Part shown: in pieces, positions 1 through 64,000 of the stretch
Layout: every line of letters begins with the position of its first letter
Position numbering within the stretch: the stretch's first letter is position 1
Assembly (NCBI GenBank): GCA_965223255.1
Contig: CBDCWA010000004.1
Coordinates: 1,611,514-1,675,513 of the forward strand
Reading direction: 5' to 3'
From: Hyphomicrobiaceae bacterium
Lineage (GTDB): Bacteria; Pseudomonadota; Alphaproteobacteria; Rhizobiales; Hyphomicrobiaceae
Length of the DNA stretch: 64,000 nucleotides
The notes under the pieces: generated by a model
Database searches by the model: none
What the model saw: the letters and a program-made list of their open reading frames with translations, nothing else
Told to the model about the DNA's origin: nothing
Made by a program: the position numbers and the translations under genes

Positions 1-273
1 TTTCTAATGAAGGCCGCTTTCAAAAGGGGCCGGTGCTTCCGACGTCATTCTTCGAGGTCGCACTTACTCGTTTCAATGTCCGCAGCAGCTCTTGGGCGTG
101 TCAAAAGGTCATGATGCGACGGCATTAGGCTGATGGTTCAAAGTCTGCTTTGCCCCTGGCAGCAGCCCCGATGTTCACAACTTTACGGATTCTCTTCGGC
201 ATCAGACATCAAAGTGGTTGAGCCAATAGGGCGCATGGGGCATCTTGGATGAGTGTCAAACAAGTGAGCAGCC

Positions 274-1101
274 GTGAGAAGTTTCATTTCGATCATCGGC
301 ATAGGGGCCGTGGCTTATGGTCTAGTGCTCGTGTTCTTGTTCATTACTCAGTCGCGACTGATCTACTTTCCGAGCGTTCCGTCACGTGCACTTGATACAA
401 CGCCCAAAAGCATCGGTCTCGATTATGAAAATGTCAAAATAGTCACCGAAGATGGTCTCAGGCTCGACGCCTGGTATGTGCCGGCACGAAAAATGCGTGG
501 CTTCCTATTGTTCTTTCATGGCAATGCAGGCAACATTTCGCATCGGCTCGACTCACTAAAGATCTTCCATGACATAGGTCTGTCCACCCTGATAATCGAT
601 TATCGTGGCTATGGTCGAAGCGAGGGCAAACCTTCCGAGCAAGGTACCTATCGCGATGCCGAGGCCGCATGGCGATATCTTACGAAACAGCGGGGTGTCC
701 CCGCCTCACGTATTGTACTTTTTGGACGTTCTCTGGGTGCAGCCGTCGCAACCTATCTCGCAACCCGAAAGGCACCTGCCGCGCTGATTATTGAAAGCGG
801 CTTCGTGTCCGTGCCGGAGCTAGGCGCTCAGATCTATCCTTGGCTTCCGGTGAGGTGGCTCGCACGGTTTAAGTATCCGACCGGCGAATATCTTAAGACG
901 GTATCTGTCCCTGTATTAATCGTTCATGGCCGCGATGATGAGATCATTCCATTTACGCACGGCAGATCGCTCTTTGAACGCGCACGCAGGCCAAAAGAGT
1001 TCCTAGAGCTGCGGGGCGGTCATAATGATGGCTTCCTTGTCAGTGGCAGGCGCTATGTGAACGGGCTAGATGCCTTTATCGCCTCAGTGCTGGGCAAATG
1101 A
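274..1101 (+). CDS. alpha/beta-fold serine hydrolase with N-terminal membrane helix (BEM46/ABHD13-like)
   Basis: 275-aa ORF. It has an N-terminal hydrophobic helix, an HGNAGN motif, a GRSLG nucleophile elbow (GxSxG) and late acid/His residues (HGRDD, GGHND). Confidence 0.8.
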   Translation: MRSFISIIGIGAVAYGLVLVFLFITQSRLIYFPSVPSRALDTTPKSIGLDYENVKIVTEDGLRLDAWYVPARKMRGFLLFFHGNAGNISHRLDSLKIFHDIGLSTLIIDYRGYGRSEGKPSEQGTYRDAEAAWRYLTKQRGVPASRIVLFGRSLGAAVATYLATRKAPAALIIESGFVSVPELGAQIYPWLPVRWLARFKYPTGEYLKTVSVPVLIVHGRDDEIIPFTHGRSLFERARRPKEFLELRGGHNDGFLVSGRRYVNGLDAFIASVLGK

Positions 1102-1493
1102 ACCCATCAGCGATGACGTTGGCTTGAGTGGGGTCGAGATTGCCTTGGCGATCCGGCACTGACCGCAAAACCTCTCTCCGTCAGACATCAATGACAAAAA
1201 GCAGGACCTCCTTGCTGCTCGATTGACAGGACTGTGTTTGATCAGATCGGTCTACTGCGTGAACCACACATTTTGGCCATCTAGCGATGATCCCGGCTGA
1301 CAATTGAACGACCGTATTTCCTTACAGCGAGCCAAGGCACAGATTCATTCTCGCACCATCCGAATTTCATACAATGAATGGACTTGGCCTGGCGCTTGAC
1401 TGGCATCCGGTCATGTTTTTGATCCATACTCGCTTCTTGGTGAGGCTTTCTAATCTGTGGTTGCCATGCTGCCGTAGCAAAGGAGTGCTCCAC

Positions 1494-2120
1494 ATGACTG
1501 CAAGACGTATCGTATTGTTGGGTGACTCGATCATCGACAACGGCCCGTATGTCCTTCCCGGTCAGCCGGACGTTGCACAACAGTTGGCGACCCTGCTGCC
1601 AGAAGATGACATCGAGAAGCGTGCGCTAGATGGGGCGGTCTGTGCCGATGTGCTCCGCGATCAGACGACCGGACTTCGGCCAGACGATCGCGTAGTATTG
1701 AGCGTCGGGGGCAACGATGCTCTCTCCCACATTGACTTGATCTACTCTCCATCCGACACCGACACCAGAAGCTTTCTTGCTGGCCTTTGGCAAATACGAG
1801 AAACTTTTCGAAACGGCTATGCCTCGCTTCTCGATGTGCTCAATCATCCAGCCCATCGCGTCCTGGTCCTAACGATCTACAATCCGAGCTTTGTGGCCAT
1901 TGGAATGGAGGAGACTGACCAACAGGCCGCCGAAGGCGCGTTGTCGATTTACAACGATGTGATCCAGCAGGAGGCACTTCGGCGTAACCTTGAGTTACTT
2001 GACCTGCGCGCTCTGTTCAGTGACATCGAAGACTATGCCAATCCAGTCGAGCCCTCGGCAATTGGCGGCTTGAAGCTCGCAGCCGCCATTCGCGATTGGG
2101 CAAAAAATTCAAATTTCTGA
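1494..2120 (+). CDS. SGNH/GDSL-family hydrolase
   Basis: The track ORF is 1374..2120. I prefer the internal ATG at 1494 because AAGGAG lies about 8 nt upstream. The N-terminus LLGDSIIDNG is a block I GDS motif, and GGNDA is block III. Confidence 0.7.
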   Translation: MTARRIVLLGDSIIDNGPYVLPGQPDVAQQLATLLPEDDIEKRALDGAVCADVLRDQTTGLRPDDRVVLSVGGNDALSHIDLIYSPSDTDTRSFLAGLWQIRETFRNGYASLLDVLNHPAHRVLVLTIYNPSFVAIGMEETDQQAAEGALSIYNDVIQQEALRRNLELLDLRALFSDIEDYANPVEPSAIGGLKLAAAIRDWAKNSNF

Positions 2121-2352
2121 GCAGATTCTATCGCTGGGTGTTTGGATGGTTCTCATAAATCAAGCGATTTATAGACCATCATTGACGAATTCGAGCGACT
2201 GTCTGACAAATTCATGACGGCATTGCCCCTGACAGCTGAACATTGCCCGCTTTCCACCTAACTCTCCGCTGTGCCCGTGAGAGCGGCTACTACCCAGCGT
2301 TGGGTCGATGTCAGTGTAGGACTAAAATTACAAGACGCAGCAAGCACATCAA

Positions 2353-2724
2353 TTACAGCAAAGCCCAGGCCGCAATGTGAAGCGCGCCCAAGACGCCGGC
2401 CAAACAGATTAGCAGCCATGAGCTTAAATCATTGTATTCATACGCTGGATGGTTTCGGAGCAACCAGGTCAATCCCACGTGAATTATTGCAAATGCCGAC
2501 AATCCGATTGCAAAGACTGATCCTGCACCGAACTGTGAAAGCCAAAGCACCAAGAAAACAAACGGTAGGTGCATCCAGATAAAGATTTGTTCGCCAACGT
2601 CGTCTGGTAGATTCTGTAAGATGGGCAAAATCCGCCATTCATGATTCTTTATGGCATCTAATTCATGCGTTAGGAGTGCCGACACCATCAACCAATAGAA
2701 AACCTCTATCATCGCCATCTCCAT
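2353..2724 (-). CDS. small integral membrane protein, function unknown
   Basis: 123-aa ORF with about four hydrophobic helices. I recognised no catalytic motif. Confidence 0.5.
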   Translation of the reverse strand: MEMAMIEVFYWLMVSALLTHELDAIKNHEWRILPILQNLPDDVGEQIFIWMHLPFVFLVLWLSQFGAGSVFAIGLSAFAIIHVGLTWLLRNHPAYEYNDLSSWLLICLAGVLGALHIAAWALL

Positions 2725-2882
2725 ATAAATAAACGTGATATTGCTACCAGAACGCTACCTCGCAATTCATCGCTCCGATCAGTGGCAAATTGGCACTTCA
2801 TTTTCGTACTACGGCTGATTGGAGTCCTGTTTTGGAATACGCTACAAGTATGCACGTGAAATTGTAGCGACCACCAAGGATC

Positions 2883-3683
2883 ATGAGGCGACGGCAGCAT
2901 GCTCAAGCTATGCGACCATTAGCTGAGGTACCCTTTTTGACTGCCAGTCAAAATGTTCCAAAGGATACGGTCATTGTGAATATTCATTGCGCACTCAATA
3001 AATTGTTGTGCATTGTAGGCGACGCTAAAGATTACTTCATAAGCGGCTCGCTCTCATTCCTACCGTTACTCCCGGACTATCGCGAGCCGATCCATGACGT
3101 AGATGTCGCAATATCGATTGAACTCTTCCAACAGCGTAAAGCTGAATTTGAGGCGGCGGGTCAGCCGCGCGTACTGCGGATATCAGAAATTGCCATAGCG
3201 AAGGAGTCCTTACTCGCCGGTCTTCCGACACCCAAAACAAAGTTCGTGCATGTCGAGACGAACAACGGACTTATCGACATTGCGCAATACCAGCCGAGAA
3301 AGGAAAGTATCGAGCTATTCTTCGGTTGTGGCCTAACACTACGTGTCCCCAACTCAATTCTGGAGCGGGTTCGCTTGCTGGATTGGAAAGGTTTGAACTA
3401 TCGAGCCGGGCCACCCGAACTGGCGCTCTTGCCGAAAATGCTCTGTTACCACGATTGGAAGACGAGAGGGACCAAACTCAATCGCGAACAGAAAAAACAC
3501 CTTGCCGATCTTAAGAATGCATTGTCACTTGTGGACTGGCAGTTCTCTGAAATGTTAATCGCTGCGGCGGAATTTCGATACTTGGGACGCCGCTTACCTA
3601 ATGCGCTAGATCGGCAATTGAACCCATTTCGGCGGCTTCAAGTTGCGAGAATGAAAGAGGAGCTTAAGGGATTGACGCTCTAA
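2883..3683 (+). CDS. hypothetical protein (possible nucleotidyltransferase-fold protein)
   Basis: 266-aa ORF. The segment GSLSF...HDVDVAI resembles a GS...DxD nucleotidyltransferase signature. This is weak, and the start is uncertain. Confidence 0.4.
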   Translation: MRRRQHAQAMRPLAEVPFLTASQNVPKDTVIVNIHCALNKLLCIVGDAKDYFISGSLSFLPLLPDYREPIHDVDVAISIELFQQRKAEFEAAGQPRVLRISEIAIAKESLLAGLPTPKTKFVHVETNNGLIDIAQYQPRKESIELFFGCGLTLRVPNSILERVRLLDWKGLNYRAGPPELALLPKMLCYHDWKTRGTKLNREQKKHLADLKNALSLVDWQFSEMLIAAAEFRYLGRRLPNALDRQLNPFRRLQVARMKEELKGLTL

Positions 3684-4079
3684 CAGGCCGCAAGAGCAAA
3701 AGTGTTTGCGCATATTTGAGACCATTGCGCCGGACATAGGTAATCATTTTGGCTTCTCCGTTGAAAACTATGCAGAAAGGCCATGACTAAGAAGCCAAGT
3801 GCTGTGTATTCGAATGTCAATCGCGAACCTTGGAAAAAGGGCAAGTTGATCGTTGCGAAGCGAGCGACCAGACAGTCGCACGAGTAACAGGCACTGCTAT
3901 CTGAGGGACAATTAGTGGGTGTTGAGCCCCCAGACCTTGCCCCGTCTAGCCAGGGAGGTCGTTCAAAAGTTGATGCGACCATTAAAGTGATCACGAATCG
4001 TTTACTTTGAGCTTCTTGCTTCGCTGACCGAAAATACTTTGCACGTGATGCAGAATGGGATAGCGCTAGCCGGAGCGCA

Positions 4080-4787
4080 TTGGTTGATGTGAGGTTGCTT
4101 GTGAGACGCTTACTGCTGGTCGCTCTATCTGTTCTGGCCGTAGCTGGTGTAGTCTATTGGGCGATCGATTCAAATGGACTACAGCGAAGCGCCGTTATAG
4201 AGGATCCGGTCAAGAACTTAGATCGAACGGGGCTGTCAGTCGCAACGTTTGCAGGCGGGTGTTTTTGGTGTGTCGAAGCAGCTTTCGAGGCCGTGCCGGG
4301 CGTTCGCGCGGCAGTATCCGGCTATTCTGGTGGTGTTATTAAGAATCCGACATACAAAATGGTCACGCGCGGCCTGACTAAGCACGCGGAGTCGGTGCAA
4401 GTCTATTACGACCCAACGATAATAACATATAAAGGGTTACTGCAGGTGCTATGGCGCAGCTCTGATCCTACAGACGATCGGGGCCAGTTTTCTGACAGGG
4501 GCAGCCACTACCGGCCAATCATTTTCTATCACGATAAAGAACAGCAGCGCATAGCCATTCGTGCACGTGACGAACTCTCAAAATCTGGACGTTTCAGCAA
4601 ACCGATCAAGGTCGAGATCGTCGCATTCAAAGCATTCTATCCAGCCGAAGCCTATCACCAGGATTATTATCGGAAGAACCCGGGTTACTACCAGATTTAT
4701 AATATAGGGTCAGGCCGGGTCGATTTTCTGACCAAAACATGGGGCGATGATCTCAAGGTCGACTATGCTAAATACCGACCCCAATGA
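4080..4787 (+). CDS. msrA: peptide-methionine (S)-S-oxide reductase MsrA with N-terminal transmembrane anchor
   Basis: It carries the catalytic GGCFWCVEAAFE motif, YHQDYY and overall MsrA collinearity. The first ~30 aa (LLVRRLLLVALSVLAVAGVVYWAI) form a hydrophobic anchor. The start is a non-ATG codon (TTG). Confidence 0.9.
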   Translation: MVDVRLLVRRLLLVALSVLAVAGVVYWAIDSNGLQRSAVIEDPVKNLDRTGLSVATFAGGCFWCVEAAFEAVPGVRAAVSGYSGGVIKNPTYKMVTRGLTKHAESVQVYYDPTIITYKGLLQVLWRSSDPTDDRGQFSDRGSHYRPIIFYHDKEQQRIAIRARDELSKSGRFSKPIKVEIVAFKAFYPAEAYHQDYYRKNPGYYQIYNIGSGRVDFLTKTWGDDLKVDYAKYRPQ

Positions 4788-5147
4788 AATCAGCTAACAG
4801 ATTTCCACCTTTCCCTACGACACGGATTATCAAGGAACGTGGCGCCAATGGATGTGGCGAACAAACGTAACTTGACCAGGTCTCTATTGTTCCGATCGGC
4901 GATCAATCTCGCGCGGCTTTTTTCTTGCACCATTGAAATGCCCCGCCGGCTTTGCGCAGAAATGCGGTCGGACACCGCCCCATATGACAGCGTTTGCCGC
5001 TGTATTGGCTGAACAATTCCGCCTGCAGACCGAGCGCGCTGGCTGCAAGTATATCGTAACGGCCGGTTCTTGGGTGGCACACATATTGCAACAAAATGGT
5101 GGTCTTAACGTAAACCGCTAAGTTAACTGAAAGCTTTGGAGGACGAG

Positions 5148-5618
5148 ATGGGAACATGGTTGATTGATCGCCGCTTGCTGGGGGTTGTCCTTGCCAGCCT
5201 GGTATTGTTGGTCGTGCCTGGTATGAGCGCGCAGGCTAAAAATGAGGCGATGGCCTCTTACCGGGCTTCTATTATGCAGAGTCTGAATGGGCACGTTGCG
5301 GCCATCGGCGCGATTGTCGATGAAAAGGTCGCCTTTAGGCATCACCTCCTTGATCACGCGGTCGCAATCGTTGGCACAAGCCGCGGTTTGCTGGAAATTT
5401 TCCCCGAGAAGGTAAAGAAAAAGACCGCTGAAAAATCCAAGGCGAATGGCAAGAAGTCAAAGTCTTCTCCTTCCTTCGAGGCTCTGGCTACGGAATTCAA
5501 TCTGGCGGCTGCACATTTGGTTCAGGTGATTCCATCGGGGAACAAGGCAGCCATCAAACAACACTTTGCAAAACTGAAAACAGTGTACGGAAAGCTTCAG
5601 GAGCAAACGAAGAAATAG
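5148..5618 (+). CDS. secreted helical protein (four-helix-bundle / cytochrome b562-like guess), Lys-rich insert
   Basis: GGAGGA lies 5-6 nt upstream of the ATG at 5148. The signal peptide ends in SAQA. Helical heptad-like content is present and there is no CxxCH. The function is not established. Confidence 0.55.
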   Translation: MGTWLIDRRLLGVVLASLVLLVVPGMSAQAKNEAMASYRASIMQSLNGHVAAIGAIVDEKVAFRHHLLDHAVAIVGTSRGLLEIFPEKVKKKTAEKSKANGKKSKSSPSFEALATEFNLAAAHLVQVIPSGNKAAIKQHFAKLKTVYGKLQEQTKK

Positions 5619-6305
5619 GTACCCGCCAAGAGCGATGCAAAGTAGTTTCAAAGCCGATCAGGCCAAGGGACCCTACCCTTGGCCTGCCAAAATGTCGGAG
5701 TAGATTTATTGTGGGTAGAGGAATCCGTGCCGGCGAAGCTGGTAAGAACGCGGGCTGCGACAAGCCTGCAATGGAGTTGAAGCAGCTGGACACAAAGCCA
5801 GTCAATTTATCGGATCAGGCGCAGTCGCAGATTAACTTTGTCCACTCTGACAAACAACAAACAAGTGGCACGGCGGACCAATGCGTGCCGTCGCATCAAC
5901 ACAAGCTGAGCATTTAATTCCCATGGTCAACGAGCGCTTTCGAAGGGCGCTTCCATTGTGTGGCGCAGGTGTCCGATTGCTTGATTGACCGGAGCCCCAT
6001 GCGTTCCATGGGTGTGATTCAACAGCTGACAACTAACATAGATAACATAGACGAATTTTTGCCTATTCGGCTCAAGTATCCGACATGCATGGGTTTTGCC
6101 AATTTGTCAGATGTAGGCCGCCCAACCTACGCATTGATAAATAATGTGAAAGTGCGGAGGTGGCCTGATATTTCCAAGTGCACCCAGACAAGATGGCAGC
6201 ATAGCTGCCACATCTGGCCGGTGTTGCTTGAGGCCGGAGTGGCTATTGTCTTGAATTTCCGGAAAAACCGAAGTTTTCCATTGCGAATCAATCAGTTGTA
6301 GCTTC

Positions 6306-6321
6306 TGGCACAGTCCTTGCA
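6306..6321 (+). promoter_or_regulatory. sigma-54 (-24/-12) promoter TGGCAC-AGTCC-TTGCA
   Basis: This is an exact match to the TGGCAC-N5-TTGCW consensus. It lies ~180 nt upstream of the Gly-Met-X gene and on the same strand. A sigma-54 activator is encoded in the same module. Confidence 0.8.
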
Positions 6322-6498
6322 AGCGGTTAATAGAACGTGATGCATTGGGAACGTTTTGTGAGGCCAGGACGCACAGCTGGGGGGTCTCATGTTCTGTAGT
6401 CAGTCAAGAGGCATCGGATTCGCCGCGGTTGTGAAGACGTGCCGCCAACCGAAGGAGCAGGATTAGCAATGGTAACGTTTCAAAAGGAGTTTGGTCGA

Positions 6499-7425
6499 AT
6501 GCGTGGCTACATGGCCGCGGCCGCGGTTATTGCAGCGGGCGTAATAACGGGTATGAGCAGCTCGGAAAGTACCGCGCAGGGCATGCGTGGCATGTACGGA
6601 ATGCCGGGTATGTACGGCATGGGCGGCATGCGCGGCATGCCTGGTATGGGCGGTATGTACGGCATGGGCGGCATGCGCGGCATGTACGGCATGGGTGGTA
6701 TGCGCGGCATGTACGGCATGGGCGGCGTGCGCGGCATGTACGGCATGGGTGGTATGCGAGGTCCAGCCGGCAGGTGGACTTGGGTGTGGGTGCCAGCTCC
6801 TACAAGCAGAATGAGAGGCATGTACGGTATGTACGGAATGCCGGGCATGTACGGCATGGGTGGCATGCGTGGTATGTACGGCATGTACGGAATGCCGGGT
6901 ATGTACGGCATGGGTGGCATGCGCGGTATGTACGGCATGGGCGGCATGCGCGGTATGTACGGTATGCGGGGCATGCCGGGCATGTACGGCATGGGCGGCA
7001 TGCGCGGTATGTACGGCATGGGCGGCATGCGCGGTATGTACGGTATGCGGGGCATGCCGGGCATGTATGGCATGTATGGAATGCCGGGCATGTACGGCAT
7101 GGGCGGCATGCGCGGTATGTATGGCATGGGCGGTATGCGCGGTATGTACGGTATGCGTGGCATGCCCGGTATGGGTGGCATGTACGGCATGTACGGAATG
7201 CCGGGCTTGTACGGCATGGGCGGCATGCGCGGCATGCGCGGTATGTACGGCATGGGCGGCATGGGCGGTATGTACGGCATGCGCGGAATGCCAGGTATGG
7301 GCGGCATGTATGGCATGCGCGGCATGCCGGGTATGGGCGGTATGCGTGGCATGCCCGGAACGCGAAGCTGGGCTCCTCCGCAACCACCGCAGACTCCGCC
7401 ACCGGCGCAGAAGAAGCCGAGCTAA
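6499..7425 (+). CDS. secreted hyper-methionine (Gly-Met-X)n repeat protein, collagen-like Gly periodicity
   Basis: The track ORF is 6439..7425. I prefer the ATG at 6499 because AAGGAG lies 9 nt upstream; ATG 6469 is an alternative. The signal peptide is MRGYMAAAAVIAAGVITGMSSSESTA/QG. After it come 20 and then 60 G-M-X triplets, followed by a Pro-rich tail. The gene shares strand and operon context with the downstream genes. Confidence 0.7.
   Translation: MRGYMAAAAVIAAGVITGMSSSESTAQGMRGMYGMPGMYGMGGMRGMPGMGGMYGMGGMRGMYGMGGMRGMYGMGGVRGMYGMGGMRGPAGRWTWVWVPAPTSRMRGMYGMYGMPGMYGMGGMRGMYGMYGMPGMYGMGGMRGMYGMGGMRGMYGMRGMPGMYGMGGMRGMYGMGGMRGMYGMRGMPGMYGMYGMPGMYGMGGMRGMYGMGGMRGMYGMRGMPGMGGMYGMYGMPGLYGMGGMRGMRGMYGMGGMGGMYGMRGMPGMGGMYGMRGMPGMGGMRGMPGTRSWAPPQPPQTPPPAQKKPS
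6580..6759 (+). repeat. coding tandem repeat block 1: 20 x 9-nt GGN-ATG-NNN triplet units
   Basis: Hand parse gives GMR GMY GMP GMY GMG GMR GMP GMG GMY GMG GMR GMY GMG GMR GMY GMG GVR GMY GMG GMR. Confidence 0.9.
6817..7356 (+). repeat. coding tandem repeat block 2: 60 x G-M-X units with a higher-order 9-triplet (81-nt) unit
   Basis: 59 of the 60 triplets have Met at position 2 (the exception is GLY). The unit GMG GMR GMY GMG GMR GMY GMR GMP GMY recurs at 6907, 6988 and, as a variant, 7096. Confidence 0.9.
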
Positions 7426-7629
7426 GAGGGCATGGATTTTATGTGATGACAATGTGGGTGCCGGTGGGCAAAGACAGTGCACGCGCACAATGCCCCACCG
7501 GCCTCCGCAAAAACAACCCATCGCATCGTTTCGCTCGTCAACTAACAGCAGTCAAAATCACTTATACCGTGAACCGTTGATTTGATTTTGGGTGCGGTGA
7601 GATTTTCAGAATCTGTGCGGGGGAGGTGA

Positions 7630-8220
7630 ATGTCAGACAGTACTGAGAGCTACAGCGAGGCTGAAGCGTCGTCTCCAATAGAAGAGGCGCGAGCGAAGCC
7701 TATGAAACGAGAAGCATTCAACCAAATTGCTCCGTTTCTTGTCGCTGTCGCAGTCACCGCAGGCATTATAATGGTCTCCGTGGGGGTATCGAAAAAGCAG
7801 CCGGAGCTCGAGCCAGGTCCAAGCAAAGACATCGGCCGACCTGCGGCTCCGCTGTCAAGCGCGAAAGTGCCCGCCGCAAAAGGGCCGGCCGCCACTGCAC
7901 CAAAAGATCCGCAAGTGAGAACGACACCACCAAAGGAGACGGCTTCCCGGCCCTCGAAAGTAGAACCAGTAAAATCCGAATCATCATCGACTGTTAAGAG
8001 TCTTTTTGTCGGCGGTGCAGCACCGAGTAGACGTCCCTCTGATGCTCCGTCGATCAAAGACCTTGCAAAGGACGCCGATTGGTATGCGCGTGCACTTACC
8101 GGCCTCGCAAAGCCCTACCCGCGCAGCTTCAAGTTTTTGGAAGACCAAGGTGCTTGGTATACGCCCTTCAACAAGCGCGGAATGACTGGCCCTTACGACA
8201 TTAGGAGTTGGCATGAATAA
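7630..8220 (+). CDS. single-pass membrane protein with Pro/Ala/Ser/Lys-rich linker and conserved C-terminal module (unassigned)
   Basis: GGGAGG sits upstream of the ATG. The protein has an acidic N-terminus, one TM helix (IAPFLVAVAVTAGIIMVSVGV), a low-complexity linker and a C-terminal ~70 aa paralogous to the C-terminus of the next gene. Confidence 0.7.
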   Translation: MSDSTESYSEAEASSPIEEARAKPMKREAFNQIAPFLVAVAVTAGIIMVSVGVSKKQPELEPGPSKDIGRPAAPLSSAKVPAAKGPAATAPKDPQVRTTPPKETASRPSKVEPVKSESSSTVKSLFVGGAAPSRRPSDAPSIKDLAKDADWYARALTGLAKPYPRSFKFLEDQGAWYTPFNKRGMTGPYDIRSWHE

Positions 8221-9046
8221 GAACACTGGGATGCAACAAATAGCACAGCCATTCACAAATCATGCGTGGCGACCAATGGGCGTCACTGCAATCAAATCCT
8301 TGATTCCAGAAGCGTCGCTCATAGCATCTCTATTGTGGGCAAGTCTGTTCATGATCGGCGTCGCCGACGCGCGCGCTGAAGGCGATATTGAGCAGGGCAA
8401 GAGAGTATTCAGGCTCTGCATCGCCTGCCATAAGATTGGGCCAGGGGCGAGAAACCTGAGCGGGCCAAAACTCAATGGCATTGTTGGCCGAAAGGCCGGC
8501 ACCGTTGAGGGGTTCAAGTATTCTCCCGCCAACAAGAAGGCTGGCGAACAGGGATGGATTTGGACCGAACAGGCATTGGATAAATATTTGGAGAACCCGC
8601 GCAAGGCGATGCCTGGCAATCGGATGGTGTTCATCGGGATAAAAAGCGCGAAGGATAGAAAGAATCTCATCGCTTATCTCAAGTCATTCAAGTCAAGTCA
8701 GCACCGCGGGACGACCAAGACCATGGACGCCGCATCAGCACCGGTCCAGCCGGGGGCTAAAACAAAGCGTTCGGCGAAGGCCGAGCGCGGGGGCAAATCC
8801 CAACCCAAACGGACGACGTCAGTCATATGGGTCGGTGGATCAACCCCGTCCAAACGGCCACCCGCCGCACCGCGCCTGAGAAGCTTCGAGAAGACGCCTG
8901 CCTGGTACCGCCGTGCTCTGGCAGGCCTGTCGAAGCCCTATCCGCCGAGCTTCCGGTTCCTCGAGGATCAAGGTGCTTGGTACACACCATTCAATAGCTC
9001 GGGCATGACAAGCCCTTACGATCTGCGCGCTTGGCATAAAAGTTAG
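8213..9046 (+). CDS. class I c-type cytochrome (c2-like) with N-terminal signal/anchor and the same C-terminal module
   Basis: An ATGAATAA overlap links it to the previous gene. It has a CIACH haem motif and a PGNRMVF distal Met region, typical of c2/c550 cytochromes. Its C-terminus is paralogous to 8002..8217. Confidence 0.8.
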   Translation: MNKNTGMQQIAQPFTNHAWRPMGVTAIKSLIPEASLIASLLWASLFMIGVADARAEGDIEQGKRVFRLCIACHKIGPGARNLSGPKLNGIVGRKAGTVEGFKYSPANKKAGEQGWIWTEQALDKYLENPRKAMPGNRMVFIGIKSAKDRKNLIAYLKSFKSSQHRGTTKTMDAASAPVQPGAKTKRSAKAERGGKSQPKRTTSVIWVGGSTPSKRPPAAPRLRSFEKTPAWYRRALAGLSKPYPPSFRFLEDQGAWYTPFNSSGMTSPYDLRAWHKS

Positions 9047-9116
9047 CTTCGCGCAGTGGGTGCCGACGGAGCCCCGGCGCGGTGTGAGAAACAGCATAAG
9101 AATATGAGATAAGAAG

Positions 9117-9977
9117 ATGATGCACAGAACGCTAACCTTGGCAGTGAGTTGCCTGTCCGTCGTTCTTGTCACAGGCAGCATTTATTCGTTTGCATGGTCA
9201 GAGAGTGGCACACGCAAGGGCGATTATGCTGCTGCGGTATGGAACAAACTTCATTTCTCACCAGCCATTGATCGCGCAAGAGATGAGCAGTGCCTTTCAT
9301 GCCATAGCGAGATCCTCAAGCAAAAAGTGCGCACCAAGTCTCCCGCCGGGATAAAGGCGAAAGATTCAATTGCTTGGTATCAGGCAATGGATACGTACAC
9401 AGGAGATCAAGAAACGTTTCATTGGCGGCATATTTCTTCGCCTTTTGCAAAGGCTGTCATGAAGCTGTCGTGCAATTTCTGTCACCGTGGACACGATCCG
9501 CGTGAAGAGGCGCCAGGCTCGAGTGCAACCGCACCGCAAATTGGCAAAGCGACTGGGTTTGCCTTGCGCAAGACGGTTGATCCTTCGCAAACGTGCCTCA
9601 AGTGCCATGGCAGCTTTCCCTATAAGATCATGCAATTGCCGGGACCTTGGCACGAAGTGCGACCGTTAATGGAGTCACCGGAAATAAAAAACGGCTGCCT
9701 AGGCGCTTGTCACAAGGTAGCATTCCGCACCAATCGCCATAACGTGACCTATCTCAATCGCGACAAGATAGAGGAATTGTCCAAGGACAACTCGGACACG
9801 TGCTTTGGCTGTCATGGCGGAAGGGCATGGTACCGGAATTCCTACCCTTATCCGCGAAATCCCTGGCCCGGCATGGACAAAGAGATTCCAAAGTGGGCCA
9901 AGGATAGGCCCACCCAATCCGAAGCGCGCTTTCGCATTGGCGACAAACAAGGCGCCGCGGCTGGCAAGACGAAATAG
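9117..9977 (+). CDS. multihaem c-type cytochrome (4 CxxCH + 1 CxxxCH)
   Basis: The motifs are CLSCH, CNFCH, CLKCH, CFGCH and the variant CLGACH. The N-terminal hydrophobic segment could be a signal peptide or an anchor. A NapC/TorC-like quinol-dehydrogenase role is only a guess. Confidence 0.8.
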   Translation: MMHRTLTLAVSCLSVVLVTGSIYSFAWSESGTRKGDYAAAVWNKLHFSPAIDRARDEQCLSCHSEILKQKVRTKSPAGIKAKDSIAWYQAMDTYTGDQETFHWRHISSPFAKAVMKLSCNFCHRGHDPREEAPGSSATAPQIGKATGFALRKTVDPSQTCLKCHGSFPYKIMQLPGPWHEVRPLMESPEIKNGCLGACHKVAFRTNRHNVTYLNRDKIEELSKDNSDTCFGCHGGRAWYRNSYPYPRNPWPGMDKEIPKWAKDRPTQSEARFRIGDKQGAAAGKTK

Positions 9978-10012
9978 CGGGCACGGCAGCAAAGTGTTGG
10001 AGGCAAAACCAT

Positions 10013-12547
10013 ATGAGTGTGAAGATTGACGTCCTCAGATCAGCTTTAAACCTGACGCGCCGCCGTTTCGTGCAACTGTCGGCGGCAAGTGCAGCCGCCG
10101 GTGCGGCAGGGCTTAAGCCGGAGCAGGCACAGGCGTTCGCCTATGAACCATATCCGACTGACGACGAGCTGACGACGATAGTAACAAGCTGCGCGCATAA
10201 TTGCGGATCGCGTCACGCACTCGTTGCACACAAGAAAGGTGATGTAATTGTCAGGCTGTCATCGGATGACGGACGCTATCAGAAGGATGGAGAATACGGC
10301 AAGGATACAGAGGACGAGCCGCAGGTGCGCGCCTGTCTGCGCGGACGGTCGTATCGTTCGCGGCTCTACTCGGCAGAGCGCCTGCTCCATCCCATGATTC
10401 GGGTCGGAGCGCGCGGTGAAGGGAAATTCAAACGCGCCTCCTGGGATACGGCGTTGGACTACATTGCCGAGCGCATAGTGAACATTAAGAATACCTATGG
10501 GCCAACTGCAATCCTGGACCAAAGCTATGCCGGCGCCTCATGGGGCGTCTTGCATCGCTCGGATCAGATCGAGGGGCTATTAGGGCGCTTTCTCGGCATT
10601 TTCGGTTGCCGCACGACGTCCTGGTCCGTGCCTTCGTATCAGGGAACGACTTTTTCGTCAGAAACGACCTTTGGCACGATTGAGGATGGAAATGAGGATG
10701 ATACGTTTGCCCACTCCAAGCTGATGATCATGTGGGGCTGGAATCCGGCCTACACATTTCATGGCGGCAATACATTCTACTATATGCGACTTGCAAAGCA
10801 GCGCGGATGCAAATTTGTCTTGGTGGACCCGCAATACACAGATTCAGCGGCCTCCTATGATGCCTGGTGGATTCCAATTCGGCCTAATACGGATGCGGCA
10901 ATGCTCGCGGCAATGGCCCACTATATCTTTGTCAACAAACTTCAAGATCAGAGCTTCATCAATCGCTTCTGCCTTGGCATGGACGCGGGCACAATGCCGG
11001 CATTCGCCACCGACCAGGAAAATTTCAGAGACTACATTCTTGGCAGGTATGACGGTCAACCTAAGTCTCCGGAATGGGCGCAAGAGATCTGTGGTGTAAA
11101 GGCCGATGACATCAAGAAGCTCGCGCGGATGTATGCGACGACAAAGCCAGCGGCATTGAAAGCAAGCTGGGCGCCAGGGCGATGCGCATACGGCGAACAG
11201 TATAGCAGGATGGCCGCGGCCCTTCAGGCAATGACCGGAAACATCGGTGTCTTGGGCGGCAGTGCTGAAGGCGTCGGCAAGGCCTGGAAAGCACAGGCTG
11301 CTGCGGGACCGGTAGATCAATACGCCAACATACATGCCGCTGCGATCAAGTCAGATAGATGGGCCGACTGCGTCCTTAATTACCCAAATGTGCGCCGCGA
11401 AGATGTCGGCTTGTGGCCGAAGTCGGGCGCCATGGATGGGGTAATACCGAATATTCGAGCGATTTGGTGGCAAGCGTCCGACTGGTTTAACCAGCTCCCC
11501 AACATCAACAAACAAATAGAAGCGATCCAAAAGCTTGATCTCGTCGTCTGCCAAGATTCGACCATTACGCCATCTGGGATATGGGCCGATGTGCTTCTGC
11601 CGGTTGCTACCCACTTCGAGCGCCACGATGTGGCCCTGCCTTGGTACAAGGGCCACTACTATATTCATAGGCCGAAGGTGATCGAGCCGCTTGGAGAAAG
11701 CAAGACCGACTGGCAGATTTTCACCGAGCTCGCGTTCCGACTCGGATTTGGCAAGACCATGAATCCACTTGCCTCCCGCGACTATTTCCACAACGATGAT
11801 GCGACCGACGAGGCGTATCTCAGGGATTGGTGGGAAAAGCGCGTCATGGGGTATCAAGGAGTTACGATGCCCTGGGATGAGTTCAAGAAACGCGGCATCT
11901 ACAAATTCCGACTGGACAAGCCCCATGTTGCCTTTCGCGAGCAGATTGAGGAGGGCAAACCATTCAAGACCACCTCCGGCAAGATCGAGATATTCTCTAT
12001 CAAACTATCGAACATTAAGGACTTTCGCCAAACGCAGTTTGGTTATCCTATCCCCGCAATCCCAAAATGGATTGAGCCATGGGAAGGCAGGCGCGATCCA
12101 AAGGTGCGCCAATATCCATTCCAGATGATCACGCCACACCCACGTTGGCGAACGCACTCAATATTCAACAACATCGGGTGGCTTCGGGAGACCTATGAGC
12201 AGGAAGTGACAATCAATGCGGACGATGCCGAGAAGCTCGGCATTAAGACAGGGGACAACGTCTACATCTGGAATGAGCGAGGCGCGACGGTGACACCAGC
12301 CTATGTGACACAACGACTGATGCCGGGCGTCGTTGTGCTTTACGAAGGCGCTTGGATGGATCGGGACACAAAGGGTATCGACCGGTCCGGCAATCCGGAT
12401 TTCCTGACCCTGGATGCGCCCAGCCCTGCAGGGGCATTTGCATACAATACGCTGTTGGTAAACATGCAGAAGACCGATCTGCCGCATCGACCCGGCTGGG
12501 ACAAGCTCGCAACGGCACGCAGCCACGTCTTCCGGCGTGACAATTGA
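10013..12547 (+). CDS. Tat-exported molybdopterin oxidoreductase catalytic subunit, DMSO reductase family (DmsA-like)
   Basis: GGAGG RBS. The twin-arginine motif is TRRRFVQLSAASAAAGA. The N-terminal FS0-type motif is C-AHN-C-GSR-H ... QVRACLRGRS. As far as I recall E. coli DmsA, the protein is collinear with it (e.g. RVGARGEGKFKRASW). Length is 844 aa. Confidence 0.85.
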   Translation: MSVKIDVLRSALNLTRRRFVQLSAASAAAGAAGLKPEQAQAFAYEPYPTDDELTTIVTSCAHNCGSRHALVAHKKGDVIVRLSSDDGRYQKDGEYGKDTEDEPQVRACLRGRSYRSRLYSAERLLHPMIRVGARGEGKFKRASWDTALDYIAERIVNIKNTYGPTAILDQSYAGASWGVLHRSDQIEGLLGRFLGIFGCRTTSWSVPSYQGTTFSSETTFGTIEDGNEDDTFAHSKLMIMWGWNPAYTFHGGNTFYYMRLAKQRGCKFVLVDPQYTDSAASYDAWWIPIRPNTDAAMLAAMAHYIFVNKLQDQSFINRFCLGMDAGTMPAFATDQENFRDYILGRYDGQPKSPEWAQEICGVKADDIKKLARMYATTKPAALKASWAPGRCAYGEQYSRMAAALQAMTGNIGVLGGSAEGVGKAWKAQAAAGPVDQYANIHAAAIKSDRWADCVLNYPNVRREDVGLWPKSGAMDGVIPNIRAIWWQASDWFNQLPNINKQIEAIQKLDLVVCQDSTITPSGIWADVLLPVATHFERHDVALPWYKGHYYIHRPKVIEPLGESKTDWQIFTELAFRLGFGKTMNPLASRDYFHNDDATDEAYLRDWWEKRVMGYQGVTMPWDEFKKRGIYKFRLDKPHVAFREQIEEGKPFKTTSGKIEIFSIKLSNIKDFRQTQFGYPIPAIPKWIEPWEGRRDPKVRQYPFQMITPHPRWRTHSIFNNIGWLRETYEQEVTINADDAEKLGIKTGDNVYIWNERGATVTPAYVTQRLMPGVVVLYEGAWMDRDTKGIDRSGNPDFLTLDAPSPAGAFAYNTLLVNMQKTDLPHRPGWDKLATARSHVFRRDN

Positions 12548-13233
12548 TGATTGGGGACACAGATATGGCAAAGGCGCCGATTGACAAGAAGAAGATAAAG
12601 AACGCGGTAAAACGCAAGAAACAAGACGTTTACAAGCCAGTGGTTCCCCACCAACAGCTCGGGTTTATCCATAACAATGTCGATTGTATCGGGTGCAGGG
12701 CTTGCGAGATTGCTTGTAAGGATAAGAATGGGTTAGCACCCGGACCAAGATTCCGCAGAGTACAATATATCGAGGGTGGCACATATCCCGAGGTGTTTGC
12801 ATACAAGGTAAATATGTCGTGCAATCACTGCGCTGAACCTGCCTGCCTTCCCGCCTGTCCCACCGGCGCGATCTACAAACGGAAAAAGGATGGTATTGTC
12901 GACATTGACTCGACGTTGTGCATCGGATGCCGGCGCTGCGAGGCCACATGCCCCTACGGCGCACCGCAATACATCCCTGATCAAAATATCGTTTCTAAGT
13001 GTAATATGTGCGTGGATGAGATTGATGCCGGTCGTAAGCCCTATTGCGTGATGGCCTGCATGATGCGCGTGCTCGATATTGGTCCGATAGACAAATTGCG
13101 TGATGGGACTTGGGACACTAAAGCCAAGGCAAAGCAGGAGAAAGTTGTACGTCAGGTGCAGAATATGGCGGATCCGGAGCTAACCAATCCATCGATCGTA
13201 TTCGTCGCGCATAGCAAGGGCAAAGTGAAATAG
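12544..13233 (+). CDS. 4x[4Fe-4S] ferredoxin-type electron-transfer subunit (DmsB-like)
   Basis: Four Cys clusters are present (CIGCRACEIAC, CNHCAEPACLPACP, CIGCRRCEATCP, CNMCVDE...CVMAC). The start overlaps the stop of the A subunit (TTG 12544 / ATG 12547). ATG 12565 with a GGGGA RBS is an alternative start. Confidence 0.85.
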   Translation: MMIGDTDMAKAPIDKKKIKNAVKRKKQDVYKPVVPHQQLGFIHNNVDCIGCRACEIACKDKNGLAPGPRFRRVQYIEGGTYPEVFAYKVNMSCNHCAEPACLPACPTGAIYKRKKDGIVDIDSTLCIGCRRCEATCPYGAPQYIPDQNIVSKCNMCVDEIDAGRKPYCVMACMMRVLDIGPIDKLRDGTWDTKAKAKQEKVVRQVQNMADPELTNPSIVFVAHSKGKVK

Positions 13234-13302
13234 GCGGTATGCTGCCGTGTTCGTGAACCACCCTGCGCCTTTTCCAATGCGCACTCACCTAGAGCGTTTC
13301 AA

Positions 13303-14130
13303 GTGCACAAACCTATCAGAGGTGCCCACCATGCTGGCCCTAGCCAGCATGCAGGGCGGGAGAATTCATTCGTGCAAGACCATGGACAAAGCGAAGCTGA
13401 ACTTCTTGCTGCTTTCAGAGAGTCGGTCGATGATGACCTGAAGTTGATTGCAGCACTGCACGATCGCGAGATCGATGCACCTGCGATCGCGCAGCTCAAA
13501 CAACTGAGGTTTCCCAGTGGCCTCGGTTTTAATCTGTCAAAGTCGGCAGCGAAACAAGCCCAACGACAAATGATCGATGCTCTTGCGGATCTGCCGGATG
13601 TACCCGATCAAGCGCTTCTCGATGAACTCGCCGTCGATTTTGCAGCAATCTATCTGACCTATCGCTACCGGGCCGCGCCAACGGAATCCGTGTGGCTCGA
13701 TAAGGACCATCTCGAGCGCCAGCAACCTATGTTTCAGACCCGAGCCGCCTACCGCCGAAGAGGTCTGAAGGTCGTCAACTGGAACGTGAGGTCTGAAGAT
13801 CACCTGGTCACTCAACTGCTTTTTGTGGCGCATTTGATTGGCGAATGTCGCGACGAAGTGGCGCTAGCGGATGCTGCAGCGTTCCTTGACCAGCACTTGC
13901 TCCGTTGGATTGACATCTTCGCCTTGAGTGTAGCGCAACGTTGCAGCGCTCGTTTTTATAGCGCCCTCGGCTCGCTGACAGCTGCCTATTTGGACGAGCT
14001 GCGCGATGTTCTCGCAGAGATCCTGGATGAACCGCGACCCCAAATCGTAACAGCCGATCAGATTCTGCAGCCACCCGACGAAGCCGAGCAGCACACTCCA
14101 ATCGCACCGGCCGTTGGTCCAAGCTGGTGA
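13303..14130 (+). CDS. TorD/DmsD-family redox enzyme maturation chaperone
   Basis: The EDHL-type motif (SEDHLVTQLLFVAHL) and helical layout are typical of the TorD family. It sits immediately after the A and B subunits. The GTG start is uncertain. Confidence 0.65.
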   Translation: MHKPIRGAHHAGPSQHAGRENSFVQDHGQSEAELLAAFRESVDDDLKLIAALHDREIDAPAIAQLKQLRFPSGLGFNLSKSAAKQAQRQMIDALADLPDVPDQALLDELAVDFAAIYLTYRYRAAPTESVWLDKDHLERQQPMFQTRAAYRRRGLKVVNWNVRSEDHLVTQLLFVAHLIGECRDEVALADAAAFLDQHLLRWIDIFALSVAQRCSARFYSALGSLTAAYLDELRDVLAEILDEPRPQIVTADQILQPPDEAEQHTPIAPAVGPSW

Positions 14131-14151
14131 TCAACCAGCGAATGGGTGCCG

Positions 14152-15534
14152 TTAGTCGCTGCGTTCACTAACGCTAAGTCCATGCTTCTTGAGCAACCTG
14201 TACGTGTTGCGCTCGCTTATTCCCAATACTTCAGCAATCCGCGAGCGATGTCCGCCGTATTTTACGACCAATCTAGCCAGGTAATCTCGCCGGATTTCCT
14301 CTAACGTTGGCTCGTGATCAAACATGAACGCCGCCGTTTCACAACGAGACGACTGAGCGCTGGGTGGAGCACTCAACCCCAGGTGCCGTGCTCGGATAGT
14401 AACGTCGTCGCCAGATACCAGGATTGCCCGCTCTATGACGTTTCTAAGCTCGCGAACATTGCCTGGCCATGAGTATGCGGTAAGCACCTCAATGGCATCC
14501 TTGCTCAATATCTTCTGCCGGGCGCGCTGAAAAGATCTGGTATCCAAAAACAGCTCTGACAGCACCGCGATGTCCTCGCGCCGCTGTCGCAGCGGTGGTA
14601 CACTGATCACAACTGTAGCCAAGCGATAGTAAAGGTCAGATCGAAATCGTCCCTCGTCGATGGATGCTATAAGGTCACGATTAGTTGCAGCGACGATGCG
14701 CGCGTCACTGATTATCTTCTGGGTGCCGCCGACGCGCCGAAATTCTCCGGTCTCAAGCACGCGCAGTAGTTTTGCCTGCATCGACGCAGGCAATTCGCCG
14801 ATTTCGTCAAGGAACAGTGTTCCGCCCTCGGCAATTTCGATCAAGCCCTGCTTGCGCCGGTCCGCTCCTGTAAATGCCCCTTTCTCGTGACCAAACAACT
14901 CCGATTCGAACAGCGTCTCTTGTAATGTCGTTGCATCCACAGGCACAAAGTTGGAATCCGCACGATCGCTCAGCTGGTGAATGGCTTTTGCTACAAGCTC
15001 CTTGCCGACGCCACTTTCGCCCTCGATTAGAACCGTTGAATCGCTTGGTGCGACCAACTCAATAAGATGTGCCATTTCCTCAAAAGCATTGCTCCGTCCA
15101 ACCATAATCTTCTTGATGTTGGGATTTAGTTGTTCTCGGCAATACTGGTAGCTGCGCCTCAAGGAGCTGTTTTCCAATGCTCGGCCAATAGCAAACTCCA
15201 GTTCGGACGGATTGATCGGTTTCGTCAGATAGTCAACCGCACCAGACCGGATAGCTTCGACTGCATGCCGAATGCTTCCGTACGCCGTCAGAACGAGCAC
15301 AGGGCATTGAGCTGAAAGTTCCGGCAAACACTGGATACCATCGATGTCGGGAAGTCTGATATCGAGGAGAGCAAGAGCGGGATCATGAGTCTCCAGCGTC
15401 ACCTTGGCTTCCTCCCATGAATAGACGCCAGTTGGCTGATAGCCCATCGCCCGCAGTTGTTCGATCAGAAAATGATTAAGTGCCTTGTCGTCCTCTATGA
15501 CAAGAAGATGCTTACCTTTCTTTCTTTGCGTCAT
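14152..15534 (-). CDS. sigma-54-dependent response regulator (NtrC family enhancer-binding protein)
   Basis: It has a receiver domain (LDIRLPDIDG), an AAA+ Walker A (GESGVGKE), the GAFTGA sigma-54 contact loop and a C-terminal Fis-type HTH. Confidence 0.9.
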   Translation of the reverse strand: MTQRKKGKHLLVIEDDKALNHFLIEQLRAMGYQPTGVYSWEEAKVTLETHDPALALLDIRLPDIDGIQCLPELSAQCPVLVLTAYGSIRHAVEAIRSGAVDYLTKPINPSELEFAIGRALENSSLRRSYQYCREQLNPNIKKIMVGRSNAFEEMAHLIELVAPSDSTVLIEGESGVGKELVAKAIHQLSDRADSNFVPVDATTLQETLFESELFGHEKGAFTGADRRKQGLIEIAEGGTLFLDEIGELPASMQAKLLRVLETGEFRRVGGTQKIISDARIVAATNRDLIASIDEGRFRSDLYYRLATVVISVPPLRQRREDIAVLSELFLDTRSFQRARQKILSKDAIEVLTAYSWPGNVRELRNVIERAILVSGDDVTIRARHLGLSAPPSAQSSRCETAAFMFDHEPTLEEIRRDYLARLVVKYGGHRSRIAEVLGISERNTYRLLKKHGLSVSERSD

Positions 15535-17435
15535 GATAGTTCTTTCGCTACTTCTGCAGAAGGCAATGTGACAACGAATCTAGTCCCCTCACCAACCACG
15601 CTCGTCACATCTAACCTGCCGCCGCTTCGTTTGACTATTTCTTGGCATATTGAAAGCCCAAGCCCTGTTCCGTGAACGCCGTCGGCACGTTTACTCCAGA
15701 AGGGATCGAATATTTTGGCGAGATCGCTCTTCTTGATCCCCACGCCAGTGTCCTCAAAGACCAGCTCGACCACATCTTCGCAGACTGAGCCCGAAACCAG
15801 CAGGCGCCCGCCATCAGGCATGGCATGCAGAGCGTTCTGTGCGATGTTTAGCACCATCATTCTCATCTCGCTGTCGGAGCCGATTGATCTGAGTTCACTC
15901 TCAAGATCCATCGATATGTCGACCTCTGACTTCAGTGCCTCAGCGTTGAGTAGGGAGAGAACCTCGAACACGACGTTGTTGAGATTTACAAGTTCGCGGT
16001 GCTCGCTTGCTGGTGCGCTAAGCTTCAAAAGACGCGACGTAACTTCTATGCAGCGCGTTATCTGATCTTCGATAATGTCAAGATACTTGCTTGCCTTCTC
16101 GTCCCGACCCTCCCGTAGAGCTCTTTTCGCTGAGTCGAAGCCCAAAAGTATGGACGCAAGAGGGTTGTGAATCTCGTGTGCAACACCCGCGGCCAGGAAG
16201 CCAATTTCCGACAGCCGCTGCTCTTGCGATAGCCGCACGTCCTTGCTCAGGTCTCTAATGACCTCCACAACGAATTTTTTTTGCGTGTCGTCAATAGTGA
16301 TTTCAAGCAGCGCTGCTGAGACCTCGACCGGGATTTCTTTCTCATCGGCGCTCACATGAGAATGCCGACAAGTCAAGACCTGCCCTCCTTTCTGCAGTTC
16401 ATGCAGCGGACAGCTGACCAAGCTCGCTGGGCAAGGCGATTCACGAGAATGGCTGGACCAATAGCAGGGTCGCTGTACCACCTCAGACCGCGCGCGATGC
16501 TGTTGTTCGCAGAATGCGCGGTTAGCCTTGACGACCTGATAGTTCATGTCGATCACGCGCACTCCATCGGGCATTATGTCGATCAGGTCCTGCAAATACC
16601 GCTCTCTGGTCTCTATATTGTGTACAGCTTGAGCGATACGAGCGGACATGTCGTTAAAGGCACGTCCAAGCCGCCCAATCTCATCGGAGCTTTTTAGCGG
16701 CACACGGTGACCCAGTTGGCCCAGCGACATCTTATCCGCTGCCTCGGTCAGTCCTTTCACAGGTGCGAGCACGAACCAGTTAAGCAGAAATCCGATGCCA
16801 CCAATGGTAGTCAGCACGACTGCTATTCCGGCACCACTCAGCATCAATACTGCAAACATTGTGTCGCGTCTGATGTTCGTTGCGTCATAGTCAACGACGA
16901 GAATTCCGTTTATTGGGTGGGTATCAATCTGGCCATGGCATTTAGTGCATGGGCCGCGGTTGCGGACCGGGTTTATGCTGCGCAGAATGTCACCAGCAAC
17001 GGCGTCCGCAACGAAGGCCGAACGGGGCCCGTGCCCTTTTATTGTTGCCTTGCAGTCTGGGCACAACTCACCTGCTTCGAGATCAAAACGTCGGCCAAGC
17101 TGTATCTTGTTGCTCGCAAATCTGACTTCACCATTCGGCGCAAGAATCATGACACCGGAAATATTCTCCTGTTCACCCAATCGTTCGACCATTTTCCTCA
17201 GGCCAACGATGTCACGATTGAGCATCGCATTCTCAAGCCCCAGCTGCAGCAGGCGGTTGACCTCCGTGGATGCTGCGCTGCGTTCCCTCAGGATTTGATC
17301 ACGATAGGAGAGAATGACCAACGCAAGGAAACAGATCGATGCAAACGTTAGGCTTGCGACAAGGATCAGGGTTATTTTCCGCCTTAGGCTTGCAGCAGAC
17401 CACCTGGCTAGGTCATTCCATAACTGTCCCATCAT
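15531..17435 (-). CDS. sensor histidine kinase: periplasmic Cys/haem-motif domain, HAMP, PAS, HisKA, HATPase
   Basis: Two TM helices flank a ~150-aa loop containing CPDCK and CTKCH. It also has a HAMP domain, a Cys-rich PAS-like domain, the H-box GVAHEIHNPL, and G-boxes DTGVGI and GTGLGLS. There are 4-nt overlaps with both neighbouring genes. Confidence 0.9.
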   Translation of the reverse strand: MMGQLWNDLARWSAASLRRKITLILVASLTFASICFLALVILSYRDQILRERSAASTEVNRLLQLGLENAMLNRDIVGLRKMVERLGEQENISGVMILAPNGEVRFASNKIQLGRRFDLEAGELCPDCKATIKGHGPRSAFVADAVAGDILRSINPVRNRGPCTKCHGQIDTHPINGILVVDYDATNIRRDTMFAVLMLSGAGIAVVLTTIGGIGFLLNWFVLAPVKGLTEAADKMSLGQLGHRVPLKSSDEIGRLGRAFNDMSARIAQAVHNIETRERYLQDLIDIMPDGVRVIDMNYQVVKANRAFCEQQHRARSEVVQRPCYWSSHSRESPCPASLVSCPLHELQKGGQVLTCRHSHVSADEKEIPVEVSAALLEITIDDTQKKFVVEVIRDLSKDVRLSQEQRLSEIGFLAAGVAHEIHNPLASILLGFDSAKRALREGRDEKASKYLDIIEDQITRCIEVTSRLLKLSAPASEHRELVNLNNVVFEVLSLLNAEALKSEVDISMDLESELRSIGSDSEMRMMVLNIAQNALHAMPDGGRLLVSGSVCEDVVELVFEDTGVGIKKSDLAKIFDPFWSKRADGVHGTGLGLSICQEIVKRSGGRLDVTSVVGEGTRFVVTLPSAEVAKELS

Positions 17436-17908
17436 TGCGATGCCAGCCGAATGATAAAGCTCTCAGTAGGAACAAGATCCGTATCAATCCGGCAAAGCCT
17501 TTCGGTTTGGTCAGCAAGATCATCCTGGAAGACGGTGATCGGAACGACGACCGGCACCAGCCATTCCCGCGCAGCAAATGCCTTAAGCCAGTCCCGCCGC
17601 TCCTCAGAGGCCTTTGTCGCGAGAATGGATTCCGCGTTATGCACAACGAGCCCGCCACGATTCGATTTCTTTTCGATGTACGCGGTCAGAGCCGATAGTG
17701 GAACCTGGCCGGCCTCCCATCCCAGGGGGAGAAGTTTTTCCGCCCGAAAGTCTATGAAGGTGAAGTCAAGAGCATTCGTCATGGCGCGTATTAACTCTGG
17801 CCGGTACTCGGGAAAAACGACGAAGAAACCTCCACGTCCAGCAGCCTGGGCAATCATCTCGGCAACCGGCCTTATCCAAGGTAATAGAGGCTCTCGAGAC
17901 TGCATCAT
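17432..17908 (-). CDS. hypothetical protein co-transcribed with the kinase
   Basis: The track ORF starts at 17962. I prefer ATG 17908 because it forms an ATGA start/stop overlap with the upstream ferredoxin gene. The stop overlaps the kinase start. I recognised no motif. Confidence 0.55.
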   Translation of the reverse strand: MMQSREPLLPWIRPVAEMIAQAAGRGGFFVVFPEYRPELIRAMTNALDFTFIDFRAEKLLPLGWEAGQVPLSALTAYIEKKSNRGGLVVHNAESILATKASEERRDWLKAFAAREWLVPVVVPITVFQDDLADQTERLCRIDTDLVPTESFIIRLASQ

Positions 17909-18993
17909 CGCAACACTTGAAACAGTTTGTCGTAATGCTGCGTCTTCAGGCAGATCCGACATCGCAACTCGGCCGATCCCTGGCTCTCAGGCATCAAAAA
18001 CACAGTTCCGCACGAGCGGCATTGCGCAGAATCAAGTTGAATGGATGTCGGGTCGCCGCGCTGCCAGGACTTGACGGCGACTGCATCAGTATCACAAACG
18101 TCAGCGCACAGCCTGCAGCCGGTGCAATGTGACGGAGCGATCTTGTAGGCGGGCCGGCCCGCGTGATCAGTCACAAGTGTGATTGCATGAGTTGGGCATA
18201 TGCGAATACAGGCATTGCACCCGACGCAGTTCGCAGTATCAATTTCGGGAAGATAGGGGTTCAAAGGCATCCCGCTTTCGCCGGCTGGAAGTCGCTCCGC
18301 TGCCGGAACCTGACGTTGTGTCTTCAAGTTGGAATCCACGTCCACCAACCTGCTAACGGCCACAAAAAAACCGCGCCGGGATGCACGCATCGTTGTTGAA
18401 CGTATAGTATGCCATTCGCCAGGTGTGTACTCAGTGATGCTGAATTCATCCATGCCTCGGTCCGCCCAGAGACGTTGGAGGTTGATAACCGCTTGATCAA
18501 ACTGATGACTCAAACCACGCTCGCAGCTCAGGCATGCTTCGCGGCTCACGATCAGCTGTCGCAAACCTTGTGCATATAGTTGAGCCAGTTCATCTATTCC
18601 GATCGAATTCAGGCAAGGTCGTACACCAGGTCCACCTTCTTCGACGGCGACGGAACAGGCAAACAGTCCAATCTTGTCATCGTCATAAGATCTCGCAGCG
18701 TTGGCCAGTGGCAATTCAATCGCAGTCTGCGGGCAGACCGGCACACAGATGCCACATCCATCGCAAGCTTGTTCGTCAAATCCGAGAGCATCCTCCTCTA
18801 AGACCCACGCGGCACGTGGACAAGCATCAACGCAGTCTTGGCAACTAGCGTTGGACACGATCGCATGAACGCAACGATCAGCATCAATAACTGGAAGGTC
18901 TGCGGGCAGATGCGACAGCTTATCGCTTCGCGGAAGGGCAAAGCTGCGTCCTGGCAACCCAGACTCAGTCGTGTCCGAACGATTCTTCGACAT
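17905..18993 (-). CDS. polyferredoxin-like protein (two 2x[4Fe-4S] dicluster domains + C-terminal CxxC...CxxC ribbon)
   Basis: Motifs are CQDCVDACP, CDGCGICVPVCP, CVGCNACIRICP, CTGCRLCADVCD, and CRSCG...CRIC. Start is either ATG 18993 (MSKNRS) or the upstream start at 19083. Confidence 0.75.
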   Translation of the reverse strand: MSKNRSDTTESGLPGRSFALPRSDKLSHLPADLPVIDADRCVHAIVSNASCQDCVDACPRAAWVLEEDALGFDEQACDGCGICVPVCPQTAIELPLANAARSYDDDKIGLFACSVAVEEGGPGVRPCLNSIGIDELAQLYAQGLRQLIVSREACLSCERGLSHQFDQAVINLQRLWADRGMDEFSITEYTPGEWHTIRSTTMRASRRGFFVAVSRLVDVDSNLKTQRQVPAAERLPAGESGMPLNPYLPEIDTANCVGCNACIRICPTHAITLVTDHAGRPAYKIAPSHCTGCRLCADVCDTDAVAVKSWQRGDPTSIQLDSAQCRSCGTVFLMPESQGSAELRCRICLKTQHYDKLFQVLR

Positions 18994-19148
18994 CACGTTA
19001 TCGCTTCCGGCGCCCGGTTGCCCTCGCTCGCGCTCGCTGCGCGCACCTACTCGCGTGGCAGCCGACCCGGCGGGCACGGGCACTTCCGACGATTATGAAA
19101 GACAGCTATTCCAACCCGAGAAACAGCCGCCACGACACGCTGTCGTGA

Positions 19149-19164
19149 TGCAACTCCTGTGCCA
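19149..19164 (-). promoter_or_regulatory. sigma-54 (-24/-12) promoter TGGCAC-AGGAG-TTGCA (minus strand)
   Basis: This is an exact consensus match on the minus strand. It lies 66-156 nt upstream of the polyferredoxin start candidates. Confidence 0.8.
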
Positions 19165-20049
19165 TCACCAATACTCTTTGGCGTCCTGTGTCGACGGCTC
19201 GGCAGATAGCCTTTCAGCGCCGTGACTTGGGCAGGAGGAGCACTGAGGCTGACAAATTGTCATGGGTCGGAGGCGCTGAATATGCCAGTCTGTCAGGTCT
19301 GCGCCAAGCATGTTTGATGCTAGTCTCGGATCGACCATATCGAGTGTCTGGAGTCTCTCCGAAAGAGGGGTCCAATAGATCGGTCTTAGCTATGCCCGAC
19401 AACTGGAGGGCAAATATTTGGGGGCAGACCAACCATCGGATATGCGACGACATTTTGCCGAGTTAGCGAAAGCTTCGCAGCAAGAACGCACGAGCTTCTG
19501 TGCTGCCCACTGAGAGCGGACATCACCCGGCGTGGGGCTGACATCGCGGTGGGGGCAAACGAGAAAGTCACACTGAAGCATTGGCTTACAGCCATGGATG
19601 GATGAGCTGGACCGATCGGTACAATTGTAGCTAATGTCCCACTTGGCGTTCAGGACCAGTTCCATCACCAGCAAGTGCCGGCAGTTAGTCTCGATTTGAT
19701 GAGAATTCCTCGTCAATATCGATGAGCCGGCGCCAGAGCATACAAGCGCGGTGCACGAACACGACGCCAGATCAGACACTTGCACTTCCTTTCCATACGG
19801 CCCCGGCACGCTTCTTTTGATCGAGTCGGGAATCAAATGCCATACGCATCGTAGGCTTTGCTCATGGAGCGCGGGCAGTCATGCCAAGTATTTGGCAAGA
19901 TTTGACGCACATCAAAAACTACGCGCAAGACTTGCATGGAACTTGCATGGAAAGAGCAAATTGCCTGCAGAAGTGGAGAGAGCCGTTGGTCCATGATGGT
20001 GATGTGCAGGCCCGTCGCAAAGGGACGGCTCATTTTAGGAGGAAGTAAG

Positions 20050-20346
20050 ATGGCTGCAATGTTCGCGCGAATCCGTACGCCTGTCGCGGGGAAGCACGTC
20101 GACGGTTATAAGTTCGCTCAGGAGCGGGCGAAGGCGATGAAGGATGTTTTGGGAATTGACCAAGAGGTCTATGTGCGCCTGGGTGGTCCGGTCGGCCAGG
20201 TGATTGCGGTCTCGAAGCACAACAGCATCGCCGAGATCGAGGAAGTGAAGAAGAAAGTGATTAAGGCAGACGGCGAGGGAAAGTTACCGACAGCGCCGGC
20301 GGGTACCTTCTCTGAGATCGTCGATCACGTCTGGCTGCAGGAATAA
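20050..20346 (+). CDS. small hypothetical protein (98 aa)
   Basis: AGGAGG lies 7 nt upstream of the ATG at 20050, which is internal to the track ORF 19936..20346. I recognised no motif. Confidence 0.55.
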   Translation: MAAMFARIRTPVAGKHVDGYKFAQERAKAMKDVLGIDQEVYVRLGGPVGQVIAVSKHNSIAEIEEVKKKVIKADGEGKLPTAPAGTFSEIVDHVWLQE

Positions 20347-20766
20347 GGCGGATCCGCAGTGGTCTGCGCGGCCCTACGTGGAATTCAAGAGGCATGTTAG
20401 GAGTGATCCCACCGTTATGGAGAGCGGGATCGGCGGTTGATATGCAGTGTGATCATCGGCTGAAGTGACCAATACTTTGGGGCTAGAAGCTGGTCGAAGC
20501 ACACGCGCACCGCGCAATACGCAAATGGCACAAACGTGCTATTCATAAAAACTGCCTTCGACATAAGACTTGTGCCCATGTGATCCGATTTGCGGCAGCG
20601 CTGCTTCCAGCGAAGGCTCCCGCAGTTCCCGGGGGCTCCGACATCACCTAACGCTGATCCGATAAGCCGTTCAGGGCAAGCAACGACATCTTGCTTGGCA
20701 GCGCCGTGACAGGATCACCTGAGACATAGCGCCTGGCTAGAGGGGTAAGCCGAGGGGTCGTTACGC

Positions 20767-20813
20767 AAAAAATAAACGCGGCCAGCGCTTGCGCCTCTGG
20801 CCGCGTTTATTTT
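20767..20813 (-). terminator. rho-independent terminator (bidirectional hairpin)
   Basis: AAAAAATAAACGCGGCCAG / CTGGCCGCGTTTATTTT is a perfect ~16-bp stem with an 11-nt loop. A and T runs flank both sides. It lies directly downstream of the OmpW-like gene. Confidence 0.8.
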
Positions 20814-20830
20814 GAATGGATCTTAAGCTC

Positions 20831-21538
20831 CTACTTCAAAGGTTCATAAGCCGGTGCGGATCGCCGACCGAACAAGTTGAATCGGTAACCGATGTTCGCC
20901 GAAAAAATCCATGGATCGAGATCAACGTCGGCGGTGAAGGCGGATCCTACCCAGCTGGCATCGGCATCGAGCCAGGTCTTCTTAACGTCCGCGTTGAGGT
21001 ACCAGCCATCACCAATTGGAACGTCGATACCCACCTGGAGCGTAAAGCCGAAAGCGTTATCGATGCTCAATGTGGGATTCCCGGCCAAGTTGCTCCGGCC
21101 CTCAGCGAAGAAGGCGATATATTGGACACCTGCACCGACGTAAGGCTTGATCCGGCCCATGTTGGTGAAGTGGTATTGCAGCGTTATAGCTGGTGGGAAG
21201 ATCCAGGTATCGCCCAGGTTTATGCCATTAAGCACGCCTTTGCCGTCAACGTTGTGTTTGGCGAAGCAGCAGAAGAGTTCCAGGGCAAGATTCGGGCTGA
21301 CGAAATATGTGAGTGTCGCTGAGGGGATGACCTCCGTGCTGACCTCTGCGTCAGCGCCCGCTACGGGTACGCCACCTGAAAACACATCGGCACTCGAGTC
21401 CGGATGGACAACGCTGGCACCCAACCGGATCATGAAGTCACCGTTGTAATCACCGGCCGCCACCCGCTGATCCGACACAGCTATAGCGCACAGCGAAAGC
21501 GCCAGCGCAGCGGTTAGCATCTTAAGTTGTCGTAACAT
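20831..21538 (-). CDS. ompW: OmpW-family outer membrane beta-barrel protein
   Basis: It has a signal peptide (LTAALALSLCAIAVS), alternating beta-strand pattern and a GYRF-type terminal strand. Size is typical of OmpW. Confidence 0.75.
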   Translation of the reverse strand: MLRQLKMLTAALALSLCAIAVSDQRVAAGDYNGDFMIRLGASVVHPDSSADVFSGGVPVAGADAEVSTEVIPSATLTYFVSPNLALELFCCFAKHNVDGKGVLNGINLGDTWIFPPAITLQYHFTNMGRIKPYVGAGVQYIAFFAEGRSNLAGNPTLSIDNAFGFTLQVGIDVPIGDGWYLNADVKKTWLDADASWVGSAFTADVDLDPWIFSANIGYRFNLFGRRSAPAYEPLK

Positions 21539-21896
21539 TTTGGCCCCTCGAAAAGAAAAGAATTTCTGGACAAGAGGTTTGCTGATTCGCGAGGGCGGGC
21601 CAATATCCGGGATGCCACAGGCAGGGCGGAAAGGTCATAACACCTGCCAGGCCGATGAGGCTTACTGATTTGGACCACCCATAGCCCGGCGCTGGGCTGG
21701 TGCCGGCATTAGGCGTGCTCCGGCCATCGACTCGATGGTCCCAGTTGTGGAGAGTCGAACGTTTCAAGTCTTGGCGCAATAAGGCAACAAACCGACCCAA
21801 TATTATAGGGCTGATGCTCCATACACCGGAGGAATCAAAGCTGTAGGAACTCTATGCGGCACTGATCGTTCAACCGTGTGGTCACCCTAAAAGGAA

Positions 21897-22586
21897 TCAC
21901 GCCGCGACCAGTTCTTTAGCTCCTTCCACGCCGAGATTGTCGCGCAGCGTTCTTACGGTCGCCTCGGAGCGGAACACATTGCGCTTCTGCAGGATCGGCA
22001 CGACGTAGTCAACGAAATCATCAAGACCGGTTGGGAAGCAGCCGATCATTAGGTTGAATCCATCGGCCGCGCCGTCGCGCCACTGCGCCTCGACGAGATC
22101 GGCCACCTGCTCGGGCGTACCGACCAACTGCCGATGGCCGCCGACATTGTGGTATACTATTTTACGTACTGTCAGCTTTTCCACTGTCGCCAACCGGAGA
22201 GCTGCTGCCCGGACTCCTTCGGATGCGCTGAACTGATCGTTGGCGAGGGTCTTGTCGACTGGCATCGGCTCGTCAAACTTCAGGTCTTCAACCTTGCAAC
22301 CAACACGGCGTGCAAGCTTTTTCAACTCCGCCTGGCCGCCCAGTTCATCGAGCTTTTCCTTGCGCGCCCGGGCCTCCGCCTCCGTAGAGCCGATCACGGA
22401 CATCAGTCCTGGCAGAACCTTTATCCGGTCTGGATCACGACCAAATCTGGCGGCATGCCTGCGGATATCGGTGCAGAACTCCGTCGCCGCGTCTGTCGTG
22501 TTCTGCGCCGTAAACACGACGTCGGCGATGCGCGCAGCCAGATTGCGGCCCAGACCACACGAACCGTCGGCCACGAAGGGCATCAC
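21897..22586 (-). pseudogene. C-terminal half of an NtaA/SnaA/DszA-type flavin-dependent (LLM) monooxygenase; N-terminal half absent
   Basis: The 229-aa ORF matches only the distal half of a ~440-aa family. Only ~200 nt of non-coding DNA separates it from the next gene. Confidence 0.5.
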
Positions 22587-22785
22587 TATGCGGTTAAGGG
22601 GCCACTGACATTGCCTCGGACGCCACTGGGCCGCACACTTCTGTTCCAGGCCCTTTGTTAAGAGTCTTGACTTGTATCAAGTCGATGGTTTGCTCATCGC
22701 CATCGGAGGATTGACCCAAAATTAGTCGGCCTAAGCCTCTAACGTGTGAACAAGTCTCGGTCCTGGGCAAGCCTCTGGAGCCACA

Positions 22786-23625
22786 CTAACTGACGGGATC
22801 CGGGTCGCGCACGGTCACCCGCCGCATCATACGGCGCTTGTCCGGTGAAAAGTACGTCCGCGCGTGTATCGAGCAGCGATTGTCCCACATCATCATGTCG
22901 CCAACCGTCCAGACATGTTCGTAGACGAACTCAGGGCTCTCGATGTGATCAAACAGATAGTTGAGTATTTCGTCGCTCTCTTGGCGAGCCAAGCCATCAA
23001 TCGACAGCGTCATGAGGCGATTAACGAAGAGTGCCTTTCTGCCGGTCTCCGGGTGCGTGCGAACGATGGGGTGGACCCAATGCGGTGCTTCTGTGTTGAT
23101 CTCGTCCGGCCGGAGCGTTGGATTGCCGCTATAATCGTAGTAATTCAGCGCTCTTAGACCCTCCAATCGCCTCTTCCAATCTACGGACAAAGCGTCATAA
23201 GCCATGGCACAATTTGCAAATAACGTATTTCCCCCTTCATCCGGCACTTCAATCGCGTATAGCGTTGCCCCAAGGCAGGGGTGTTCGTAGTAGCACTGGT
23301 CGTAGTGGAACATCATCTCGCCGTCCTCGAGCGCGGTAGGCCGGCCAGTGTCGTTGGCATTGGTGATCATCATCACGGCAGGATGGTCTCCACCGACAGC
23401 CTGGCCGGTTCGGACGAGTTCCAAGTCTCCGAAATAGCGGCAGAACCGTTCTTGATCGTCCTCCGTGAGATCTTGCCCCGGAAATAAGATGATCACGTTG
23501 TCGAGCAGAGCCTGCTTAATCTCACGAACCGCCTCCTGGTCTAGGTCATGGCCGAGATCGACACCTTCAATTCGGGCACCGAGCGCGTCCGAGAGCCTGT
23601 CAAAGGTGATCCGTCGCCTATTCAT
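22786..23625 (-). CDS. TauD/TfdA-family Fe(II)/2-oxoglutarate dioxygenase
   Basis: It has an HxD motif (FHYDQ) and the distal WDNRCSIHAR motif. I prefer the start at MNRRR (23625). Confidence 0.8.
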   Translation of the reverse strand: MNRRRITFDRLSDALGARIEGVDLGHDLDQEAVREIKQALLDNVIILFPGQDLTEDDQERFCRYFGDLELVRTGQAVGGDHPAVMMITNANDTGRPTALEDGEMMFHYDQCYYEHPCLGATLYAIEVPDEGGNTLFANCAMAYDALSVDWKRRLEGLRALNYYDYSGNPTLRPDEINTEAPHWVHPIVRTHPETGRKALFVNRLMTLSIDGLARQESDEILNYLFDHIESPEFVYEHVWTVGDMMMWDNRCSIHARTYFSPDKRRMMRRVTVRDPDPVS

Positions 23626-23965
23626 GCCAAGCCCCTCTTCATGTGGTTCAACAGTCCGCGGTTCCAATTCCAGCAATCCTTCAAAAAGAACTACCAAATT
23701 CTCTGTGGTATGGCCCCTGAAGACGGGGCTATCGACAGAATTGCTGTGTCAGATTATGGCGCATAATGTCGTATTGCCGGCCCACAACGCACCGGCCGGC
23801 CTCCGCCCGATCCATCAACTGATAAGATACCTTGGTCGGTCGTACGTGTATCGCTTCCGCTTCCATTTGATCCGAATACATTCGCCAAAGTTTCACTCGC
23901 TGATCGGTCGCTTTTCGCAAGCTTTGCTGGCGCCGTCGATGGCTACATCTAGGCCAGGTAGTATT

Positions 23966-25144
23966 TCAGGCAGCCGGGCTGTAAGTTCGTCCAGCCTTCG
24001 TACCCGGAAGACTAGCGATCTGTGGATACACTTCTTCGGCAAACATCTTGATGTTCTTCACGGTCCGTTTGTGGTCCAGGAAGCCGGCCTGCATCATCAT
24101 AAGCAGATGATCGAAACCGCCGACACGCTCATACTGACGCTTGATCTGCTTGACGATAGAGTCGGGCGTGCCGTACATCATTGTCCCGGCTTCCCGGGCA
24201 TCCTCCATTTTCAAGCCGCGAACACTCTCGCTCCGTGAAGTGCGAGCCGATCCGGAGCCTTTTAAAGCCTCGACATTATAGGAGACAGGGACATAGCCTG
24301 GCGGATTACGGAACTGTGGCTCAACCTTCGCAGCGAGATACCATGCGAGCTCCCGGGCGCCTGCCTCTGCTTCCACTTCGGTATCCCCGACGTACATCAG
24401 CGGCATGAAGGCAACGCCTCCCCCGCCCGGTTGACCATTATCCTTGTAGTTCTCCCGATAGGCATCGAACAACTTCCGTGCCTGCTGATGGGGTTGCAAG
24501 AAGGTGGCAAATACGAAACCGGCCGCCGCCGCTCGCTTAACTGACTCGACATCACTCGATCCGGTGACCCAGACCGGTGGATGAGGAATCTGATAGGGCC
24601 GCGGCCATAGGTTCACCGATCGTTTATGCGTGAACTGCCCCTCGAAATTGAACGGGCCGGTTGTCGTTGTCCAAGCCTTCACACATAGGTCGACACCTTC
24701 CCACAGCCTACCAAGCGTTTGGGTTGGATTGGTGTTTGCTGCAAAAACCTCATAGGGCACACCGCGCACGAAACCCGCGTCAAGCCGGCCCCTGGAAATA
24801 CAGTCGACCATTGCCATCTCTTCCGCAATGCGGATGGGGTCGCCACGATTTGCAATTGGATTGCCGAGTATGCAAAGCCGCGCCTTCTTCGTCTCGCGCG
24901 CCAGTATCGCCAGCGACAAGGGCGCTGCCACATCGATGCACGTCGCGGTTTGATGGTGTTCATTGACCATCAAGTCCAGTCCAGCCTCATCAGCGATGAT
25001 GTATTCGTCCAGATACCGGTTGTAGAGATCCGCCCCAACCTTTGGGTCGAAGTGTTTGCTCGGTAGCGAGACGCGGATCGATGATACCTCCTCGAAAGGC
25101 GGCAAATGTGGGTAGGGCATTTCTGTGAAGTACCAAGCCCGCAT
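23966..25144 (-). CDS. luciferase-like (LLM class) flavin-dependent oxidoreductase
   Basis: The N-terminus MRAWYFTEMPYPHLP and the NEHH motif are typical of the LLM family. Length is 392 aa. Confidence 0.75.
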   Translation of the reverse strand: MRAWYFTEMPYPHLPPFEEVSSIRVSLPSKHFDPKVGADLYNRYLDEYIIADEAGLDLMVNEHHQTATCIDVAAPLSLAILARETKKARLCILGNPIANRGDPIRIAEEMAMVDCISRGRLDAGFVRGVPYEVFAANTNPTQTLGRLWEGVDLCVKAWTTTTGPFNFEGQFTHKRSVNLWPRPYQIPHPPVWVTGSSDVESVKRAAAAGFVFATFLQPHQQARKLFDAYRENYKDNGQPGGGGVAFMPLMYVGDTEVEAEAGARELAWYLAAKVEPQFRNPPGYVPVSYNVEALKGSGSARTSRSESVRGLKMEDAREAGTMMYGTPDSIVKQIKRQYERVGGFDHLLMMMQAGFLDHKRTVKNIKMFAEEVYPQIASLPGTKAGRTYSPAA

Positions 25145-25675
25145 CTATGCTTTTCCTCTAGGCGATACAGATTCCGTAACAATATGTTTCTAGCTGCGCC
25201 AGAATCATTGCCAGATTGATCTGGATCAAAGGGCGGCAATCGAGCGCGGTAAGGCAGCACTCATTGGACTTACGACAGCTCCTTAGACCCTGTCGTACAG
25301 ACGACTAACGCGGCCCAAAACTAGGCCGTGCCGGCTGGCTCCCGGCGTTGATGCAAACTGCTGGGCGACCAATTGAGCTCTAATCTAGCCAAGCAATATT
25401 GCACCGTGGATATTCGCGTAACCAACGTCTGGAACCGGTCAAACTCGGCCATCGCACTACGTCCCCGCCGAGGCTGCTCTAACTCCAAGAACAGACCAAA
25501 ACTAGCTGCGGCGTCGGAGATGCACCCTTGTTCTGAAATGAGGGGTAGAGCGGACATTGATTTGTGCGACGCCGATAACCGAGTTTGACCCTGAGCCGTG
25601 ATAAGATGTTCACAAAGATTTTCTGCCCCACCCGTTCTGGTTTCGAGAAGAACAACAGTCGATAGCAGCAATTCC

Positions 25676-26128
25676 CTATTTTGCTCTAGATTGCTTCAGA
25701 AGCAATTTTCCCGCCAGCTCTGAAACCACCCATTCTTCCACAATTTTCCCGTTCTCAAATCGGGTAACCACCATGTCTATCCATTGAACCTTCCTGTTGC
25801 TGGCAGGAATACCCATCATTTCTGCCTTATGGGTGCCGCCCAGTGTGCGCTGCCATATGGTGGTCTCATCCGCTTGTGCCAGGAATGCAATTTTCAGAAC
25901 CGTGATATCGGGAATCGCTGAGCGGAGTTGATTTGTCCATCGTTTGATATTTGTCCATCGTTTGATAAAGGTGTGCCCCCTAAATTCACTGTCTCCCGCA
26001 TGTGCGATGTAATCGTGTGAGAAAATTTCGTCCAAGAAATCCAAGTTTCCTTGAGTGAGTTGTTCAAGCCCGAATCTGATGTGCGCTTCTTTGTCCATAA
26101 TCGTCGTGTCCAACATAGCTCGTGGCAA
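25676..26128 (-). CDS. SnoaL-like / ester cyclase family protein
   Basis: 150 aa with a cone-like alpha+beta pattern (DYIAHAGD, VEEW). It contains an in-frame 6-aa duplication. Confidence 0.55.
   Translation of the reverse strand: MPRAMLDTTIMDKEAHIRFGLEQLTQGNLDFLDEIFSHDYIAHAGDSEFRGHTFIKRWTNIKRWTNQLRSAIPDITVLKIAFLAQADETTIWQRTLGGTHKAEMMGIPASNRKVQWIDMVVTRFENGKIVEEWVVSELAGKLLLKQSRAK
25931..25966. repeat. perfect 18-bp tandem duplication inside the CDS
   Basis: TTTGTCCATCGTTTGATA occurs twice in tandem. This gives IKRWTNIKRWTN in the protein. Confidence 0.9.
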
Positions 26129-26491
26129 GCAGTTCGTTGAATGCTGATTGTACAGATCACTTGGGCGACGGATCGGCGGGTCCGCGACGATTTCGCTGAA
26201 TTTTTCTCTGGCCTACGGGCTGATCGCAACGGAGGCAATCGCGGTAGCCATCGCCCTCGCACGTCATTTCGATGTCTCATTTGTCGGATAATCTCGTTGA
26301 TTGGCCCACTGCGTCGATCAGGTTGGCGATTACGATCGTCCGACGCTGGAAGTACCGCACCCGCGGTCCTGATCCGGAGCGCGATCGGCAGTTGCCGAAG
26401 ATTGAGCTGACATGCCCAGGGACGGGCGCTACTCACCTTCGCACCCACGTGAGACATCGCGTGATGACTCCTAAAAACGGAGACGCCAATC

Positions 26492-27157
26492 ATGGCTGAG
26501 GCACTGACATTTTACACACATCCGATGTCGCGTGGGCGAACGGTGCGCTGGATGCTTGAGGAAATCGGGCAACCCTATGAAACCGAAGTGCTGACGTACG
26601 GCGGGACGATGAAGTCACCGGGGTACCTGGCCATCAATCCGATGGGAAAGGTTCCTGCGATCAAACATGGCAACACGGTCGTTACGGAGTGCGGCGCAAT
26701 CCTCGCATATCTAGCGGATGCATTCCCCGACGCCGGTTTGGCCCCAGCGATCAACGATCCGCGGCGTGGTGCGTACTATCGGTGGCTGTTCTTCGGTGCA
26801 GGTTGTGTTGAGGGGGCCTCTGGCGCTGCCGCCATCGGCATCAAGGAATTGAACGAGCGCCAGCGGGCGATGGCTGGCTTCGGCTCGCTGCAACAGGTCG
26901 TCGACACACTCGACCAAGCACTATCACGGCCTCAGCCCTATTTGACTGGCGACACGTTCACGGCTGCCGACCTATATATTGGGTCCCAGCTTGCTTGGCT
27001 AACCAGTTTCGGCGTGTTTGATAAGCGCGACTCGTTCGTAGCCTTCATAGATCGGGTCACGTCGCGCGAGGCCGGCAAGCGAGCCGACCGAATCGATGAG
27101 CAATTGCTGGCCCAAGACCCGGGGCTGATCCCTGAAGGCATGGGTGAGGGCCCTTAG
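26492..27157 (+). CDS. glutathione S-transferase family protein
   Basis: It has an N-terminal thioredoxin-like GST fold (LTFYTHPMSRG...GKVPAI) and a helical C-terminal domain. Confidence 0.75.
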   Translation: MAEALTFYTHPMSRGRTVRWMLEEIGQPYETEVLTYGGTMKSPGYLAINPMGKVPAIKHGNTVVTECGAILAYLADAFPDAGLAPAINDPRRGAYYRWLFFGAGCVEGASGAAAIGIKELNERQRAMAGFGSLQQVVDTLDQALSRPQPYLTGDTFTAADLYIGSQLAWLTSFGVFDKRDSFVAFIDRVTSREAGKRADRIDEQLLAQDPGLIPEGMGEGP

Positions 27158-27439
27158 CAGAGGCCGACCGCTTGAGAGGAATGCAGTCAGCGCGAACTGG
27201 CAGGCCAGATTTTGCCCGTTGGCGAACTCAAGCATGCGCTTGGCGATAACCGGTGCTGGGGGTGAATCGGAATGTTGATCGAAGAAGCGGACATAGGTCC
27301 GCTGTTGGTGGCTAAGCTGTCCCAAAACCTTCAGATCACGATGGTCGCCCAATGACCCAAAGGCGGAAACAAAATAGCTTGGCGCAGTCCCCGACAAAAT
27401 CATCCACGTCAGTGTTTCTGTGAAGGGGACGGGGTCTTT

Positions 27440-28300
27440 TCAAGCTGCCTTTCTCTTCGCATTGCCGTTCATCAGAACCTGGGTGGCTGCCGCTGTATTG
27501 GAAATAGGCACGTGATAGTTGCGATGCAGCTGGCTCACTTCGCCGGTGAGTGCTCCGCGCATCGCAAGCCAGTTGAGAAGTTCAACGCCCTGTGCGCCAG
27601 CTTCCTTTATCAGCATATGAGTCGAGTATTTCGCTAGCGCATCAGGATCATCAATGAGCTTGTCCATGCTCATCTTGTCGAATGTTTTGTTGACGAAACC
27701 AGCACGTGTTCCATCGAGCTGATGGGAAAGTCCACCGGTTCCAACAACTAGAATACGTTGGTCGGATGCGTAACTGTCGAGTGCCCGTCCGACACTGCGC
27801 CCAAGCGCAAGACATCGGCGTGGAGATGGCAACGGATGTTGTACGGTATTCACTGCAATCGGGACAACTTTGACCGGCCATTCTCCTCCGCCCGGCCACA
27901 TCAGCTGCATCGGAATGGTAGATGCATGGTCGACGAGCATTTCCTGGCACATGGTAATGTCGAACTCATCGCCGACGACCGAATTGATGATATGCCAGGA
28001 CAAATCGGGATCACCGAGGAACCTTCGGGCGACCGGGATACCCCAACCCTCGTCTTCGCTATGATATTCTGCAGCAGCCCCAATCGCGAAGGTTGGAAGT
28101 TTGTCCAGAAAGAAGTTCAAGCCATGGTCATTATAGAAGATCACCACGACATCAGGCTCGTTCTCGTTAAGCCAGCTGTGCACAAAATCGAAACCGGAAA
28201 AGAAAGGTTTCCAATAGGGATCATCCTGAAGACCATCAGCAATCGCTTTGCCGATGGATGGCACATGGGTGGTGCCGACTGCCCCAATGACATTGGCCAT
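27440..28300 (-). CDS. class III extradiol dioxygenase beta subunit (LigB-like, second copy)
   Basis: THVPSIG, VVIFYNDHG and FAIG motifs are present. It is collinear with the LigB copy at 35261..36103. Confidence 0.8.
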   Translation of the reverse strand: MANVIGAVGTTHVPSIGKAIADGLQDDPYWKPFFSGFDFVHSWLNENEPDVVVIFYNDHGLNFFLDKLPTFAIGAAAEYHSEDEGWGIPVARRFLGDPDLSWHIINSVVGDEFDITMCQEMLVDHASTIPMQLMWPGGGEWPVKVVPIAVNTVQHPLPSPRRCLALGRSVGRALDSYASDQRILVVGTGGLSHQLDGTRAGFVNKTFDKMSMDKLIDDPDALAKYSTHMLIKEAGAQGVELLNWLAMRGALTGEVSQLHRNYHVPISNTAAATQVLMNGNAKRKAA

Positions 28301-28301
28301 T

Positions 28302-28679
28302 CTAAGCCCTCCCCGCTTCCAGAAGCTTGGCCTTGAACTGGTCTACGCTCATACCCGTCTGCTGTGCGCCGATGTCCTGGACGTTGAGGCCGAATATCCC
28401 CGCCAGCTTGGCCAGATAGTAGATATTGCCGCCGGCCTCGATCATCCTGAGAACATTTCTGCTGCGAACGGCTTCGCGTTGTTCATCGGTCAGGCCAAAT
28501 TTTGCGCAATAGGCATCCTCATCATCGAGGAAGGCCTGACGATTTTCCGCGCTATTAAAAGAAAAGCACATCTTGTTAAGCGCATATCCTTTCTGCGCCT
28601 GGTCCCCATCGAAGAGGGTGGTGCCGGGTATCTGTTGATCTGCCATCTCGTCCATCCGTGTATTCCGATCTCCGGTCAT
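28302..28679 (-). CDS. extradiol dioxygenase alpha subunit (LigA-like, second copy)
   Basis: GYALNKMCFSF...GGNIYYLAKL parallels the LigA copy at 34867..35268. The start is uncertain (28679 or 28727). Confidence 0.75.
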   Translation of the reverse strand: MTGDRNTRMDEMADQQIPGTTLFDGDQAQKGYALNKMCFSFNSAENRQAFLDDEDAYCAKFGLTDEQREAVRSRNVLRMIEAGGNIYYLAKLAGIFGLNVQDIGAQQTGMSVDQFKAKLLEAGRA

Positions 28680-28808
28680 TAGTTCACACTCGGAAGATGT
28701 CGAAGGTGAAACCTTGATTTGTATCAACGCAACACAAAGTGTCAGATCCTTAGCTATCTAAGTATATTCAGCGGCGCGTCATGTTGACGTTCGGCGGCGC
28801 GTGCGCGT

Positions 28809-30452
28809 ATGTCGGAGGGTGGGGACTTGAACCAAGAAGTACTGATCGTCGGGGCAGGACCTGTTGGCCTGACGCTGGCAATCGATCTGGCCAAACGTGG
28901 CGTCAAATCTGTTCTTGTCGAGATGAAGGACGCCCCCCAGTTCCTTCCCAAGATGGAACGCTGCAACGCTCGCACGATGGAGATCTACCGCAGGCTCGGG
29001 CTTGCCGATCAGATCAGGAGGGCAGGCCTGCCGGCGGACATCCCGATGGATGTCTATGTTATTCTCTCAATGAGCGAGCCACCACTACTGCGCCTTGCTT
29101 ATCCTTCCGTGAACGAAGCGCGGGCGACGATCAAAGCCACCAACGATGGTAGCGAGCCGCTTGAGCCCTATCAGCTCATCTCCCAATACACGTTGGAGCC
29201 GCTCCTGAAAGCCGTGGCCGAAGGCATGTCCAATATCGACGTGCGTTTCGGATGCGAGCTGTTGTCGTTGGAACAGGACGAGTTAGGCGTAAGTGCCAAA
29301 GTGAGAAATACCGATCGATCAACGGAAACGTTGAGAGCTCTCTATCTTGTCGGGTGTGACGGTGGCGCCAGCACGGTGCGCAAGGAACTCGACATTACGC
29401 TTCGCGGAGAGTTCAACATCCTTGAACTCTACCAAGCGCTTTATCGCTGCGACGAGCTATTCGAGAAGATACCCATTGGGAATGGCCCTGGACCCGGTCG
29501 GCACTATCACGTTGCCGATGGTCAAAGCACGTTTCTCATCATGCAGGATTCCACTCGGCATTTCACGCTCCACTCGGTGGTCGAACGGCCTGAGGACATG
29601 AAAGCCATGTTCGAGAAAACCGTTGGCATCCCAATAAAATACGAGATGTTAGCCTCAAATCCCTGGCGGCAAAATTTGGTCGTCGCGGATCGCTATCAGC
29701 TCGGCCGGGTATTCCTAGCGGGCGATGCCGTTCATCTTGTTATTCCCACCGGTGGACTTGGTATGAACACCGGAGTAGGCGATGCTATCGATCTCGGCTG
29801 GAAGCTTGCTGCCACCATAAAGGGCTGGGGAGGCCCCCGTCTACTCGCCTCGTATGAGGTCGAACGCCGCCAGATCGGCGATCGCAATGTGGGTGCATCT
29901 CGATATGCTTCGTTGGGACGGCGTAAGTGGCGCGGGCAGTGGCGGCCCGAGATCCGAGAGCGAACCCCGCAAGGCAAATGGGTGCGAGAGAACCTGACCC
30001 GTGTGGCTGACGTCGAACAACGTAAAACGAACGAAATGATCGGCGCTGAACTCGGATATCGGTATTTTGGATCGCCCATTATTTGGGATGAACCTGGGGG
30101 GCCTGAGACGCTATATCGCGTTTATGAGCCAACGACATGGCCGGGCGCACGCCTGCCGCATGTCTGGCTGAACGATGGCTCGGCATTGCAGGATAAGATC
30201 GCCTATGAAGGCTACACCATCTTAAAGCTAGGCGATGCCTCCCACGATATCGGCGGCCTAGCCGAGGCCGTGCGCGGCACCGGGGCCCACTGCGAAATCC
30301 AAGACATACCCGACGAGGTGGCGCGTGACATATATGGCTATGACTACATACTGCTACGGCCTGACATGCATGTCGCCTGGCGGGGCAATGCGCCGCCGGA
30401 GGACGCGGCGCATGTGGCAGGTGTTGTGACCGGACATCGACCATTGTTTTGA
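28809..30452 (+). CDS. FAD-dependent aromatic monooxygenase (PheA/TfdB-type hydroxylase)
   Basis: It has the GAGPVGLTLAIDLAKRG dinucleotide fold, DG and GD motifs (GCDGGAS, FLAGDAVH) and a C-terminal thioredoxin-like domain. Length is 547 aa. Confidence 0.8.
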   Translation: MSEGGDLNQEVLIVGAGPVGLTLAIDLAKRGVKSVLVEMKDAPQFLPKMERCNARTMEIYRRLGLADQIRRAGLPADIPMDVYVILSMSEPPLLRLAYPSVNEARATIKATNDGSEPLEPYQLISQYTLEPLLKAVAEGMSNIDVRFGCELLSLEQDELGVSAKVRNTDRSTETLRALYLVGCDGGASTVRKELDITLRGEFNILELYQALYRCDELFEKIPIGNGPGPGRHYHVADGQSTFLIMQDSTRHFTLHSVVERPEDMKAMFEKTVGIPIKYEMLASNPWRQNLVVADRYQLGRVFLAGDAVHLVIPTGGLGMNTGVGDAIDLGWKLAATIKGWGGPRLLASYEVERRQIGDRNVGASRYASLGRRKWRGQWRPEIRERTPQGKWVRENLTRVADVEQRKTNEMIGAELGYRYFGSPIIWDEPGGPETLYRVYEPTTWPGARLPHVWLNDGSALQDKIAYEGYTILKLGDASHDIGGLAEAVRGTGAHCEIQDIPDEVARDIYGYDYILLRPDMHVAWRGNAPPEDAAHVAGVVTGHRPLF

Positions 30453-31131
30453 TGGTGTAGCGATGCCTCTTGGCTGCAGCATTATGAACACGTCGATTGC
30501 AATAAGAAATCGTGCGCCCGCCTAGCCCCGGAAGTTCAGACCGCTAACAGATTTGCGATGTTCACTCTCGGTCCTGGGTGTTACGAAACGCGCATACTGA
30601 TAACTCGGGCTACTTCATCCTCATTGCGAACGGCAACGACTTCACGGCCACAAAGCCTACAATCGAAGGCAAGGCTGGAGAGCGCTAGATCGCGCTCTGT
30701 TCTGCGATCCGGAGTTTTGTCCTAAATGACCAATCATGGCTTGGTCGCAGGGGCGGCTTCGGTCCGACAATCTTGCCTTTGCTCTTTGGCTCGCATCGAG
30801 CGGATTCTGGCCCAATTAGAATCTGATGGTTTTACGTACCATGTCTCGTTGTCTGAGAGACCGAGAAATTTGGCCTTCTGGCAGTTTATGCTCTTGAACT
30901 GATGGCTGTTTTTGAAAGTGCGGCTGCTGTTATGCACTCGCGATCCTGCTGGGACCACAAAGAGGGGAATATCAACTGGCCCTGTTCTATGCGAAACGGG
31001 ATAGAGACTTCATAAAGTCTCAAACTGGTTGCCGCATATAGGTAGAGAGACATAGCAACAATTATTTGCGAATTGTGCTCCTTGCGGCAACGAGTAGATT
31101 GCAAAGTTTGGAGTTACAAGCCTGCCCGCAC

Positions 31132-31207
31132 TGGCTGGGGAACCAGGAGTCGAACCTAGGCTGACGGAGTCAGAGTACTCTGCTCTAACCCTGTGTGCTA
31201 GTCGTTT
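31132..31207 (-). other. chimeric pseudo-tRNA (good T-arm and CCA end; 5' half cannot pair)
   Basis: The minus strand reads AAACGAC-TA-GCAC...GAGC-A-GAGTA-CTCTGAC-TCCGT-CAGC-CTAGG-TTCGACT-CCTGG-TTCCCCA-G-CCA. The acceptor and anticodon stems do not pair. Confidence 0.5.
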
Positions 31208-31221
31208 CGGAGAAGCCGAAG
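31197..31221. repeat. 25-bp direct repeat copy A (GCTAGTCGTTTCGGAGAAGCCGAAG)
   Basis: It is identical to 32989..33013. It contains the inverted motif TTCGG-N5-CCGAA. Confidence 0.9.
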
Positions 31222-31364
31222 AGCGTAGCATTTGTGGCGAGGCAAGCATCGGCGAGGCCAAAGAACTCGTTGCAGAAGGCATTCCTGTGGTGCCGCTCGC
31301 GCGCTTACCAGAAGATGAGAACTGGAACCGACGAGACAACCGCCTTTGCGCCTTTTGAACGTCC

Positions 31365-31400
31365 AAAAAAAATGGGGTTCGCACGTGGCGTGCGAACCCC
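31365..31400 (-). terminator. rho-independent terminator of the SPFH gene
   Basis: On the minus strand, GGGGTTCGCACG-CCA-CGTGCGAACCCC is followed by T8. Confidence 0.85.
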
Positions 31401-31427
31401 AATATCCTGACCAACCAAGCGGCCGGA

Positions 31428-32573
31428 TCAATCGTCCTTGTTGGCGAGCCGGTAGAGGTTTTTCAGCATCGCATCGAAGCCGCCGGCCCCATCGCCGGTG
31501 TGCAGATCGATCCGCCCGACTTTTTCCACCAGCTTCTCCAGCGCCTCCAGCTCCTTCAGACGCAACAGCAATGGATTATCTTCCATCAGCCGTGACGTGT
31601 TCAGCAAAGAGCGTGTTGCCGCAGTCTCTTCCTGGCGCCGGATGAGGTTGGCCTTGGCGACGCGCTCAGCCTCGACGACCTTGTTCAGGAGCTCGCGCAC
31701 TTCACCCGGCAGTATCACATCCTTGATACCGATCTCTCCCACTTCGACACCAAGCTCAACGGCCCGCTTGGTGACATAGGCCCGGATTTCATTGTCGATC
31801 GCATCACGCGCTGCAAGAATGTCGTCCAGCGTGCGCGTCGCCACCGCCTCACGCACCGCGAACTGAACCAGCCGGTAGAGCGTGTTGAGTACGTCACTCG
31901 ATGCCAGCACAGACTTTTCCGGATCGACGATCTTGGTGAAGGCCGTCAACGTGACACGGATCGCAACCCGATCCTTGGTCAGGATTTCCTGTGCTGTGAC
32001 CTCCAGCGGCAACGGACGCAGATCGACCTTCTCGATCCGAACCTTGCGCCCGATTGCCCAGAACGCATGTTGACCTGGCTTCAACCGTTCGACCAGATCG
32101 CCATCGATGAACAACAGACCCGCCTCGTATGCTTGCACCACATCATGCACAACATGCGGCACACGCTGGAGATCCAGCTTGTCGAGATGGCTTTTGGCCA
32201 CCCGCATGTTCTCGTCGGTGTTGATCCGCTCGACATCGACGTCATTGAGCGTCTTCCAAAACGCCCGCGTCGTATTTGCCATCACCACATGCGTCGGCGC
32301 CCCATCTATCGAGACGATCGCAACCTCGCCGGGACCAACCTGGACGATCTCGAAATTCTCTGCGGCAAGCGCCGGATGCGTCTTGGCAAGCAACATTGCC
32401 CGCTCGCTCGCGATCTCGGCCTGCGCCACCTTCAAGACCTCCACCGAATACCGGCGAAAAGGATCGAAAGCGGTAAAGCGGCCCGGCATGAGCAGCCGCA
32501 CCAATCGGCCGTCGCGAGACAGAAAAGCACGCTCATCGTCGCGAACAACCACGCAGAATTGTGACAACCGCAT
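31428..32573 (-). CDS. SPFH/band 7 (slipin-like) domain protein
   Basis: 381 aa. A central SPFH-type region (EVTAQEILTKDRVAIRVTL...) is followed by a coiled-coil tail (LLRLKELEALEKLVEKV). Confidence 0.7.
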   Translation of the reverse strand: MRLSQFCVVVRDDERAFLSRDGRLVRLLMPGRFTAFDPFRRYSVEVLKVAQAEIASERAMLLAKTHPALAAENFEIVQVGPGEVAIVSIDGAPTHVVMANTTRAFWKTLNDVDVERINTDENMRVAKSHLDKLDLQRVPHVVHDVVQAYEAGLLFIDGDLVERLKPGQHAFWAIGRKVRIEKVDLRPLPLEVTAQEILTKDRVAIRVTLTAFTKIVDPEKSVLASSDVLNTLYRLVQFAVREAVATRTLDDILAARDAIDNEIRAYVTKRAVELGVEVGEIGIKDVILPGEVRELLNKVVEAERVAKANLIRRQEETAATRSLLNTSRLMEDNPLLLRLKELEALEKLVEKVGRIDLHTGDGAGGFDAMLKNLYRLANKDD

Positions 32574-32926
32574 TTTATTTCACTCCCATTCATACGCCTG
32601 CGCAGCTGGCAGAACATACAAACTCAATTCAATTGGGGTCCACCGACCGCCTACCCATAAGGAGCCGTGGATCCGGATTTAAGCCCCGCAGCGCCATCCC
32701 CTGGCCCTGGTTGCGTCCATCCAGACCGAAGTCTGCCATGCCGGTGCCAGGACCGCGGATTTTGCCGCACAGGCGGTATCCATCCGGATACAAAACGTCT
32801 CAATATGTGCCCGTGTTGCTTTGCCCGCCGCCGAAGCTTTGGGGGCCACAAAACGGGCTGGCAGACAGCCGGCTTTCCCCTTGGATAGGCTCTCGCCTCA
32901 CTAGCAGTGTGCTTAACAGGCACGTG

Positions 32927-32999
32927 CAAACGACGTGGGAGTTGAACCCACGACCGCAGGATTAGTAGTCCTGTGCTCTACCCTCTGAGCTAGTCGTTT
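32927..32999 (-). tRNA. tRNA, canonical 73-nt cloverleaf, anticodon loop CU-ACU-AA, isotype undetermined, no encoded CCA
   Basis: Hand fold: AAACGAC/GTCGTTT acceptor, GCTC-AGAGGGTA-GAGC D-arm, CAGGA-CTACTAA-TCCTG anticodon arm, CGGTC variable loop, GTGGG-TTCAACT-CCCAC T-arm, discriminator G. Confidence 0.65.
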
Positions 33000-33013
33000 C
33001 GGAGAAGCCGAAG
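32989..33013. repeat. 25-bp direct repeat copy B
   Basis: It is identical to 31197..31221. It spans the first 11 nt of the tRNA plus 14 nt upstream. Confidence 0.9.
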
Positions 33014-33033
33014 GGATTCGAACCCTCCCAACC
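33000..33033 (-). other. orphan tRNA 3' fragment (T-arm + acceptor 3' strand) abutting the tRNA
   Basis: The minus strand reads GGGAGGGTTCGAATCCCTTCGGCTTCTCCG. No matching 5' half occurs within 100 nt. Confidence 0.45.
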
Positions 33034-33299
33034 GTTCCCGGTCAGCAGCCAGCTTAGCCTCGACCCCAAAAAACGCGGAACACGGATGAGCGCCGCAAAG
33101 CGGCCCGCGCCAGCCGGGTCTCAGCGAGCCCGGACACATGGCGTCCCTCAGGGCCGGGTGATCTAGCCAAAGATTCTGGCGTGATGACAGCGATTATTGG
33201 AAGAAAGTTTAACTTTGTGAAAATCGCCATCGCAATTGCGCCACAATTGGTGAGCACCGCGCCGAAGAACGTTCGATGCCAGCACTTTGAAAAAGATCA

Positions 33300-33344
33300 T
33301 TGACAGCGAGATGTACACACCCTATTAGTTTGGTTATCAAACTA
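33300..33344 (+). promoter_or_regulatory. putative sigma-70 promoter (TTGACA-N17-TATTAG) overlapped by palindrome TAGTTTG-N5-CAAACTA (candidate MarR operator)
   Basis: Both elements were read directly from the sequence. They lie 70-110 nt upstream of the MarR gene. Confidence 0.45.
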
Positions 33345-33412
33345 TATTGCAAACGCTAATCACACCAGCGCAAGTGTGCTGGGGCTAAGTCCCCATCGAG
33401 GGTTCCCAAGTT

Positions 33413-33946
33413 ATGGCGAAGTCAGGGCCCGATAGCATCGCTACAGCAGTGTCAGCCGAACAACGTGCCGACTCGCTTGGCCCAGGCGGGATCGACTATG
33501 ATGAACTGCCGACCTATCTCGGATATCTCATACGCCGCGCCCACTCGCACATCCAAACAGAATTCGAAAGCGATCTCGCCTATGTCGGCATGGCGACCAG
33601 CGCATTTGGTATCCTTACACTCATTCGCGCCAACCCCGGCATTACAGCAAATCAATTGGCGCAAGCCTCCCGTCTCGACAAATCAACCTTGAGCCCAATG
33701 ATCGTGAACCTCGAAACCGCCGGCCTCATAACGCGAAAACAGCGCACCTCTGACCGCCGCTATCAATCCCTGTTCCTCGCGAAAGGTGCCGAAGCCAGTT
33801 ATATGCGCTATCGCGATAAGATCCGCACATTTGAAAGAAAAGTTGCAAACCGCTTGACGCAAGGCGAACAATCGCAGCTCGCGAAACTCCTCACAAAACT
33901 GCAGGGATTAGAGACTCCCGCACCCGATCACCAGGAGGACATATAG
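33413..33946 (+). CDS. MarR-family transcriptional regulator
   Basis: It has a winged-helix region (LTLIRANPGITANQLAQASRLDKSTLSPMIVNLETAGLITRKQRTSDRR). Confidence 0.85.
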   Translation: MAKSGPDSIATAVSAEQRADSLGPGGIDYDELPTYLGYLIRRAHSHIQTEFESDLAYVGMATSAFGILTLIRANPGITANQLAQASRLDKSTLSPMIVNLETAGLITRKQRTSDRRYQSLFLAKGAEASYMRYRDKIRTFERKVANRLTQGEQSQLAKLLTKLQGLETPAPDHQEDI

Positions 33947-33950
33947 GCCC

Positions 33951-34823
33951 ATGGACCCCAATTGGATCCCCTTCCACCCAAACCCCTCGAAGCCAAAATT
34001 CAGGGTCCCGGCCGGTGCCGTCGACGCGCATTGTCACGTGTTCGGTCCCGCCGATATTTTCCCCTACGCACCAGAGCGCAAATACACACCGTGCGATGCG
34101 CCAAAAGAGAAGTTATTCGAATTGCGCGACTATTTGGGCTTCGAAAGAAATGTCATCGTTCAAGCGAGCTGCCACAGCAAAGACAATCGCGCACTGGTCG
34201 ATGCCCTGGAAAATTCCGATGGCAAGGCACGCGGAGTCGCCTTTATCGGTGAAGAGGTCAGCGATGACGAACTCAAGTGGATGCACGATGCCGGCGTACG
34301 CGGCATCCGCTTCAACTTTCTCAAACGCCTTGTCGACATCACACCGAGCGACGTGTTGGAGCGCATTGCCGCCCGCGTAATTCCACTCGGCTGGCATATC
34401 GTGATCTACTTTGAAATGCCCGATTTGCCGGAATTCGAGGACTTCTTCAAATCTTTGAAGACAACGGTTGTTGTCGACCATATGGGGACACCCGACATTA
34501 CAAAAGGTGTCGACCATCCAGAAAATCAGCGATTTCACAAACTGATGGAAACCCATACCAACTTCTGGGTGAAGGCAACCTGTCCCGAACGGCTGACTCG
34601 CGCCGGAGCACCCTACGACGACGTCGTCCCCTTCGGCCGCGCGTTGGTTGAGAAATTTCCCGATCGTGTGATCTGGGGCACTGATTGGCCCCACCCGAAT
34701 ATGAAAGTCGAAGCACCCAACGATGGCGAGCTCGTAGACTTCATCGAAAAGATTGCGCCAACACCGGAGCAGCAGCAGAAGCTCCTGGTCGACAACCCGA
34801 TGCGCCTATATTGGGCGGATTGA
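33951..34823 (+). CDS. ligI: amidohydrolase-2 family, 2-pyrone-4,6-dicarboxylate lactonase (LigI-like)
   Basis: It has an AVDAHCHVFGP N-terminus and a DWPHPN distal motif. It sits next to ligABC. Confidence 0.7.
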   Translation: MDPNWIPFHPNPSKPKFRVPAGAVDAHCHVFGPADIFPYAPERKYTPCDAPKEKLFELRDYLGFERNVIVQASCHSKDNRALVDALENSDGKARGVAFIGEEVSDDELKWMHDAGVRGIRFNFLKRLVDITPSDVLERIAARVIPLGWHIVIYFEMPDLPEFEDFFKSLKTTVVVDHMGTPDITKGVDHPENQRFHKLMETHTNFWVKATCPERLTRAGAPYDDVVPFGRALVEKFPDRVIWGTDWPHPNMKVEAPNDGELVDFIEKIAPTPEQQQKLLVDNPMRLYWAD

Positions 34824-34866
34824 TACCCGCTCTCAGGCCCAACCAAAAAACCAAAGGAGGTGGAGT

Positions 34867-36103
<1,237 letters not shown>

Positions 36104-36137
36104 GCACAATTTACGATCCCAATTTAGGAGGACGACG

Positions 36138-37094
36138 ATGAAAATCTGCGTGGCCGGTCAAGGGGCCTTTGGACAAAAGCATCTCGATGCGCTGGCCCGC
36201 ATCGATGAAGCCGAGGTAACATCACTTGTCGGCGGCAATCAGGATGCAACGGCGGAGGTGGCAAAAAAGTATGGCATCCCGCATTACACCGGCGATTTGT
36301 CGGAAGGCATCGCCCGCGCCGACGCCGTTATCTTGACCACACCGACGAAGATGCACCATTCGCAAGCTGTGCAAGTCATGCAGGCTGGCAAACATGTGTT
36401 GGTCGAAATCCCCGTTACAGATAGCGTCGCAGACGCTGAAGACCTGGTCAAGGTTCAGCAGCAAACCGGCGTTGTCGCAATGGGCGGACACGTTCGCCGC
36501 TTCAATCCGAGCCATCAATATGTGCACAAGAAGATAAAGGCAGGTGAGCTCAAAGTTCAGCAAATGGACGTGCAGACCTACTTCTTCCGCCGTAAGAACA
36601 TCAACGCCGCCGGCAATCCACGCAGCTGGACCGACCACCTTTTGTGGCATCACGCTGCCCACACCATTGACCTGTTTCAATATCAGGCCGGTGAAGAAAT
36701 TTCTGATTGCTATGCCGTCCAAGGCCCCATCCATCCAGAACTCAACATCGCAATGGACATGGGAATTGTCTGCAAGACGCCATCGGGTCCGATGTTGACA
36801 CTCTCGCTATCGTTCAACAACGACGGACCGCTCGGATCGTTCTTCCGTTACATCTGTGACAACGGCACCTACAAGGCCTATTACGACGACTTGAGCGATG
36901 GCAAAGACAACGTCATCGATCTTTCAGGAGTTGACGTCTCGATGGACGGTATTGAACTCGAAGATCGGGAGTTTATTGCAGCCATCAAGGAGAACCGGGA
37001 GCCGAACGCCAGCCTGAAACAGGTCCTCTCCTGCATGCATGTATTGGGTAAGCTGGAACAAATTATCGATCCCGAACGCAAGGCGCATGCCTAA
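36138..37094 (+). CDS. ligC: Gfo/Idh/MocA-family dehydrogenase, 4-carboxy-2-hydroxymuconate-6-semialdehyde dehydrogenase (LigC-like)
   Basis: AGGAGG RBS. The N-terminus MKICVAGQGAFGQKH forms a Rossmann fold. It sits directly after ligAB. Confidence 0.7.
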   Translation: MKICVAGQGAFGQKHLDALARIDEAEVTSLVGGNQDATAEVAKKYGIPHYTGDLSEGIARADAVILTTPTKMHHSQAVQVMQAGKHVLVEIPVTDSVADAEDLVKVQQQTGVVAMGGHVRRFNPSHQYVHKKIKAGELKVQQMDVQTYFFRRKNINAAGNPRSWTDHLLWHHAAHTIDLFQYQAGEEISDCYAVQGPIHPELNIAMDMGIVCKTPSGPMLTLSLSFNNDGPLGSFFRYICDNGTYKAYYDDLSDGKDNVIDLSGVDVSMDGIELEDREFIAAIKENREPNASLKQVLSCMHVLGKLEQIIDPERKAHA

Positions 37095-37184
37095 TCGCAC
37101 CCAGCAGCAAGCCATCGGCAGCACAAAAGTAAAAATAACGGCGAGTGTGCAGGAATTCGATCCTGCAACTCGCCGTTACTCAAG

Positions 37185-37232
37185 CCTGGTCTATCCACCA
37201 GCGCGGATCGCCGCGCTGGTGGATAGACCAGG
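37185..37232. repeat. perfect 22-bp inverted repeat with 4-nt loop between convergent genes
   Basis: CCTGGTCTATCCACCAGCGCGG-ATCG-CCGCGCTGGTGGATAGACCAGG. No U-tract follows it. Confidence 0.85.
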
Positions 37233-37314
37233 CTGGCTAGCAAACGCATGACCTGTTGCCAGCATGCGATCATCTAGCACTATGATTATTACAAAAGTCC
37301 AAAGAAACTTATGG

Positions 37315-38079
37315 TTAACGCTGCGCACCGCATAGCCAGGCCGGTAGAAACTGCTGCAACCACCTACGAACATTCGCCGAATGTGCCAGATGCTGGGTGA
37401 AATGGTCGTCCCGGCCCTTGGCCCCAGGATAGCTCAGCGGTTCTTGATTGCGGCTCCACCGGTTAATCATCATGTAAGTTATCTCCGGGTGAAACTGCAA
37501 TCCGATGGCGCTTTCCCCAAATCTAAATGCCTGATTGGGAAATGGCCCATCAGATACCGCAAGCGGCGTAGAATGGGCCGGCAGATCAAAGCCTTCCTTA
37601 TGCCAGTGATAAACTTCACCGGGCCAACCTTCACACAACGCCTGCCCATCGTTGGTGGCGATCAAGGGGTAATAACCCCGCTCGACGAAACCATCTGGAT
37701 GCAGACTGACCTCAGCCCCTAACAGCCCGGCCAGCATTTGGCCACCAAGGCATACGCCAAGATAAGGCGTCTTGGCATCAATCAGCTTTCCGATCCACTT
37801 AGTCTCGGCGACTATGAAATCCGAGCGATCATTGGCACTATCCGGCCCGCCAAATATAATCCCACCGGCATAGGATTGCACATCATCGGGCAGCGTATCA
37901 CCAAACTTTGGCCTGCGAATATCCAGGTCATATCCCGCTTCGACAAGACACTGGCCAATCGCGCCAGTAGAGCCAGGATTGCGATGCAGTACGATAGCGA
38001 TCGTACCTCGCCGATGCACAGGCACCGGCACCGTGCTCATCGCGCCCGCATCATCGAGCTTCATGCGCTCATCATCCAT
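37315..38079 (-). CDS. class I glutamine amidotransferase-like protein
   Basis: It has the nucleophile elbow GVCLGGQ and a distal HWH/FHPE. The start is uncertain (38079 or 38064) because the track ORF start overlaps the upstream SDR gene. Confidence 0.7.
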   Translation of the reverse strand: MDDERMKLDDAGAMSTVPVPVHRRGTIAIVLHRNPGSTGAIGQCLVEAGYDLDIRRPKFGDTLPDDVQSYAGGIIFGGPDSANDRSDFIVAETKWIGKLIDAKTPYLGVCLGGQMLAGLLGAEVSLHPDGFVERGYYPLIATNDGQALCEGWPGEVYHWHKEGFDLPAHSTPLAVSDGPFPNQAFRFGESAIGLQFHPEITYMMINRWSRNQEPLSYPGAKGRDDHFTQHLAHSANVRRWLQQFLPAWLCGAQR

Positions 38080-38902
38080 TATTATCTCTAGACTTATTGC
38101 GATGTGGGCCCAGCAGAAAACCCACGATCGGCGCCAAAAGAATATTGGGCACGATACGCGAGACAACCGCTATTGCAAAACTGATCGGATCTGGAAATAT
38201 TACCGTCACACGATACTTGAAGCCGATGCGGGCGATGCGAGCAACCCACCCGGCTGACATATGCGGCAACAGCCAGCGATAACGCGCACTTCCAGCGCCC
38301 ATCTTCGCATGAAATCGAGTCTCGACCGGCCCCGGAGCGACCACCGACACCCTGACACCGCTCCCCCACACCTCCTGGTTTATCGCCTTGGTAAATGAGA
38401 TCAAGAACGCCTTGCTGGCATAGTATAGGGCTTGCCCCGGCCCCGGAACGTAGCCACCAAGCGACGCCATGTTGAGAACGCCACCCTCACCCCGCCGGCA
38501 CATGTCGGGCAGAAAAACCCGTGTCAATTGGGCAGGGACATCGACATTCAGCGCGATGATTTCAGCGACAGAATCAGCATCCTGGTGACTAAAAAGGCCG
38601 CTGTAACCGACACCGGCATTGTTCACAAGCACATCGCAATAAAGTTGGTGCGTTGCCAGGAAACGTTGAACACGCCCGCCAGCGTCTTCCTCCGTCAGAT
38701 CCATAGCCACAACATGAAACATTCTGTCATCACGCTGTGCCAAGTCCTGCTTCAAGGTCGCCAGAGCATCGCTTCTTCGCGCGATCAACACCAGGGCCCT
38801 CTTGTCTGCGCGCGCAAATTGCCGGGCGAGTTCCCGGCCAATCCCATCATTTGCGCCTGTAATCACGATGGCTGGCTGCAACTCCACACCGATATCCCTC
38901 AA
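38072..38902 (-). CDS. short-chain dehydrogenase/reductase (SDR) with hydrophobic C-terminus
   Basis: It has TGANDGIGRE cofactor motif, NNAG and YxxxK (YYASKAF). Confidence 0.8.
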   Translation of the reverse strand: MRDIGVELQPAIVITGANDGIGRELARQFARADKRALVLIARRSDALATLKQDLAQRDDRMFHVVAMDLTEEDAGGRVQRFLATHQLYCDVLVNNAGVGYSGLFSHQDADSVAEIIALNVDVPAQLTRVFLPDMCRRGEGGVLNMASLGGYVPGPGQALYYASKAFLISFTKAINQEVWGSGVRVSVVAPGPVETRFHAKMGAGSARYRWLLPHMSAGWVARIARIGFKYRVTVIFPDPISFAIAVVSRIVPNILLAPIVGFLLGPHRNKSRDNNG

Positions 38903-38991
38903 CTGTTATAAATCCCTGTGACAGTCGTGTTAGTACTTGCCACTGACACCCTAGAATGGCTCAAGGCCGGTTGGAATGGAGACCATTAAAT

Positions 38992-40602
38992 ATGTTCTCG
39001 CCGCGATTCATCACGTACACATTATCAATTCTCGCAGCGCTTAGTCTGGCATTACTCGTCTGGCAGTTTCCCGATTGGCGAACGATCCTCGCCGCACCGC
39101 TCGCTATAGCAGCATTTCTGGTCATTCTCGGCACTCGCGACAGACTTCAGACCGGCCACTCAATATTACGCAATTATCCGATCGCAGCCCATATCCGCTT
39201 TTTGCTGGAAGAAATCCGGCCCGAGCTCCGGCAATATTTCTTTGAAAGTGAAAAGGACGGCACGCCCTTCAGCCGTGACAAGCGTACGATCGTCTACCAG
39301 CGCGCCAAATCGGCACCCGACAAGCGCCCATTTGGCACACAATACGATGTTTACGAGGAAAAGTTCGAGTGGATCCAGCACTCAATGACGCCCTGTTCGC
39401 CCAAGCCGTCTGAATTCCGAGTGACCATCGGCGGGCCCGATTGCACAAAACCCTACAATGCCTCGATATATAATATTTCAGCACTCAGTTTTGGCTCCAT
39501 ATCCGCCAATGCCGTCCGAGCCTTGAATAAGGGGGCAGCAAACGCAGGCTTCGCTCACGATACCGGTGAAGGTGGCATTACCCATTATCACACGCAGTAT
39601 GGCGGTGACCTTATCTGGGAAATTGGTTCCGGGTATTTTGGGTGTCGCACAGCTGACGGCCAATTTGACCCTGAACAATTCGCAGAGAAGGCAAAACAAT
39701 CCCAAGTTAAAATGATTGAGATCAAATTGAGCCAGGGCGCCAAACCCGGTCATGGTGGCGTTCTACCGGCCGCCAAAGTAACAGCAGAGATCGCGCGCGT
39801 ACGCGGCGTGCCAATCGGCAAAGATTGTATCTCACCGCCCAGGCATCCTGCATTTTCGACACCGATCGAATTAATGCAATTTATTGGCAAACTGCGTCAA
39901 CTCTCCGATGGCAAGCCCATAGGTTTCAAGCTCTGCATCGGTCATTACTGGGAGTTCCTGGCGATCTGCAAAGCCATGCTGGCAACGGAAACCTATCCCG
40001 ATTTCATCGTTATTGACGGCAAGGAAGGCGGCACAGGTGCTGCCCCACTCGAGTTCATGGACCATATCGGCACCCCCCTGCGGGAAGGCCTGCATTTTGC
40101 ACACAATGCGCTGATCGGCATCAATGCACGCGACAGGGTCCGCATCGGCGCAGCCGGAAAAATCGTGACTGCGTTTGATATCGCGCGGGCAATTGCACTA
40201 GGCGCCGACTGGTGCAACTCCGGGCGCGCATTCATGTTCGCGCTCGGCTGCATCCAGTCTCAAAGCTGTCACACCGATCTTTGCCCGGTCGGCGTGGCAA
40301 CACAAAATAGGTCGCGCCAGCAGGCACTCGTTGTTTCCGACAAGTCGGTACGCGTTGCCAATTTCCACTCTGCCACGATGCAAGCCCTCGGCGAGCTTAT
40401 CGGTGCAGCTGGCCTGGAGCATCCCCGTGAGCTGCTTCCGGAGCATTTTTACCACCGCATGACAACGGATAACGTGGCAAGCTTCAAGCAACTCTACCCC
40501 ACATTGGAGCCAGGCGAATTGCTCGCCGGCACCCGCCACGCCGAATACGCCTTAGCCTGGCAACGCGCCAGGGCCGACAGCTTCGCCCCCCAGCCCGCCT
40601 AA
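38992..40602 (+). CDS. FMN-binding glutamate synthase-family protein with N-terminal TM helices
   Basis: It has a GltB FMN-domain-like core (KLSQGAKPGHGGVLP, DGKEGGTGAAP). The start is at MFSPRF, with GGAGA upstream. Confidence 0.7.
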   Translation: MFSPRFITYTLSILAALSLALLVWQFPDWRTILAAPLAIAAFLVILGTRDRLQTGHSILRNYPIAAHIRFLLEEIRPELRQYFFESEKDGTPFSRDKRTIVYQRAKSAPDKRPFGTQYDVYEEKFEWIQHSMTPCSPKPSEFRVTIGGPDCTKPYNASIYNISALSFGSISANAVRALNKGAANAGFAHDTGEGGITHYHTQYGGDLIWEIGSGYFGCRTADGQFDPEQFAEKAKQSQVKMIEIKLSQGAKPGHGGVLPAAKVTAEIARVRGVPIGKDCISPPRHPAFSTPIELMQFIGKLRQLSDGKPIGFKLCIGHYWEFLAICKAMLATETYPDFIVIDGKEGGTGAAPLEFMDHIGTPLREGLHFAHNALIGINARDRVRIGAAGKIVTAFDIARAIALGADWCNSGRAFMFALGCIQSQSCHTDLCPVGVATQNRSRQQALVVSDKSVRVANFHSATMQALGELIGAAGLEHPRELLPEHFYHRMTTDNVASFKQLYPTLEPGELLAGTRHAEYALAWQRARADSFAPQPA

Positions 40603-40710
40603 TCCACAACGAACCGGCAAACAAAATTTTTCATTTGGTATTTGGCTTCTGTGCAGCCCGGCCTATAATCTCGCCAGTACAATTGGACGATTGAGAATGG
40701 GGAGCTGATC

Positions 40711-41592
40711 ATGAGACTGTGCCGTTACGACAATGATAAGTTGGGTGTCATCATCAATGGAAACGTCCATGATGTGACCTCGGCTCAAGACGAAATACGC
40801 GCCAAAGCGCCATATACGATGAAGGGTGATCCGGTTATTGCCGCGCTTCCAGAGTGGCGCAACAAGCTTGAAGAAATTGCAAAGAGCGCACCAGGCAAAC
40901 CCTTGTCGGATGTGAAGTTGCTGCCCCCCGTGGCCCGTCCCAGCAAGGTGATGGCGGCCCCGACCAACTATCAAAAACACATCGAGGAAATGGCGGCGCG
41001 CAGAGCTGACAAGACGCATCAAATGCCAAATACCAGCCCCAAAATTCTTGAAGCGGGCATTTTCCTCAAGGCCAATTCGGCGGTCGTCGGCCCGTCGGAA
41101 GGCATCCCGCTGCGCTTTCCTGAGCGGCGCAATGAACACGAAGCTGAGCTTGTGGTGGTGATTGGCAAGGAAGGAACAAACATCCCTAAGGAAAAAGCGC
41201 TTGAATATGTTGCTGGCTACAGCCTTGGTCTTGATATGACAGCACGCGGCTCCGAGGACCGCTCGTTCCGCAAGTCAATCGATGGTTATGCGCCAATGGG
41301 ACCCTGGTTCGTTACAGCCGACGAAATTGCCGATCCCAATAACATTGACTTCGAGTTGACCGTCAACGGCGAGACCCAGCAAAAGGCAAACACCTCAGAC
41401 CTGATCCTAAACGTGCACCAGCTCATAGAGTTTGCCTCGAAATTCTATACGCTGTATCCAGGCGACGTATATTTTACAGGGACACCTGAGGGCGTCTCAC
41501 CAGTCAAGCCTGGCGATTGGATCAGCCTGACGTCCATCGAGCCACTCGGCGAACTGAAGATACAGTGTCGCGGTCACGGCGACGGTTGGTAG
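40711..41592 (+). CDS. fumarylacetoacetate hydrolase (FAH) family protein
   Basis: The N-terminus is MRLCRY..., and HEAELVVVIG, GYSLGLDMTAR and GDVYFTGTPEGV are FAH signatures. Confidence 0.8.
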   Translation: MRLCRYDNDKLGVIINGNVHDVTSAQDEIRAKAPYTMKGDPVIAALPEWRNKLEEIAKSAPGKPLSDVKLLPPVARPSKVMAAPTNYQKHIEEMAARRADKTHQMPNTSPKILEAGIFLKANSAVVGPSEGIPLRFPERRNEHEAELVVVIGKEGTNIPKEKALEYVAGYSLGLDMTARGSEDRSFRKSIDGYAPMGPWFVTADEIADPNNIDFELTVNGETQQKANTSDLILNVHQLIEFASKFYTLYPGDVYFTGTPEGVSPVKPGDWISLTSIEPLGELKIQCRGHGDGW

Positions 41593-41702
41593 ACCACGCC
41601 CTCGACCTCACCTGGCGTGAACGAACACTAGAGCAATATCCGATGTGCGACTTGCGATGCCAGCCCATCAGATCGGATATTGCCGTACCACTATAAAGAG
41701 GC

Positions 41703-42896
41703 CTAGGCCGCCTTTTTCATGGCGACCTCGTCTTGGCAATGGCCGAGTGCGGTCAGTGCAGCTGCCACCGCGTCACCCTTGCAGTCCCAGCTTTCGCACA
41801 ACAAAACCTTTCGTTGCGCACTGGCCTCCACCGGCGCAGTAATAGCGTTCTCAATCGCTTGGGCAAAACTGACCGGCTCATCTGCAATGCTTACAAACCG
41901 CTGCCACGCACCCAATGCCGGAAAATCGGTGGTCACCACTGGGCGCCCGACAGCCAAATACTCTTTGAGCTTGATCGGATTGCACGCCTTGATCCACTCG
42001 CTCTTATTCCAGGGCATTATCAGTACATCCATCGCCGCCATATAAGCTGCAACATCCTGATAAGGCTTGCGCCCGAGGAAATATACATTCTCATGCGGGC
42101 ACCACTTATCAGGTAAAGAACACCCGCCAACCATAACGAAATTCACATCAGGCATGGCGCCGGCAACGTTTAGAAAAAGTTCAGGGTCGAATGTGTGCGC
42201 ATCAATGCCGCCGATAAACCCAACCTTGGGACCAGGGATATGCGCCATATCACGAGGCGGTTCATAGCCAGCTTGAAAGCGCCGATTGCCAGCCTCAACA
42301 AAACGATCCAAATCCACGCCATGCGTAACGAGGAGACTTTTCTTGACCTCACCACGCTCTTCCGCTTCCAGTACCGGGCTTGCATAAATGGCAAGATCCG
42401 CAGCCGACTTAAGCGCTTCGATTTGCGCCGACAGAATCTTTGGGTCGCCTTCCGGAAAACTCTCGAATCGATCGGTCCGCTGCATCACGACGGCGACCGG
42501 ATCGAGCCATTGCTCCAGCCCGGCGCCCGCCGGACAATGAAGCCACAATAACGGCTTGCGTATGCCGAGCCGCCAGGCTGCGATTTTGATTTGTGTGGCA
42601 AGTGCCAATTTCGACAGATCCCCGCCTATGGACCCTGGCGGCACAAGCGGCGAATAGACATGAAATCCCGGAGCGGCCGTCACCAACCCACGTGACAAGC
42701 TTGTCAGCTTGCGGGCAATTTTTGCACCGAATTGCCGATTGTTCTTCAAACTCGGCATGCGCACGCCGATTGAATTTATGAACAAGACCGGCCAGCGGCG
42801 CCCCAACCGCTGCATAATCTGGAAATCAAAATGGCCGCGATTGTGATACCACCAATCTTCCCCGCCCAGGCAAATGATACCGTCGAACGCTTGCAA
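41703..42896 (-). CDS. glycosyltransferase family 1 (GT4-like)
   Basis: 397 aa. The C-terminal half has the typical GT-B pattern (FIGGID...NPIKLKEYLAVGRPVV). Confidence 0.65.
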   Translation of the reverse strand: MQAFDGIICLGGEDWWYHNRGHFDFQIMQRLGRRWPVLFINSIGVRMPSLKNNRQFGAKIARKLTSLSRGLVTAAPGFHVYSPLVPPGSIGGDLSKLALATQIKIAAWRLGIRKPLLWLHCPAGAGLEQWLDPVAVVMQRTDRFESFPEGDPKILSAQIEALKSAADLAIYASPVLEAEERGEVKKSLLVTHGVDLDRFVEAGNRRFQAGYEPPRDMAHIPGPKVGFIGGIDAHTFDPELFLNVAGAMPDVNFVMVGGCSLPDKWCPHENVYFLGRKPYQDVAAYMAAMDVLIMPWNKSEWIKACNPIKLKEYLAVGRPVVTTDFPALGAWQRFVSIADEPVSFAQAIENAITAPVEASAQRKVLLCESWDCKGDAVAAALTALGHCQDEVAMKKAA

Positions 42897-43118
42897 ATTA
42901 AGAAACCCTTAAAAAAAAAATTACGGCTCAAGCCCCAACGATCGGCGAGGCGATAAGCACCAATGCAACCATTTAAGCCAGCCCAAGGATTAAATTTCTC
43001 TTATCGTTACGCAATTCCAGCCCGTTTGTTCGCAAATAACATCTCTTCAATGCACTTAACCGACGGTTAGTTCAAAAGAATTTATAATGGACCGATTTTA
43101 AAACCTCCGCAGGGCACT

Positions 43119-44117
43119 ATGTCGGGATATTCAAACACCAAACTCACAATCATTATCGTGAGCTACAATACGCGCGACCTCACCATTGCCTGTCTCGACA
43201 GCCTTGCCGATGAGCTGGCCTCCTTGCCGGAAAATTCAGTCGAGGTGATTGTCGTCGATAACGCTTCGAAAGATGGCTCGGCCACTGCGATCGTGGCTCA
43301 CGAGGCCCCCAGCCAGGTTATACCGCTCGCTGATAACATCGGTTTTGCAGCTGCAAACAACCTCGCCGCACAATATGCATCGGGCGAGTATTTGTTGCTG
43401 CTCAATCCAGACACCGTCGTTTTGCCCGGGGCTATTATCAAAGTGTTAAAGACAGCAAGACGCAACCCAAGGAACGGCATCTGGGGTGGGCGCACGTTAT
43501 TTGGCGACAAGAGCCTCAATCCATCGTCCTGCTGGAGTGAGATTACGCTCTGGAATCTGTTCTGCCGTGCGGTTGGCCTGACGGCAGTTTTCAAGAACAC
43601 CGAGACCTTCAATGGCGAAGCTTATGGTGGCTGGACACGCGATAACGTCCGCAATGTCGATATCGTTTCCGGCTGCTTCCTACTCATTACCCGCAGCCTG
43701 TGGCGGCAGCTTAACGGCTTTGATCTGTCGTTTTGGATGTATGGCGAAGACGCAGACCTGTGTCTTCGTGCCAAGCGGCTCGGCTATCAGCCAATGATCG
43801 ATCCCAGCGCCGAGATTATCCACTACGGCGGTGCCTCGGAAAAAACGCGAACCGGCAAGATGATCCGTTTATTGGATGCCAAGGCGAAGCTGATCAGGCA
43901 CCACTGGCACCCGCGGCTCGTACCACTTGGTCTTGCCCTCCTGGCAGCCTGGCCGGCCTCCCGTTTACTGGCCCTTGCAACTCTGGCTTCCGTCTCGAAA
44001 GCGGTCGACGTCAAGACCAGTGCCCAAGCATGGCGTGAAATCTGGGCAACGCGATTACTATGGTGGCACGGTGCAAGCACGGGACGCACAACGTCCTTTG
44101 TGCCCTCACCACACTAG
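43119..44117 (+). CDS. glycosyltransferase family 2
   Basis: IIIVSYNTRDLT...VDNASKDGS and a later DADL (DxD-like) motif are present. Confidence 0.8.
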   Translation: MSGYSNTKLTIIIVSYNTRDLTIACLDSLADELASLPENSVEVIVVDNASKDGSATAIVAHEAPSQVIPLADNIGFAAANNLAAQYASGEYLLLLNPDTVVLPGAIIKVLKTARRNPRNGIWGGRTLFGDKSLNPSSCWSEITLWNLFCRAVGLTAVFKNTETFNGEAYGGWTRDNVRNVDIVSGCFLLITRSLWRQLNGFDLSFWMYGEDADLCLRAKRLGYQPMIDPSAEIIHYGGASEKTRTGKMIRLLDAKAKLIRHHWHPRLVPLGLALLAAWPASRLLALATLASVSKAVDVKTSAQAWREIWATRLLWWHGASTGRTTSFVPSPH

Positions 44118-44147
44118 GGCTGCTGCAATTAGACGAGACCTCTAGAG

Positions 44148-44960
44148 ATGTCCGAGCCAAACACACAAACCAGATCAAGCAGTCGGCCGACCTATAGCAT
44201 CGCAACACTTGTCACCGACTGGGACCAGCACACGGCAATGCGCCAATCATTCGAAGCTGCCGGCTTTACGATTGACGACTGCCAGTATCATTTCGTCGAC
44301 AATACCGGCCAACAGCAGACCTCAGCCTATTCCGGATTGAACCAACTTCTAAATGACGCCGACGGCCGCTTTATCATTCTCTGTCATCAAGACGTCCGCC
44401 TCGAATTCGATGATCGCGCAAAACTGGACAGCTGCTTGGAAGAGTTAGAGCAGCGTGATCCCAATTGGGCCTTGGCTGGCAATGCGGGCGCCACAAAACC
44501 TGGCAACCTGACAATCCGCATTACCGATCCTCATGGCGACGATCAGCGCCGCGGCCATTTTCCGGCACGCGTCATGAGCCTGGATGAGAATTTCATTGTC
44601 ATAAAGCGTCAGGCGCGACTGTCGTTCTCGCGCAATCTGGATGGATTTCACCTCTATGGTGCCGATATTTGCCTGGTTGCAGACGTTCTCGGCTATACCG
44701 CCTATGTCATAGATTTCCATTTGCATCATTTGAGTCCGGGCCGCAAATCGGCTGACTTTTTTCAGAGCAGGGCGGCATTTTCGAAGAAGTGGTCACATGC
44801 GCTCCGCCCGCGCATATTACAAACCACCTGCACATTGATACGTCTCAGCCCTCAGCGGTTCTCGCGCCGTATTTCAGATGCCGCAACGGCGATTGCCGAA
44901 AAGGTTTTGCGTCGCTATCCCCGCCTTGGCAATTTGATCTCGGATCGAAAGGTCATCTAA
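44148..44960 (+). CDS. putative GT-A-fold glycosyltransferase-like protein
   Basis: The call rests on its position in the cluster and a weak GT-A-like N-terminus (YSIATLVTDWDQ). Confidence in the function is low. Confidence 0.45.
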   Translation: MSEPNTQTRSSSRPTYSIATLVTDWDQHTAMRQSFEAAGFTIDDCQYHFVDNTGQQQTSAYSGLNQLLNDADGRFIILCHQDVRLEFDDRAKLDSCLEELEQRDPNWALAGNAGATKPGNLTIRITDPHGDDQRRGHFPARVMSLDENFIVIKRQARLSFSRNLDGFHLYGADICLVADVLGYTAYVIDFHLHHLSPGRKSADFFQSRAAFSKKWSHALRPRILQTTCTLIRLSPQRFSRRISDAATAIAEKVLRRYPRLGNLISDRKVI

Positions 44961-44963
44961 GAG

Positions 44964-46472
44964 ATGCCGACCCGGACGCAAAATGCGGCCCCCACATCGT
45001 CGAGTGTCATGGGCCAGTCGGCAATCCTATTCACCGGTTATGCGATCATGCAAGGCTGCGCCTTTGCCCGCAACATACTGCTCGCCTACTGGTTGTCCAA
45101 GGGTGATTTCGGCATTACCGCCGCACTCACCCTCGTTTTACAAGTCCTGGAAACACTAAGCGACCTCGGCGCCGATAGGTTGATCGTGCAGGCCAAGGAC
45201 GGTGACGACCCCGACTTGATGGCCAACATTCATACGATCTTGGTCGCCCGTGGTTTGCTAAGCGGCCTGATCATAGTCGCGTTAGCCTGGCCCACGGCGA
45301 TGTTCTTTAACATCGAACACGCGACCTGGGCCTTTGCCGCCGCAGCAATAGTCCCGGTGCTAAAGGGCTTTATGCACATCGACAGCCGGCGCATGCAGCG
45401 GAACTTAAACAATGCCCCGTTTATGGCTGCTGAAGCTCTCCCGCAGGTCATTACGTTGGCCGTCGCCATACCAATCCTTTATTCGTCAGGTGACTACCAC
45501 GCTGCAATCTGGCTTGCCATCGTACAGGCCGTCGTCCTGCTTGCCACCACGCATGGTCTTGCCTATCGCCCCTACAAGCTGGGCATCAATTGGCCCATTT
45601 CTAAACGCATCATCGCATTCGGTTGGCCAATATGGCTCAGCGCAATTCCACTAATGGCTGTCTATTACACCGATCGTGCGATCATTGGCCGACTGTTTGG
45701 GATGGAAGAACTCGCGACATACACCGTCGCGTTCTTGGTAACGATGGTTCCAGCAGTCATTCTGGGTCGCGGCGCAACCGCACTTATTCTACCGATGCTC
45801 TCCCATGCACGCCCGACCATGGCTCTTTATACCCGCCACTACCGTGCCATGTGTGAAATCATAATCGTGCTTGCGAGCCTGTATGCCATGGCGATGATCA
45901 CGATCGGCGACCAACTGATCTCATACGTGTTTGGCCAGCGTTACGCGGGCCTGGCCTCTCTCGTCTCCATCCTAACCATAGTGTGGACGCTACGTATAAT
46001 TCAGTGTGTGCCTGGCACAGCCATGCTGGCTAGCGCTGACACAAAAGCTCTGCTGAAGGCAGGTTCGCTACGCGCTACAGCAATCATCCCCGCGATCTTC
46101 GCGGCCCTTTACCTCGGGTCAGTTGAAGCGGTTGCCATTATGGGCATAGCCGGCGAACTCCTCTCGACCGGTTACGTATCTTGGGCGACCCGCGCCATAA
46201 GCCCGCGCATGTCTAGGATCTTTCTGATGCGATGCCTCTATCTCGCAAGCGTCATAATTGCAGCGCTCGCCATAAAATTGACCTTACCTCCAGACCTGGG
46301 CTTGTTGCCTGCCTTGCTCTTAACAACGCTGACCATTTCGGCGGCATTTGTGCTGGCGATGTTTGTCATGCCGGCCCTGCGGCGTTACCTCGAAGAGGCG
46401 TTCGAAGAAATTCAACTCTTTGGCAGAAAGCGGGGCGCCGGCAGGCAACCGCCGCAGCCCCTTAGCAGTTAG
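44964..46472 (+). CDS. polysaccharide flippase (MOP/Wzx-like, multi-pass membrane protein)
   Basis: 502 aa with ~12-14 predicted TM helices. It sits directly downstream of the GT genes. Confidence 0.7.
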   Translation: MPTRTQNAAPTSSSVMGQSAILFTGYAIMQGCAFARNILLAYWLSKGDFGITAALTLVLQVLETLSDLGADRLIVQAKDGDDPDLMANIHTILVARGLLSGLIIVALAWPTAMFFNIEHATWAFAAAAIVPVLKGFMHIDSRRMQRNLNNAPFMAAEALPQVITLAVAIPILYSSGDYHAAIWLAIVQAVVLLATTHGLAYRPYKLGINWPISKRIIAFGWPIWLSAIPLMAVYYTDRAIIGRLFGMEELATYTVAFLVTMVPAVILGRGATALILPMLSHARPTMALYTRHYRAMCEIIIVLASLYAMAMITIGDQLISYVFGQRYAGLASLVSILTIVWTLRIIQCVPGTAMLASADTKALLKAGSLRATAIIPAIFAALYLGSVEAVAIMGIAGELLSTGYVSWATRAISPRMSRIFLMRCLYLASVIIAALAIKLTLPPDLGLLPALLLTTLTISAAFVLAMFVMPALRRYLEEAFEEIQLFGRKRGAGRQPPQPLSS

Positions 46473-46894
46473 TATTCCGAAACGTCCGGATTATCGTTGA
46501 AGAATTTCTTCTTCAAGCGATCCATTTTCAATTGCTTGTGCGCGCGATCAACCAGATGCTCGTAATTGCGCTGCCACTGCATGTTCATCTTAGCGGTCAG
46601 CGACATGCTGCGCATCGAGGCGATGTCAGGGTCCAGTGTACGGCAACGCCGCGCATCTTCCCACAAATCGTCCTTTTTCCACTCGGGCATGCCAATTTCC
46701 TTAATGACATCCCAGAGACTGCGCATGTCCTCATCATCGCTATCGCCGACGAAGCCAGGATAGATCGCATCATCATAAATGCCGACATTCGCAGCCTCCA
46801 TCTGCGCGTCTTCTGCAACTTGTTTCGCAAGATCCCTGGCGGTAAACGGCGAGACAGCAGCTGCGCCAAGGAAGTTGCGGCGATTGAGTGTCAT
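46469..46894 (-). CDS. small acidic protein with Tat-like N-terminus, function unknown
   Basis: The N-terminus is MTLNRRNFLGAAAV. I saw no cofactor motif. Confidence 0.45.
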   Translation of the reverse strand: MTLNRRNFLGAAAVSPFTARDLAKQVAEDAQMEAANVGIYDDAIYPGFVGDSDDEDMRSLWDVIKEIGMPEWKKDDLWEDARRCRTLDPDIASMRSMSLTAKMNMQWQRNYEHLVDRAHKQLKMDRLKKKFFNDNPDVSEY

Positions 46895-47232
46895 TTAAAC
46901 CTCCTATGAAAATCAGCCGAAGCCGGACCATTGCCAGCATCATGACTTGAAAACCTTGTTGCTACAATTCACTGGAACGAACTGGATCACACCGCCCGCC
47001 GAGCCCGGGGATCGCCAAACGTCGCTGATCGACGTCTAAAGTTAATCCTGCCTGCGCGCTGCGCACCAGACTTAACTGGTTCGCCCGTGCATCCAATTCC
47101 ATTACCAACGCTTTGCCAATCAATGGCAACTTATAGCAACTGGCAGCCCCAATATTCGATTGAATTAAATGCTTTGCAACCACCCGATACACCCGGTTTT
47201 ATCGCCGCTCATCGCCAGAATAAGGCCATTCT

Positions 47233-48114
47233 TTGACATCTACTATGGCAGCGCCCCAACTAGAAAAGGACAACGCCGTGCCCATTGCAAAGCTACCCAC
47301 CGGGATCGATCTGCATTTCGAGACCACTGGCAATGGAGAGCCCCTGGTATTGATTCCAAGTACAGGCCTTGCCGGCAACATCTGGCACATCTATCAGGTG
47401 CCAGAGCTCGCCAAGCAGTTTCAGGTTATCACCTTCGACCCCCGCGGTTGCGGGCGCACTGCAGCACCCGACAGCCCGTTTACGATCGACCAATTGGCAA
47501 GCGACCTTGCTGCACTCTTGGATCACCTAGACATTCGTGCGGTACATTTGCTCGGCCACTCAATGGGCGGGCGCATTGCCATTGCCTTTGCCCTTGCCTT
47601 TCCGCGCCGCATCAAAAGTCTCATTCTCGCCGCCTCGGGTTCTGGTATTGCTGCCCGCCCCGGCGATGAATGCGTGCCCGGCCTTTCCATTCGCATGATG
47701 ACGCACCTGATTGAAGCGGGCTTCGACAGCTACATCCGCTCCGAATTCACCGAAAAGACAACATATTTCACACAAGCCTACCTCGACAGCCATCCCGACA
47801 AAGTCCAGGAGTTTTTTGACATCGCCTGGCGGCATCACGCCAAATTGCGTCCCTACCTGCGCCTTGTCATCGCCCGCCAAAATTGGGAGGCAACACATCG
47901 GCTAGCTGAAATCTCCGCACCCACGCTGGTTGTGATCGGCGACCATGACGCCGGCGGCTCCAATCACCTCGCCCAAGCTGAGCGCCTGCTGGAAGGCTTA
48001 CCCAACGCAGAACAACTGGTCTTGAAGGATCAGGCCCACGGCTTTTTTTGGCAGGCGCCGGACGACACCAACCGCTGGATAGCGGACTGGGTGAACCGTC
48101 ATGCACAAATTTGA
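47233..48114 (+). CDS. alpha/beta hydrolase
   Basis: It has a GHSMGG nucleophile elbow, an HG-type N-terminal region and a distal His (QAHGFF). Confidence 0.8.
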   Translation: MTSTMAAPQLEKDNAVPIAKLPTGIDLHFETTGNGEPLVLIPSTGLAGNIWHIYQVPELAKQFQVITFDPRGCGRTAAPDSPFTIDQLASDLAALLDHLDIRAVHLLGHSMGGRIAIAFALAFPRRIKSLILAASGSGIAARPGDECVPGLSIRMMTHLIEAGFDSYIRSEFTEKTTYFTQAYLDSHPDKVQEFFDIAWRHHAKLRPYLRLVIARQNWEATHRLAEISAPTLVVIGDHDAGGSNHLAQAERLLEGLPNAEQLVLKDQAHGFFWQAPDDTNRWIADWVNRHAQI

Positions 48115-48311
48115 CATCAAGAACTGAGCCGCACTGCGGTGCGCATTGGCCGCCTATTCAGGCCAGGCGATATTCGATCAGCAGTTAGCCTCTGTGGCTA
48201 TCGCTGTAAGCGCCCGCTTCCGGACAGAACACTTATTGCAAAAGCGCGCACAAGGGCCCGGTCAAGTCTTTGAACAACCCGTTATGTTGAGGCACGACCA
48301 CGTCGCCCCGA

Positions 48312-49586
48312 TCACCATTTCGCTTGAATTTCAGAGCCGAAGACATCACGCCAATGGGCGTCGCCTTCGACATAATTGTCGTGCGGACGAACATTGCGAT
48401 AGGATTCGGGGTCAAGCCCGCGCGGCTTTTCACCTTTTTCCACACTGGCGACAGCCTCCAGCATCAGGCGACGCATGGCAACGATTGCCTTGTCCGATGT
48501 ACCCAGATTCTCGGTCGAGCGATCGACAATCGGCCCGCCCATATTTTCCTGGAGCGCATAGTCCTGCGTGTTAACGCCTGGAATTCCAGAATAGCTCTTC
48601 GTCTTTTGCTCGTGACGATCGATAAAATAGTCGTTGTCACGGTTACTCTTGAGCTTGTACGTGCCCGGCACGAAGTCGGCCCGGCCGCGTCCCATTAGAG
48701 TTTCCCATTCCTCGACGTATTCGGGATCGAGAGGATGCGCCTCATCATAAGCGCACATCAAATTGAAGACATTCGTCGAGTAGTCATCGATGGGCACCCA
48801 GATATGCCCATCCATTTTTGGCGGCTTGGCACGCTTGCCATCGAAGCCCGTCGTTTGCGCCCGAAATTGCTGGTTGGGCATGAAGTATTGATAAACGCGA
48901 ACATAACGCCGGTTTGGACCGACATGTCGCGTCGACACGTAGTAGTAGCCATAGTCCGTGCGTTCTAGATCAATACTGGGAGTGGTATCGATATTGCGGA
49001 CATCGGTTTTAGAATTGATATCGAAGCGGTGCAGGAATGAGGCATGCACGGTATCCAGTCCACCTTCCAGACCTTGCAGATAATTGCAATCCTCATAGGT
49101 CTTGGACACGAAAAAATGTGTTGCCGGCATCCGCATCCATTCGTAGTCAGGGTAAGGCGGCTGCTCGCCAGGATCACCGAGATAGGCGAACACAATCCCC
49201 GCCTTCTCATAGGTCGGATACGCCTTAAGTTTGATCCGATCCTTCATTGTGCTGTCGGCCGGCTCAGACGGAAGGTCAACACAATTGCCTTCGAGATCGA
49301 ATTTCCAACCATGATAGACGCAACGAATGCCGCACGCCTCATTGCGTCCGAAATAGAGCGGCGCATGTCGATGCGGACAATAGGCATCGACGAGCCCGAC
49401 GCGCCCCTCGCTGTCACGAAAGGCGACCAGATCCTCACCCAACATGCGCACCTTGACGGGCGGCCCGTCAGCCTCCTTGACCTCTTCAGAAAGCAGTGCC
49501 GGCTGCCAATACCTGCGAAACAAAGCGCCGCCCGGCGTTCCAGGCCCAACGCGTGTCAAACGTTCGTTGTCCTCCGCTTTCAGCAT
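48312..49586 (-). CDS. Rieske [2Fe-2S] aromatic ring-hydroxylating oxygenase alpha subunit
   Basis: The Rieske motif is CPHRHAPL...CVYHGWKF. GGGAGGA RBS lies before the ATG at 49586. Confidence 0.8.
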   Translation of the reverse strand: MLKAEDNERLTRVGPGTPGGALFRRYWQPALLSEEVKEADGPPVKVRMLGEDLVAFRDSEGRVGLVDAYCPHRHAPLYFGRNEACGIRCVYHGWKFDLEGNCVDLPSEPADSTMKDRIKLKAYPTYEKAGIVFAYLGDPGEQPPYPDYEWMRMPATHFFVSKTYEDCNYLQGLEGGLDTVHASFLHRFDINSKTDVRNIDTTPSIDLERTDYGYYYVSTRHVGPNRRYVRVYQYFMPNQQFRAQTTGFDGKRAKPPKMDGHIWVPIDDYSTNVFNLMCAYDEAHPLDPEYVEEWETLMGRGRADFVPGTYKLKSNRDNDYFIDRHEQKTKSYSGIPGVNTQDYALQENMGGPIVDRSTENLGTSDKAIVAMRRLMLEAVASVEKGEKPRGLDPESYRNVRPHDNYVEGDAHWRDVFGSEIQAKW

Positions 49587-49791
49587 TGCCTCATCCTCCC
49601 AAGCAAATCTAAGATCCTGTTGCACCGGCTCCGGCGCCGCGCAGCACACCAACAATAGGCAGTTTTGGGGCTTTCGTCACTACCCGCAGAAACCCTATGT
49701 CGCGCTGTTGAAACCACCCCAATTTTTTCAACCCATTGTGGTAACTGCACCGAAACGAACCGATCCACATTACCCCAATGAAGGATATCCA

Positions 49792-50850
49792 ATGTCCCAA
49801 AAAATCGTCCAAGCGCAAACACTCAAGGCGTTCTGCCAACGGGCCTATCAGGCGGTCGGCGTACCCGAACGCGATGCTCTACTGGTCGCCGATAGCCTCG
49901 TTCAAGCCGATCTATGGGGCCATCAATCGCACGGCGTCATGCGCACATTTTGGTACGTCAAGCGGATACAATCTGGCGCAACCAACATTAGCGCACCCCC
50001 TGAATTTGTTATCGACCGTGGCGTCGTACGTGTGCTGGATGGCAATGATGGCCTGGGTCAGGTGGTGACTGAACGAGCGACGCGTGAAGCCATTCAAACT
50101 GCCAAACAACACGGTGCCGCCATCACATCAATTCGCAATTCCGGCCATTTCGGCACTGCCATGTACTATACCCGCATGGCCGCATTGGAAGGCTGCATCG
50201 CATTGTTGTTCACCAATGCGAGCCCCGCCATGGCGCCCTGGGGCGGGCGCCAAAAACTGGTGGGCACAAATCCCTGGTCGCTCGCAGCGCCCGCCGGCGC
50301 GCACCCACCAATGATCATGGATATCGCAACCAGCGCCGTTGCCCGTGGCAAAATTTATCTTGCCCGCCAACGTGGCACATCTATTCCAGAAGGCTGGGCC
50401 ATTGACAGCGATGGCCGCCCGACGATCGACCCGGTCGCCGCCATTGCCGGTAATATTATGCCAATGGCTGGCCACAAAGGGTATGCGATTTCCACCATGT
50501 TGGATGTGCTGTCCGGTGTACTAAGCGCCAGCCACTTTGGCGGCGACGTTGTTGGCCCCTACGTACCGGAAGGCAAGAGTGGTGCTGGCCATCTCCTCAT
50601 CGTGCTCGACATAGAGGCTTTTCGTCCTCTGGCGGACTTCAATAAGGACATGGAAGAATTGATCCGCCGCATCAAAACGGCCCCTAGATCACCGGATACC
50701 GAAGAAATATTTTATCCTGGCGAGATCGAGGCAAATACCGAGAAAAAATTGGCCCCTTCAGGCATCCCGATCCCTGAAGATACGTTTATTGATCTGAACA
50801 AAAACGCTGCGGCTCTATCAATTCCAACATTAGATGAAAAGACAAAATAA
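49792..50850 (+). CDS. Ldh2-family (malate/L-lactate/ureidoglycolate-type) NAD(P)H oxidoreductase
   Basis: SHGVMR, NSGHFG and GHKGYA motifs are present. GAAGGA RBS lies before the ATG at 49792. Confidence 0.75.
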   Translation: MSQKIVQAQTLKAFCQRAYQAVGVPERDALLVADSLVQADLWGHQSHGVMRTFWYVKRIQSGATNISAPPEFVIDRGVVRVLDGNDGLGQVVTERATREAIQTAKQHGAAITSIRNSGHFGTAMYYTRMAALEGCIALLFTNASPAMAPWGGRQKLVGTNPWSLAAPAGAHPPMIMDIATSAVARGKIYLARQRGTSIPEGWAIDSDGRPTIDPVAAIAGNIMPMAGHKGYAISTMLDVLSGVLSASHFGGDVVGPYVPEGKSGAGHLLIVLDIEAFRPLADFNKDMEELIRRIKTAPRSPDTEEIFYPGEIEANTEKKLAPSGIPIPEDTFIDLNKNAAALSIPTLDEKTK

Positions 50851-50897
50851 AAAGCCGGCCGCACTGGGCAGCCGACTTCAAATATCGTGATCAGAAA

Positions 50898-51380
50898 TTA
50901 CTTCGGCAGCAAAACTTTATCAATGACGTGGATCACACCATTATCCGCCATAACATTTGCCGAAACGACATTGGCACCATTTACGGTAACCCCTGCCTTG
51001 GACTTTTTAACGATCAACCGCGACGCAGTATTAAGCGGTTTCACTTTGATTGACTTGTGCGGCAGCATATCAGCTGTCAGCTTCCGCCCAACCACATGAT
51101 AAGTCAGAATACTTGCCAGCTTTTGCTTATTTTCAGGCTTCAGCAGGCTTTCTACAGTGCCAGCCGGCAACGCCTTGAACGCATCATCTGTCGGCGCAAA
51201 AACAGTGATTGGCCCTTTGCCGCTCAACGCACCGACAAGACCTGCCGCTTTTGCCGCGGCAAGAAGCGTGTTGAACTTGCCGGCAGATTTCGCCGTCTCA
51301 ACAACATTTGCTGCTTGCGCCGAAACAACACTTGCGAACAATACGCCCGCTGCAACCAAACCTGCTCTAATGATCTTCAT
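50898..51380 (-). CDS. secreted fasciclin (FAS1) domain protein
   Basis: It has a signal peptide, FTVFAPTDDAF-type motif (ITVFAPTDDAFKALP) and a VIHVIDKVLLP C-terminus. Confidence 0.85.
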   Translation of the reverse strand: MKIIRAGLVAAGVLFASVVSAQAANVVETAKSAGKFNTLLAAAKAAGLVGALSGKGPITVFAPTDDAFKALPAGTVESLLKPENKQKLASILTYHVVGRKLTADMLPHKSIKVKPLNTASRLIVKKSKAGVTVNGANVVSANVMADNGVIHVIDKVLLPK

Positions 51381-51523
51381 TATTCAGCTCCTGATTTTTC
51401 GACAAATTGAAGCTTGGCCAAGCTTGATCATAAAACGATGCCGCTCCAATAACAGATCAACAGGGCAATCAAAATTTTTGAAAAAATTATTTGCTCAAGA
51501 AAATCGTTCTGGTGCTATGCTGG

Positions 51524-52741
51524 TTACACATGACGGAGTTGAAACAAACCGACATCCGTCTGCCGATGTCGGAAACCAACTTCGCAATAGACCAAGTAGT
51601 AGCGCCACATTCTGCGAAACCTTTCATCAAAACCAAGCTCCGCGATCGCTGGCCAGGCGCGTTCGAAACGCATCCGCCATTCAAGCAGCGTCTCTGCGTA
51701 GCTGTCACCGAACCGTTGATGCTGAGTGACTTCGAGTCCGGCCCGCGTCGCCTGTTCATAGATTATCCGTTCAGTAGGCAGCATACCGCCAGGGAAGATA
51801 TATCTTTGTATGAAGTCCGGGCGCCGACGATAACTTTCGAAGATTCGTTCATTGATCGTGATCGCCTGCAAAACGGCAACGCCGCCGGGCTTCAAACAAG
51901 TCTTGAGACGTTCAAAGTATTGAGACCAATAACGTTCACCGACTGCTTCAATCATCTCGATCGACACGATCCTGTCGAACGCCTCGTCGACATCACGATA
52001 ATCGCGAAGTGCAAAGTCCGCTTGTCCGGCAGACTGCAGCTTGGCATGAGCGGTTTTGGCATGCGCCAATTGCTCTTTCGACAACGTTATCCCATAGAGC
52101 GTGCATTCGGTGTCACTGATCAACCGGCGCGCAAAGGCACCCCAACCGCATCCAATCTCTAGTACCTTATGCCCCGGCCTGACATCGAGAAGCGCCTTGA
52201 CGCGATCCAGCTTCTCGACTTGCGACGCCTCCAGCGATCGTACACCGTCACTATAGAGGCCCGAAGAATAGTTCATTTCAGGGTCGAGCCATTGCCCGTA
52301 GAAGGCGTTACCGAGATCGTAGTGCTGCGCAATATTGCGCCGACTGCCGCGGCGCGTATTGGAACGTGAAAAGTGTCCCATGCCGTTCAACGCATGCGCC
52401 AATCGCCAGCCGCTAGTCTCTTTTGTTAGCGCCTGTACATTAGCCAATCCGAAAGACATCACTTGGAATAGATCCGGTGTTGACCAATCGCCGTCGACGT
52501 AGCTTCGCGCAAGGCCATGTTCACCCTCATAAACAAGACGCCACAAGACACGCCAGCGATGAATAACAAGTGTCGCGGTCGGCCCGGGTTGAACACCGAC
52601 ATGTTCGATACTCTGGCCATTTGGCAACTCGATCATTGCGCGCCCGGCGCGAAACGACCGCAAGCGATAGCGGATGAACCAATGCACAAAATTCTGTGCT
52701 GCAAAGGAATTGTCGGCGGTCCTGGAGCGGCTGGGTATCAT
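51524..52741 (-). CDS. cyclopropane-fatty-acyl-phospholipid synthase family SAM methyltransferase
   Basis: It has the VLEIGCGWG SAM motif and a CFA-synthase-like layout. Confidence 0.8.
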   Translation of the reverse strand: MIPSRSRTADNSFAAQNFVHWFIRYRLRSFRAGRAMIELPNGQSIEHVGVQPGPTATLVIHRWRVLWRLVYEGEHGLARSYVDGDWSTPDLFQVMSFGLANVQALTKETSGWRLAHALNGMGHFSRSNTRRGSRRNIAQHYDLGNAFYGQWLDPEMNYSSGLYSDGVRSLEASQVEKLDRVKALLDVRPGHKVLEIGCGWGAFARRLISDTECTLYGITLSKEQLAHAKTAHAKLQSAGQADFALRDYRDVDEAFDRIVSIEMIEAVGERYWSQYFERLKTCLKPGGVAVLQAITINERIFESYRRRPDFIQRYIFPGGMLPTERIIYEQATRAGLEVTQHQRFGDSYAETLLEWRMRFERAWPAIAELGFDERFRRMWRYYLVYCEVGFRHRQTDVGLFQLRHV

Positions 52742-52753
52742 AGGTAGGTCTTT

Positions 52754-53530
52754 TTATTTGCTTTTTTCTATAATTGTAATGTCGTTTTCGGGCGGCGCGG
52801 GCTTTGCCATGATTTCAAAACCCTGCCACCACATGACCAATGCATGCCAATAGATTGAGGCCACCACTTTCAGCGTCAGCAGCGGATACGTCAGCAACAG
52901 GCGTGCAAGCCCGAGATCGGTGAGCGCCCGCCGTCTTCCACTGAGCCCTGTATTGATAATCAGCCCGGCATCATCATACCCGCCGACACCCAGCGCAATA
53001 TGGCCTCCAGGCTTCTTGGCACGAAAGCGATAAGACATCTTCATGCCGAGGAACGGTGAAACGTAAAAGCCTTTCTCGCAGCGTTGGCGCACGTCCCCAT
53101 CACCGTTTCCGGCCGGCACAACATAACTATGACGCTCACCATAGGTATTGTTGACCTCGTAGATCATGGCCACCAATTCGCCGTCACCGTGCGTGCAATA
53201 ATAAACGGTCAAAGGATTGAAATCGTAGCCCATCACGCGTGGCATGCATAAAACCTGCACTTTAATGCCATCGCCAGAAATACCCGCCGCCTCAAGGTGT
53301 CTGATAATCTGTAATTTTATCGATGTCTTCGAACCATCACCATGATCGCGATCAAAAAAACTCAATATGTTTGGCTTGTTATACGAGAACAACCAGAGCC
53401 TTCGGCTGAGAGCCTCAATCTCATCGAGATCCAAGAACAACCAGTAGACCCGATAGCGCAAACGATGTGCACGCGGCCTTAATCTATGATGCATCACATG
53501 GCCATAATAGAGGCAGGATCGATCGTTCAT
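52754..53530 (-). CDS. DUF1365-family protein
   Basis: The N-terminus YYGHVMHHRLRP...YRVYWLFLDLDE is typical of this family. It commonly sits between an amine-oxidase-like gene and a CFA-synthase gene. Confidence 0.7.
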   Translation of the reverse strand: MNDRSCLYYGHVMHHRLRPRAHRLRYRVYWLFLDLDEIEALSRRLWLFSYNKPNILSFFDRDHGDGSKTSIKLQIIRHLEAAGISGDGIKVQVLCMPRVMGYDFNPLTVYYCTHGDGELVAMIYEVNNTYGERHSYVVPAGNGDGDVRQRCEKGFYVSPFLGMKMSYRFRAKKPGGHIALGVGGYDDAGLIINTGLSGRRRALTDLGLARLLLTYPLLTLKVVASIYWHALVMWWQGFEIMAKPAPPENDITIIEKSK

Positions 53531-54885
53531 GCACCCGCCCCTAATTGCACCAGCGGTATTCGCGCCGGCTCAAGTGAAATACGACCAGATTCGTTTGCAA
53601 CTCGCCACGGACGCCGCACACCACCAAGCGCCTCCGCAACGGCCAACCCGGCCTGTAGTCCGTCCTCATGAAACCCGGCACCGAAATAAGCACCACAGAA
53701 CCACGTTCGCCGCCGCCCCTGCAGCGACCACAACTCGCGTTGCGCCGAAATCGCAGCTTCATCCATGACCGGATGGGTGAATGTTTCGCAATGAATTGTT
53801 TTATCAGGGTGGGGCGCGTGCTCCGGATTGAGTGTCACGAATAAGGGCGTGCTGTCTGGAATGTGCTGCAGCAAATTCATCCAGTACGTGACGGTCAACG
53901 CTTCACCCTGTGCCCGATCGCGACGCCCGATATAATTCCAGCTCGACCACACCTTGCGCCGCTTCGGCATCAACTGCACATCGCTATGGAGATAGGCAAG
54001 GTTTGTGTTGTAGCGGAAGGCACCAAGCAACCGGCGTTCATCATGATCGGCATCCGCAATCAAGCCCAATGCTTGATTGGCATGCGCCGCAATCACAACC
54101 TCATCGAACGTTTCCGTGCTCCCAGATGCATCCACCACTTCCACGCGATCCGGGAAACGGCGCACCGCACGCACCGCGCATCCGAGCTTGATGCGTTCTC
54201 GGAAGCTATGCGTTAGCTTTTCGACATAGGCGCGGCTACCGCCGGCGACCGTCCGCCAAAGCGGCCGATTAAACACCTTGAGCAGACCATGGTTCTCGTT
54301 GAATCTCAAAAACGCACGCGCTGGATAGTTCAGAATTTCGGCCCGTGGCACCGACCAGATTGCAGCCGCCATAGCCAATAGATGATCATTGATGAAGGCC
54401 TCGCCATATCGATGGCGCACGAGATATTCGCCAAGCGAAAGCCCTTGGCACTCCGGCTTCGAAATATCGCGCGGCGCATTGCGGTAGAAGCGAAGCACAT
54501 CGCGCACCATACCGAGGAACCGCTTCGAAACGATATTCTTGCGCTGCGCAAAAAGATGGTCAAGCGAGGTACCGGCATATTCTAACGCACCATCGTCGAG
54601 CGAGATGGCCAGCGACATGTTGGTCTCGCGCGATTGCACGCCCAGGTGATCAAAAAGCTGAACCAAATTGGGGTAAGCGTCAGGATTATAGACGATGAAG
54701 CCAATATCGACCGGCTGATTGCCTTCCGCACCCGGCGCATCAAAAGTGTAGGAATGACCGCCGATCCGCGGTGCCTGCTCAAAGACTGTGATAGACTGCG
54801 TCTTATCGAGCAACCAGGCAGCGCTGAGCCCGGCAATACCTGTACCGACCACGGCCACCCTTTTGCCGATAAACTGCCCATCCAT
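53527..54885 (-). CDS. FAD-dependent (amine oxidase-like) oxidoreductase
   Basis: VAVVGTGIAGLSAAW is a dinucleotide-binding fold. GGAGAA RBS lies before the ATG at 54885. Confidence 0.75.
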   Translation of the reverse strand: MDGQFIGKRVAVVGTGIAGLSAAWLLDKTQSITVFEQAPRIGGHSYTFDAPGAEGNQPVDIGFIVYNPDAYPNLVQLFDHLGVQSRETNMSLAISLDDGALEYAGTSLDHLFAQRKNIVSKRFLGMVRDVLRFYRNAPRDISKPECQGLSLGEYLVRHRYGEAFINDHLLAMAAAIWSVPRAEILNYPARAFLRFNENHGLLKVFNRPLWRTVAGGSRAYVEKLTHSFRERIKLGCAVRAVRRFPDRVEVVDASGSTETFDEVVIAAHANQALGLIADADHDERRLLGAFRYNTNLAYLHSDVQLMPKRRKVWSSWNYIGRRDRAQGEALTVTYWMNLLQHIPDSTPLFVTLNPEHAPHPDKTIHCETFTHPVMDEAAISAQRELWSLQGRRRTWFCGAYFGAGFHEDGLQAGLAVAEALGGVRRPWRVANESGRISLEPARIPLVQLGAGA

Positions 54886-54941
54886 TGCGTTTCTCCAAGA
54901 GGTAGAAGGGCCCGGTTGAGGCACCCGCCGAATTACGCAAT

Positions 54942-54970
54942 ACTTACGAACCGGTATCACTGACGGATCA
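54942..54970 (-). promoter_or_regulatory. candidate ECF (RpoE/ChrR-type) promoter TGATCC-N17-GTAAGT
   Basis: Read on the minus strand, 57 nt upstream of the FAD-oxidoreductase start. Confidence 0.55.
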
Positions 54971-54993
54971 CCGTCAATTAATGCTACCTGCAA

Positions 54994-55022
54994 TGATCCA
55001 TTGCACCCCTCTGGCCGTATTT
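54994..55022 (+). promoter_or_regulatory. candidate ECF (RpoE/ChrR-type) promoter TGATCC-N17-GTATTT
   Basis: Read on the plus strand, ~110 nt upstream of the rpoE-like start. Its architecture mirrors the divergent promoter. Confidence 0.55.
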
Positions 55023-55132
55023 GGTCCATGCAGGTAGAAATTATGATAGAACAGACAGGTTTTTCGGCGCCTCGGCCCGTTAGGTCGGATCGCGTGGTCT
55101 GGCGGCAAACACGTCTTCCCAGTGGAACATCA

Positions 55133-55708
55133 ATGCATGATCAACCCCAAATATCTCCGGCCGCCGCCGACAATCCATCAACGCTGATCAAATTGATCGC
55201 AAAGGAGCAAAACAAAGAGGCTTTCAAGCAATTGTTTGATCTTTATGCGCCACGTCTGAAGAATTTTCTGATGCGCCAAGGCACGACGCCCGAAGCGGCA
55301 GAGGATCTTGCTCAGGAAGCCATGCTGATGGTTTGGCGTAAGGCCCACTATTTCGCCGACAGCAAGGGCAGCGCCTCAACTTGGATCTTTACCATCGCGC
55401 GCAATCTGCGCATCGACGAGGCCCGTCGGGCGCAACGCGCGCAGCATTATGCCATGGTCGAAGACTTCGATGATGAGGAGCCCGAACGCCCGGATGACAT
55501 TGTGACCAACGCGCAATATGCCAGTCATGTGCATGCCGCCATGCAGGAGCTGCCGCCCGAACAGCTTGAAGTCATCAAATTATCATTCATGGAGGGGGCA
55601 GCGCACGGCGAAATTGCCGAGCGCCTCAACCTTCCGCTTGGAACAGTAAAATCACGCCTCCGGCTAGCAATCCGTCGTTTGAGGAATTCTCTTGAGGACC
55701 TTTCATGA
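55133..55708 (+). CDS. rpoE: ECF sigma factor (RpoE-like)
   Basis: It has region 2 (DLAQEAMLMVWRKA) and region 4 (GEIAERLNLPLGTVKSRL). It is translationally coupled to the ChrR-like gene. Confidence 0.8.
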   Translation: MHDQPQISPAAADNPSTLIKLIAKEQNKEAFKQLFDLYAPRLKNFLMRQGTTPEAAEDLAQEAMLMVWRKAHYFADSKGSASTWIFTIARNLRIDEARRAQRAQHYAMVEDFDDEEPERPDDIVTNAQYASHVHAAMQELPPEQLEVIKLSFMEGAAHGEIAERLNLPLGTVKSRLRLAIRRLRNSLEDLS

Positions 55709-56367
55709 CCATCTCCCATCACCCAACTGACGAAACTCTGGCAGAATTTGCTGCTGGAACCTTGGACGAAGGCAAATCATTAGTTGTCTCGGTCCATCTT
55801 ACTCACTGCCAGGCCTGCCGGCAGGCTGTAAAGCAGTTCAATTTGATTGCTGGTGCTATGCTTGAGACCCAGTCAGTGTTGGCTGGGGCAACAAGTGCTG
55901 ACCACAAGGTTCGAATGCCGAACCTTGACACCTTGCCACCGATGGATGCCGCACCAGACCGGTCTCACCACCTCGCAGAACGCCGATTCAAGGACGACGG
56001 TAAGACCTCGCCGTTGGATCTTTATAGCGCCTGCGAATGGCGTCGGATCGGTCTTGGAGTTCAGTTCAAGTCCGTTGATGTACCGTCAAATGATGGCACG
56101 CGCGTCTTTCTTTTGAAGGCAGCTCCTGGAACCCGCCTTCCTGACCATCGCCATAGCGGTTTGGAATGGACATGCGTCCTCAAGGGCGCGTTCAGCCATG
56201 ACTTTGGGCGCTTTGGCCCTGGCGATTTCGACGAAGCCGATCATACTGTCGAACATCGTCCGTTTGTCGAGCGCGAGGGCGATTGCATTTGCCTTGTTGC
56301 GCTAAATGGGCAGATTGAGCTGCGCAGTTGGGTCGGTCGGCTGATACAGCCGCTCGTAAAACTTTAA
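55705..56367 (+). CDS. chrR: ChrR-family zinc anti-sigma factor with C-terminal cupin domain
   Basis: The ZAS motif is H-x3-C-x2-C (HLTHCQAC). The C-terminal cupin carries LPDHRHSG. Confidence 0.8.
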   Translation: MTISHHPTDETLAEFAAGTLDEGKSLVVSVHLTHCQACRQAVKQFNLIAGAMLETQSVLAGATSADHKVRMPNLDTLPPMDAAPDRSHHLAERRFKDDGKTSPLDLYSACEWRRIGLGVQFKSVDVPSNDGTRVFLLKAAPGTRLPDHRHSGLEWTCVLKGAFSHDFGRFGPGDFDEADHTVEHRPFVEREGDCICLVALNGQIELRSWVGRLIQPLVKL

Positions 56368-56422
56368 ACTGGCGAAACGGCACAATTTGCATTGTATCGG
56401 CGACCAATTTTCCACACCCGAT

Positions 56423-56451
56423 AGAACCAAGCTGATCCACGAAGCGTAAGC
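56423..56451 (+). promoter_or_regulatory. tentative degenerate ECF-type promoter AGAACC-N17-GTAAGC
   Basis: It lies 41 nt upstream of the DUF1295 gene. The -35 element is a poor match. Confidence 0.3.
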
Positions 56452-56491
56452 AATTAAACGCTGAAGAGACCGTCATCACCCGGGGCTCACC

Positions 56492-57319
56492 ATGTCTTGG
56501 CTCTCGCTGCTACACCTCTCGTTCTTGATCTGGCTCGCACTCACAGCCGTGATGGCGTTTGCCTGGCTCGTCCAGCAGCGGTCCGGCAACAGCGGCTGGG
56601 TCGATGTGTTTTGGACCTTCGGTGTGGCACTCGTAGCCATCGCCACGGCAATAGTCTGGCAAGTCGCAGAAACCAACGGCGTACGGTTCATATTGGTGAT
56701 TTCAATGACCACCCTTTGGGCTTTGCGCCTTGGTGGCTACATCGTGATGCGTACCAAGGACATTGCCGACGACCCGAGATATGCCAAACTCAGCGCCGAT
56801 TGGGGCGCGCGGGCTCCGTTCAATATGTTCTGGCTATTACAATTCCAGGCGTTAGCATCCGTACCATTGTGCCTCGCCATAGTGCTGGCCGCCCTCAATC
56901 CGGCACCAACATTTGCCATTTTGGATGTGTTTGGCGTGTTGCTTTTTGTCGCCGGCATCTCCGGATCCGCCATCGCCGATCAACAGTTACGCCACTTCAA
57001 AGGGCGGCCAGACGCCAGCGGGCAAATCTGCGATGTCGGTCTTTGGTCGCTCTCGCGTCATCCAAATTACTTCTTCGAATGGTTGGTGTGGTGCGCTTAT
57101 CCGCTATTGGCAGTTTCGTTTGCCGGCGGCTGGCCCTGGGGGTGGCTGGCGTTCGCCGCACCGATCTTGATGTACGTCTTGCTCAATAACGTATCAGGAA
57201 TTCCGCCGCTTGAGGCGCATATGACCGCGAAATACGGCGAAAAGTATCTCAGCTATCAACGCCGCACCAGCGCGTTTTTTCCGATCCCGACCTCCGATTT
57301 TGAAGAAGGACAAGCCTAA
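56492..57319 (+). CDS. DUF1295 / steroid 5-alpha-reductase-like membrane protein
   Basis: It is a multi-pass membrane protein with a SRHPNYFFEWLVW motif. Confidence 0.7.
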   Translation: MSWLSLLHLSFLIWLALTAVMAFAWLVQQRSGNSGWVDVFWTFGVALVAIATAIVWQVAETNGVRFILVISMTTLWALRLGGYIVMRTKDIADDPRYAKLSADWGARAPFNMFWLLQFQALASVPLCLAIVLAALNPAPTFAILDVFGVLLFVAGISGSAIADQQLRHFKGRPDASGQICDVGLWSLSRHPNYFFEWLVWCAYPLLAVSFAGGWPWGWLAFAAPILMYVLLNNVSGIPPLEAHMTAKYGEKYLSYQRRTSAFFPIPTSDFEEGQA

Positions 57320-58347
57320 TGACCATCGTTGAAAACATTCTTTCGTTTACCGAGCGCACCAATCTGCCGGATCCGGTGACACAAGCAGGGATTACGTTTT
57401 TGGTAAGCCGGTCCAAACGGGATCGCGCCCGCCAGCCCGAAACCTTGACGGCCGAATTTGCGAGAAATATGAGCGCCTACCCTATCGCCCTGAACACCGA
57501 CGCAGCAAACCGTCAACACTATGAAGTCCCGGCGGCCTTCTTTGCCAAGTCTCTCGGCGCGCGGCGCAAGTACTCCTGCTGCTATTATGAATCGGATGAC
57601 ACGCCCCTCGATGTTGCCGAGGAAAAGGCGCTCACAATGACGTGCGGTTATGCCGACCTCCAAGACGGCCAATCGATTTTGGAATTGGGCTGCGGCTGGG
57701 GCTCACTAACGCTATGGATGGCTGAAAAATATCCCGGTTCCCACATTACAGCAGTGTCAAATTCGCAATCTCAACGCGACTATATTTTGTCTCGCGCCAA
57801 GGCCGCAGATCTGACCAACGTCGACGTCATCACCGCCGACATGAATATATTCGAAACCAACCAACGCTTCGATCGCATCGTCTCAATCGAAATGTTTGAG
57901 CATATGGCCAACTGGCGTCCCCTTTTCGAAAAGGCCCTCAAATGGCTGCAACCAGATGGCCGAATGTATATTCATATTTTTAGTCATCGAACCGCCCCTT
58001 ATCGCTTCGACATCGGCGACAAATCCGATTGGATCGCCCAACACTTTTTCACCGGCGGCATCATGCCGAGTCATTATTTGATGTTTGAATTCTCTGACCT
58101 TTTTGAGGTCGAACGCGATTGGCGCTGGAGCGGTATCCACTACGCCCGCACCGCCCGTGACTGGCTCAACAACTACGATAACAATAGCGCCGAAATCGAT
58201 CCGATTCTGCAAACCGTCTATGGACCGGAGGCTCAGATCTGGAAACGTCGCTGGCGTCTCTTTTATCTGGCAACAAGGGGTTTGTTTGGGCACAGTGACG
58301 GCCAGGAATGGGGCATCAGTCATTATCGCTTGAAGCCCCGCTCCTAA
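57319..58347 (+). CDS. CFA-synthase-like SAM-dependent methyltransferase
   Basis: It has the ILELGCGWG SAM motif. Its start abuts the previous stop. Confidence 0.8.
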   Translation: MTIVENILSFTERTNLPDPVTQAGITFLVSRSKRDRARQPETLTAEFARNMSAYPIALNTDAANRQHYEVPAAFFAKSLGARRKYSCCYYESDDTPLDVAEEKALTMTCGYADLQDGQSILELGCGWGSLTLWMAEKYPGSHITAVSNSQSQRDYILSRAKAADLTNVDVITADMNIFETNQRFDRIVSIEMFEHMANWRPLFEKALKWLQPDGRMYIHIFSHRTAPYRFDIGDKSDWIAQHFFTGGIMPSHYLMFEFSDLFEVERDWRWSGIHYARTARDWLNNYDNNSAEIDPILQTVYGPEAQIWKRRWRLFYLATRGLFGHSDGQEWGISHYRLKPRS

Positions 58348-58418
58348 AACACTTCCAGTTGCGGCTGCAAATAGAAGGGGCCAGCCGCAGAGACCGGCGC
58401 TTCTTTGCTTCAGACCAA

Positions 58419-58817
58419 TCAATAAATTGCGCGCACGGCATAAAACGCCGCTAGCGCACAAAATGCAGCCGTCAGCGCACCATAGGTAATATCGATCAAT
58501 GTCAGTTGCAGCGTCCAAGCCTTGAGCGTGGCATAATTGGTTAGATCATAAGTGGCATACGCAAGTGCCCCGTAGAGCATTGCCAGCGCCACTGCCAGGA
58601 TAGCCGAGTTCTCACGCAATGCCGGCATCACTGCGAACACCACGATCCCGACCGGATAAAACAAATAAAACACCACCGCCGGCAGTATACGGATCTGATC
58701 GAGCAGCATCGGGCCTAAAATCGGACGGTAAAGTTTGTCGGCCATGGACATCAACCATATCGCATCGATGATCCCGAAAACGATAAGGATCGTCACATAG
58801 GCCACGAGATAAGACAT
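58419..58817 (-). CDS. DUF2177-like small membrane protein
   Basis: 132 aa with four hydrophobic helices. Confidence 0.55.
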   Translation of the reverse strand: MSYLVAYVTILIVFGIIDAIWLMSMADKLYRPILGPMLLDQIRILPAVVFYLFYPVGIVVFAVMPALRENSAILAVALAMLYGALAYATYDLTNYATLKAWTLQLTLIDITYGALTAAFCALAAFYAVRAIY

Positions 58818-58850
58818 TTAAGACCTCCGTTCCGCATAGGTGAATGCACC

Positions 58851-58879
58851 AACTACGGTTCGCGCTGGCATATGGATTG
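58851..58879 (-). promoter_or_regulatory. tentative ECF-type promoter CAATCC-N17-GTAGTT
   Basis: Read on the minus strand, 34 nt upstream of the 58817 start. It has the same spacing and GTA element as the TGATCC promoters. Confidence 0.35.
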
Positions 58880-59028
58880 ATTATTGGCCGTCCGACGCCG
58901 CACCCGCAGCGGCGAAAAGTTACCATTGCTGCTACTGCTTAATGGATGTTGGCCTTATTCAGTGCTGACAGTATAACGAAAAGGGCATCACGAGGTGCCT
59001 CAACACATGCGTCGGGATAAAACCGCAA

Positions 59029-60042
59029 ATGCATAGATCGTTATCAGGATCAATTCAGTTGCCACTGCTTCTCATCGCTGGAGCAGTATTGTTGATATCT
59101 ACCGCGCCAGCCCACAGCTGCGGCCGTGTCACCATCGCTGAAATGAAGTGGGCCTCTGCGGAATTCGCTGCCAACGTCGATAAGATCATTCTTGAGAAAG
59201 GCTTCGGCTGCCGCGTGCGCCTGTTAGCTGGCGATACCATGCCGACCACCGCATCGATGACATCGAAAGGCCAACCTGATATCGCTCCCGAACTTTGGAT
59301 CAACGCGATCAAGGCGACAATCGAGCGCGCCGTCAAAGCCGGTCGACTGAAGATTGCCGGCAAAATCCTCTCTGAGGGCGGCATCGACGGCTGGTGGATA
59401 CCGGCTTACATGCTTGAGAAACACCCGGAACTCACGACACTATCCGCGGTCCTGAAGCGGCCGGACCTATTTCCCAACCCTGAAAACAATTCACGTGGCG
59501 CATTATACAATTGCCCATCGGGCTGGCATTGCCAGATCATCACGGAGAATTTGGCCCGTGCCTTCAAGCTCAAGGCAAAAGGCTTCGACCTGGTGGATAC
59601 CGGCTCGGCTGCCGGTCTCGATGGCAGCCTTGCCAAGGCCTACACCCGCCGCCAGGCATGGTTCGGATATTATTGGGCACCAACGCCATTGTCAGCGAAA
59701 TACAAAATGGTACGGCTAAAAATGGGCGTTGCGCATGACCCGGTGGAGTGGGACCGTTGTACCGGCCGCGCCGATTGCGCAAAACCAAAGAAGAACGCTT
59801 TTACCCGCGCAACGGTCAACACCGTTACATCAGCCGAATTCGCAAAGCGCGCACCCGAAGCCTTTGCTTATTTGGCCAAACGATCCTGGACCAACGCACT
59901 GATCACCCGCTACATCGCGTTCATGGAAAAGAACCAGGCCGCTGGCGATGAGGCGGCGGAAAAATTCCTAAAGTCTGCGCCAGACGTGTGGACCAACTGG
60001 CTCCCGGACCATATCGCCAAAAAAGTCAAAGCCGCGCTTTAG
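59029..60042 (+). CDS. proX: glycine betaine/proline-type ABC transporter substrate-binding protein
   Basis: It has a signal peptide and an OpuAC/ProX-like layout with aromatic-box residues (GWWIP, YYWAP). It sits upstream of the permease and ATPase genes. Confidence 0.7.
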   Translation: MHRSLSGSIQLPLLLIAGAVLLISTAPAHSCGRVTIAEMKWASAEFAANVDKIILEKGFGCRVRLLAGDTMPTTASMTSKGQPDIAPELWINAIKATIERAVKAGRLKIAGKILSEGGIDGWWIPAYMLEKHPELTTLSAVLKRPDLFPNPENNSRGALYNCPSGWHCQIITENLARAFKLKAKGFDLVDTGSAAGLDGSLAKAYTRRQAWFGYYWAPTPLSAKYKMVRLKMGVAHDPVEWDRCTGRADCAKPKKNAFTRATVNTVTSAEFAKRAPEAFAYLAKRSWTNALITRYIAFMEKNQAAGDEAAEKFLKSAPDVWTNWLPDHIAKKVKAAL

Positions 60043-60134
60043 TTCGAACTGGCGAGGCGCAGCGCTATTCGCCAACCCACTATCGCAAGCGCTCGCAATC
60101 AGATTCGAACCTAGCTGGTTTCACAGAGGTCTCC

Positions 60135-61043
60135 ATGAGCATATCGAGTGCACTGCCAAATTGGTTGTTTCAGTTTCCAGAGATGGACAAAGCTGCCTTA
60201 CGCGACCTCAAGCGATCGATTGACAGCGGCTATCGCGAGTTCTCACGTGACTGGGGCGCAAGCATCGAAGCCTTCTTCGACCCGCTCCTTGGCCTCCTGG
60301 TCAGCGTCGAATACCTGTTTCAGGCAATCCCCTGGTGGCTGGTGATTGCGATGCTCGCAAGCATTGCCTATTCGGCCTCGCGACGCTGGTCGCTGCCTCT
60401 CGGACTTGCCGTTGCACTCATCGCAATCGGTTATTTCGGGATGTGGCAGGCGATGATGTCTACAATGGCATTCATTACCGTTGCTACGGCGTTGTCGATC
60501 CTCATTGGATTTCCGATCGGCATTGCCATGGCACGCCACGATCGCGCACAATCCGTCATCACCCCCATCCTCGATGTCATGCAGACGATGCCAAACTTCG
60601 TCTACTTGATACCCGTCGTCATGTTGCTCGGGATCGGCAAGATCCCAGGTCTCATTGCCGTCGTCATCTATGCCATGCCGCCCATAATCCGCTTCACCAA
60701 CCTTGGCATTCGGCTCGTCGACAAAGAAGTCCTCGAAGCCGCCCACGCATTTGGCACGACCCATTGGCAGCGTCTTTTCAACATCGAGATTCCCATGGCC
60801 CTGCCAACGATCCTGGCCGGCGTCAATCAGACCATCATGATGGCTCTCGCCATGGTCGTGATCGCTGCAATGATCGGTGTTCAAGGACTTGGCCAACCGG
60901 TTTTAAAAGCCGTCACAAACCAGTATTTTGCGCTTGGCCTCTTTAATGGCTTGGCAATTGTCGCCCTGGCGATCATGTTCGACCGCATCACTCAGGCATT
61001 CGGGACCCGCGTGCACACTGATCGGACCGCTCCCCATGCCTGA
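60135..61043 (+). CDS. proW: ABC transporter permease (ProW-like)
   Basis: The start is at MSISSALPNW. It is a multi-pass protein with the EAA-type loop (EAAHAFGTTHWQRLFNIEIPMALP). Confidence 0.8.
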   Translation: MSISSALPNWLFQFPEMDKAALRDLKRSIDSGYREFSRDWGASIEAFFDPLLGLLVSVEYLFQAIPWWLVIAMLASIAYSASRRWSLPLGLAVALIAIGYFGMWQAMMSTMAFITVATALSILIGFPIGIAMARHDRAQSVITPILDVMQTMPNFVYLIPVVMLLGIGKIPGLIAVVIYAMPPIIRFTNLGIRLVDKEVLEAAHAFGTTHWQRLFNIEIPMALPTILAGVNQTIMMALAMVVIAAMIGVQGLGQPVLKAVTNQYFALGLFNGLAIVALAIMFDRITQAFGTRVHTDRTAPHA

Positions 61044-62091
61044 CCAATCCCAACCAGCAATTCGCATTCGCGACCTCTACAAAATCTTCGGCCCCTCACC
61101 GAACGACGCATTGGCGGAAGTAAAAGCTGGCTTGAGCAAGGCCGATCTATTGGCACGTGATGGCCATGTCCTGGCCTTGAAGGATATAGATCTCGATATT
61201 GGAGAGGGAACGATCACCGCCATAATGGGTCTTTCAGGCAGCGGCAAATCCACACTCTTACGCCACATCAACTTCCTGATCGCACCGACCGGTGGCACTG
61301 TCGAGGTCCTCGGCCATCAGCTCAACGAGCTGACGCCAGCGGAGATTCAGCATCTTCGACGCCATACCATTTCGATGGTCTTTCAGTCCTTTGCACTGTT
61401 TCCTCACAAGACCGTTCGCGCCAACATTGCCTTCGGTCTTAGTGTCCAAGGTCGGAGCCAGGCAGAAATCATCACCACCACCAACCATTGGATCGACCGC
61501 ATGGGCTTGGTCGGCTTTGCGGACCATTATCCGGTCACCCTCTCAGGCGGCATGCAGCAACGCGTCGGCCTAGCCCGGGCGCTTGCAACTGACGCTGAAG
61601 TTTTACTACTTGATGAACCCTTCAGTGCCCTCGACCCGCTGATCCGCCAAGATATGCAGACACTACTGCTGGATCTCCAGAACGATCTCCGAAAAACCAT
61701 TGTGGTGATCAGCCATGACCTCGACGAAGCACTGAAATTGGGCGATCGTGTTCTCATCCTTGCTGAGGGCGAAGTCGTCCAGGACGCACCGCCGGCAGCG
61801 CTCCTCCTCAACCCGGCCAATGCTTATGTCGAACGCTTCACGGCCAGGATAAATTCCGCTCGTGTTCTGACATTAGGTGACATCGTCAGCCGAAATGCAG
61901 CACAATCCGGCGACATTACGTTACCGGCCAGCCTAACCCTTGAGGCGGCGCTTGAGACCATGATCGGCGCAAATGCGGTAGCGACGCTTGTCACCGATAG
62001 CGCCAATCAGCCGCTAGGCCGCGCCGACTTACACACCATCATGGCCGCCATCCGCGGCCACCAAAATTTGCGCGCAAATCCTGACAGCTGA
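61036..62091 (+). CDS. proV: ABC transporter ATP-binding protein (ProV-like) with C-terminal CBS-like region
   Basis: It has Walker A (GLSGSGKST), the signature LSGGMQQR and Walker B (LLLDEP). The start overlaps the permease stop. Confidence 0.85.
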   Translation: MPDQSQPAIRIRDLYKIFGPSPNDALAEVKAGLSKADLLARDGHVLALKDIDLDIGEGTITAIMGLSGSGKSTLLRHINFLIAPTGGTVEVLGHQLNELTPAEIQHLRRHTISMVFQSFALFPHKTVRANIAFGLSVQGRSQAEIITTTNHWIDRMGLVGFADHYPVTLSGGMQQRVGLARALATDAEVLLLDEPFSALDPLIRQDMQTLLLDLQNDLRKTIVVISHDLDEALKLGDRVLILAEGEVVQDAPPAALLLNPANAYVERFTARINSARVLTLGDIVSRNAAQSGDITLPASLTLEAALETMIGANAVATLVTDSANQPLGRADLHTIMAAIRGHQNLRANPDS

Positions 62092-62406
62092 GTTGTACGA
62101 TGGCATGTCATGGACAGATCGATACGCATCACGTCCGATCAGGCACAGACTGTGGCCTTCGCGACACGCACCACACATGACCGGCTGACCTCACGAACAC
62201 CACAAGACATCAGACACAGGGAGCGTTCGTTGCTCACGACTATAGGACGAATTAACAATTTACTGCCTGTTTTTATTGGTTAATTTGAGATACATTGGCC
62301 ACAAACCGCGTTAGAGAACAAGGCCGGAACCCAGATCGCTCCCCCAGCCTCGCCGCCACATCGAACCGGATCGGCGAATCTGGCGGTTCATAGGCGGCAT
62401 TGTGAC

Positions 62407-62432
62407 GAGAATATTTCTAGTCACTGTTCGTT
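62407..62432 (+). promoter_or_regulatory. candidate ECF-type autoregulatory promoter GAGAAT-N16-CGTT
   Basis: Read directly from the sequence, 32 nt upstream of the ECF sigma start. Confidence 0.35.
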
Positions 62433-62463
62433 GTTCAATTAGACACGCGAGGAGACTTCAATA

Positions 62464-62973
62464 TTGGACGAGGTCCGAAAAGAACTTCTCGAGTTTTTGC
62501 CACGACTAAGACGTTTCGCTCTTGGACTTACCGGAAGTCAAGATTCGGCAGATGACCTCGTGCAAGAAACATGTCTGCGCGCGTTGTCTCGTATCGACCA
62601 GTTTGAAAAGGGGACCCGATTAGACAGTTGGCTTTATCGAATTGCACAGAATGTATGGATTGACGAACGCAAAAGTGCCCGCGCTCGTACGCCACACACC
62701 GACCTCGATACAGCAGCGGACGTTGCCGACACCTTAGGACAAAACGCAATCGAAGCGCGCATAACAATGCTGGAGGTTAGCAAGGCGATCAGCCAGTTAC
62801 CCGATGATCTCAAGGTCTTAGTACTCGTCGTGTGTGTTGATGGCAGCAGCTACCAGGAGGCAGCAGAAATATGTTCCATACCGGTCGGCACCGTGATGAG
62901 CCGTTTAGCCAGAGCGAGACGCATGCTGCACGGCGCATTGAATATGCCGCATAACGAGAAGGGCAACGGTTAA
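62464..62973 (+). CDS. ECF-subfamily RNA polymerase sigma factor
   Basis: It has region 2 (ADDLVQETCLRAL...WLYRIAQN) and region 4 (SYQEAAEICSIPVGTVMSRLARAR). The start is TTG. Confidence 0.8.
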   Translation: MDEVRKELLEFLPRLRRFALGLTGSQDSADDLVQETCLRALSRIDQFEKGTRLDSWLYRIAQNVWIDERKSARARTPHTDLDTAADVADTLGQNAIEARITMLEVSKAISQLPDDLKVLVLVVCVDGSSYQEAAEICSIPVGTVMSRLARARRMLHGALNMPHNEKGNG

Positions 62974-63086
62974 AGAATTGGGGTTGAGAAAAAGCGACAA
63001 AGAGGTGGCAACCCAAGATAAACCAAACTTGGGCGGCTGACTGATGGATTAAAAATTGCCAGGTTTTTTAGAATTTGAACCACAAT

Positions 63087-63133
63087 CTATATGACAAAAA
63101 TTTATATGACAAAAATCTATATGACAGCAAAAT
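63087..63133. repeat. three tandem 15-bp AT-rich direct repeats YTATATGACAAAAAT
   Basis: The copies are CTATATGACAAAAAT, TTATATGACAAAAAT and CTATATGACAGCAAAAT. They lie in the 290-bp gap between the sigma and anti-sigma genes. Confidence 0.85.
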
Positions 63134-63260
63134 TATTAAAGTGACAATTAGCAACGGAACATAAGCACAAAACCAAATTAAAGAACATTAACGCGTGACA
63201 AGAAAAACGGCCGACAGTGCATTTCCCGCGCATTATAGACTTTTGGAGCAAAGGTGACCC

Positions 63261-64000
63261 GTGACCAAACCCGACGGACAAACAATAATGGCCTACGCAG
63301 ACGGCGCATTGGATGCCGCGACGCAAGAAGCCGTTAAACAACAGATTGACCAGGACCCAGAGTCACAGGCACTGCTCCGGATTTATTTGGAGACCGGTCA
63401 GTCACTTTCTGAAGCATTTAAACCCATCTATGAAGCACCGCTTCCTGCCGCATGGATTGACTTGGTGAACAACCATGGCCGGGCTGTCTCCCGGCAAGCA
63501 GATGCGACGGCTGACGCATATATTTCCCAGCGTGGCAAATCTCTGTTCACACGCATGGTGGATCGGGCCAGGCACCTGGTATCCGGTAACTTTGATTTCA
63601 CCCCACAATTGGCAGCAGCAAGCGCGATGTTCATCTTTGCGGTCGGTGCAGGCTTTGGCTGGCTCGTGAGCATGAATCCAACGCCAACACCGGGCCATCC
63701 GGCAAACACGTCTATTGTCATGGGAGCGTTGGCGCAAGATAGTCCTATGGCCACCGCCTTGGCGCGCACGCCGAGCCGTAAGGCAGCATTTTGGAAAACG
63801 GCAGCGGGGACTGACGCCGCCTTCATGCCGATCATGAGTTTTCAAACTAAGGACCGCCGCCTTTGCCGCCAGTTTATATATCGCACTACAACACGTGCTG
63901 GCGTCAGCGGCCTCGCCTGCAAACACGCAACCGGCGGTTGGCGCATCGAAGTCGCAGGGAATGCCAACATCCCGATCCTCAACAAGGATAACGTGAAGAC
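63261..64000 (+). CDS. anti-sigma factor-like membrane protein (3' end runs off the window)
   Basis: This ORF is not in the supplied track because it has no stop inside the window. Hand translation gives VTKPDGQTIMAYADGALDAATQEAVKQQIDQDPESQALL..., followed by a TM segment AAASAMFIFAVGAGFGWLV. Start is GTG 63261 (GGAGCAAAGG upstream) or ATG 63288. Confidence 0.6.
   Translation, partial: MTKPDGQTIMAYADGALDAATQEAVKQQIDQDPESQALLRIYLETGQSLSEAFKPIYEAPLPAAWIDLVNNHGRAVSRQADATADAYISQRGKSLFTRMVDRARHLVSGNFDFTPQLAAASAMFIFAVGAGFGWLVSMNPTPTPGHPANTSIVMGALAQDSPMATALARTPSRKAAFWKTAAGTDAAFMPIMSFQTKDRRLCRQFIYRTTTRAGVSGLACKHATGGWRIEVAGNANIPILNKDNVK

What the first reader, a model, noticed from the sequence alone, without database searches (positions are those of the whole stretch)
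16935..17063. Sensor kinase periplasmic loop carries CxxCK and CxxCH motifs (candidate covalent haem sensor)
Between the two TM helices the kinase has CPDCK (aa 125-129) and CTKCH (aa 163-167). CxxCH is the covalent haem c attachment motif, and CxxCK is the rare variant known from NrfA. A haem-c periplasmic sensor domain would suit a redox or oxidant signal for this module.
Basis: partly seen in the sequence, partly recalled or inferred. Interest (0 to 1): 0.55.

Follow-up and report, generated by a model that had tools for sequence, protein, structure and literature searches.

The report
Haem-c sensor kinase guarding methionine-repair operon
The kinase's outward-facing loop is a divergent member of a known family of sensor domains that carry one covalently bound haem. 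The "CxxCK" is only the decayed remnant of a second haem site, and the kinase sits in a widespread, unannotated gene module that looks like an oxidant defence built around a methionine-rich protein.

Summary
CPDCK (aa 125-129) and CTKCH (aa 163-167) lie in the periplasmic loop of a 634-aa histidine kinase (15531..17435, minus strand).

- **CxxCH site: well supported as a haem c site.** It is kept in 79/80 near-full-length homologues and 80/80 genomic orthologues. A family profile matches the haem-c sensor domains of Geobacter GSU0582 and GSU0935 (E 4.6e-7; hhalign 96.6%). The AlphaFold model (pLDDT 89.6) is a single-Cache fold with CxxCH on the short helix between the fourth and fifth strands. 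Met71 (78/80) aligns with Met60, the exchangeable distal haem ligand of GSU0935.
- **CxxCK idea: not supported.** At that position homologues have CxxCH (21/80), CxxC plus any residue (22/80), or nothing (36/80). Lys occurs only in this protein and one orthologue. It is a degenerate second haem site.
- **Context gives the likely signal.** The kinase and its sigma-54 regulator always neighbour an operon for a secreted 26%-Met repeat protein, c-type cytochromes, a DMSO-reductase-like molybdoenzyme and a TorD chaperone (44/44 long loci). That operon has sigma-54 promoters and a shared upstream palindrome.

The most likely reading is a haem-c redox, oxidant or NO sensor driving a methionine redox-cycling defence. 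The signal itself is inferred. The domain is a known kind; the system is undescribed in the papers I could search.

The parts
15531..17435 (-). Sensor histidine kinase, 634 aa: TM1, haem-c single-Cache domain, TM2, HAMP, PAS, HisKA, HATPase
   Evidence: ORF and translation. Pfam: HAMP 218-268, PAS 280-397, HisKA 414-473, HATPase_c 523-626. 1209 cluster representatives match the N-terminal profile, most about 620-640 aa long.
17307..17375 (-). TM1 (aa 21-43). In the model it runs on without a break into periplasmic helix alpha1.
   Evidence: Hydropathy peak. AlphaFold helix covers model residues 2-53, which is protein residues 21-72. Coordinates checked.
16857..17306 (-). Periplasmic sensor domain (aa 44-193): single-Cache (PAS-like) fold of the haem-c type
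17223..17225 (-). Met71, candidate exchangeable distal haem ligand, at the end of helix alpha1 in the motif LENAML
   Evidence: Conserved in 78/80. Aligns with chain residue M26, which is Met60 of GSU0935 and GSU0582 (numbering offset of 34 taken from His144/His143 as given in PMC8396549).
17049..17063 (-). Site 1, CPDCK (aa 125-129): degenerate second haem-binding motif in the long loop between the second and third strands of the model; probably a disulfide
   Evidence: 80 representatives: CxxCH 21, CxxC plus another residue 22, CxxCK 1 (this protein), absent 36. 80 genomic loci: absent 35, CxxCH 13, CxxC plus D/P/T/G/N/V/R/A 31, CxxCK 1. The two Cys are always kept or lost together.
16935..16949 (-). 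Site 2, CTKCH (aa 163-167): predicted covalent haem c attachment site with His167 as proximal ligand
   Evidence: C163 80/80, C166 80/80, H167 79/80. 80/80 loci. Aligned column for column with the CxxCH of GSU0582 and GSU0935. Lies on the short helix at model residues 142-148, between the fourth and fifth strands.
16788..16856 (-). TM2 (aa 194-216)
   Evidence: Hydropathy; AlphaFold helix 167-196.
16410..16466 (-). Conserved Cys triad in the cytoplasmic PAS domain (C324-x10-C335-x6-C342-P): a possible second metal or redox input
   Evidence: C324 71/80, C335 67/80, C342 71/80, P343 74/80, H329 49/80.
14152..15534 (-). Sigma-54-dependent response regulator (receiver, AAA+ sigma-54 activator, HTH); its start overlaps the kinase stop
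   Evidence: Pfam Sigma54_activat 2.9e-67 and Response_reg 2.1e-20. Found next to the kinase in 74-75 of 80 loci.
17432..17962 (-). 176-aa protein of unknown function, just upstream of the kinase on the same strand
   Evidence: No Pfam or NCBIfam match. Homologue at the same position in 24/80 loci.
17905..19083 (-). Poly-ferredoxin (several 4Fe-4S motifs), first gene of the kinase operon
   Evidence: Pfam Fer4 families. Present in 45/80 loci.
19149..19164 (-). Perfect sigma-54 -24/-12 box upstream of the ferredoxin, 176-aa, kinase and regulator genes
   Evidence: 3 perfect TGGCAC-N5-TTGCW boxes in the window against 0.09 expected.
19250..19262 (.). Palindrome TGACAATTTGTCA, 86 nt upstream of that box: candidate enhancer (activator-binding) site
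   Evidence: The consensus TGnCAAwTTGnCA occurs 32 times in 1.2 Mb of related loci (about 0.6 expected). In 17 loci it lies 90-250 nt upstream of a sigma-54 box.
6097..6109 (.). Second copy of the palindrome (TGCCAATTTGTCA), 197 nt upstream of the sigma-54 box at 6306
6306..6321 (+). Perfect sigma-54 box upstream of the Met-rich protein and reductase operon
   Evidence: Boxes at the same relative position in related loci.
6469..7425 (+). Secreted methionine-rich repeat protein, 318 aa, 26% Met and 33% Gly, with GMYGMGGMRGM repeats
   Evidence: Sequence and translation. The Pfam 'Collagen' hit is an artefact of the three-residue periodicity. GM-repeat ORFs occur in 59/80 related loci and on plasmid pEJ01.
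7630..8220 (+). 196-aa membrane-anchored protein of unknown function
   Evidence: No Pfam match. N-terminal hydrophobic segment.
8213..9046 (+). Monohaem cytochrome c (one CxxCH)
   Evidence: Pfam Cytochrom_C. CIACH at aa 69.
9117..9977 (+). Tetrahaem c-type cytochrome (four CxxCH)
   Evidence: Pfam multihaem families. Four motifs. Present in 50/80 loci.
10013..12547 (+). Tat-exported catalytic subunit of a DmsA/DorA-like molybdoenzyme
   Evidence: NCBIfam dmsA_ynfE 1.8e-184, below its cut-off. Closest solved structures are the Rhodobacter DMSO reductase 1eu1 (1.2e-71) and TorA. Twin-arginine N-terminus. 72-90% identical in relatives and present in 44/44 loci of at least 17 kb.
12544..13233 (+). 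DmsB-like four-cluster iron-sulfur subunit
   Evidence: NCBIfam DMSO_dmsB 2e-58.
13303..14130 (+). TorD/DmsD-family chaperone
   Evidence: Pfam Nitrate_red_del 5.8e-19. NCBIfam TorD 5.6e-20.
5075..5090 (+). Third perfect sigma-54 box, 46 nt upstream of ORF 5136..5618 (cytochrome c'-family four-helix protein without CxxCH)

Best explanation
Residues 44-193 of the kinase form a periplasmic single-Cache (PAS-like) sensor domain of the haem-c type. This is the family first defined by the Geobacter chemoreceptor domains GSU0582 and GSU0935 (Pfam PF21563; 'sCache_heme' together with Tll0287-like PF11845).

**Proposed mechanism (all steps inferred from homology)**
1. The cell's cytochrome c maturation system attaches one haem to Cys163 and Cys166.
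2. His167 is the proximal ligand. Met71, at the end of helix alpha1, is the exchangeable distal ligand. In the model alpha1 is one continuous helix with TM1.
3. As in GSU0582 and GSU0935, Met binds the reduced haem. It comes off when the haem is oxidised or when a small ligand such as NO binds. Oxidation of Met71 itself to the sulfoxide would have the same effect.
4. The resulting movement of alpha1 and TM1 passes through HAMP and the Cys-rich PAS domain to the kinase core.
5. The kinase phosphorylates the adjacent sigma-54 activator.
6. The activator binds the palindrome TGnCAAwTTGnCA and fires sigma-54 promoters. One precedes its own operon. The other precedes the operon for the secreted Met-rich protein, two c-type cytochromes, the DmsAB/DorA-like reductase and TorD.

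**Proposed role of the module.** It is most plausibly a periplasmic methionine redox cycle. The Met-rich protein would be oxidised sacrificially and re-reduced by the molybdoenzyme. That makes the physiological signal an oxidant or redox stress: reactive chlorine or oxygen species, or NO/peroxynitrite.

**CPDCK.** It is not a Lys-haem site. It is a second CxxCH motif that has lost its His. Its two Cys probably form a disulfide.

**Shown here:** motifs, conservation, homology, fold, topology, synteny and cis-elements.

**Inferred:** haem occupancy, Met71 ligation, the nature of the signal, the substrate of the reductase and which activator uses the palindrome.
For: **Haem site**
- CxxCH is kept in 79/80 representatives (both Cys 80/80) and 80/80 genomic loci.
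- The family profile matches haem-c sensor structures: 3B47 at E 4.6e-7 and 3B42 at E 9.2e-5, with the CxxCH columns aligned. hhalign gives 96.6%.
- 36/41 members match PF21563. P0134 and P0153 score above its gathering cut-off.
- The motif P-x2-N-x3-CxxCH-x(4-8)-NG is shared with GSU0582.

**Fold**
- AlphaFold model pLDDT 89.6, with CxxCH on a short helix between the fourth and fifth strands.
- Its place in the chain matches GSU0582, although the preprint's own strand numbering puts that insertion between beta3 and beta4 (PMC12889525), so the two numbering schemes were not reconciled.

**Distal ligand**
- Met71 is kept in 78/80 and aligns with Met60 of GSU0935.
- In those proteins Met60 binds the reduced haem, is released on oxidation, and is replaced by NO or CO (PMC8396549).

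**Maturation capacity**
- Two c-type cytochrome genes sit in the same module.

**Output**
- The sigma-54 regulator is adjacent in 74-75 of 80 loci.
- The DmsA-like gene is present in 44/44 loci of at least 17 kb.
- The window has 3 perfect sigma-54 boxes against 0.09 expected.
- The palindrome occurs 32 times against about 0.6 expected, and in 17 loci it lies 90-250 nt upstream of a sigma-54 box.

**Signal**
- Met-rich GM-repeat proteins occur in 59/80 loci.
- Precedent: MrpX plus a periplasmic Met sulfoxide reductase scavenge hypochlorite (PMC4436054).
- Precedent: the abstract of PMC7402097 (titled 'Reduction of Protein Bound Methionine Sulfoxide by a Periplasmic Dimethyl Sulfoxide Reductase') describes bacterial molybdoenzymes that reduce Met sulfoxide.
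- An anchored MsrA gene lies just upstream.

**Site 1**
- States across the family are listed.
- A rough NJ tree puts a clade of 17 two-haem forms on the side of the midpoint root opposite the window's clade. The window protein sits in a clade of CxxC-x forms.
- An extra haem motif is already known in GSU0591, GSU0599, Adeh_2011 and Adeh_3383 (PMC3831638).
Against: - No experiment exists. Haem occupancy is inferred from homology.
- The window protein alone does not reach any Pfam threshold for the sensor domain (PF11845 E 0.21; PF21563 not reported). Pairwise BLASTP against GSU0582 finds nothing. Membership rests on profile searches.
- AlphaFold does not model haem, and I could not read the coordinates, so the Met71-His167 geometry is unchecked.
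- Sensing-type sCache_heme proteins were reported to behave as NO sensors, not oxygen sensors (PMC12889525). Many hosts belong to genera known from the literature as denitrifiers, such as Dechloromonas, Thiobacillus and Hyphomicrobium. NO may therefore be the true signal.
- Met-rich repeats can also bind Cu(I), so the Met-rich protein may not be an antioxidant.
- The reductase could be a respiratory S- or N-oxide reductase, induced by substrate or by anoxia.
- A purely vestigial site 1 does not explain why both Cys are retained as a pair in 44/80 members.
- The activator that binds the palindrome is not identified.
Confidence: 0.6

Rival explanations
1. NO sensor. The haem-c Cache domain binds nitric oxide, displacing Met71. 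The kinase then induces the module as a nitrosative or peroxynitrite stress response, or in step with denitrification, rather than in response to chlorine or oxygen oxidants.
For: The 2026 preprint on sCache_heme reports that members fused to signalling modules have the properties of NO sensors, not oxygen sensors (PMC12889525). GSU0582 and GSU0935 bind NO in both redox states, replacing Met60 (PMC8396549). Hosts include Dechloromonas, Azonexus, Thiobacillus denitrificans, Hyphomicrobium and Sedimenticola, genera known from the literature as denitrifiers.
Against: Nothing in the regulated operon is a known NO-detoxifying enzyme. The cytochrome c'-family ORF with its own sigma-54 box lacks a CxxCH. 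The Met-rich protein and the S-oxide-type reductase point to methionine oxidation. This is the same mechanism as the best explanation with a different ligand, so the two are not fully exclusive.
Confidence: 0.25
2. Respiratory control. The DmsAB/DorA-like enzyme is a terminal reductase for an S- or N-oxide or an oxyanion. The haem-c domain reports the redox state of the periplasmic cytochrome pool or anoxia, or binds the substrate, so that the reductase is made when it is useful for energy conservation.
For: The closest solved relatives of the catalytic subunit are the respiratory DMSO and TMAO reductases. NCBIfam's best match is the DMSO/selenate family. The operon carries its own cytochromes for electron supply. 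A distant two-haem relative of the kinase sits beside NrfD, 4Fe-4S and multihaem genes. GSU0582 and GSU0935 are thought to sense redox potential.
Against: This does not explain why a secreted 26-33% Met repeat protein is the first gene of the operon in 59/80 loci. It also does not explain the neighbouring MsrA. 72-90% identity of the enzyme across three proteobacterial classes suggests one fixed substrate.
Confidence: 0.15
3. The domain carries two haems, one on CTKCH and one on CPDCK with Lys129 as proximal ligand, as in NrfA.
For: CxxCK is a genuine haem c motif in NrfA. Shewanella can mature it without a dedicated lyase (PMC12285233). The position is a true haem site (CxxCH) in 21/80 and 13/80 relatives. 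Both Cys are retained.
Against: Lys occurs in only 1/80 representatives (this protein) and 1/80 loci. The closest orthologues have R, T, P or D after the CxxC. About 45% of orthologues in the same operon context lack the motif altogether. Engineered CxxCK motifs were not haem-loaded even by the dedicated lyase NrfI. No NrfE/F/G- or NrfI-like gene was seen among the window ORFs scanned. There is no similarity to NrfA.
Confidence: 0.04
4. Thiol switch. The retained CxxC pair at site 1 is a redox-active disulfide/dithiol that itself senses oxidants, alone or together with the haem.
For: The two Cys are always kept or lost as a pair in 44/80 members, even after the His is lost. CxxC is a classic redox-active motif. 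The module context is oxidant-related.
Against: 35-36 of 80 orthologues in the same operon context have no site 1 at all, so it cannot be the essential sensor. From general knowledge, periplasmic Cys pairs are normally oxidised constitutively by DsbA.
Confidence: 0.1
5. No cofactor. The Cys and His residues are structural or bind a metal, and the domain binds a small-molecule ligand like ordinary Cache domains.
For: Most Cache domains have no cofactor. The window protein alone does not reach the Pfam thresholds for the haem families.
Against: The exact CxxCH is almost invariant (79/80 representatives, 80/80 loci). It is aligned with the crystallographically haem-bound motif of GSU0582 and GSU0935, and the distal Met equivalent is also conserved.
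Confidence: 0.03

Closest known systems
GSU0582 / GSU0935 periplasmic sensor domains of Geobacter sulfurreducens chemoreceptors (PDB 3B47, 3B42; Pfam PF21563 Mcp40H-20_sensor)
   Same: Homologous by profile (E 4.6e-7; hhalign 96.6%). Same place in the protein, between two TM helices. Same PAS-like/Cache fold. Aligned CxxCH. Aligned distal Met (Met60 there, Met71 here). Shared motif P-x2-N-x3-CxxCH...NG.
   Different: The output is a HAMP-PAS histidine kinase paired with a sigma-54 activator, not a chemoreceptor. About 19% identity, undetectable pairwise. An extra loop of about 30 residues carries a degenerate second haem motif. Tied to one conserved operon.
sCache_heme / DUF3365 / Tll0287-like (PF11845; PDB 5B82; Deshpande et al. 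2026 preprint, PMC12889525)
   Same: Extracytoplasmic single-Cache domain with CxxCH on a short inserted helix late in the fold. Found fused to kinases, chemoreceptors and GGDEF/EAL proteins. Signalling members bind NO.
Two-motif members of the same sensor family (GSU0591, GSU0599, Adeh_2011, Adeh_3383; Londer 2006, cited in PMC3831638)
   Same: A second CxxCH in the same domain. In this kinase family it lies about 38 residues before the invariant one, in 21/80 representatives and 13/80 loci.
   Different: In the window protein the second motif has lost its His (CPDCK). I did not align the named Geobacter and Anaeromyxobacter proteins, so whether the extra motif sits at the same position is not tested.
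NrfA active-site CxxCK haem
   Same: The five-residue string only.
   Different: No homology to NrfA. The Lys is not conserved. No dedicated lyase seen. The motif is dispensable in orthologues.
MrpX / YedY1 (MsrP) / SigF-NrsF hypochlorite defence of Azospira suillum (PMC4436054)
   Same: A secreted methionine-rich protein encoded together with a periplasmic molybdoenzyme and a dedicated envelope-stress regulator. A sacrificial methionine redox cycle is the suggested logic.
   Different: The reductase is DmsAB/DorA-type (bis-MGD) with c-type cytochromes, not YedYZ (sulfite-oxidase fold). The Met-rich protein is a 200-500-aa G-M-x repeat, not a small charged peptide. The regulator is a haem-c kinase plus sigma-54 activator, not an ECF sigma and anti-sigma pair.
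HprSR (E. coli reactive-chlorine-sensing two-component system controlling msrPQ)
   Same: A two-component system that switches on a periplasmic Met sulfoxide reductase. From memory of El Hajj et al. 2022 (not read here), its sensor uses a Met residue.
   Different: From general knowledge, not tested here: HprS is a haem-free CusS-like kinase paired with an OmpR-type regulator. Here the regulator is an NtrC-type sigma-54 activator.
PcrS/PcrR/PcrP of the perchlorate reduction island
   Same: A membrane kinase plus sigma-54 activator next to a DMSO-reductase-family operon, in some of the same genera.
   Different: The PcrS periplasmic domain is about 250 aa, matches no domain in COG or Pfam, and PcrS has no PAS domain (PMC3884062). 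It is a different family.

Membership tests
Haem-c Cache/PAS-like sensor domains (PF21563 Mcp40H-20_sensor; sCache_heme with PF11845) | Canonical CxxCH conserved in the sensor domain (about 99% in the family according to PMC12889525) | tested here: met
   CTKCH at aa 163-167. C/C/H kept in 80/80, 80/80 and 79/80 representatives and in 80/80 loci.
Haem-c Cache/PAS-like sensor domains (PF21563 Mcp40H-20_sensor; sCache_heme with PF11845) | Sequence homology to structurally characterised members | tested here: met
   Profile A2 against the PDB: 3B47 E 4.6e-7, 3B42 E 9.2e-5. hhalign 96.6%, E 6.9e-10. 36/41 members hit PF21563, best 1.8e-9. P0134 and P0153 score above its gathering cut-off.
Haem-c Cache/PAS-like sensor domains (PF21563 Mcp40H-20_sensor; sCache_heme with PF11845) | The window protein on its own passes the Pfam gathering threshold | tested here: not met
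   PF21563 not reported at E up to 1. PF11845 E 0.21, 12.4 bits against a cut-off of 24.1. BLASTP against GSU0582 not significant. It is a divergent subfamily found only by profile.
Haem-c Cache/PAS-like sensor domains (PF21563 Mcp40H-20_sensor; sCache_heme with PF11845) | Single-Cache fold with CxxCH on a short helix inserted between core strands late in the fold (beta3 and beta4 in the preprint's numbering) | tested here: met
Haem-c Cache/PAS-like sensor domains (PF21563 Mcp40H-20_sensor; sCache_heme with PF11845) | Extracytoplasmic location, required for covalent haem attachment | tested here: met
   Flanked by two hydrophobic helices, with basic residues before TM1.
Haem-c Cache/PAS-like sensor domains (PF21563 Mcp40H-20_sensor; sCache_heme with PF11845) | Distal Met on the N-terminal helix (Met60 of GSU0935) | tested here: met
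   Met71 kept in 78/80 and aligned with chain residue M26, which is Met60.
Haem-c Cache/PAS-like sensor domains (PF21563 Mcp40H-20_sensor; sCache_heme with PF11845) | Covalently bound haem actually present | not testable with these tools
   Needs expression with ccm genes, haem stain, pyridine haemochrome and mass spectrometry.
NrfA-type CxxCK (Lys-ligated) haem site | Lys of CxxCK conserved among homologues | tested here: not met
   Lys in 1/80 representatives (this protein) and 1/80 loci. Otherwise H, D, P, G, T, A, N, V, R, L or a deletion.
NrfA-type CxxCK (Lys-ligated) haem site | Homology to NrfA or octahaem nitrite reductases | tested here: not met
   No such Pfam, NCBIfam or PDB match.
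NrfA-type CxxCK (Lys-ligated) haem site | Dedicated lyase (NrfEFG or NrfI) encoded by the organism | tested here: inconclusive
   None among the window ORFs scanned. The rest of the genome is not available, and Shewanella manages without one.
MrpX/MsrP-type periplasmic methionine redox-cycling defence (context of the kinase) | Secreted methionine-rich protein encoded in the operon | tested here: met
   6469..7425: signal peptide, 26% Met. Found in 59/80 loci and on pEJ01 at 28% Met.
MrpX/MsrP-type periplasmic methionine redox-cycling defence (context of the kinase) | MsrP/YedY-family (sulfite-oxidase fold) reductase with MsrQ/YedZ | tested here: not met
   The reductase is a bis-MGD DmsA/DorA-type enzyme with DmsB and c-type cytochromes.
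MrpX/MsrP-type periplasmic methionine redox-cycling defence (context of the kinase) | Reduction of protein Met sulfoxide and induction by reactive chlorine species | not testable with these tools
   Needs enzymology and reporter assays.

The most novel reading that the evidence does not exclude
This kinase family is a periplasmic oxidant sensor. Its covalently bound haem c and exchangeable Met71 ligand are the sensing element: haem oxidation, Met71 displacement, or oxidation of Met71 to the sulfoxide. It controls, through a sigma-54 activator and the enhancer palindrome TGnCAAwTTGnCA, a previously undescribed and horizontally mobile defence module. In that module a secreted poly-(Gly-Met-x) protein is sacrificially oxidised and then re-reduced by a cytochrome-fed DmsAB/DorA-type molybdoenzyme. 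This would give a haem-c Cache kinase its first defined physiological signal and regulon. It would also be a second, independent invention of the MrpX/MsrP strategy.
Probability: 0.35. Interest if true: 0.75.

Novelty: new variant of a known kind. Interest (0 to 1): 0.55.

Why it matters
Haem-c Cache (PAS-like) sensor domains have been known structurally since 2008 and were shown in 2026 to be a large family. For the kinases that carry them, though, I found no physiological signal or regulon described in the papers read here.

This kinase subfamily is locked to one conserved operon. I found it in at least 418 species-representative genomes of Alpha-, Beta- and Gammaproteobacteria, and on a conjugative plasmid. 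The operon's first product is an extreme methionine-rich secreted protein, and its enzyme is a DMSO-reductase-type molybdoenzyme. That turns "what does the haem sense?" into a direct experiment: a reporter on a defined sigma-54 promoter, tested with oxidants or NO.

It also points to an unannotated, widespread envelope defence or methionine redox cycle. Every gene in it is currently labelled generically or as hypothetical.

The decay series at site 1 (CxxCH, then CxxC-x, then deletion) is a clear natural example of haem-site loss within one orthologous group.

Tried and rejected
**Searches that found little**
1. A single-sequence Pfam/NCBIfam scan of the kinase gave no sensor-domain family (LapD_MoxY_N at E 0.041 only).
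2. A single-sequence PDB search gave only a weak, short match to the MamP magnetochrome motif (E 0.33). I treated it as a CxxCH-context coincidence.
3. The word-index homologue search found only 4 fragments and 17 with a profile. The exhaustive profile search was needed.
4. The first AlphaFold run with 5 sequences was poor (pLDDT 64). The 41-sequence alignment fixed it.
5. A genome scan with the 41-sequence alignment failed because it had no conserved stretch to search with. It was rerun with the 5-sequence alignment.

**Ideas considered and rejected**
6. PcrS/PcrR of the perchlorate island as the identity. Rejected: PcrS has a different, larger periplasmic domain and no PAS domain.
7. Arr/Arx, Ttr, Psr and type II DMSO-reductase identities for the molybdoenzyme. 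Rejected on NCBIfam scores.
8. The Pfam 'Collagen' label for ORF 6439..7425. Rejected as an artefact of G-M-x periodicity.
9. The 'cytochrome c prime' ORF as an NO-binding haem protein. Weakened because it has no CxxCH.

**Other dead ends**
10. A search for 10-12-mers shared by all three sigma-54 promoter regions found nothing. The palindrome is shared by two of the three.
11. Six full-text literature searches and the four papers opened for this question (52; 54; 56) found no description of the module combining a Met-rich protein, a DmsAB-like enzyme and a haem kinase.

Full report
**1. The observation**

The minus-strand ORF 15531..17435 encodes a 634-aa histidine kinase.
- CPDCK is aa 125-129 (17049..17063). 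CTKCH is aa 163-167 (16935..16949). Together they span exactly the reported interval.
- Two hydrophobic segments, aa 21-43 and 194-216, flank them.
- Pfam places HAMP (218-268), PAS (280-397), HisKA (414-473) and HATPase_c (523-626) after the second segment.
- The loop itself matched no Pfam or NCBIfam family on its own.

**2. Homologues and conservation**

A word-index search found only four fragments. In their alignment, C163-x-x-C166-H167-G168 was invariant, but the first motif read CPDCP, CPGCE, HPGV and RLGM.

An exhaustive profile search of 1.84 billion representatives gave much more:
- 1209 hits at E up to 1e-3 and 402 at E up to 1e-10.
- Most full-length hits are kinases of about 620-640 aa.

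In 80 near-full-length members:
- C163 and C166 are kept in 80/80 and H167 in 79/80.
- Also nearly invariant: R152 (79), N159 (77), G177 (80), D182 (79) and M71 (78).
- Site 1 is CxxCH in 21, CxxC plus a non-His residue in 22, CxxCK in one (this protein), and absent, mostly by deletion, in 36.
- The two Cys are always present or absent together.

In 80 orthologous loci from species-representative genomes:
- Site 2 is CxxCH in 80/80.
- Site 1 is absent in 35 and CxxCH in 13.
- In the other 32, CxxC is followed by D (10), P (8), T (4), G (3), N (2), V (2), R (1), A (1) or K (1).
- The closest orthologue (64% identity, a Hyphomicrobiaceae MAG) has CPNCR.

A rough neighbour-joining tree puts a clade of 17 two-haem forms on the side of the midpoint root opposite the window's clade. 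The window protein falls inside a clade of CxxC-x forms. The tree implies about 13 changes of state.

The CxxCK reading therefore fails its own refutation test, because homologues do not conserve the Lys. The CxxCH reading passes.

**3. What the domain is**

A profile of 41 sensor domains (A2) matches the periplasmic sensor domains of the Geobacter chemoreceptors GSU0582 (3B47, E 4.6e-7) and GSU0935 (3B42, E 9.2e-5).
- The CxxCH columns are aligned. The motif P-x2-N-x3-CxxCH...NG is shared.
- hhalign gives 96.6% probability.
- Pairwise BLASTP sees nothing.
- 36 of 41 members match Pfam PF21563 (Mcp40H-20_sensor), and 30 weakly match PF11845 (Tll0287-like). The window protein reaches only E 0.21 on PF11845.
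- Two members (P0134, P0153) score above the PF21563 gathering cut-off.

With the deeper alignment AlphaFold gives pLDDT 89.6 and pTM 0.80. The order of elements is:
1. a long helix continuous with TM1;
2. a second helix;
3. two strands;
4. a loop of about 30 residues carrying site 1;
5. two strands;
6. a short helix carrying CxxCH;
7. a fifth strand;
8. TM2.

Fold searches agree:
- Foldseek gives the same picture.
- 3B42 and 3B47 score poorly there, which is expected because they crystallised as domain-swapped dimers (PMC8396549).
- The position of the CxxCH helix in the chain corresponds to the haem-bearing insertion described for "sCache_heme" by Deshpande et al. (PMC12889525). That paper numbers the flanking strands beta3 and beta4. 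In my model the helix follows the fourth strand, and I did not reconcile the two numbering schemes.

**4. The distal ligand**

In the HMM alignments, profile position M52 (protein Met71, in the motif LENAML) pairs with chain residue M26 of both structures.
- The chain-to-native numbering offset is 34, since chain H110 and H109 correspond to His144 and His143. M26 is therefore Met60.
- Met60 ligates the reduced haem, leaves on oxidation, and is displaced by NO or CO (PMC8396549).
- Met71 sits at the end of the helix that continues from TM1 in the model. Ligand switching could therefore be passed directly to the membrane helices. This coupling is inferred.

**5. Site 1**

An additional haem motif is already recorded for some family members: GSU0591, GSU0599, Adeh_2011 and Adeh_3383 (PMC3831638).
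- In this kinase family the extra CxxCH lies about 38 residues upstream of the invariant one.
- The window protein has the His-less version.
- CxxCK haems need NrfEFG or NrfI, and engineered CxxCK motifs are not haem-loaded even by NrfI, although Shewanella's general system copes (PMC12285233).
- I saw no such lyase among the window ORFs scanned.
- Retention of the Cys pair suggests a disulfide, structural or possibly redox-active.
- Its absence from about 45% of orthologues in the same operon context shows it is not essential.

**6. Surroundings**

- The kinase gene overlaps a sigma-54-dependent response regulator (14152..15534).
- It is preceded on the same strand by a 176-aa unknown protein and a poly-ferredoxin.
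- On the other strand lie:
  - a monohaem cytochrome c and a tetrahaem cytochrome c;
  - a Tat-exported DmsA/DorA-like molybdoenzyme, whose closest solved relatives are the Rhodobacter DMSO reductase 1eu1 (1.2e-71) and TorA;
  - a DmsB-like subunit and a TorD-family chaperone.
- The window has three perfect sigma-54 boxes (TGGCAC-N5-TTGCA) against 0.09 expected: 5075 (+), 6306 (+) and 19149 (-).
- The box at 19149 precedes the ferredoxin and kinase operon.
- The box at 6306 precedes a gene (6469..7425) for a signal-peptide protein made of GMYGMGGMRGM-type repeats, 26% Met and 33% Gly. Its Pfam "Collagen" hit is an artefact.

**7. Conservation of the module**

- Of 80 related loci, all 44 of at least 17 kb carry the DmsA-like gene beside the kinase, at 72-90% identity.
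- 59 loci encode a GM-repeat protein with 25-37% Met in its richest 60-residue stretch.
- Sigma-54 boxes recur upstream of that gene.
- The palindrome TGACAATTTGTCA lies 86 nt upstream of the box at 19164. A one-mismatch copy lies 197 nt upstream of the box at 6306.
- Its consensus occurs 32 times in 1.2 Mb of related loci, against about 0.6 expected. In 17 loci it lies 90-250 nt upstream of a sigma-54 box. From general knowledge, that is the usual geometry for an enhancer-binding activator.
- The same module sits on the conjugative plasmid pEJ01 of Rhodobacter xanthinilyticus, with every gene annotated generically.
- Hosts span Hyphomicrobiaceae, Rhodobacterales, Dechloromonas, Azonexus, Thiobacillus, Sedimenticola and sulfur-oxidising symbionts.
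- The window most likely comes from a member of the Hyphomicrobiaceae. This is inferred from the best-matching loci.

**8. How it most likely works**

- A secreted Met-rich protein encoded with a periplasmic molybdoenzyme recalls MrpX/YedY1 of Azospira. There hypochlorite oxidises MrpX and the reductase is proposed to regenerate it (PMC4436054).
- The abstract of PMC7402097, titled [quoted passage not shown], describes bacterial molybdoenzymes that reduce Met sulfoxide.
- An anchored MsrA lies just upstream.

I therefore propose that the haem-c domain reports periplasmic oxidant or redox stress, or NO, through His167/Met71 ligand switching. The kinase would then switch on, through the sigma-54 activator, a methionine redox-cycling defence together with its own operon.

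My confidence differs by part:
- about 0.85 that CTKCH carries a haem in a GSU0582-type domain;
- about 0.9 that CPDCK is not a Lys-haem site;
- about 0.8 that the kinase and regulator control the adjacent operons;
- about 0.4-0.5 that the signal is an oxidant rather than NO (about 0.25) or respiratory redox or substrate (about 0.15).

**9. Comparison and novelty**

The domain is a divergent member of a known family. The two-motif variant is also known.

What I did not find in the papers searched and read (papers read) is twofold:
- this kinase subfamily's fixed link to an operon for a Met-rich protein and a DmsAB-like enzyme;
- its sigma-54 promoter and enhancer architecture.

PcrS is a different family. 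From general knowledge, HprS and the SigF/NrsF system are unrelated regulators that serve analogous ends.

I rate the system a new variant of a known kind.

Noticed in passing
window 6469..7425 (+): Gene for a secreted 318-aa protein made almost entirely of G-M-x repeats (GMYGMGGMRGM), 26% Met and 33% Gly. Pfam mislabels it 'Collagen'. Similar GM-repeat proteins (25-37% Met in the richest stretch) are the first gene of the reductase operon in 59/80 related loci and on plasmid pEJ01. It resembles the sacrificial antioxidant MrpX but is much larger and differs in composition. Cu(I) binding is an alternative role.
   Followed up: partly
window 8213..14130 (+), and L001-L081: Operon of cytochrome c, tetrahaem cytochrome, Tat-exported DmsA/DorA-like molybdoenzyme, DmsB and TorD, with no DmsC membrane anchor. 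The catalytic subunit is 72-90% identical across Alpha-, Beta- and Gammaproteobacteria. It always neighbours the haem kinase (44/44 long loci). Its substrate is unknown; protein Met sulfoxide is proposed.
   Followed up: partly
window 5075..5090 (+), 6306..6321 (+), 19149..19164 (-): Three perfect sigma-54 -24/-12 boxes (0.09 expected). They precede a cytochrome c'-family ORF, the Met-rich protein and reductase operon, and the ferredoxin and kinase operon.
   Followed up: yes
window 6097..6109 and 19250..19262; 32 copies in L001-L080: Palindrome TGnCAAwTTGnCA upstream of two of the three sigma-54 boxes. It is about 56-fold enriched in related loci and typically lies 90-250 nt upstream of a sigma-54 box. 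It is a candidate binding site for the sigma-54 activator.
   Followed up: partly
window 16410..16466 (-), kinase aa 324-342: The cytoplasmic PAS domain carries a conserved C-x10-C-x6-C-P triad (71, 67 and 71 of 80), with His329 and His360 frequently conserved. This could be a metal, Fe-S or thiol-based second input. Distant relatives (P0156, P0158) also have a Cys-rich stretch here.
   Followed up: partly
window 5136..5618 (+): 160-aa exported protein matching the cytochrome c' family (Cytochrom_C_2, 6e-11) but with no CxxCH motif. It has its own perfect sigma-54 promoter 46 nt upstream.
   Followed up: partly
window 4080..4787 (+): MsrA (peptide methionine sulfoxide reductase) with a hydrophobic N-terminal extension of about 50 residues, suggesting a membrane-anchored or exported enzyme. 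It lies directly upstream of the sigma-54-controlled genes. An msrA homologue is within 10 kb of the kinase in 8/80 loci.
   Followed up: partly
window 17432..17962 (-) and 17905..19083 (-): A 176-aa protein with no family match and a 392-aa poly-ferredoxin lie just upstream of the kinase on the same strand, behind the sigma-54 box at 19149. The ferredoxin is conserved in 45/80 loci and the 176-aa protein in 24/80. Their role, whether electron supply, enzyme maturation or signalling, is unknown.
   Followed up: no
L081 (NZ_CP017782.1, plasmid pEJ01 of Rhodobacter xanthinilyticus) 6215..17197: The whole module (Met-rich protein, cytochrome, molybdoenzyme, Fe-S subunit, TorD, ferredoxin, haem kinase, sigma-54 regulator) lies on a conjugative MOBP/MPF_T plasmid next to an IS1380 transposase. 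This shows it is horizontally mobile. This host and two other cultured carriers (Zhengella sp. ZM62, Dechloromonas sp. CZR5 and ARDL1) could be used for experiments.
   Followed up: partly
L005 1639..1974 and L081 6215..6571: A small exported protein with the motif DDQGAWFTPF...GPYD(I/L)R lies between the sigma-54 box and the Met-rich gene in these two loci. It has no counterpart at that position in the window.
   Followed up: no
L082 5270..8475 (Bryobacterales MAG): A distant two-haem member of the kinase family (P0158) is divergently placed next to NrfD-like, 4Fe-4S, multihaem cytochrome and cNMP-binding genes. More distant members of the family may therefore control other periplasmic redox complexes.
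   Followed up: no
window 21897..25144 (-) and 27440..37094: The rest of the window encodes TauD and luciferase-like monooxygenases (sulfonate-type), OmpW, LigB-type ring-cleavage dioxygenases, an aromatic-ring hydroxylase and a MarR regulator. These are ordinary catabolic genes with no evident link to the kinase.
   Followed up: no

What the first reader, a model, noticed from the sequence alone, without database searches (positions are those of the whole stretch)
17432..18993. Polyferredoxin and an unassignable protein are translationally coupled to the two-component system
A protein with four [4Fe-4S]-type Cys motifs plus a C-terminal CxxC...CxxC ribbon, and a 159-aa protein with no motif I recognise, sit in the same operon as the kinase. 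Overlaps are ATGA at 17905-17908 and again at 17432-17435. Accessory Fe-S proteins encoded in front of a kinase are uncommon. They point to redox sensing by protein partners rather than by the kinase alone.
Basis: partly seen in the sequence, partly recalled or inferred. Interest (0 to 1): 0.5.

Follow-up and report, generated by a model that had tools for sequence, protein, structure and literature searches.

The report
Accessory gene pair in kinase operon
Two conserved, unannotated cytoplasmic proteins (an iron-sulfur protein with six cysteine sites, and a small ATPase-shaped protein that has lost its ATP-binding loop) sit in the operon of a sensor kinase that appears to control a periplasmic molybdenum enzyme and a methionine-rich protein; they are most likely extra inputs to the kinase, but a role in maturing the enzyme is not excluded.

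Summary
On the minus strand, four genes overlap by ATGA: polyferredoxin (17905-18993), a 158-aa protein "X158" (17432-17908), a histidine kinase and a sigma-54 response regulator.

- **Promoter:** an exact sigma-54 promoter (19150-19164) with an upstream palindrome precedes the operon.
- **Polyferredoxin:** all 24 Cys are conserved. They form four [4Fe-4S] motifs, a Cys4 site in a new middle domain and a Cys4 ribbon. There is also an invariant Tat-like SRRxFF helix.
- **X158:** no Pfam, NCBIfam or PDB relative. An exhaustive HMM search finds about 133 clusters. It is predicted to have a RecA/AAA+-like fold without a Walker A loop, and in some lineages it is fused to hemerythrin.
- **Synteny:** in 20 of 22 informative loci X158 lies directly upstream of the orthologous kinase. 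The usual array is cytochrome, DmsA-like Mo enzyme, FeS subunit, TorD, polyFd, X158, HK, RR.
- **Dispensability:** each accessory gene is missing from some orthologous modules.
- **Kinase cofactor motifs:** the kinase itself carries an invariant periplasmic CXXCH and a Cys3/His PAS domain.

Best reading (0.4): both are cytoplasmic accessory inputs to the kinase. Main rival (0.3): NapF-like maturation factors for the Mo enzyme. This is a new variant of a known kind, of moderate interest.

The parts
19250..19262 (-). Palindrome TGACAATTTGTCA, candidate binding site of the sigma-54 response regulator upstream of the accessory/kinase operon
   Evidence: Exact palindrome about 90 bp upstream of the -24 element. 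A 1-mismatch copy lies at 6097-6109 before the Met-rich operon. The same TG[AC]CA-N3-TG[TG]CA motif lies upstream of sigma-54 sites in L021, L032 and L034, and in the corresponding promoter regions of L002, L016 and L036.
19150..19164 (-). Sigma-54 promoter (-24/-12) TGGCACAGGAGTTGC of the polyFd-X158-HK-RR operon
   Evidence: One of only three exact TGGCAC-N5-TTGC matches in 64 kb. All three are intergenic and correctly oriented in this cluster. My estimate of the number of exact matches expected by chance is about 0.1.
17905..18993 (-). Polyferredoxin (362 aa from ATG 18993; alternative GTG 19083). N-terminal 2x[4Fe-4S] domain, alpha/beta middle domain with Cys4, SRRGFF helix, C-terminal 2x[4Fe-4S] domain, Cys4 ribbon. 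No signal peptide.
17432..17908 (-). X158: 158-aa cytoplasmic protein of an unannotated family, with a predicted RecA/AAA+-like (ASCE) alpha/beta fold and no Walker A loop
15531..17435 (-). Sensor histidine kinase (634 aa): TM, periplasmic domain with CXXCH, TM, HAMP, Cys-rich PAS, HisKA, HATPase
   Evidence: Pfam. C163-x2-C166-H167 and C324/C335/C342 are invariant in 15/15 orthologues; H329 in 13/15 and H360 in 14/15.
14152..15534 (-). Sigma-54-dependent response regulator (REC, AAA+, lid; the C-terminal DNA-binding region gave no Pfam hit)
   Evidence: Pfam Response_reg, Sigma54_activat, AAA_lid_14. NtrC/AtoC-like by NCBIfam, below the equivalog cut-offs.
13303..14130 (+). TorD-family chaperone; in most related loci it is the gene directly upstream of the polyferredoxin
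   Evidence: PF02613. Synteny.
10013..13233 (+). Tat-exported DmsA-like molybdoenzyme (10013-12547) and DmsB-like 4-cluster subunit (12544-13233), the presumed regulated enzyme
   Evidence: Pfam and NCBIfam. 69-90% identity among orthologues but about 35% to true DmsA. Conserved C-x3-C-x3-H...C N-terminal motif.
6306..6320 (+). Sigma-54 promoter of the structural operon (Met-rich protein 6439-7425, p7630, cytochrome c 8213-9046, multihaem cytochrome 9117-9977, Mo enzyme...)
   Evidence: Exact TGGCAC-N5-TTGC. Palindrome at 6097-6109.

Best explanation
The two genes encode cytoplasmic accessory components of a four-gene signalling operon (polyFd, X158, kinase, sigma-54 regulator).

**Proposed mechanism**
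- The operon is switched on by its own regulator from a sigma-54 promoter.
- The same regulator is expected to drive the neighbouring regulon. That regulon comprises the Met-rich periplasmic protein, c-type cytochromes, the DmsA-like Mo enzyme and MsrA. It is probably an oxidant-scavenging / methionine-sulfoxide-reducing system.
- The kinase reads the periplasm through a haem-c domain.
- The polyferredoxin, a chain of four [4Fe-4S] clusters plus two further Cys4 sites, reports or relays cytoplasmic redox state. The Cys3/His PAS domain of the kinase is a possible target.
- X158, a P-loop-less RecA/AAA+-shaped protein, binds the kinase as a non-catalytic adaptor or modulator.
- The two act independently of each other, since either can be absent.

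**Shown:** gene structure, coupling, promoter motifs, Cys conservation, predicted folds and synteny.

**Inferred:** cofactor content, every protein-protein contact, the signal sensed, and the direction of the effect on the kinase.
For: - **Coupling:** ATGA overlaps link polyFd, X158, HK and RR here, and 1-4-nt overlaps do so in relatives.
- **Own promoter:** the operon has its own exact sigma-54 promoter. It shares a palindrome with the structural-operon promoter.
- **X158-kinase adjacency:** X158 is immediately upstream of the orthologous HK in 20 of 22 informative loci. This holds where the regulatory unit is divergent from the structural genes (window, L001, L003, L021).
- **Rearrangements:** where the gene array is rearranged (window, L001, L002, L003), or a hydrolase gene is inserted after TorD (L038), the polyFd stays beside the HK.
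- **A different kinase:** in Azospirillum soli the polyFd is next to a different (dCache hybrid) kinase, with no Mo enzyme within 10 kb.
- **Fusions:** in other lineages the X158 domain is fused to hemerythrin, an iron-based domain often used as a sensor (own knowledge). This fits X158 as a module paired with iron/redox domains.
- **Non-catalytic fold:** X158 has no Walker A loop and only one, unconserved, Cys.
Against: - No interaction was tested; the tools return no complex models or coordinates.
- Each gene is missing from some orthologous modules. X158 is absent in L008, L016 and L038. PolyFd is absent in L020, L022, L030, L021, L034 and L036.
- X158 or polyFd persist without an adjacent kinase in L025, L028 and L011, and an orphan polyFd occurs in L039.
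- Six metal sites look more like an electron wire or cluster donor than a typical one-cluster sensor.
- The polyFd usually follows TorD and has an RR motif like NapF.
- The hemerythrin-X158 fusions lie near isc and sulfur-metabolism genes, not near kinases.
- The kinase keeps its own cofactor motifs whether or not the accessory genes are present.
Confidence: 0.4

Rival explanations
1. NapF-like maturation factors. The cytoplasmic polyferredoxin, possibly helped by X158, acts on the Mo-enzyme precursor (MoA/FeSB) before Tat export. It would insert, reduce or repair the precursor's Fe-S clusters. The position of the genes next to the kinase would then be only an operon-order accident.
For: - In the collinear loci the order is MoA, FeSB, TorD, polyFd.
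- PolyFd, with or without X158, stays with the structural genes where no kinase is adjacent (L011, L028).
- The polyFd has four [4Fe-4S] motifs and an invariant SRRxFF motif. NapF has the same features, binds NapA in the cytoplasm and is needed for its Fe-S cluster in Rhodobacter (review PMC10609526).
- MoA keeps a conserved C-x3-C-x3-H...C cluster motif.
- Hemerythrin-X158 fusions lie beside iscRSU or cysteine desulfurase genes. This is reminiscent of the di-iron RIC/YtfE Fe-S repair proteins (own knowledge).
Against: - The NapF model scores 42 bits against a cut-off of 102 and covers only one ferredoxin domain.
- The RR motif is internal and helical in a compact model, not an N-terminal leader.
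- In the window and in L001-L003 the genes are split from TorD and the Mo enzyme and are translationally coupled to the kinase instead.
- A. soli keeps TorD, polyFd and a kinase without a Mo enzyme nearby.
- X158 almost never leaves the kinase.
Confidence: 0.3
2. Maturation checkpoint. The invariant SRRxFF helix of the polyFd, and the similar N-terminal extension on some X158 relatives, mimic a Tat leader and are bound by the TorD-type chaperone. Competition with the real MoA leader would report precursor backlog, or cofactor or redox status, to the kinase. This would link enzyme assembly to transcription.
For: - R206-R207 are invariant or nearly so in 81 polyFd homologues.
- Four X158-family representatives carry an N-terminal SRRxF[FL] extension without a hydrophobic h-region.
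- TorD co-occurs with the polyFd in every locus except the orphan L039, including the Mo-enzyme-less A. soli locus.
- TorD-family chaperones bind twin-arginine leaders (own knowledge). Feedback from an immature component to the kinase is known for TorC and TorS (own knowledge).
Against: - The idea is purely inferential.
- The motif is packed in a confident compact model.
- Modules without polyFd or without X158 exist.
- No chaperone-binding test is possible with these tools.
Confidence: 0.12
3. Electron-transfer subunit of an unrelated cytoplasmic reaction, for example a reductase partner for cytoplasmic Msr or thiol systems. It would be co-regulated with the stress regulon without touching the kinase or the Mo enzyme.
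For: - Profile hits are to electron-wire polyferredoxins (MvhB, FwdF, HycF, RnfB).
- One polyFd lies beside an AhpC/TSA-NHL protein (L011).
- An orphan copy exists (L039).
Against: - No conserved cytoplasmic redox enzyme partner appears in the neighbourhoods.
- The tight overlap with the kinase genes is unexplained by this reading.
Confidence: 0.08

Closest known systems
NapF (cytoplasmic polyferredoxin of periplasmic nitrate reductase operons)
   Same: Cytoplasmic, four [4Fe-4S] motifs, a twin-arginine-like motif that is not an export signal, encoded with a Tat-exported Mo-bisPGD enzyme, and dispensable in some lineages (PMC10609526).
   Different: More than twice as long, with two extra Cys4 sites and a new alpha/beta middle domain. 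The RR motif is internal. The NapF HMM scores below its cut-off. The protein is coupled to a kinase gene rather than to the catalytic subunit.
LdpA, the cyanobacterial Fe-S protein that modulates the CikA/KaiA clock-input proteins (function from own knowledge)
   Same: A ~350-aa multi-cluster Fe-S protein proposed as a redox input to a histidine-kinase-type pathway. The Pfam LdpA_Fe-S-bd domain scores above its cut-off (34.6 vs 27.6 bits).
Accessory-protein ('three-component') kinase systems: TorT/TorC-TorS, HbpS-SenS, and FixT, the Fe-S-binding inhibitor of FixL (own knowledge)
   Same: Non-kinase partner proteins, some of them metal- or redox-active, tune a sensor kinase. TorS also regulates a DMSO-reductase-family enzyme.
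   Different: None of these partners is a polyferredoxin or an ASCE-fold protein. Here two independent cytoplasmic partners are encoded upstream of the kinase and overlap it.
[not shown]
   Same: An ASCE alpha/beta core used for protein-protein or ligand binding rather than ATP turnover.
   Different: X158 is a single 158-aa domain with PEYRP(D/E) in place of the P-loop. It has no detectable sequence relation to any Pfam or PDB family or to the AAA+ domain of the regulator.
MrpX-MsrP(YedYZ)/SigF-NrsF of Azospira suillum (PMC4436054) and HprSR-MsrPQ of E. coli (cited in PMC13488963)
   Same: A regulon combining a Met-rich periplasmic protein, a periplasmic Mo-dependent reductase and Msr under a dedicated oxidant-responsive regulator. 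This is the likely functional frame of the whole cluster.
   Different: The enzyme here is DmsAB-like and fed by c-type cytochromes, not MsrP/MsrQ. The regulator is a sigma-54 two-component system with two extra cytoplasmic proteins. No experimental data exist for it.

Membership tests
NapF (TIGR00402) | Whole-protein match to the NapF equivalog model above its cut-off | tested here: not met
   42 bits against a cut-off of 102.2, and only residues 283-339 match.
NapF (TIGR00402) | Four tetra-cysteine [4Fe-4S] motifs and a non-exporting twin-arginine-like motif | tested here: inconclusive
   Four ferredoxin motifs and an invariant SRRxFF are present. The RR motif is internal (residues 205-210) and there are two further Cys4 sites.
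NapF (TIGR00402) | Binds the Mo-enzyme precursor and is needed for its Fe-S cluster | not testable with these tools
   Only gene order (TorD then polyFd in most loci) speaks to it.
LdpA | LdpA Fe-S-binding domain plus LdpA C-terminal domain | tested here: not met
   PF25160 scores 34.6 bits on residues 82-123 only. No LdpA C-terminal family appears in the Pfam scan.
Polyferredoxin (multi-2x[4Fe-4S] electron-wire proteins, MvhB/FwdF type) | Several bacterial-ferredoxin domains in one chain | tested here: met
   [not shown]
P-loop NTPases of the ASCE division (RecA/AAA+) | Core alpha/beta fold | tested here: met
   [not shown]
P-loop NTPases of the ASCE division (RecA/AAA+) | Walker A GxxxxGK[ST] after strand 1 | tested here: not met
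   The loop reads P-E-Y-R-P-E. Y35 and P37 are invariant and R36 at least 90% conserved in the 29-sequence alignment A3, with no Gly or Lys conserved.
P-loop NTPases of the ASCE division (RecA/AAA+) | Sequence membership in a known AAA/RecA family | tested here: not met
   No Pfam or NCBIfam hit. No PDB sequence hit below E 0.06. hhalign against the regulator's AAA+ domain gives probability 0.1.
Haem-c (Tll0287-like/Cache) periplasmic sensor kinases (context, not the finding itself) | CXXCH in a PAS/Cache-like periplasmic domain | tested here: inconclusive
   CXXCH is invariant in 15/15 orthologues. Tll0287-like, sCache_3_2 and LapD_MoxY_N hits are only sub-threshold (E 0.01-0.14).

The most novel reading that the evidence does not exclude
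The polyferredoxin and X158 form a new kind of cytoplasmic checkpoint on a sensor kinase. Iron-based modules (polyferredoxin here, hemerythrin in the fusion proteins) would be read out through a P-loop-less RecA/AAA+-shaped adaptor. The invariant pseudo-Tat SRRxFF helix would let the TorD-type chaperone report the assembly state of the exported molybdoenzyme to the kinase. Transcription of an oxidant-defence regulon would then be tied both to cytoplasmic redox state and to enzyme maturation.
Probability: 0.1. Interest if true: 0.8.

Novelty: new variant of a known kind. Interest (0 to 1): 0.55.

Why it matters
Sensor kinases with dedicated Fe-S partner proteins are rare, and none with a polyferredoxin or a degenerate ATPase-fold partner has been described in the literature I could search.

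X158 is a protein family with no annotation anywhere (about 133 clusters at 50% identity). Its genomic behaviour is very regular, so it is an approachable target for assigning a function to a "dark" domain.

The module appears to control an uncharacterised regulon of a Met-rich periplasmic protein plus a distinct DmsA-like enzyme fed by cytochromes c. That regulon looks like a new version of the methionine-based oxidant-scavenging systems. Knowing what the two accessory proteins sense would say what the whole system responds to.

If the rival is right instead, they would be the first NapF-like maturation factors outside Nap. That bears on the open question of how Fe-S clusters are put into Tat-exported molybdoenzymes.

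Tried and rejected
- **Word-indexed homologue search for X158:** it found only 6 proteins and suggested extreme rarity. The exhaustive HMM search corrected this to about 133 clusters.
- **Metagenome locus scans with broad alignments:** A 6-sequence subset worked.
- **afdb50 fold library:** not available, so no UniProt/AFDB naming of the X158 family was obtained.
- **Plasmid collection:** no X158 homologue. One polyFd/MoA orthologous cluster was found, on Rhodobacter xanthinilyticus pEJ01.
- **X158 as a decoy subunit of the regulator's AAA+ ring:** no profile similarity, and the hemerythrin fusions are not near sigma-54 activators. Set aside.
- **X158 as a strict adaptor between polyFd and kinase:** rejected as a general rule, because each occurs without the other.
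- **PolyFd as a periplasmic electron carrier to the Mo enzyme:** rejected. It has no signal peptide or N-terminal Tat leader, and the RR motif is internal with no hydrophobic h-region.
- **Complex prediction by concatenating chains:** not attempted, because the tool returns no coordinates or PAE and admits only native sequences.
- **Source of the window:** the look-up for the window's own genome failed and cluster look-ups gave no names. The closest relatives are Hyphomicrobiaceae MAGs.
- **Literature searches for the cluster:** nothing specific was found.
- **Chlorate-reductase lead:** the lead from PMC9751292 was not pursued, because the enzyme here is DmsA-like and I did not search the window for a cld gene.


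Full report
**Observation**

The minus strand between 14152 and about 19083 carries four consecutive ORFs:
- a Cys-rich protein, 17905-18993 (or to 19083 from an upstream GTG);
- a small ORF, 17432-17908 (in frame back to 17962);
- a 634-aa histidine kinase, 15531-17435;
- a 460-aa sigma-54-dependent response regulator, 14152-15534.

A third 4-nt overlap lies at 15534-15531.

The small protein is 158 aa from the ATG at 17908. Its relatives are 157-158 aa, which fixes that start.

**The polyferredoxin**
- Pfam finds only ferredoxin-type 4Fe-4S families. All NCBIfam equivalog hits, including NapF (42 vs 102 bits), are far below their cut-offs.
- The family has 87 members with E <= 1e-5 in 5.8 billion proteins, most covering at least 88% of the query at 30-46% identity.
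- In an 81-sequence alignment all 24 Cys of the window protein are invariant or at least 90% conserved. They group as:
  - C41/C51/C54/C58 (non-canonical spacing);
  - C77/C80/C83/C87;
  - C113/C127/C154/C157;
  - C256/C259/C262/C266;
  - C290/C293/C296/C300;
  - C325/C328/C345/C348.
- R206-R207, in an SRRxFF motif that looks like a Tat consensus, are invariant or nearly so.
- The AF2 model is confident and compact (pLDDT 88, pTM 0.84). It shows two ferredoxin domains, an alpha/beta middle domain carrying the extra Cys4 set, and a beta-ribbon tail. The RR motif starts a helix, and residues 1-27 are disordered.
- There is no signal peptide, so the protein is cytoplasmic (inference from the sequence).

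**X158**
- It has no Pfam or NCBIfam hit, either alone or across 29 relatives. It has no PDB sequence relative.
- The word-indexed search found six proteins. An exhaustive HMM search of 1.84 billion representatives found 133 clusters at E <= 1e-3, of which 118 are at <= 1e-10.
- The AF2 model (pLDDT 83.6) is an alpha/beta domain. Its best structural matches are RecA/KaiC-like and AAA+ nucleotide-binding domains:
  - Foldseek: Vps4 at E 5e-4.
- The loop after strand 1 reads PEYRPE, with near-invariant Y-R-P, instead of a Walker A motif. Other conserved residues are D53, R55, N91, E93, R104 and W107.
- It has one, unconserved, Cys.
- At least six cluster representatives are fusions of an N-terminal hemerythrin domain to X158.
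  - The fusions are stand-alone genes in sulfur and Fe-S metabolism neighbourhoods.
  - One fusion protein (seen on two contigs, L014/L015) lies beside iscRSU-type genes, and another (L012) lies within about 3 kb of a cysteine desulfurase-type gene.
- Four unfused representatives carry an N-terminal SRRxF[FL] extension without a hydrophobic h-region.

**Operon and promoters**
- The window has only three exact TGGCAC-N5-TTGC sites. All three are intergenic and correctly oriented within this cluster:
  - 5075-5089, before a cytochrome-c'-like ORF;
  - 6306-6320, before the Met-rich gene;
  - 19150-19164 (minus strand), before the polyferredoxin.
- A perfect palindrome TGACAATTTGTCA lies about 90 bp upstream of the last site. 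A one-mismatch copy lies about 200 bp upstream of the 6306 site.
- The same palindrome, often in two copies 33 or 66 bp apart, precedes sigma-54 sites in L021, L032 and L034. It also lies in the corresponding promoter regions of L002, L016 and L036.
- Inference: the regulator activates both the structural operon and its own operon, including the two accessory genes.

**Comparative genomics of X158**

I examined 25 distinct loci with unfused X158 (the window; L001-L003; L017-L037).
- X158 is followed at once by the orthologous kinase in 20.
- It is not followed by a kinase in 2 (L025, L028).
- The contig ends in 3.
- The polyferredoxin is immediately upstream of X158 in 16.
- The polyferredoxin is absent in at least 7: L020, L022 and L030 (TorD then X158); L021, L034 and L036 (a promoter region then X158); and L025.

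**Comparative genomics of the polyferredoxin**
- Six polyferredoxin loci lack X158 within the retrieved DNA:
  - L008, L016 (Rhodobacter xanthinilyticus plasmid pEJ01) and L038, where polyFd is followed directly by HK and RR;
  - L009 (Azospirillum soli), which has TorD, polyFd and a dCache hybrid kinase, with no Mo enzyme within 10 kb;
  - L011, where polyFd ends the structural operon and kinase fragments lie divergently upstream;
  - L039, an orphan.
- The commonest order is multihaem cytochrome, MoA, FeSB, TorD, polyFd, X158, HK, RR on one strand.
- In the window, L001 and L003 the last four genes form a separate, convergent operon. In L002 TorD is moved away. In L038 a hydrolase gene separates TorD from the polyFd.
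- The polyFd-X158-HK-RR block is therefore the unit that survives most rearrangements, but not all of them.

**Context**
- The regulated genes encode:
  - a signal-peptide-bearing protein that is 25% Met and 33% Gly and has no Cys (6439-7425);
  - a 196-aa protein and a cytochrome c that share a C-terminal domain;
  - a multihaem cytochrome;
  - a Tat-exported DmsA-like enzyme, 69-90% identical among orthologues but only about 35% identical to true DmsA;
  - a DmsB-like subunit;
  - TorD.
- MsrA lies nearby (4080-4787).
- Met-rich ORFs accompany the cluster in at least nine other loci.
- By analogy with MrpX/MsrP of Azospira (PMC4436054) and with protein-MetSO reduction by a periplasmic DMSO reductase (PMC7402097), the regulon is probably an oxidant-scavenging / methionine-sulfoxide-reducing system. 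This is inference only.
- In 15/15 orthologues the kinase has an invariant periplasmic C-x2-C-H and invariant PAS residues C324, C335 and C342. H329 is kept in 13/15 and H360 in 14/15. This holds whether or not the accessory genes are present.

**Mechanism**

I favour (0.4) the view that both proteins are cytoplasmic accessory inputs to the kinase. Reasons:
- overlap with the kinase genes and a shared promoter;
- X158-kinase adjacency in 20/22 loci;
- retention of the polyFd next to the kinase through rearrangements, and next to a different kinase in A. soli;
- the pairing of X158 with an iron-based hemerythrin domain in other lineages.

Because either protein can be absent, they cannot be an obligatory sensor-adaptor pair. 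Each would act on the kinase independently.

The main rival (0.3) is a NapF-like role in maturing the Mo enzyme.
- NapF is a cytoplasmic four-cluster protein with a non-functional RR motif. It binds NapA, is needed for its Fe-S cluster in Rhodobacter, and is dispensable elsewhere (PMC10609526).
- The polyFd usually follows TorD. It stays with the structural genes in L011 and L028, and MoA keeps a conserved cluster motif.

A hybrid reading (0.12) is that TorD binds the pseudo-Tat helix and reports assembly state to the kinase. An unrelated electron-transfer role gets 0.08.

None of these can be separated without interaction data.

**Comparison and novelty**
- The polyFd belongs to the loose polyferredoxin class. 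It fails the NapF and LdpA family tests.
- X158 has the ASCE fold but fails the Walker A and sequence-family tests.
- Kinases with accessory proteins are known (TorT/TorC-TorS, HbpS-SenS, FixT-FixL; own knowledge). This is therefore a new variant of a known kind, built from one unannotated family and one undescribed polyferredoxin architecture.
- Literature searches found nothing on this cluster.

**Verdict**
- Interest is 0.55.

Noticed in passing
window 6439-7425 (+): A 328-aa signal-peptide protein made of MGGMRGMYGM-type repeats (25% Met, 33% Gly, no Cys; the Pfam 'Collagen' hit is spurious). Equivalent Met-rich ORFs precede the cytochrome/Mo-enzyme genes in at least 9 related loci. It is possibly a sacrificial methionine sink like MrpX. 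The long antisense ORFs over it are repeat artefacts.
   Followed up: partly
window 5075-5089, 6306-6320 (+), 19150-19164 (-); palindromes 6097-6109 and 19250-19262: Three exact sigma-54 promoter matches, all inside this cluster. A shared TGACA-N3-TGTCA palindrome recurs, often in pairs 33 or 66 bp apart, upstream of sigma-54 sites in related loci. It is the likely operator of the response regulator.
   Followed up: partly
window 15531-17435 (-), kinase residues 163-167 and 324-360: An invariant periplasmic CXXCH (haem-c motif) and an invariant Cys3 plus His PAS domain in 15/15 orthologues. The kinase probably carries two cofactors of its own. A periplasmic C125-x2-C128 pair is present only in loci that have both accessory genes, which is probably a clade effect.
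   Followed up: partly
window 10013-12547 (+), residues 60-98: The DmsA-like catalytic subunit has a strictly conserved C-x3-C-x3-H...C motif, with His where DmsA has the third Cys. It is only about 35% identical to true DmsA and so forms a distinct, uncharacterised clade of the DMSO reductase family.
   Followed up: partly
window 7630-8220 and 8213-9046 (+): A 196-aa protein with no Pfam hit and the adjacent cytochrome c share a ~50-aa C-terminal domain (WYxRALxGLxKPYPxSFxFLEDQGAWYTPFNxxGMTxPYDxRxWH). They are 51% identical over 111 aa. The domain recurs in most related loci.
   Followed up: partly
window 5136-5618 (+): A cytochrome-c'-family protein (PF01322, E 6e-11) without any cysteine, so it cannot bind haem c covalently. 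It has its own sigma-54 promoter.
   Followed up: no
L012-L015; proteins P0170, P0180, P0192, P0203, P0230-P0232: Hemerythrin-X158 fusion proteins (296-339 aa). They are monocistronic and lie in sulfur and Fe-S metabolism neighbourhoods (iscRSU, cysteine desulfurase, rhodanese, DsrE, sulfate ABC transporter).
   Followed up: partly
polyFd residues 205-210 (about window 18364-18381); proteins P0148, P0179, P0187, P0196: An invariant Tat-like SRRxFF motif inside the cytoplasmic polyferredoxin. A similar N-terminal SRRxF[FL] extension, with no hydrophobic h-region, occurs on four X158-family representatives. It is possibly a handle for a TorD-type chaperone.
   Followed up: partly
L009/L010 (Azospirillum soli JAGINQ010000017.1): An orthologous TorD (40% identity) and polyferredoxin (35%) sit next to a dCache hybrid kinase. 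No Mo enzyme lies within 10 kb.
   Followed up: no
L025 17683-18453: In one locus X158 stands alone about 9 kb upstream of the cytochrome/Mo-enzyme genes. An ORF that looks Crp/Fnr-like by eye (not scanned against any family library) lies just before those genes instead of the two-component system.
   Followed up: no

What the first reader, a model, noticed from the sequence alone, without database searches (positions are those of the whole stretch)
19149..19262. Second perfect sigma-54 promoter drives the regulatory operon itself (positive autoregulation)
On the minus strand, TGGCAC-AGGAG-TTGCA (19164..19149) lies just upstream of the polyferredoxin-unknown-kinase-activator operon. A 13-bp palindrome TGACAA-A-TTGTCA (19250..19262) sits ~90 bp further upstream. 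I found only two exact TGGCAC-N5-TTGC matches in 64 kb, and both sit at the heads of the two convergent operons. That placement argues against chance and implies a feed-forward circuit.
Basis: seen in the sequence. Interest (0 to 1): 0.65.

Follow-up and report, generated by a model that had tools for sequence, protein, structure and literature searches.

The report
Sigma-54 promoter feeding back on its regulator
This is very probably a real sigma-54 promoter with two conserved activator-binding sites that lets a two-component regulator switch on its own operon, a classical circuit design found here in an undescribed regulon.

Summary
The count is wrong. The window has three exact TGGCAC-N5-TTGC sites (5075, 6306, 19164; 0.29 expected). 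All three are intergenic and point at a gene.

Comparative evidence supports function. In related gene clusters from at least six other genomes, TGACA-N3-TGTCA sites lie about 100 and 133 bp upstream of the sigma-54 promoter. A weight matrix built only from other genomes ranks 19250-19262 and 6097-6109 as the two best sites in 64 kb. The operon-encoded NtrC-type activator is the only one in the window, and its DNA-binding helix is nearly invariant across orthologues.

So positive autoregulation is well supported, but it is feedback, not feed-forward. The detached regulatory operon is also derived. In 15 of 17 related loci the polyferredoxin gene follows the enzyme's chaperone gene. Only the window and its closest relative L019 carry a separate promoter. 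One detached relative (L109) has none.

The design is the classical glnALG/zraSR type. The promoter is a new member of a known kind. The regulon itself appears undescribed.

The parts
19149..19164 (-). Sigma-54 promoter core, TGGCAC (-24) N5 TTGCA (-12); GG at 19163-19162, GC at 19151-19150
   Evidence: Exact consensus. One of 3 exact matches in 64 kb against 0.29 expected. Intergenic, and oriented towards the polyferredoxin gene.
19250..19262 (.). Proximal upstream activating site (UAS), TGACAATTTGTCA, a perfect palindrome identical to the family consensus; starts at -98 relative to the T of TGGCAC
   Evidence: consensus of 17 sites; the best PWM hit in the whole window (22.3 bits; shuffle maximum 17.8), using a matrix built only from other genomes.
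19283..19295 (.). Distal UAS, TGACAGACTGGCA on the minus strand; starts at -131, 33 bp (three helical turns) from the proximal site
   Evidence: 12.4 bits. The same two-site geometry occurs at L020 (-133/-99), L023 (-134/-100) and L019 (-122/-89).
19138..19138 (-). Predicted transcription start, 12 nt downstream of the C of the -12 GC
   Evidence: Inferred from the standard sigma-54 promoter geometry. Not measured.
19131..19147 (.). DNA palindrome CACGACAGCGTGTCGTG centred on the predicted start site; its core GACA-N3-TGTC resembles the UAS core
   Evidence: Read. Not conserved in L019. Possible weak operator; speculative.
17905..18993 (-). Polyferredoxin gene (about four 4Fe-4S motifs). The start is revised to ATG 18993, giving a leader of about 145 nt.
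   Evidence: Pfam Fer4 families. The N-terminus MSKNRSDTTESG matches L019's MVNSSDTTQSG. Homologues are 330-360 aa. Normally the gene after the chaperone gene.
17432..17962 (-). Unknown 176-aa protein, overlapping the polyferredoxin gene
   Evidence: No Pfam, NCBIfam or PDB match. Orthologue present in L019, L020, L022 and L023; absent in L028, L029, L105 and L107.
15531..17435 (-). Sensor histidine kinase: TM, periplasmic domain with an invariant CxxCHG motif, TM, HAMP, PAS, HisKA, HATPase
   Evidence: Pfam. Alignment of 8 orthologues shows CxxCHG invariant.
14152..15534 (-). NtrC-type response regulator and sigma-54 activator: receiver, AAA+ domain with GAFTGA, Fis-type HTH
   Evidence: Pfam Response_reg plus Sigma54_activat at 2.9e-67. 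GAFTGA at residue 219, and HTH LGISERNTYRL nearly invariant among orthologues. Best PDB relatives are NtrC4, NtrC1 and ZraR.
6306..6321 (+). Sigma-54 promoter of the structural operon (TGGCACAGTCCTTGCA)
   Evidence: Orthologous promoters at L020:2946, L021:3342, L022:1355, L023:3428 and L106:3054.
6097..6109 (.). UAS of the structural promoter, TGCCAATTTGTCA, at -209; a weaker site AGACAAGATGGCA lies at 6186-6198 (-120)
   Evidence: second-best PWM hit in the window (20.6 bits).
6439..14130 (+). Target operon: Met/Gly-rich repeat protein, unknown secreted protein, cytochrome c, multihaem cytochrome, DmsA-like Mo enzyme, DmsB-like FeS subunit, NarJ/TorD-like chaperone
   Evidence: Synteny conserved in 15 or more loci.
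5075..5090 (+).

Best explanation
The site at 19164..19149 (minus strand) is a functional RpoN (sigma-54) promoter. It transcribes polyferredoxin, the 176-aa unknown, the haem-c-type sensor kinase and the NtrC-type response regulator as one operon, from about 19138. Sigma-54 holoenzyme binds the -24/-12 element as a closed complex. Two dimers or a higher oligomer of the phosphorylated response regulator, encoded as the last gene of the same operon, bind two sites three helical turns apart: TGACAATTTGTCA (19262..19250) and TGACAGACTGGCA (19295..19283). The regulator contacts the polymerase by DNA looping and uses ATP hydrolysis (GAFTGA loop) to open the promoter. The same regulator activates the convergent structural operon from the 6306 promoter through TGCCAATTTGTCA at 6097. 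The signal that turns on the DmsA-like enzyme and Met-rich protein operon therefore also raises kinase and regulator levels (positive feedback). It also co-induces the polyferredoxin accessory, which in most relatives is simply the next gene of the structural operon. Shown here: the sequence elements, their statistical excess, their conservation and geometry across genomes, and the activator's domain make-up. Inferred: binding of this regulator to these sites, the start site, RpoN dependence, and the direction and strength of the feedback.
For: (1) The exact 16-nt consensus occurs 3 times in 64 kb against 0.29 expected, and every copy is intergenic and correctly oriented.
(2) The motif TGNCA-N3-TGNCA lies 60-260 bp upstream of the sigma-54 promoter in every orthologous locus that reaches the promoter. 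Positions: L020 -133/-99; L023 -134/-100; L022 -193/-103; L021 -98 (and -119 with one mismatch); L106 -102 and -67; window structural promoter -209 (and -120 with one mismatch). The window regulatory promoter has the modal geometry, -131/-98. Of 19 exact motif matches in 230 kb, 10-11 lie in these short zones.
(3) A PWM built only from non-window sites ranks 19250-19262 (22.3 bits) and 6097-6109 (20.6 bits) first and second in the window. The maximum in 30 shuffles is 17.8 bits.
(4) The closest relative L019 has the same detached, convergent layout. It keeps two UAS sites 34 bp apart followed about 83 bp later by a GG-N10-GC element, TGGTGCAATTCTTGCT. The sequence between these islands is not conserved, and the proteins are only 45-70 % identical.
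(5) L021, whose kinase-regulator pair is divergent, has a sigma-54-like element plus a UAS pointing into it.
(6) The regulator has receiver, AAA+ with GAFTGA, and HTH domains. It is the only sigma-54 activator encoded in the window, and its recognition-helix region is nearly invariant among orthologues, as a shared DNA motif requires.
(7) In tandem loci no terminator or sigma-70 promoter separates the structural genes from the regulator genes. Regulator expression from the sigma-54 promoter therefore appears to be the ancestral state as well.
Against: There are no experimental data, and no rpoN gene lies inside the window, so its presence in the genome could not be checked. A simple scan found no sigma-70-type promoter anywhere in 13900-20000. 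The source of the basal activator that any sigma-54 positive loop needs is therefore unidentified. No IHF-like site lies between the UAS and the promoter. L019's -24 element is degenerate, with 3 mismatches. L109, another detached polyferredoxin-kinase operon, has neither promoter nor UAS, so the feature is not universal. That this particular regulator binds the motif is inferred from co-occurrence only.
Confidence: 0.78

Rival explanations
1. This is a split-operon patch, not a designed feedback loop. An inversion detached polyferredoxin-unknown-kinase-regulator from the end of the structural operon. The promoter is kept mainly so that the polyferredoxin (a NapF-like maturation or electron-transfer accessory of the Mo enzyme) remains co-induced with the enzyme. 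Feedback on the kinase and regulator is an inherited by-product. This is not exclusive of the best explanation.
For: The polyferredoxin gene follows the chaperone gene on the same strand in 15 of 17 related loci. This holds even in L108, where the kinase is of another type and no NtrC-type regulator is present. Only the window and L019 are inverted. The protein gives a weak NapF-family hit. In tandem loci there is no terminator or internal promoter in the gap.
Against: In tandem loci the kinase and regulator genes are also downstream of the sigma-54 promoter, so feedback would be ancestral and not accidental. L021 appears to give its separate kinase-regulator pair its own sigma-54-like promoter and UAS, although its polyferredoxin stays with the enzyme genes.
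Confidence: 0.3
2. The promoter is functional and sigma-54 dependent, but it is activated by a different enhancer-binding protein encoded elsewhere. That would be a cascade and not autoregulation.
For: The third perfect promoter at 5075 has no family-type UAS. At least one other activator probably exists in the genome, since only one is encoded in the window. Binding was not tested.
Against: The UAS motif co-occurs with this regulator family in every locus examined. It is shared with the structural promoter that this two-component system is positioned to control. The HTH is conserved along with the motif.
Confidence: 0.1
3. The match is a chance or relic sequence that is not used. The operon is transcribed from an unrecognised sigma-70 promoter.
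For: A sigma-54 loop needs basal expression from somewhere. L109 manages without such a promoter. Sequence motifs alone never prove use.
Against: A perfect 16-mer together with two high-scoring UAS sites at the family-typical distance is very unlikely by chance. The arrangement is conserved in L019 despite unconserved flanks. No sigma-70-like promoter was found.
Confidence: 0.05

Closest known systems
glnAp2 / glnALG (NtrB-NtrC) of enteric bacteria
   Same: A sigma-54 promoter has two tandem activator sites about 100-140 bp upstream, three helical turns apart. The kinase and NtrC-type regulator genes lie downstream in the same transcript, giving positive autoregulation (textbook knowledge). 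The domain make-up of the regulator is the same.
   Different: The DNA motif differs: NtrC binds TGCACC-N5-GGTGCA, whereas the motif here is TGACA-N3-TGTCA. The signal and regulon also differ. glnALG has documented sigma-70 promoters (glnAp1, glnLp) for basal expression, and none was found here.
zraP-zraSR (HydHG) of E. coli
   Same: A sigma-54 two-component envelope-stress system in which the regulator activates both a gene for a periplasmic protein and its own zraSR operon from separate sigma-54 promoters sharing binding sites (own knowledge). ZraR is among the closest solved relatives (1ojl, E 2.5e-76).
   Different: The zra promoters are divergent and share one intergenic region. Here the two promoters are 13 kb apart at the outer ends of convergent operons. 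The sensor here has a periplasmic CxxCH motif, and the regulon encodes a Mo enzyme and cytochromes.
MrpX-YedY1 hypochlorite-scavenging system of Azospira suillum (PMC4436054)
   Same: A periplasmic methionine-rich protein is encoded next to a molybdenum sulfoxide reductase and msr genes, and is induced as a unit.
   Different: It is regulated by the ECF sigma/anti-sigma pair SigF/NrsF, not by sigma-54 (PMC4623255, PMC13488963). Its reductase belongs to the sulfite-oxidase family (MsrP/YedY), not the DmsAB type. The Met-rich proteins here are long GM-repeat proteins.
pcrPSR control of perchlorate reductase
   Same: A histidine kinase plus an NtrC-type regulator are encoded beside a DMSO-reductase-family enzyme operon and are required for its expression (PMC4623255). 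Sigma-54 dependence is from my own knowledge.
   Different: The enzyme clade differs (PcrA is type II, NarG-like). There is no polyferredoxin and no Met-rich proteins. Homology of the sensors was not tested here.

Membership tests
Sigma-54 (RpoN)-dependent promoter | GG at -24 and GC at -12 with fixed spacing, matching TGGCAC-N5-TTGCW | tested here: met
   Exact 16/16 specified positions at 19164..19149.
Sigma-54 (RpoN)-dependent promoter | Located upstream of, and oriented towards, a gene, in non-coding DNA | tested here: met
   Located 66-81 nt upstream of the longest ORF starts and 156 nt upstream of the conserved ATG at 18993. No convincing ORF overlaps it.
Sigma-54 (RpoN)-dependent promoter | Cognate enhancer-binding protein with a GAFTGA loop is available | tested here: met
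   Gene 14152-15534: Sigma54_activat at 2.9e-67, GAFTGA at residue 219.
Sigma-54 (RpoN)-dependent promoter | Upstream activating sites about 80-200 bp upstream, conserved in orthologous promoters | tested here: met
   Sites at -98 and -131. The same motif and geometry occur in L019, L020, L021, L022, L023 and L106.
Sigma-54 (RpoN)-dependent promoter | rpoN present in the genome, and an RpoN-dependent transcript start | not testable with these tools
   rpoN is not within the 64 kb window. The source genome could not be retrieved.
NtrC-class response regulator (bEBP) | Receiver domain, AAA+ sigma-54 interaction domain and C-terminal HTH | tested here: met
   Pfam Response_reg 2.1e-20, Sigma54_activat, AAA_lid_14. 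Full-length match to NtrC4 4l4u. The Fis-type HTH sequence is conserved.
Positively autoregulated sigma-54 two-component system (glnALG / zraSR type) | The regulator's own gene is transcribed from a sigma-54 promoter carrying the same binding motif as its target promoter | tested here: met
   The two best PWM hits in the window lie upstream of the 19164 and 6306 promoters. Binding itself was not tested.
Positively autoregulated sigma-54 two-component system (glnALG / zraSR type) | An activator-independent basal promoter supplies the initial regulator | tested here: inconclusive
   No sigma-70 consensus match in 13900-20000. The scan is simple, and the organism's promoter preferences are unknown.
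   Only one activator is encoded. The topology is a regulator acting on its own operon and on the target, which is feedback.

The most novel reading that the evidence does not exclude
The promoter and its TGACAATTTGTCA sites mark a previously undescribed and widely distributed sigma-54 regulon. A kinase with a periplasmic haem-c (CxxCH) sensor and an NtrC-type regulator would switch on secreted proteins that are 20-32 % methionine, together with a highly conserved DmsAB-like molybdoenzyme fed by c-type cytochromes, with MsrA often adjacent. This would be a periplasmic methionine-based oxidant (for example hypohalite) sink with its own respiratory-type reductase. In this lineage the system would be made switch-like by positive feedback, possibly capped by a weak operator palindrome on the start site.
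Probability: 0.4. Interest if true: 0.7.

Novelty: new member of a known kind. Interest (0 to 1): 0.35.

Why it matters
The result gives a concrete, testable regulatory map for a conserved but uncharacterised gene cluster. The map comprises a defined binding motif (TGACAATTTGTCA), two target promoters, a predicted start site and a feedback loop. The motif can be used to find further regulon members genome-wide. The promoter can serve as a reporter to identify the unknown signal sensed by the haem-c-type kinase, which would reveal what the Met-rich protein and DmsAB-like enzyme system does. The comparison across genomes also shows how an operon split was repaired: the detached half gained the same promoter and activator sites, which preserved co-regulation.

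Tried and rejected
- The genome-contig scan with the single polyferredoxin protein gave one true relative (L001). The other hits were generic ferredoxin matches, and the source genome was not found.
- The metagenome scan with an alignment gave only 6 true orthologues among 80 loci. All were tandem and too short to reach the structural promoter.
- Leader RNA structure: the window leader is not more stable than shuffles (z -1.3). L019 has a strong hairpin, but it is not shared. A riboswitch or attenuator idea was dropped, and Rfam finds only a tRNA in the window.
- IHF site between UAS and promoter: none at the regulatory promoter. The only nearby match (6286) is too close to the 6306 promoter to be informative.
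- Sigma-70 promoters and intrinsic terminators around and inside the operon: none convincing.
- A family-type UAS or other palindrome upstream of the 5075 promoter: none.
- FNR/CRP identity of the palindrome was rejected on spacing: the motif is 5-3-5, not 5-4-5 or 5-6-5. It also has a constant position about 100 bp upstream of sigma-54 promoters.
- The unknown 176-aa protein has no Pfam, NCBIfam or PDB relative. Structure prediction was not attempted because it does not bear on the promoter.

Full report
**Observation**

On the minus strand the sequence reads ...GGTGA TGGCAC AGGAG TTGCA TCACGACAGCGTGTCGTGG... TGGCAC lies at 19164..19159 and TTGCA at 19153..19149. About 90 bp further upstream is the perfect 13-bp palindrome TGACAATTTGTCA (19262..19250).

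The statement that only two exact TGGCAC-N5-TTGC matches exist is wrong. There are three, at 5075(+), 6306(+) and 19164(-), against 0.29 expected, and no shuffle out of 100 reaches three. All three extend to the full TGGCAC-N5-TTGCA. All are intergenic and point at the next gene. Relaxing the pattern to two mismatches gives a number of hits that is no longer above chance (47 against 43). The signal therefore lies in the perfect sites.

**Surroundings**

The minus-strand operon below the promoter encodes four proteins:
- a polyferredoxin with several 4Fe-4S motifs;
- a 176-aa protein with no detectable family;
- a HAMP-PAS histidine kinase whose periplasmic domain carries a CxxCH motif;
- a full-length NtrC-class response regulator (receiver, AAA+ domain with GAFTGA, Fis-type HTH).

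The convergent plus-strand operon is headed by the 6306 promoter. It encodes:
- a secreted protein that is 25 % Met and 33 % Gly;
- an unknown secreted protein;
- a cytochrome c and a multihaem cytochrome;
- a TAT-signal DmsA/YnfE-like molybdoenzyme;
- a DmsB-like FeS subunit;
- a NarJ/TorD-like chaperone.

The N-terminus of the polyferredoxin in the closest relative (MVNSSDTTQSG) matches the window's ATG at 18993 (MSKNRSDTTESG). The real start is therefore probably 18993, and the leader is about 145 nt. The leader is not unusually structured.

**Comparative test**

Homologues of the polyferredoxin (33-46 % identity) were traced to their contigs, and further loci came from collection scans. 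The whole module recurs in genomes with GC content from 51 to 67 %.

Every locus that reaches the head of the structural operon has a near-perfect sigma-54 promoter there: L020:2946, L021:3342, L022:1355 and L023:3428, each with one mismatch. L106 has weaker ones, with two mismatches each, at 1859 and 3054.

Upstream of each promoter lie sites matching TGNCA-N3-TGNCA. Positions are given relative to the T of TGGCAC:
- L020: -133 and -99
- L023: -134 and -100
- L022: -193 and -103
- L021: -98, and -119 with one mismatch
- L106: -102 and -67

The consensus of 17 sites is TGACAATTTGTCA, which is exactly the window palindrome.

The window's regulatory promoter has sites at -131 and -98, the modal two-site geometry with 33 bp (three helical turns) between sites. 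The window's structural promoter has TGCCAATTTGTCA at -209 and a one-mismatch site at -120.

Of 19 exact motif matches in 230 kb of window plus loci, 10-11 lie in these short upstream zones.

As a non-circular test, I built a weight matrix from sites of the other genomes only and scanned the window. The two best hits in 64 kb are 19250-19262 (22.3 bits) and 6097-6109 (20.6 bits). Both exceed the best score in 30 shuffles, 17.8 bits.

The activators' recognition-helix region, LG(I/V/M)SERN(T/L)YRL, is almost invariant, as a shared DNA motif requires. No other sigma-54 activator is encoded in the window.

**Is autoregulation conserved?**

Synteny mapping shows that in 15 of 17 related loci the polyferredoxin gene directly follows the chaperone gene on the same strand. 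Where present, the kinase and regulator genes come next. These gaps contain no same-strand terminator, no sigma-70 promoter and no sigma-54 or UAS element. The regulators are therefore most simply co-transcribed from the structural sigma-54 promoter. On that reading (an inference), feedback is the ancestral state.

Only the window and its closest relative L019 (Mo enzyme 86 %, regulator 70 % identical) have the four-gene block inverted and detached. L019 keeps two sites, TGACAAAATGGCA and GGACATTTTGTCA, 34 bp apart. About 83 bp downstream is a GG-N10-GC element, TGGTGCAATTCTTGCT. The intervening sequence is not conserved, which is a typical phylogenetic footprint.

L021 has a divergent kinase-regulator pair. 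It shows a sigma-54-like element (TGGCAAAGCACTTGCT) with a UAS at -79 pointing into that pair.

There is a counter-example. L109 (GC 67 %) has a detached polyferredoxin-kinase operon preceded by a Crp/Fnr-family gene, with no sigma-54 promoter or UAS. L024 has an orphan polyferredoxin gene with neither element. The dedicated promoter is therefore a lineage-specific solution.

**Mechanism**

The best-supported model has these steps:
1. Sigma-54 holoenzyme sits at 19164..19149 as a closed complex.
2. The phosphorylated regulator binds the two sites at 19262..19250 and 19295..19283, oligomerises, loops to the polymerase and opens the promoter.
3. Transcription starts near 19138 and runs through all four genes.
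4. The same regulator drives the 6306 promoter. One signal therefore raises the enzyme system, the polyferredoxin accessory, and the kinase and regulator themselves.

This is positive feedback of the glnALG/zraSR type. It is not a feed-forward loop, which would need a second regulator.

Caveats:
- No sigma-70-type promoter was detected for basal expression.
- No IHF-like site lies between the UAS and the promoter.
- rpoN could not be checked.
- Binding is inferred, not shown.

A 17-bp DNA palindrome (CACGACAGCGTGTCGTG, 19147..19131) is centred on the predicted start. Its core GACA-N3-TGTC resembles the UAS core. It might be a low-affinity operator that caps the loop, but it is not conserved in L019, so I give it little weight.

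**Comparison with known systems and novelty**

The design is classical. Tandem NtrC sites upstream of glnAp2 drive glnA-ntrBC, and ZraR activates both zraP and zraSR (own knowledge). ZraR, NtrC1 and NtrC4 are the nearest solved relatives.

The binding motif and the regulon appear to be undescribed. The published Met-rich peptide system (MrpX/YedY) is controlled by an ECF sigma factor and uses a different enzyme family (PMC4436054, PMC4623255). A 2026 review of sulfoxide reductases lists two-component and ECF control but nothing like this cluster (PMC13488963).

The promoter itself is a new member of a known kind, and I score its interest at 0.35. The more novel reading concerns the regulon it controls. 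That reading is a sigma-54 and haem-c-sensor controlled periplasmic Met-rich protein plus DmsAB-like reductase system, supported. I give it a probability of 0.4.

Noticed in passing
window 5075-5090 (+) and ORF 5136-5618: A third perfect sigma-54 promoter (TGGCACACATATTGCA) lies 46 nt upstream of a secreted 160-aa protein. The protein has a cytochrome c' fold (Pfam E 6e-11) but no CxxCH haem motif. There is no TGACA-N3-TGTCA site within 350 bp and no homologue in related loci, so it probably answers to another activator.
   Followed up: partly
window 6439-7425; L020 4051-4368; L021 3849-4898; L022 1638-2480 and 3167-4216; L023 3990-4694: Every structural operon encodes secreted repeat proteins made of GM(S/Y/R/G)GM units, with 20-32 % Met and 27-40 % Gly. 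They may be a sacrificial methionine sink for oxidants, recycled by the DmsAB-like enzyme. A rival idea is periplasmic Cu/Ag binding.
   Followed up: partly
window 7630-8220 and 8213-9046 (C-terminal parts); L020 3003-3332; L021 3438-3752; L022 4432-4737; L023 3487-3798: A conserved, uncharacterised secreted domain of about 60 aa has the motif FLxDQGAWYTPF...PYDIRGWH and no Pfam family. In the window it occurs twice, once fused to a cytochrome c.
   Followed up: no
window 4080-4787; L019 8712-9440; L020 1837-2571; L105 10226-11368: A methionine sulfoxide reductase gene (msrA, or msrAB in L105) lies next to the cluster in four genomes. The window copy has an N-terminal membrane or signal segment.
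   Followed up: partly
window 10013-12547: The DmsA-like subunit is 72-86 % identical across genomes with GC content from 51 to 67 %, while the polyferredoxin is only 33-45 % identical. Its N-terminal cluster motif reads C-x3-C-x3-H, with the third Cys replaced by His. It scores below the NCBIfam DmsA/YnfE cut-off (615 against 778 bits).
   Followed up: no
window 15531-17435 (kinase residues about 40-200): The periplasmic sensor domain has an invariant CxxCHG motif in all 8 orthologues, which suggests a covalently bound haem c as the sensing cofactor.
   Followed up: partly
window 14130-14152: The two convergent sigma-54 operons end only 21 bp apart, and no intrinsic terminator is recognisable. 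Induced transcripts may overlap at their 3' ends.
   Followed up: no
L019 9895-9937: A perfect 17-bp-stem hairpin (CCTTAAATCGGAACCGG...CCGGTTCCGATTTAAGG) lies in the leader of the L019 regulatory operon (fold z = -5). It is absent from the window leader and may be a repetitive extragenic element.
   Followed up: no
window 19131-19147: A DNA palindrome, CACGACAGCGTGTCGTG, is centred on the predicted transcription start. Its core resembles the activator-site core and it may be a weak operator. It is not conserved in L019.
   Followed up: partly
window 19300-19935: About 640 bp upstream of the UAS pair has no convincing ORF. The whole interval between the polyferredoxin gene and the next credible gene (19936-20346, no Pfam family) is unusually long, at about 850-940 bp.
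   Followed up: no
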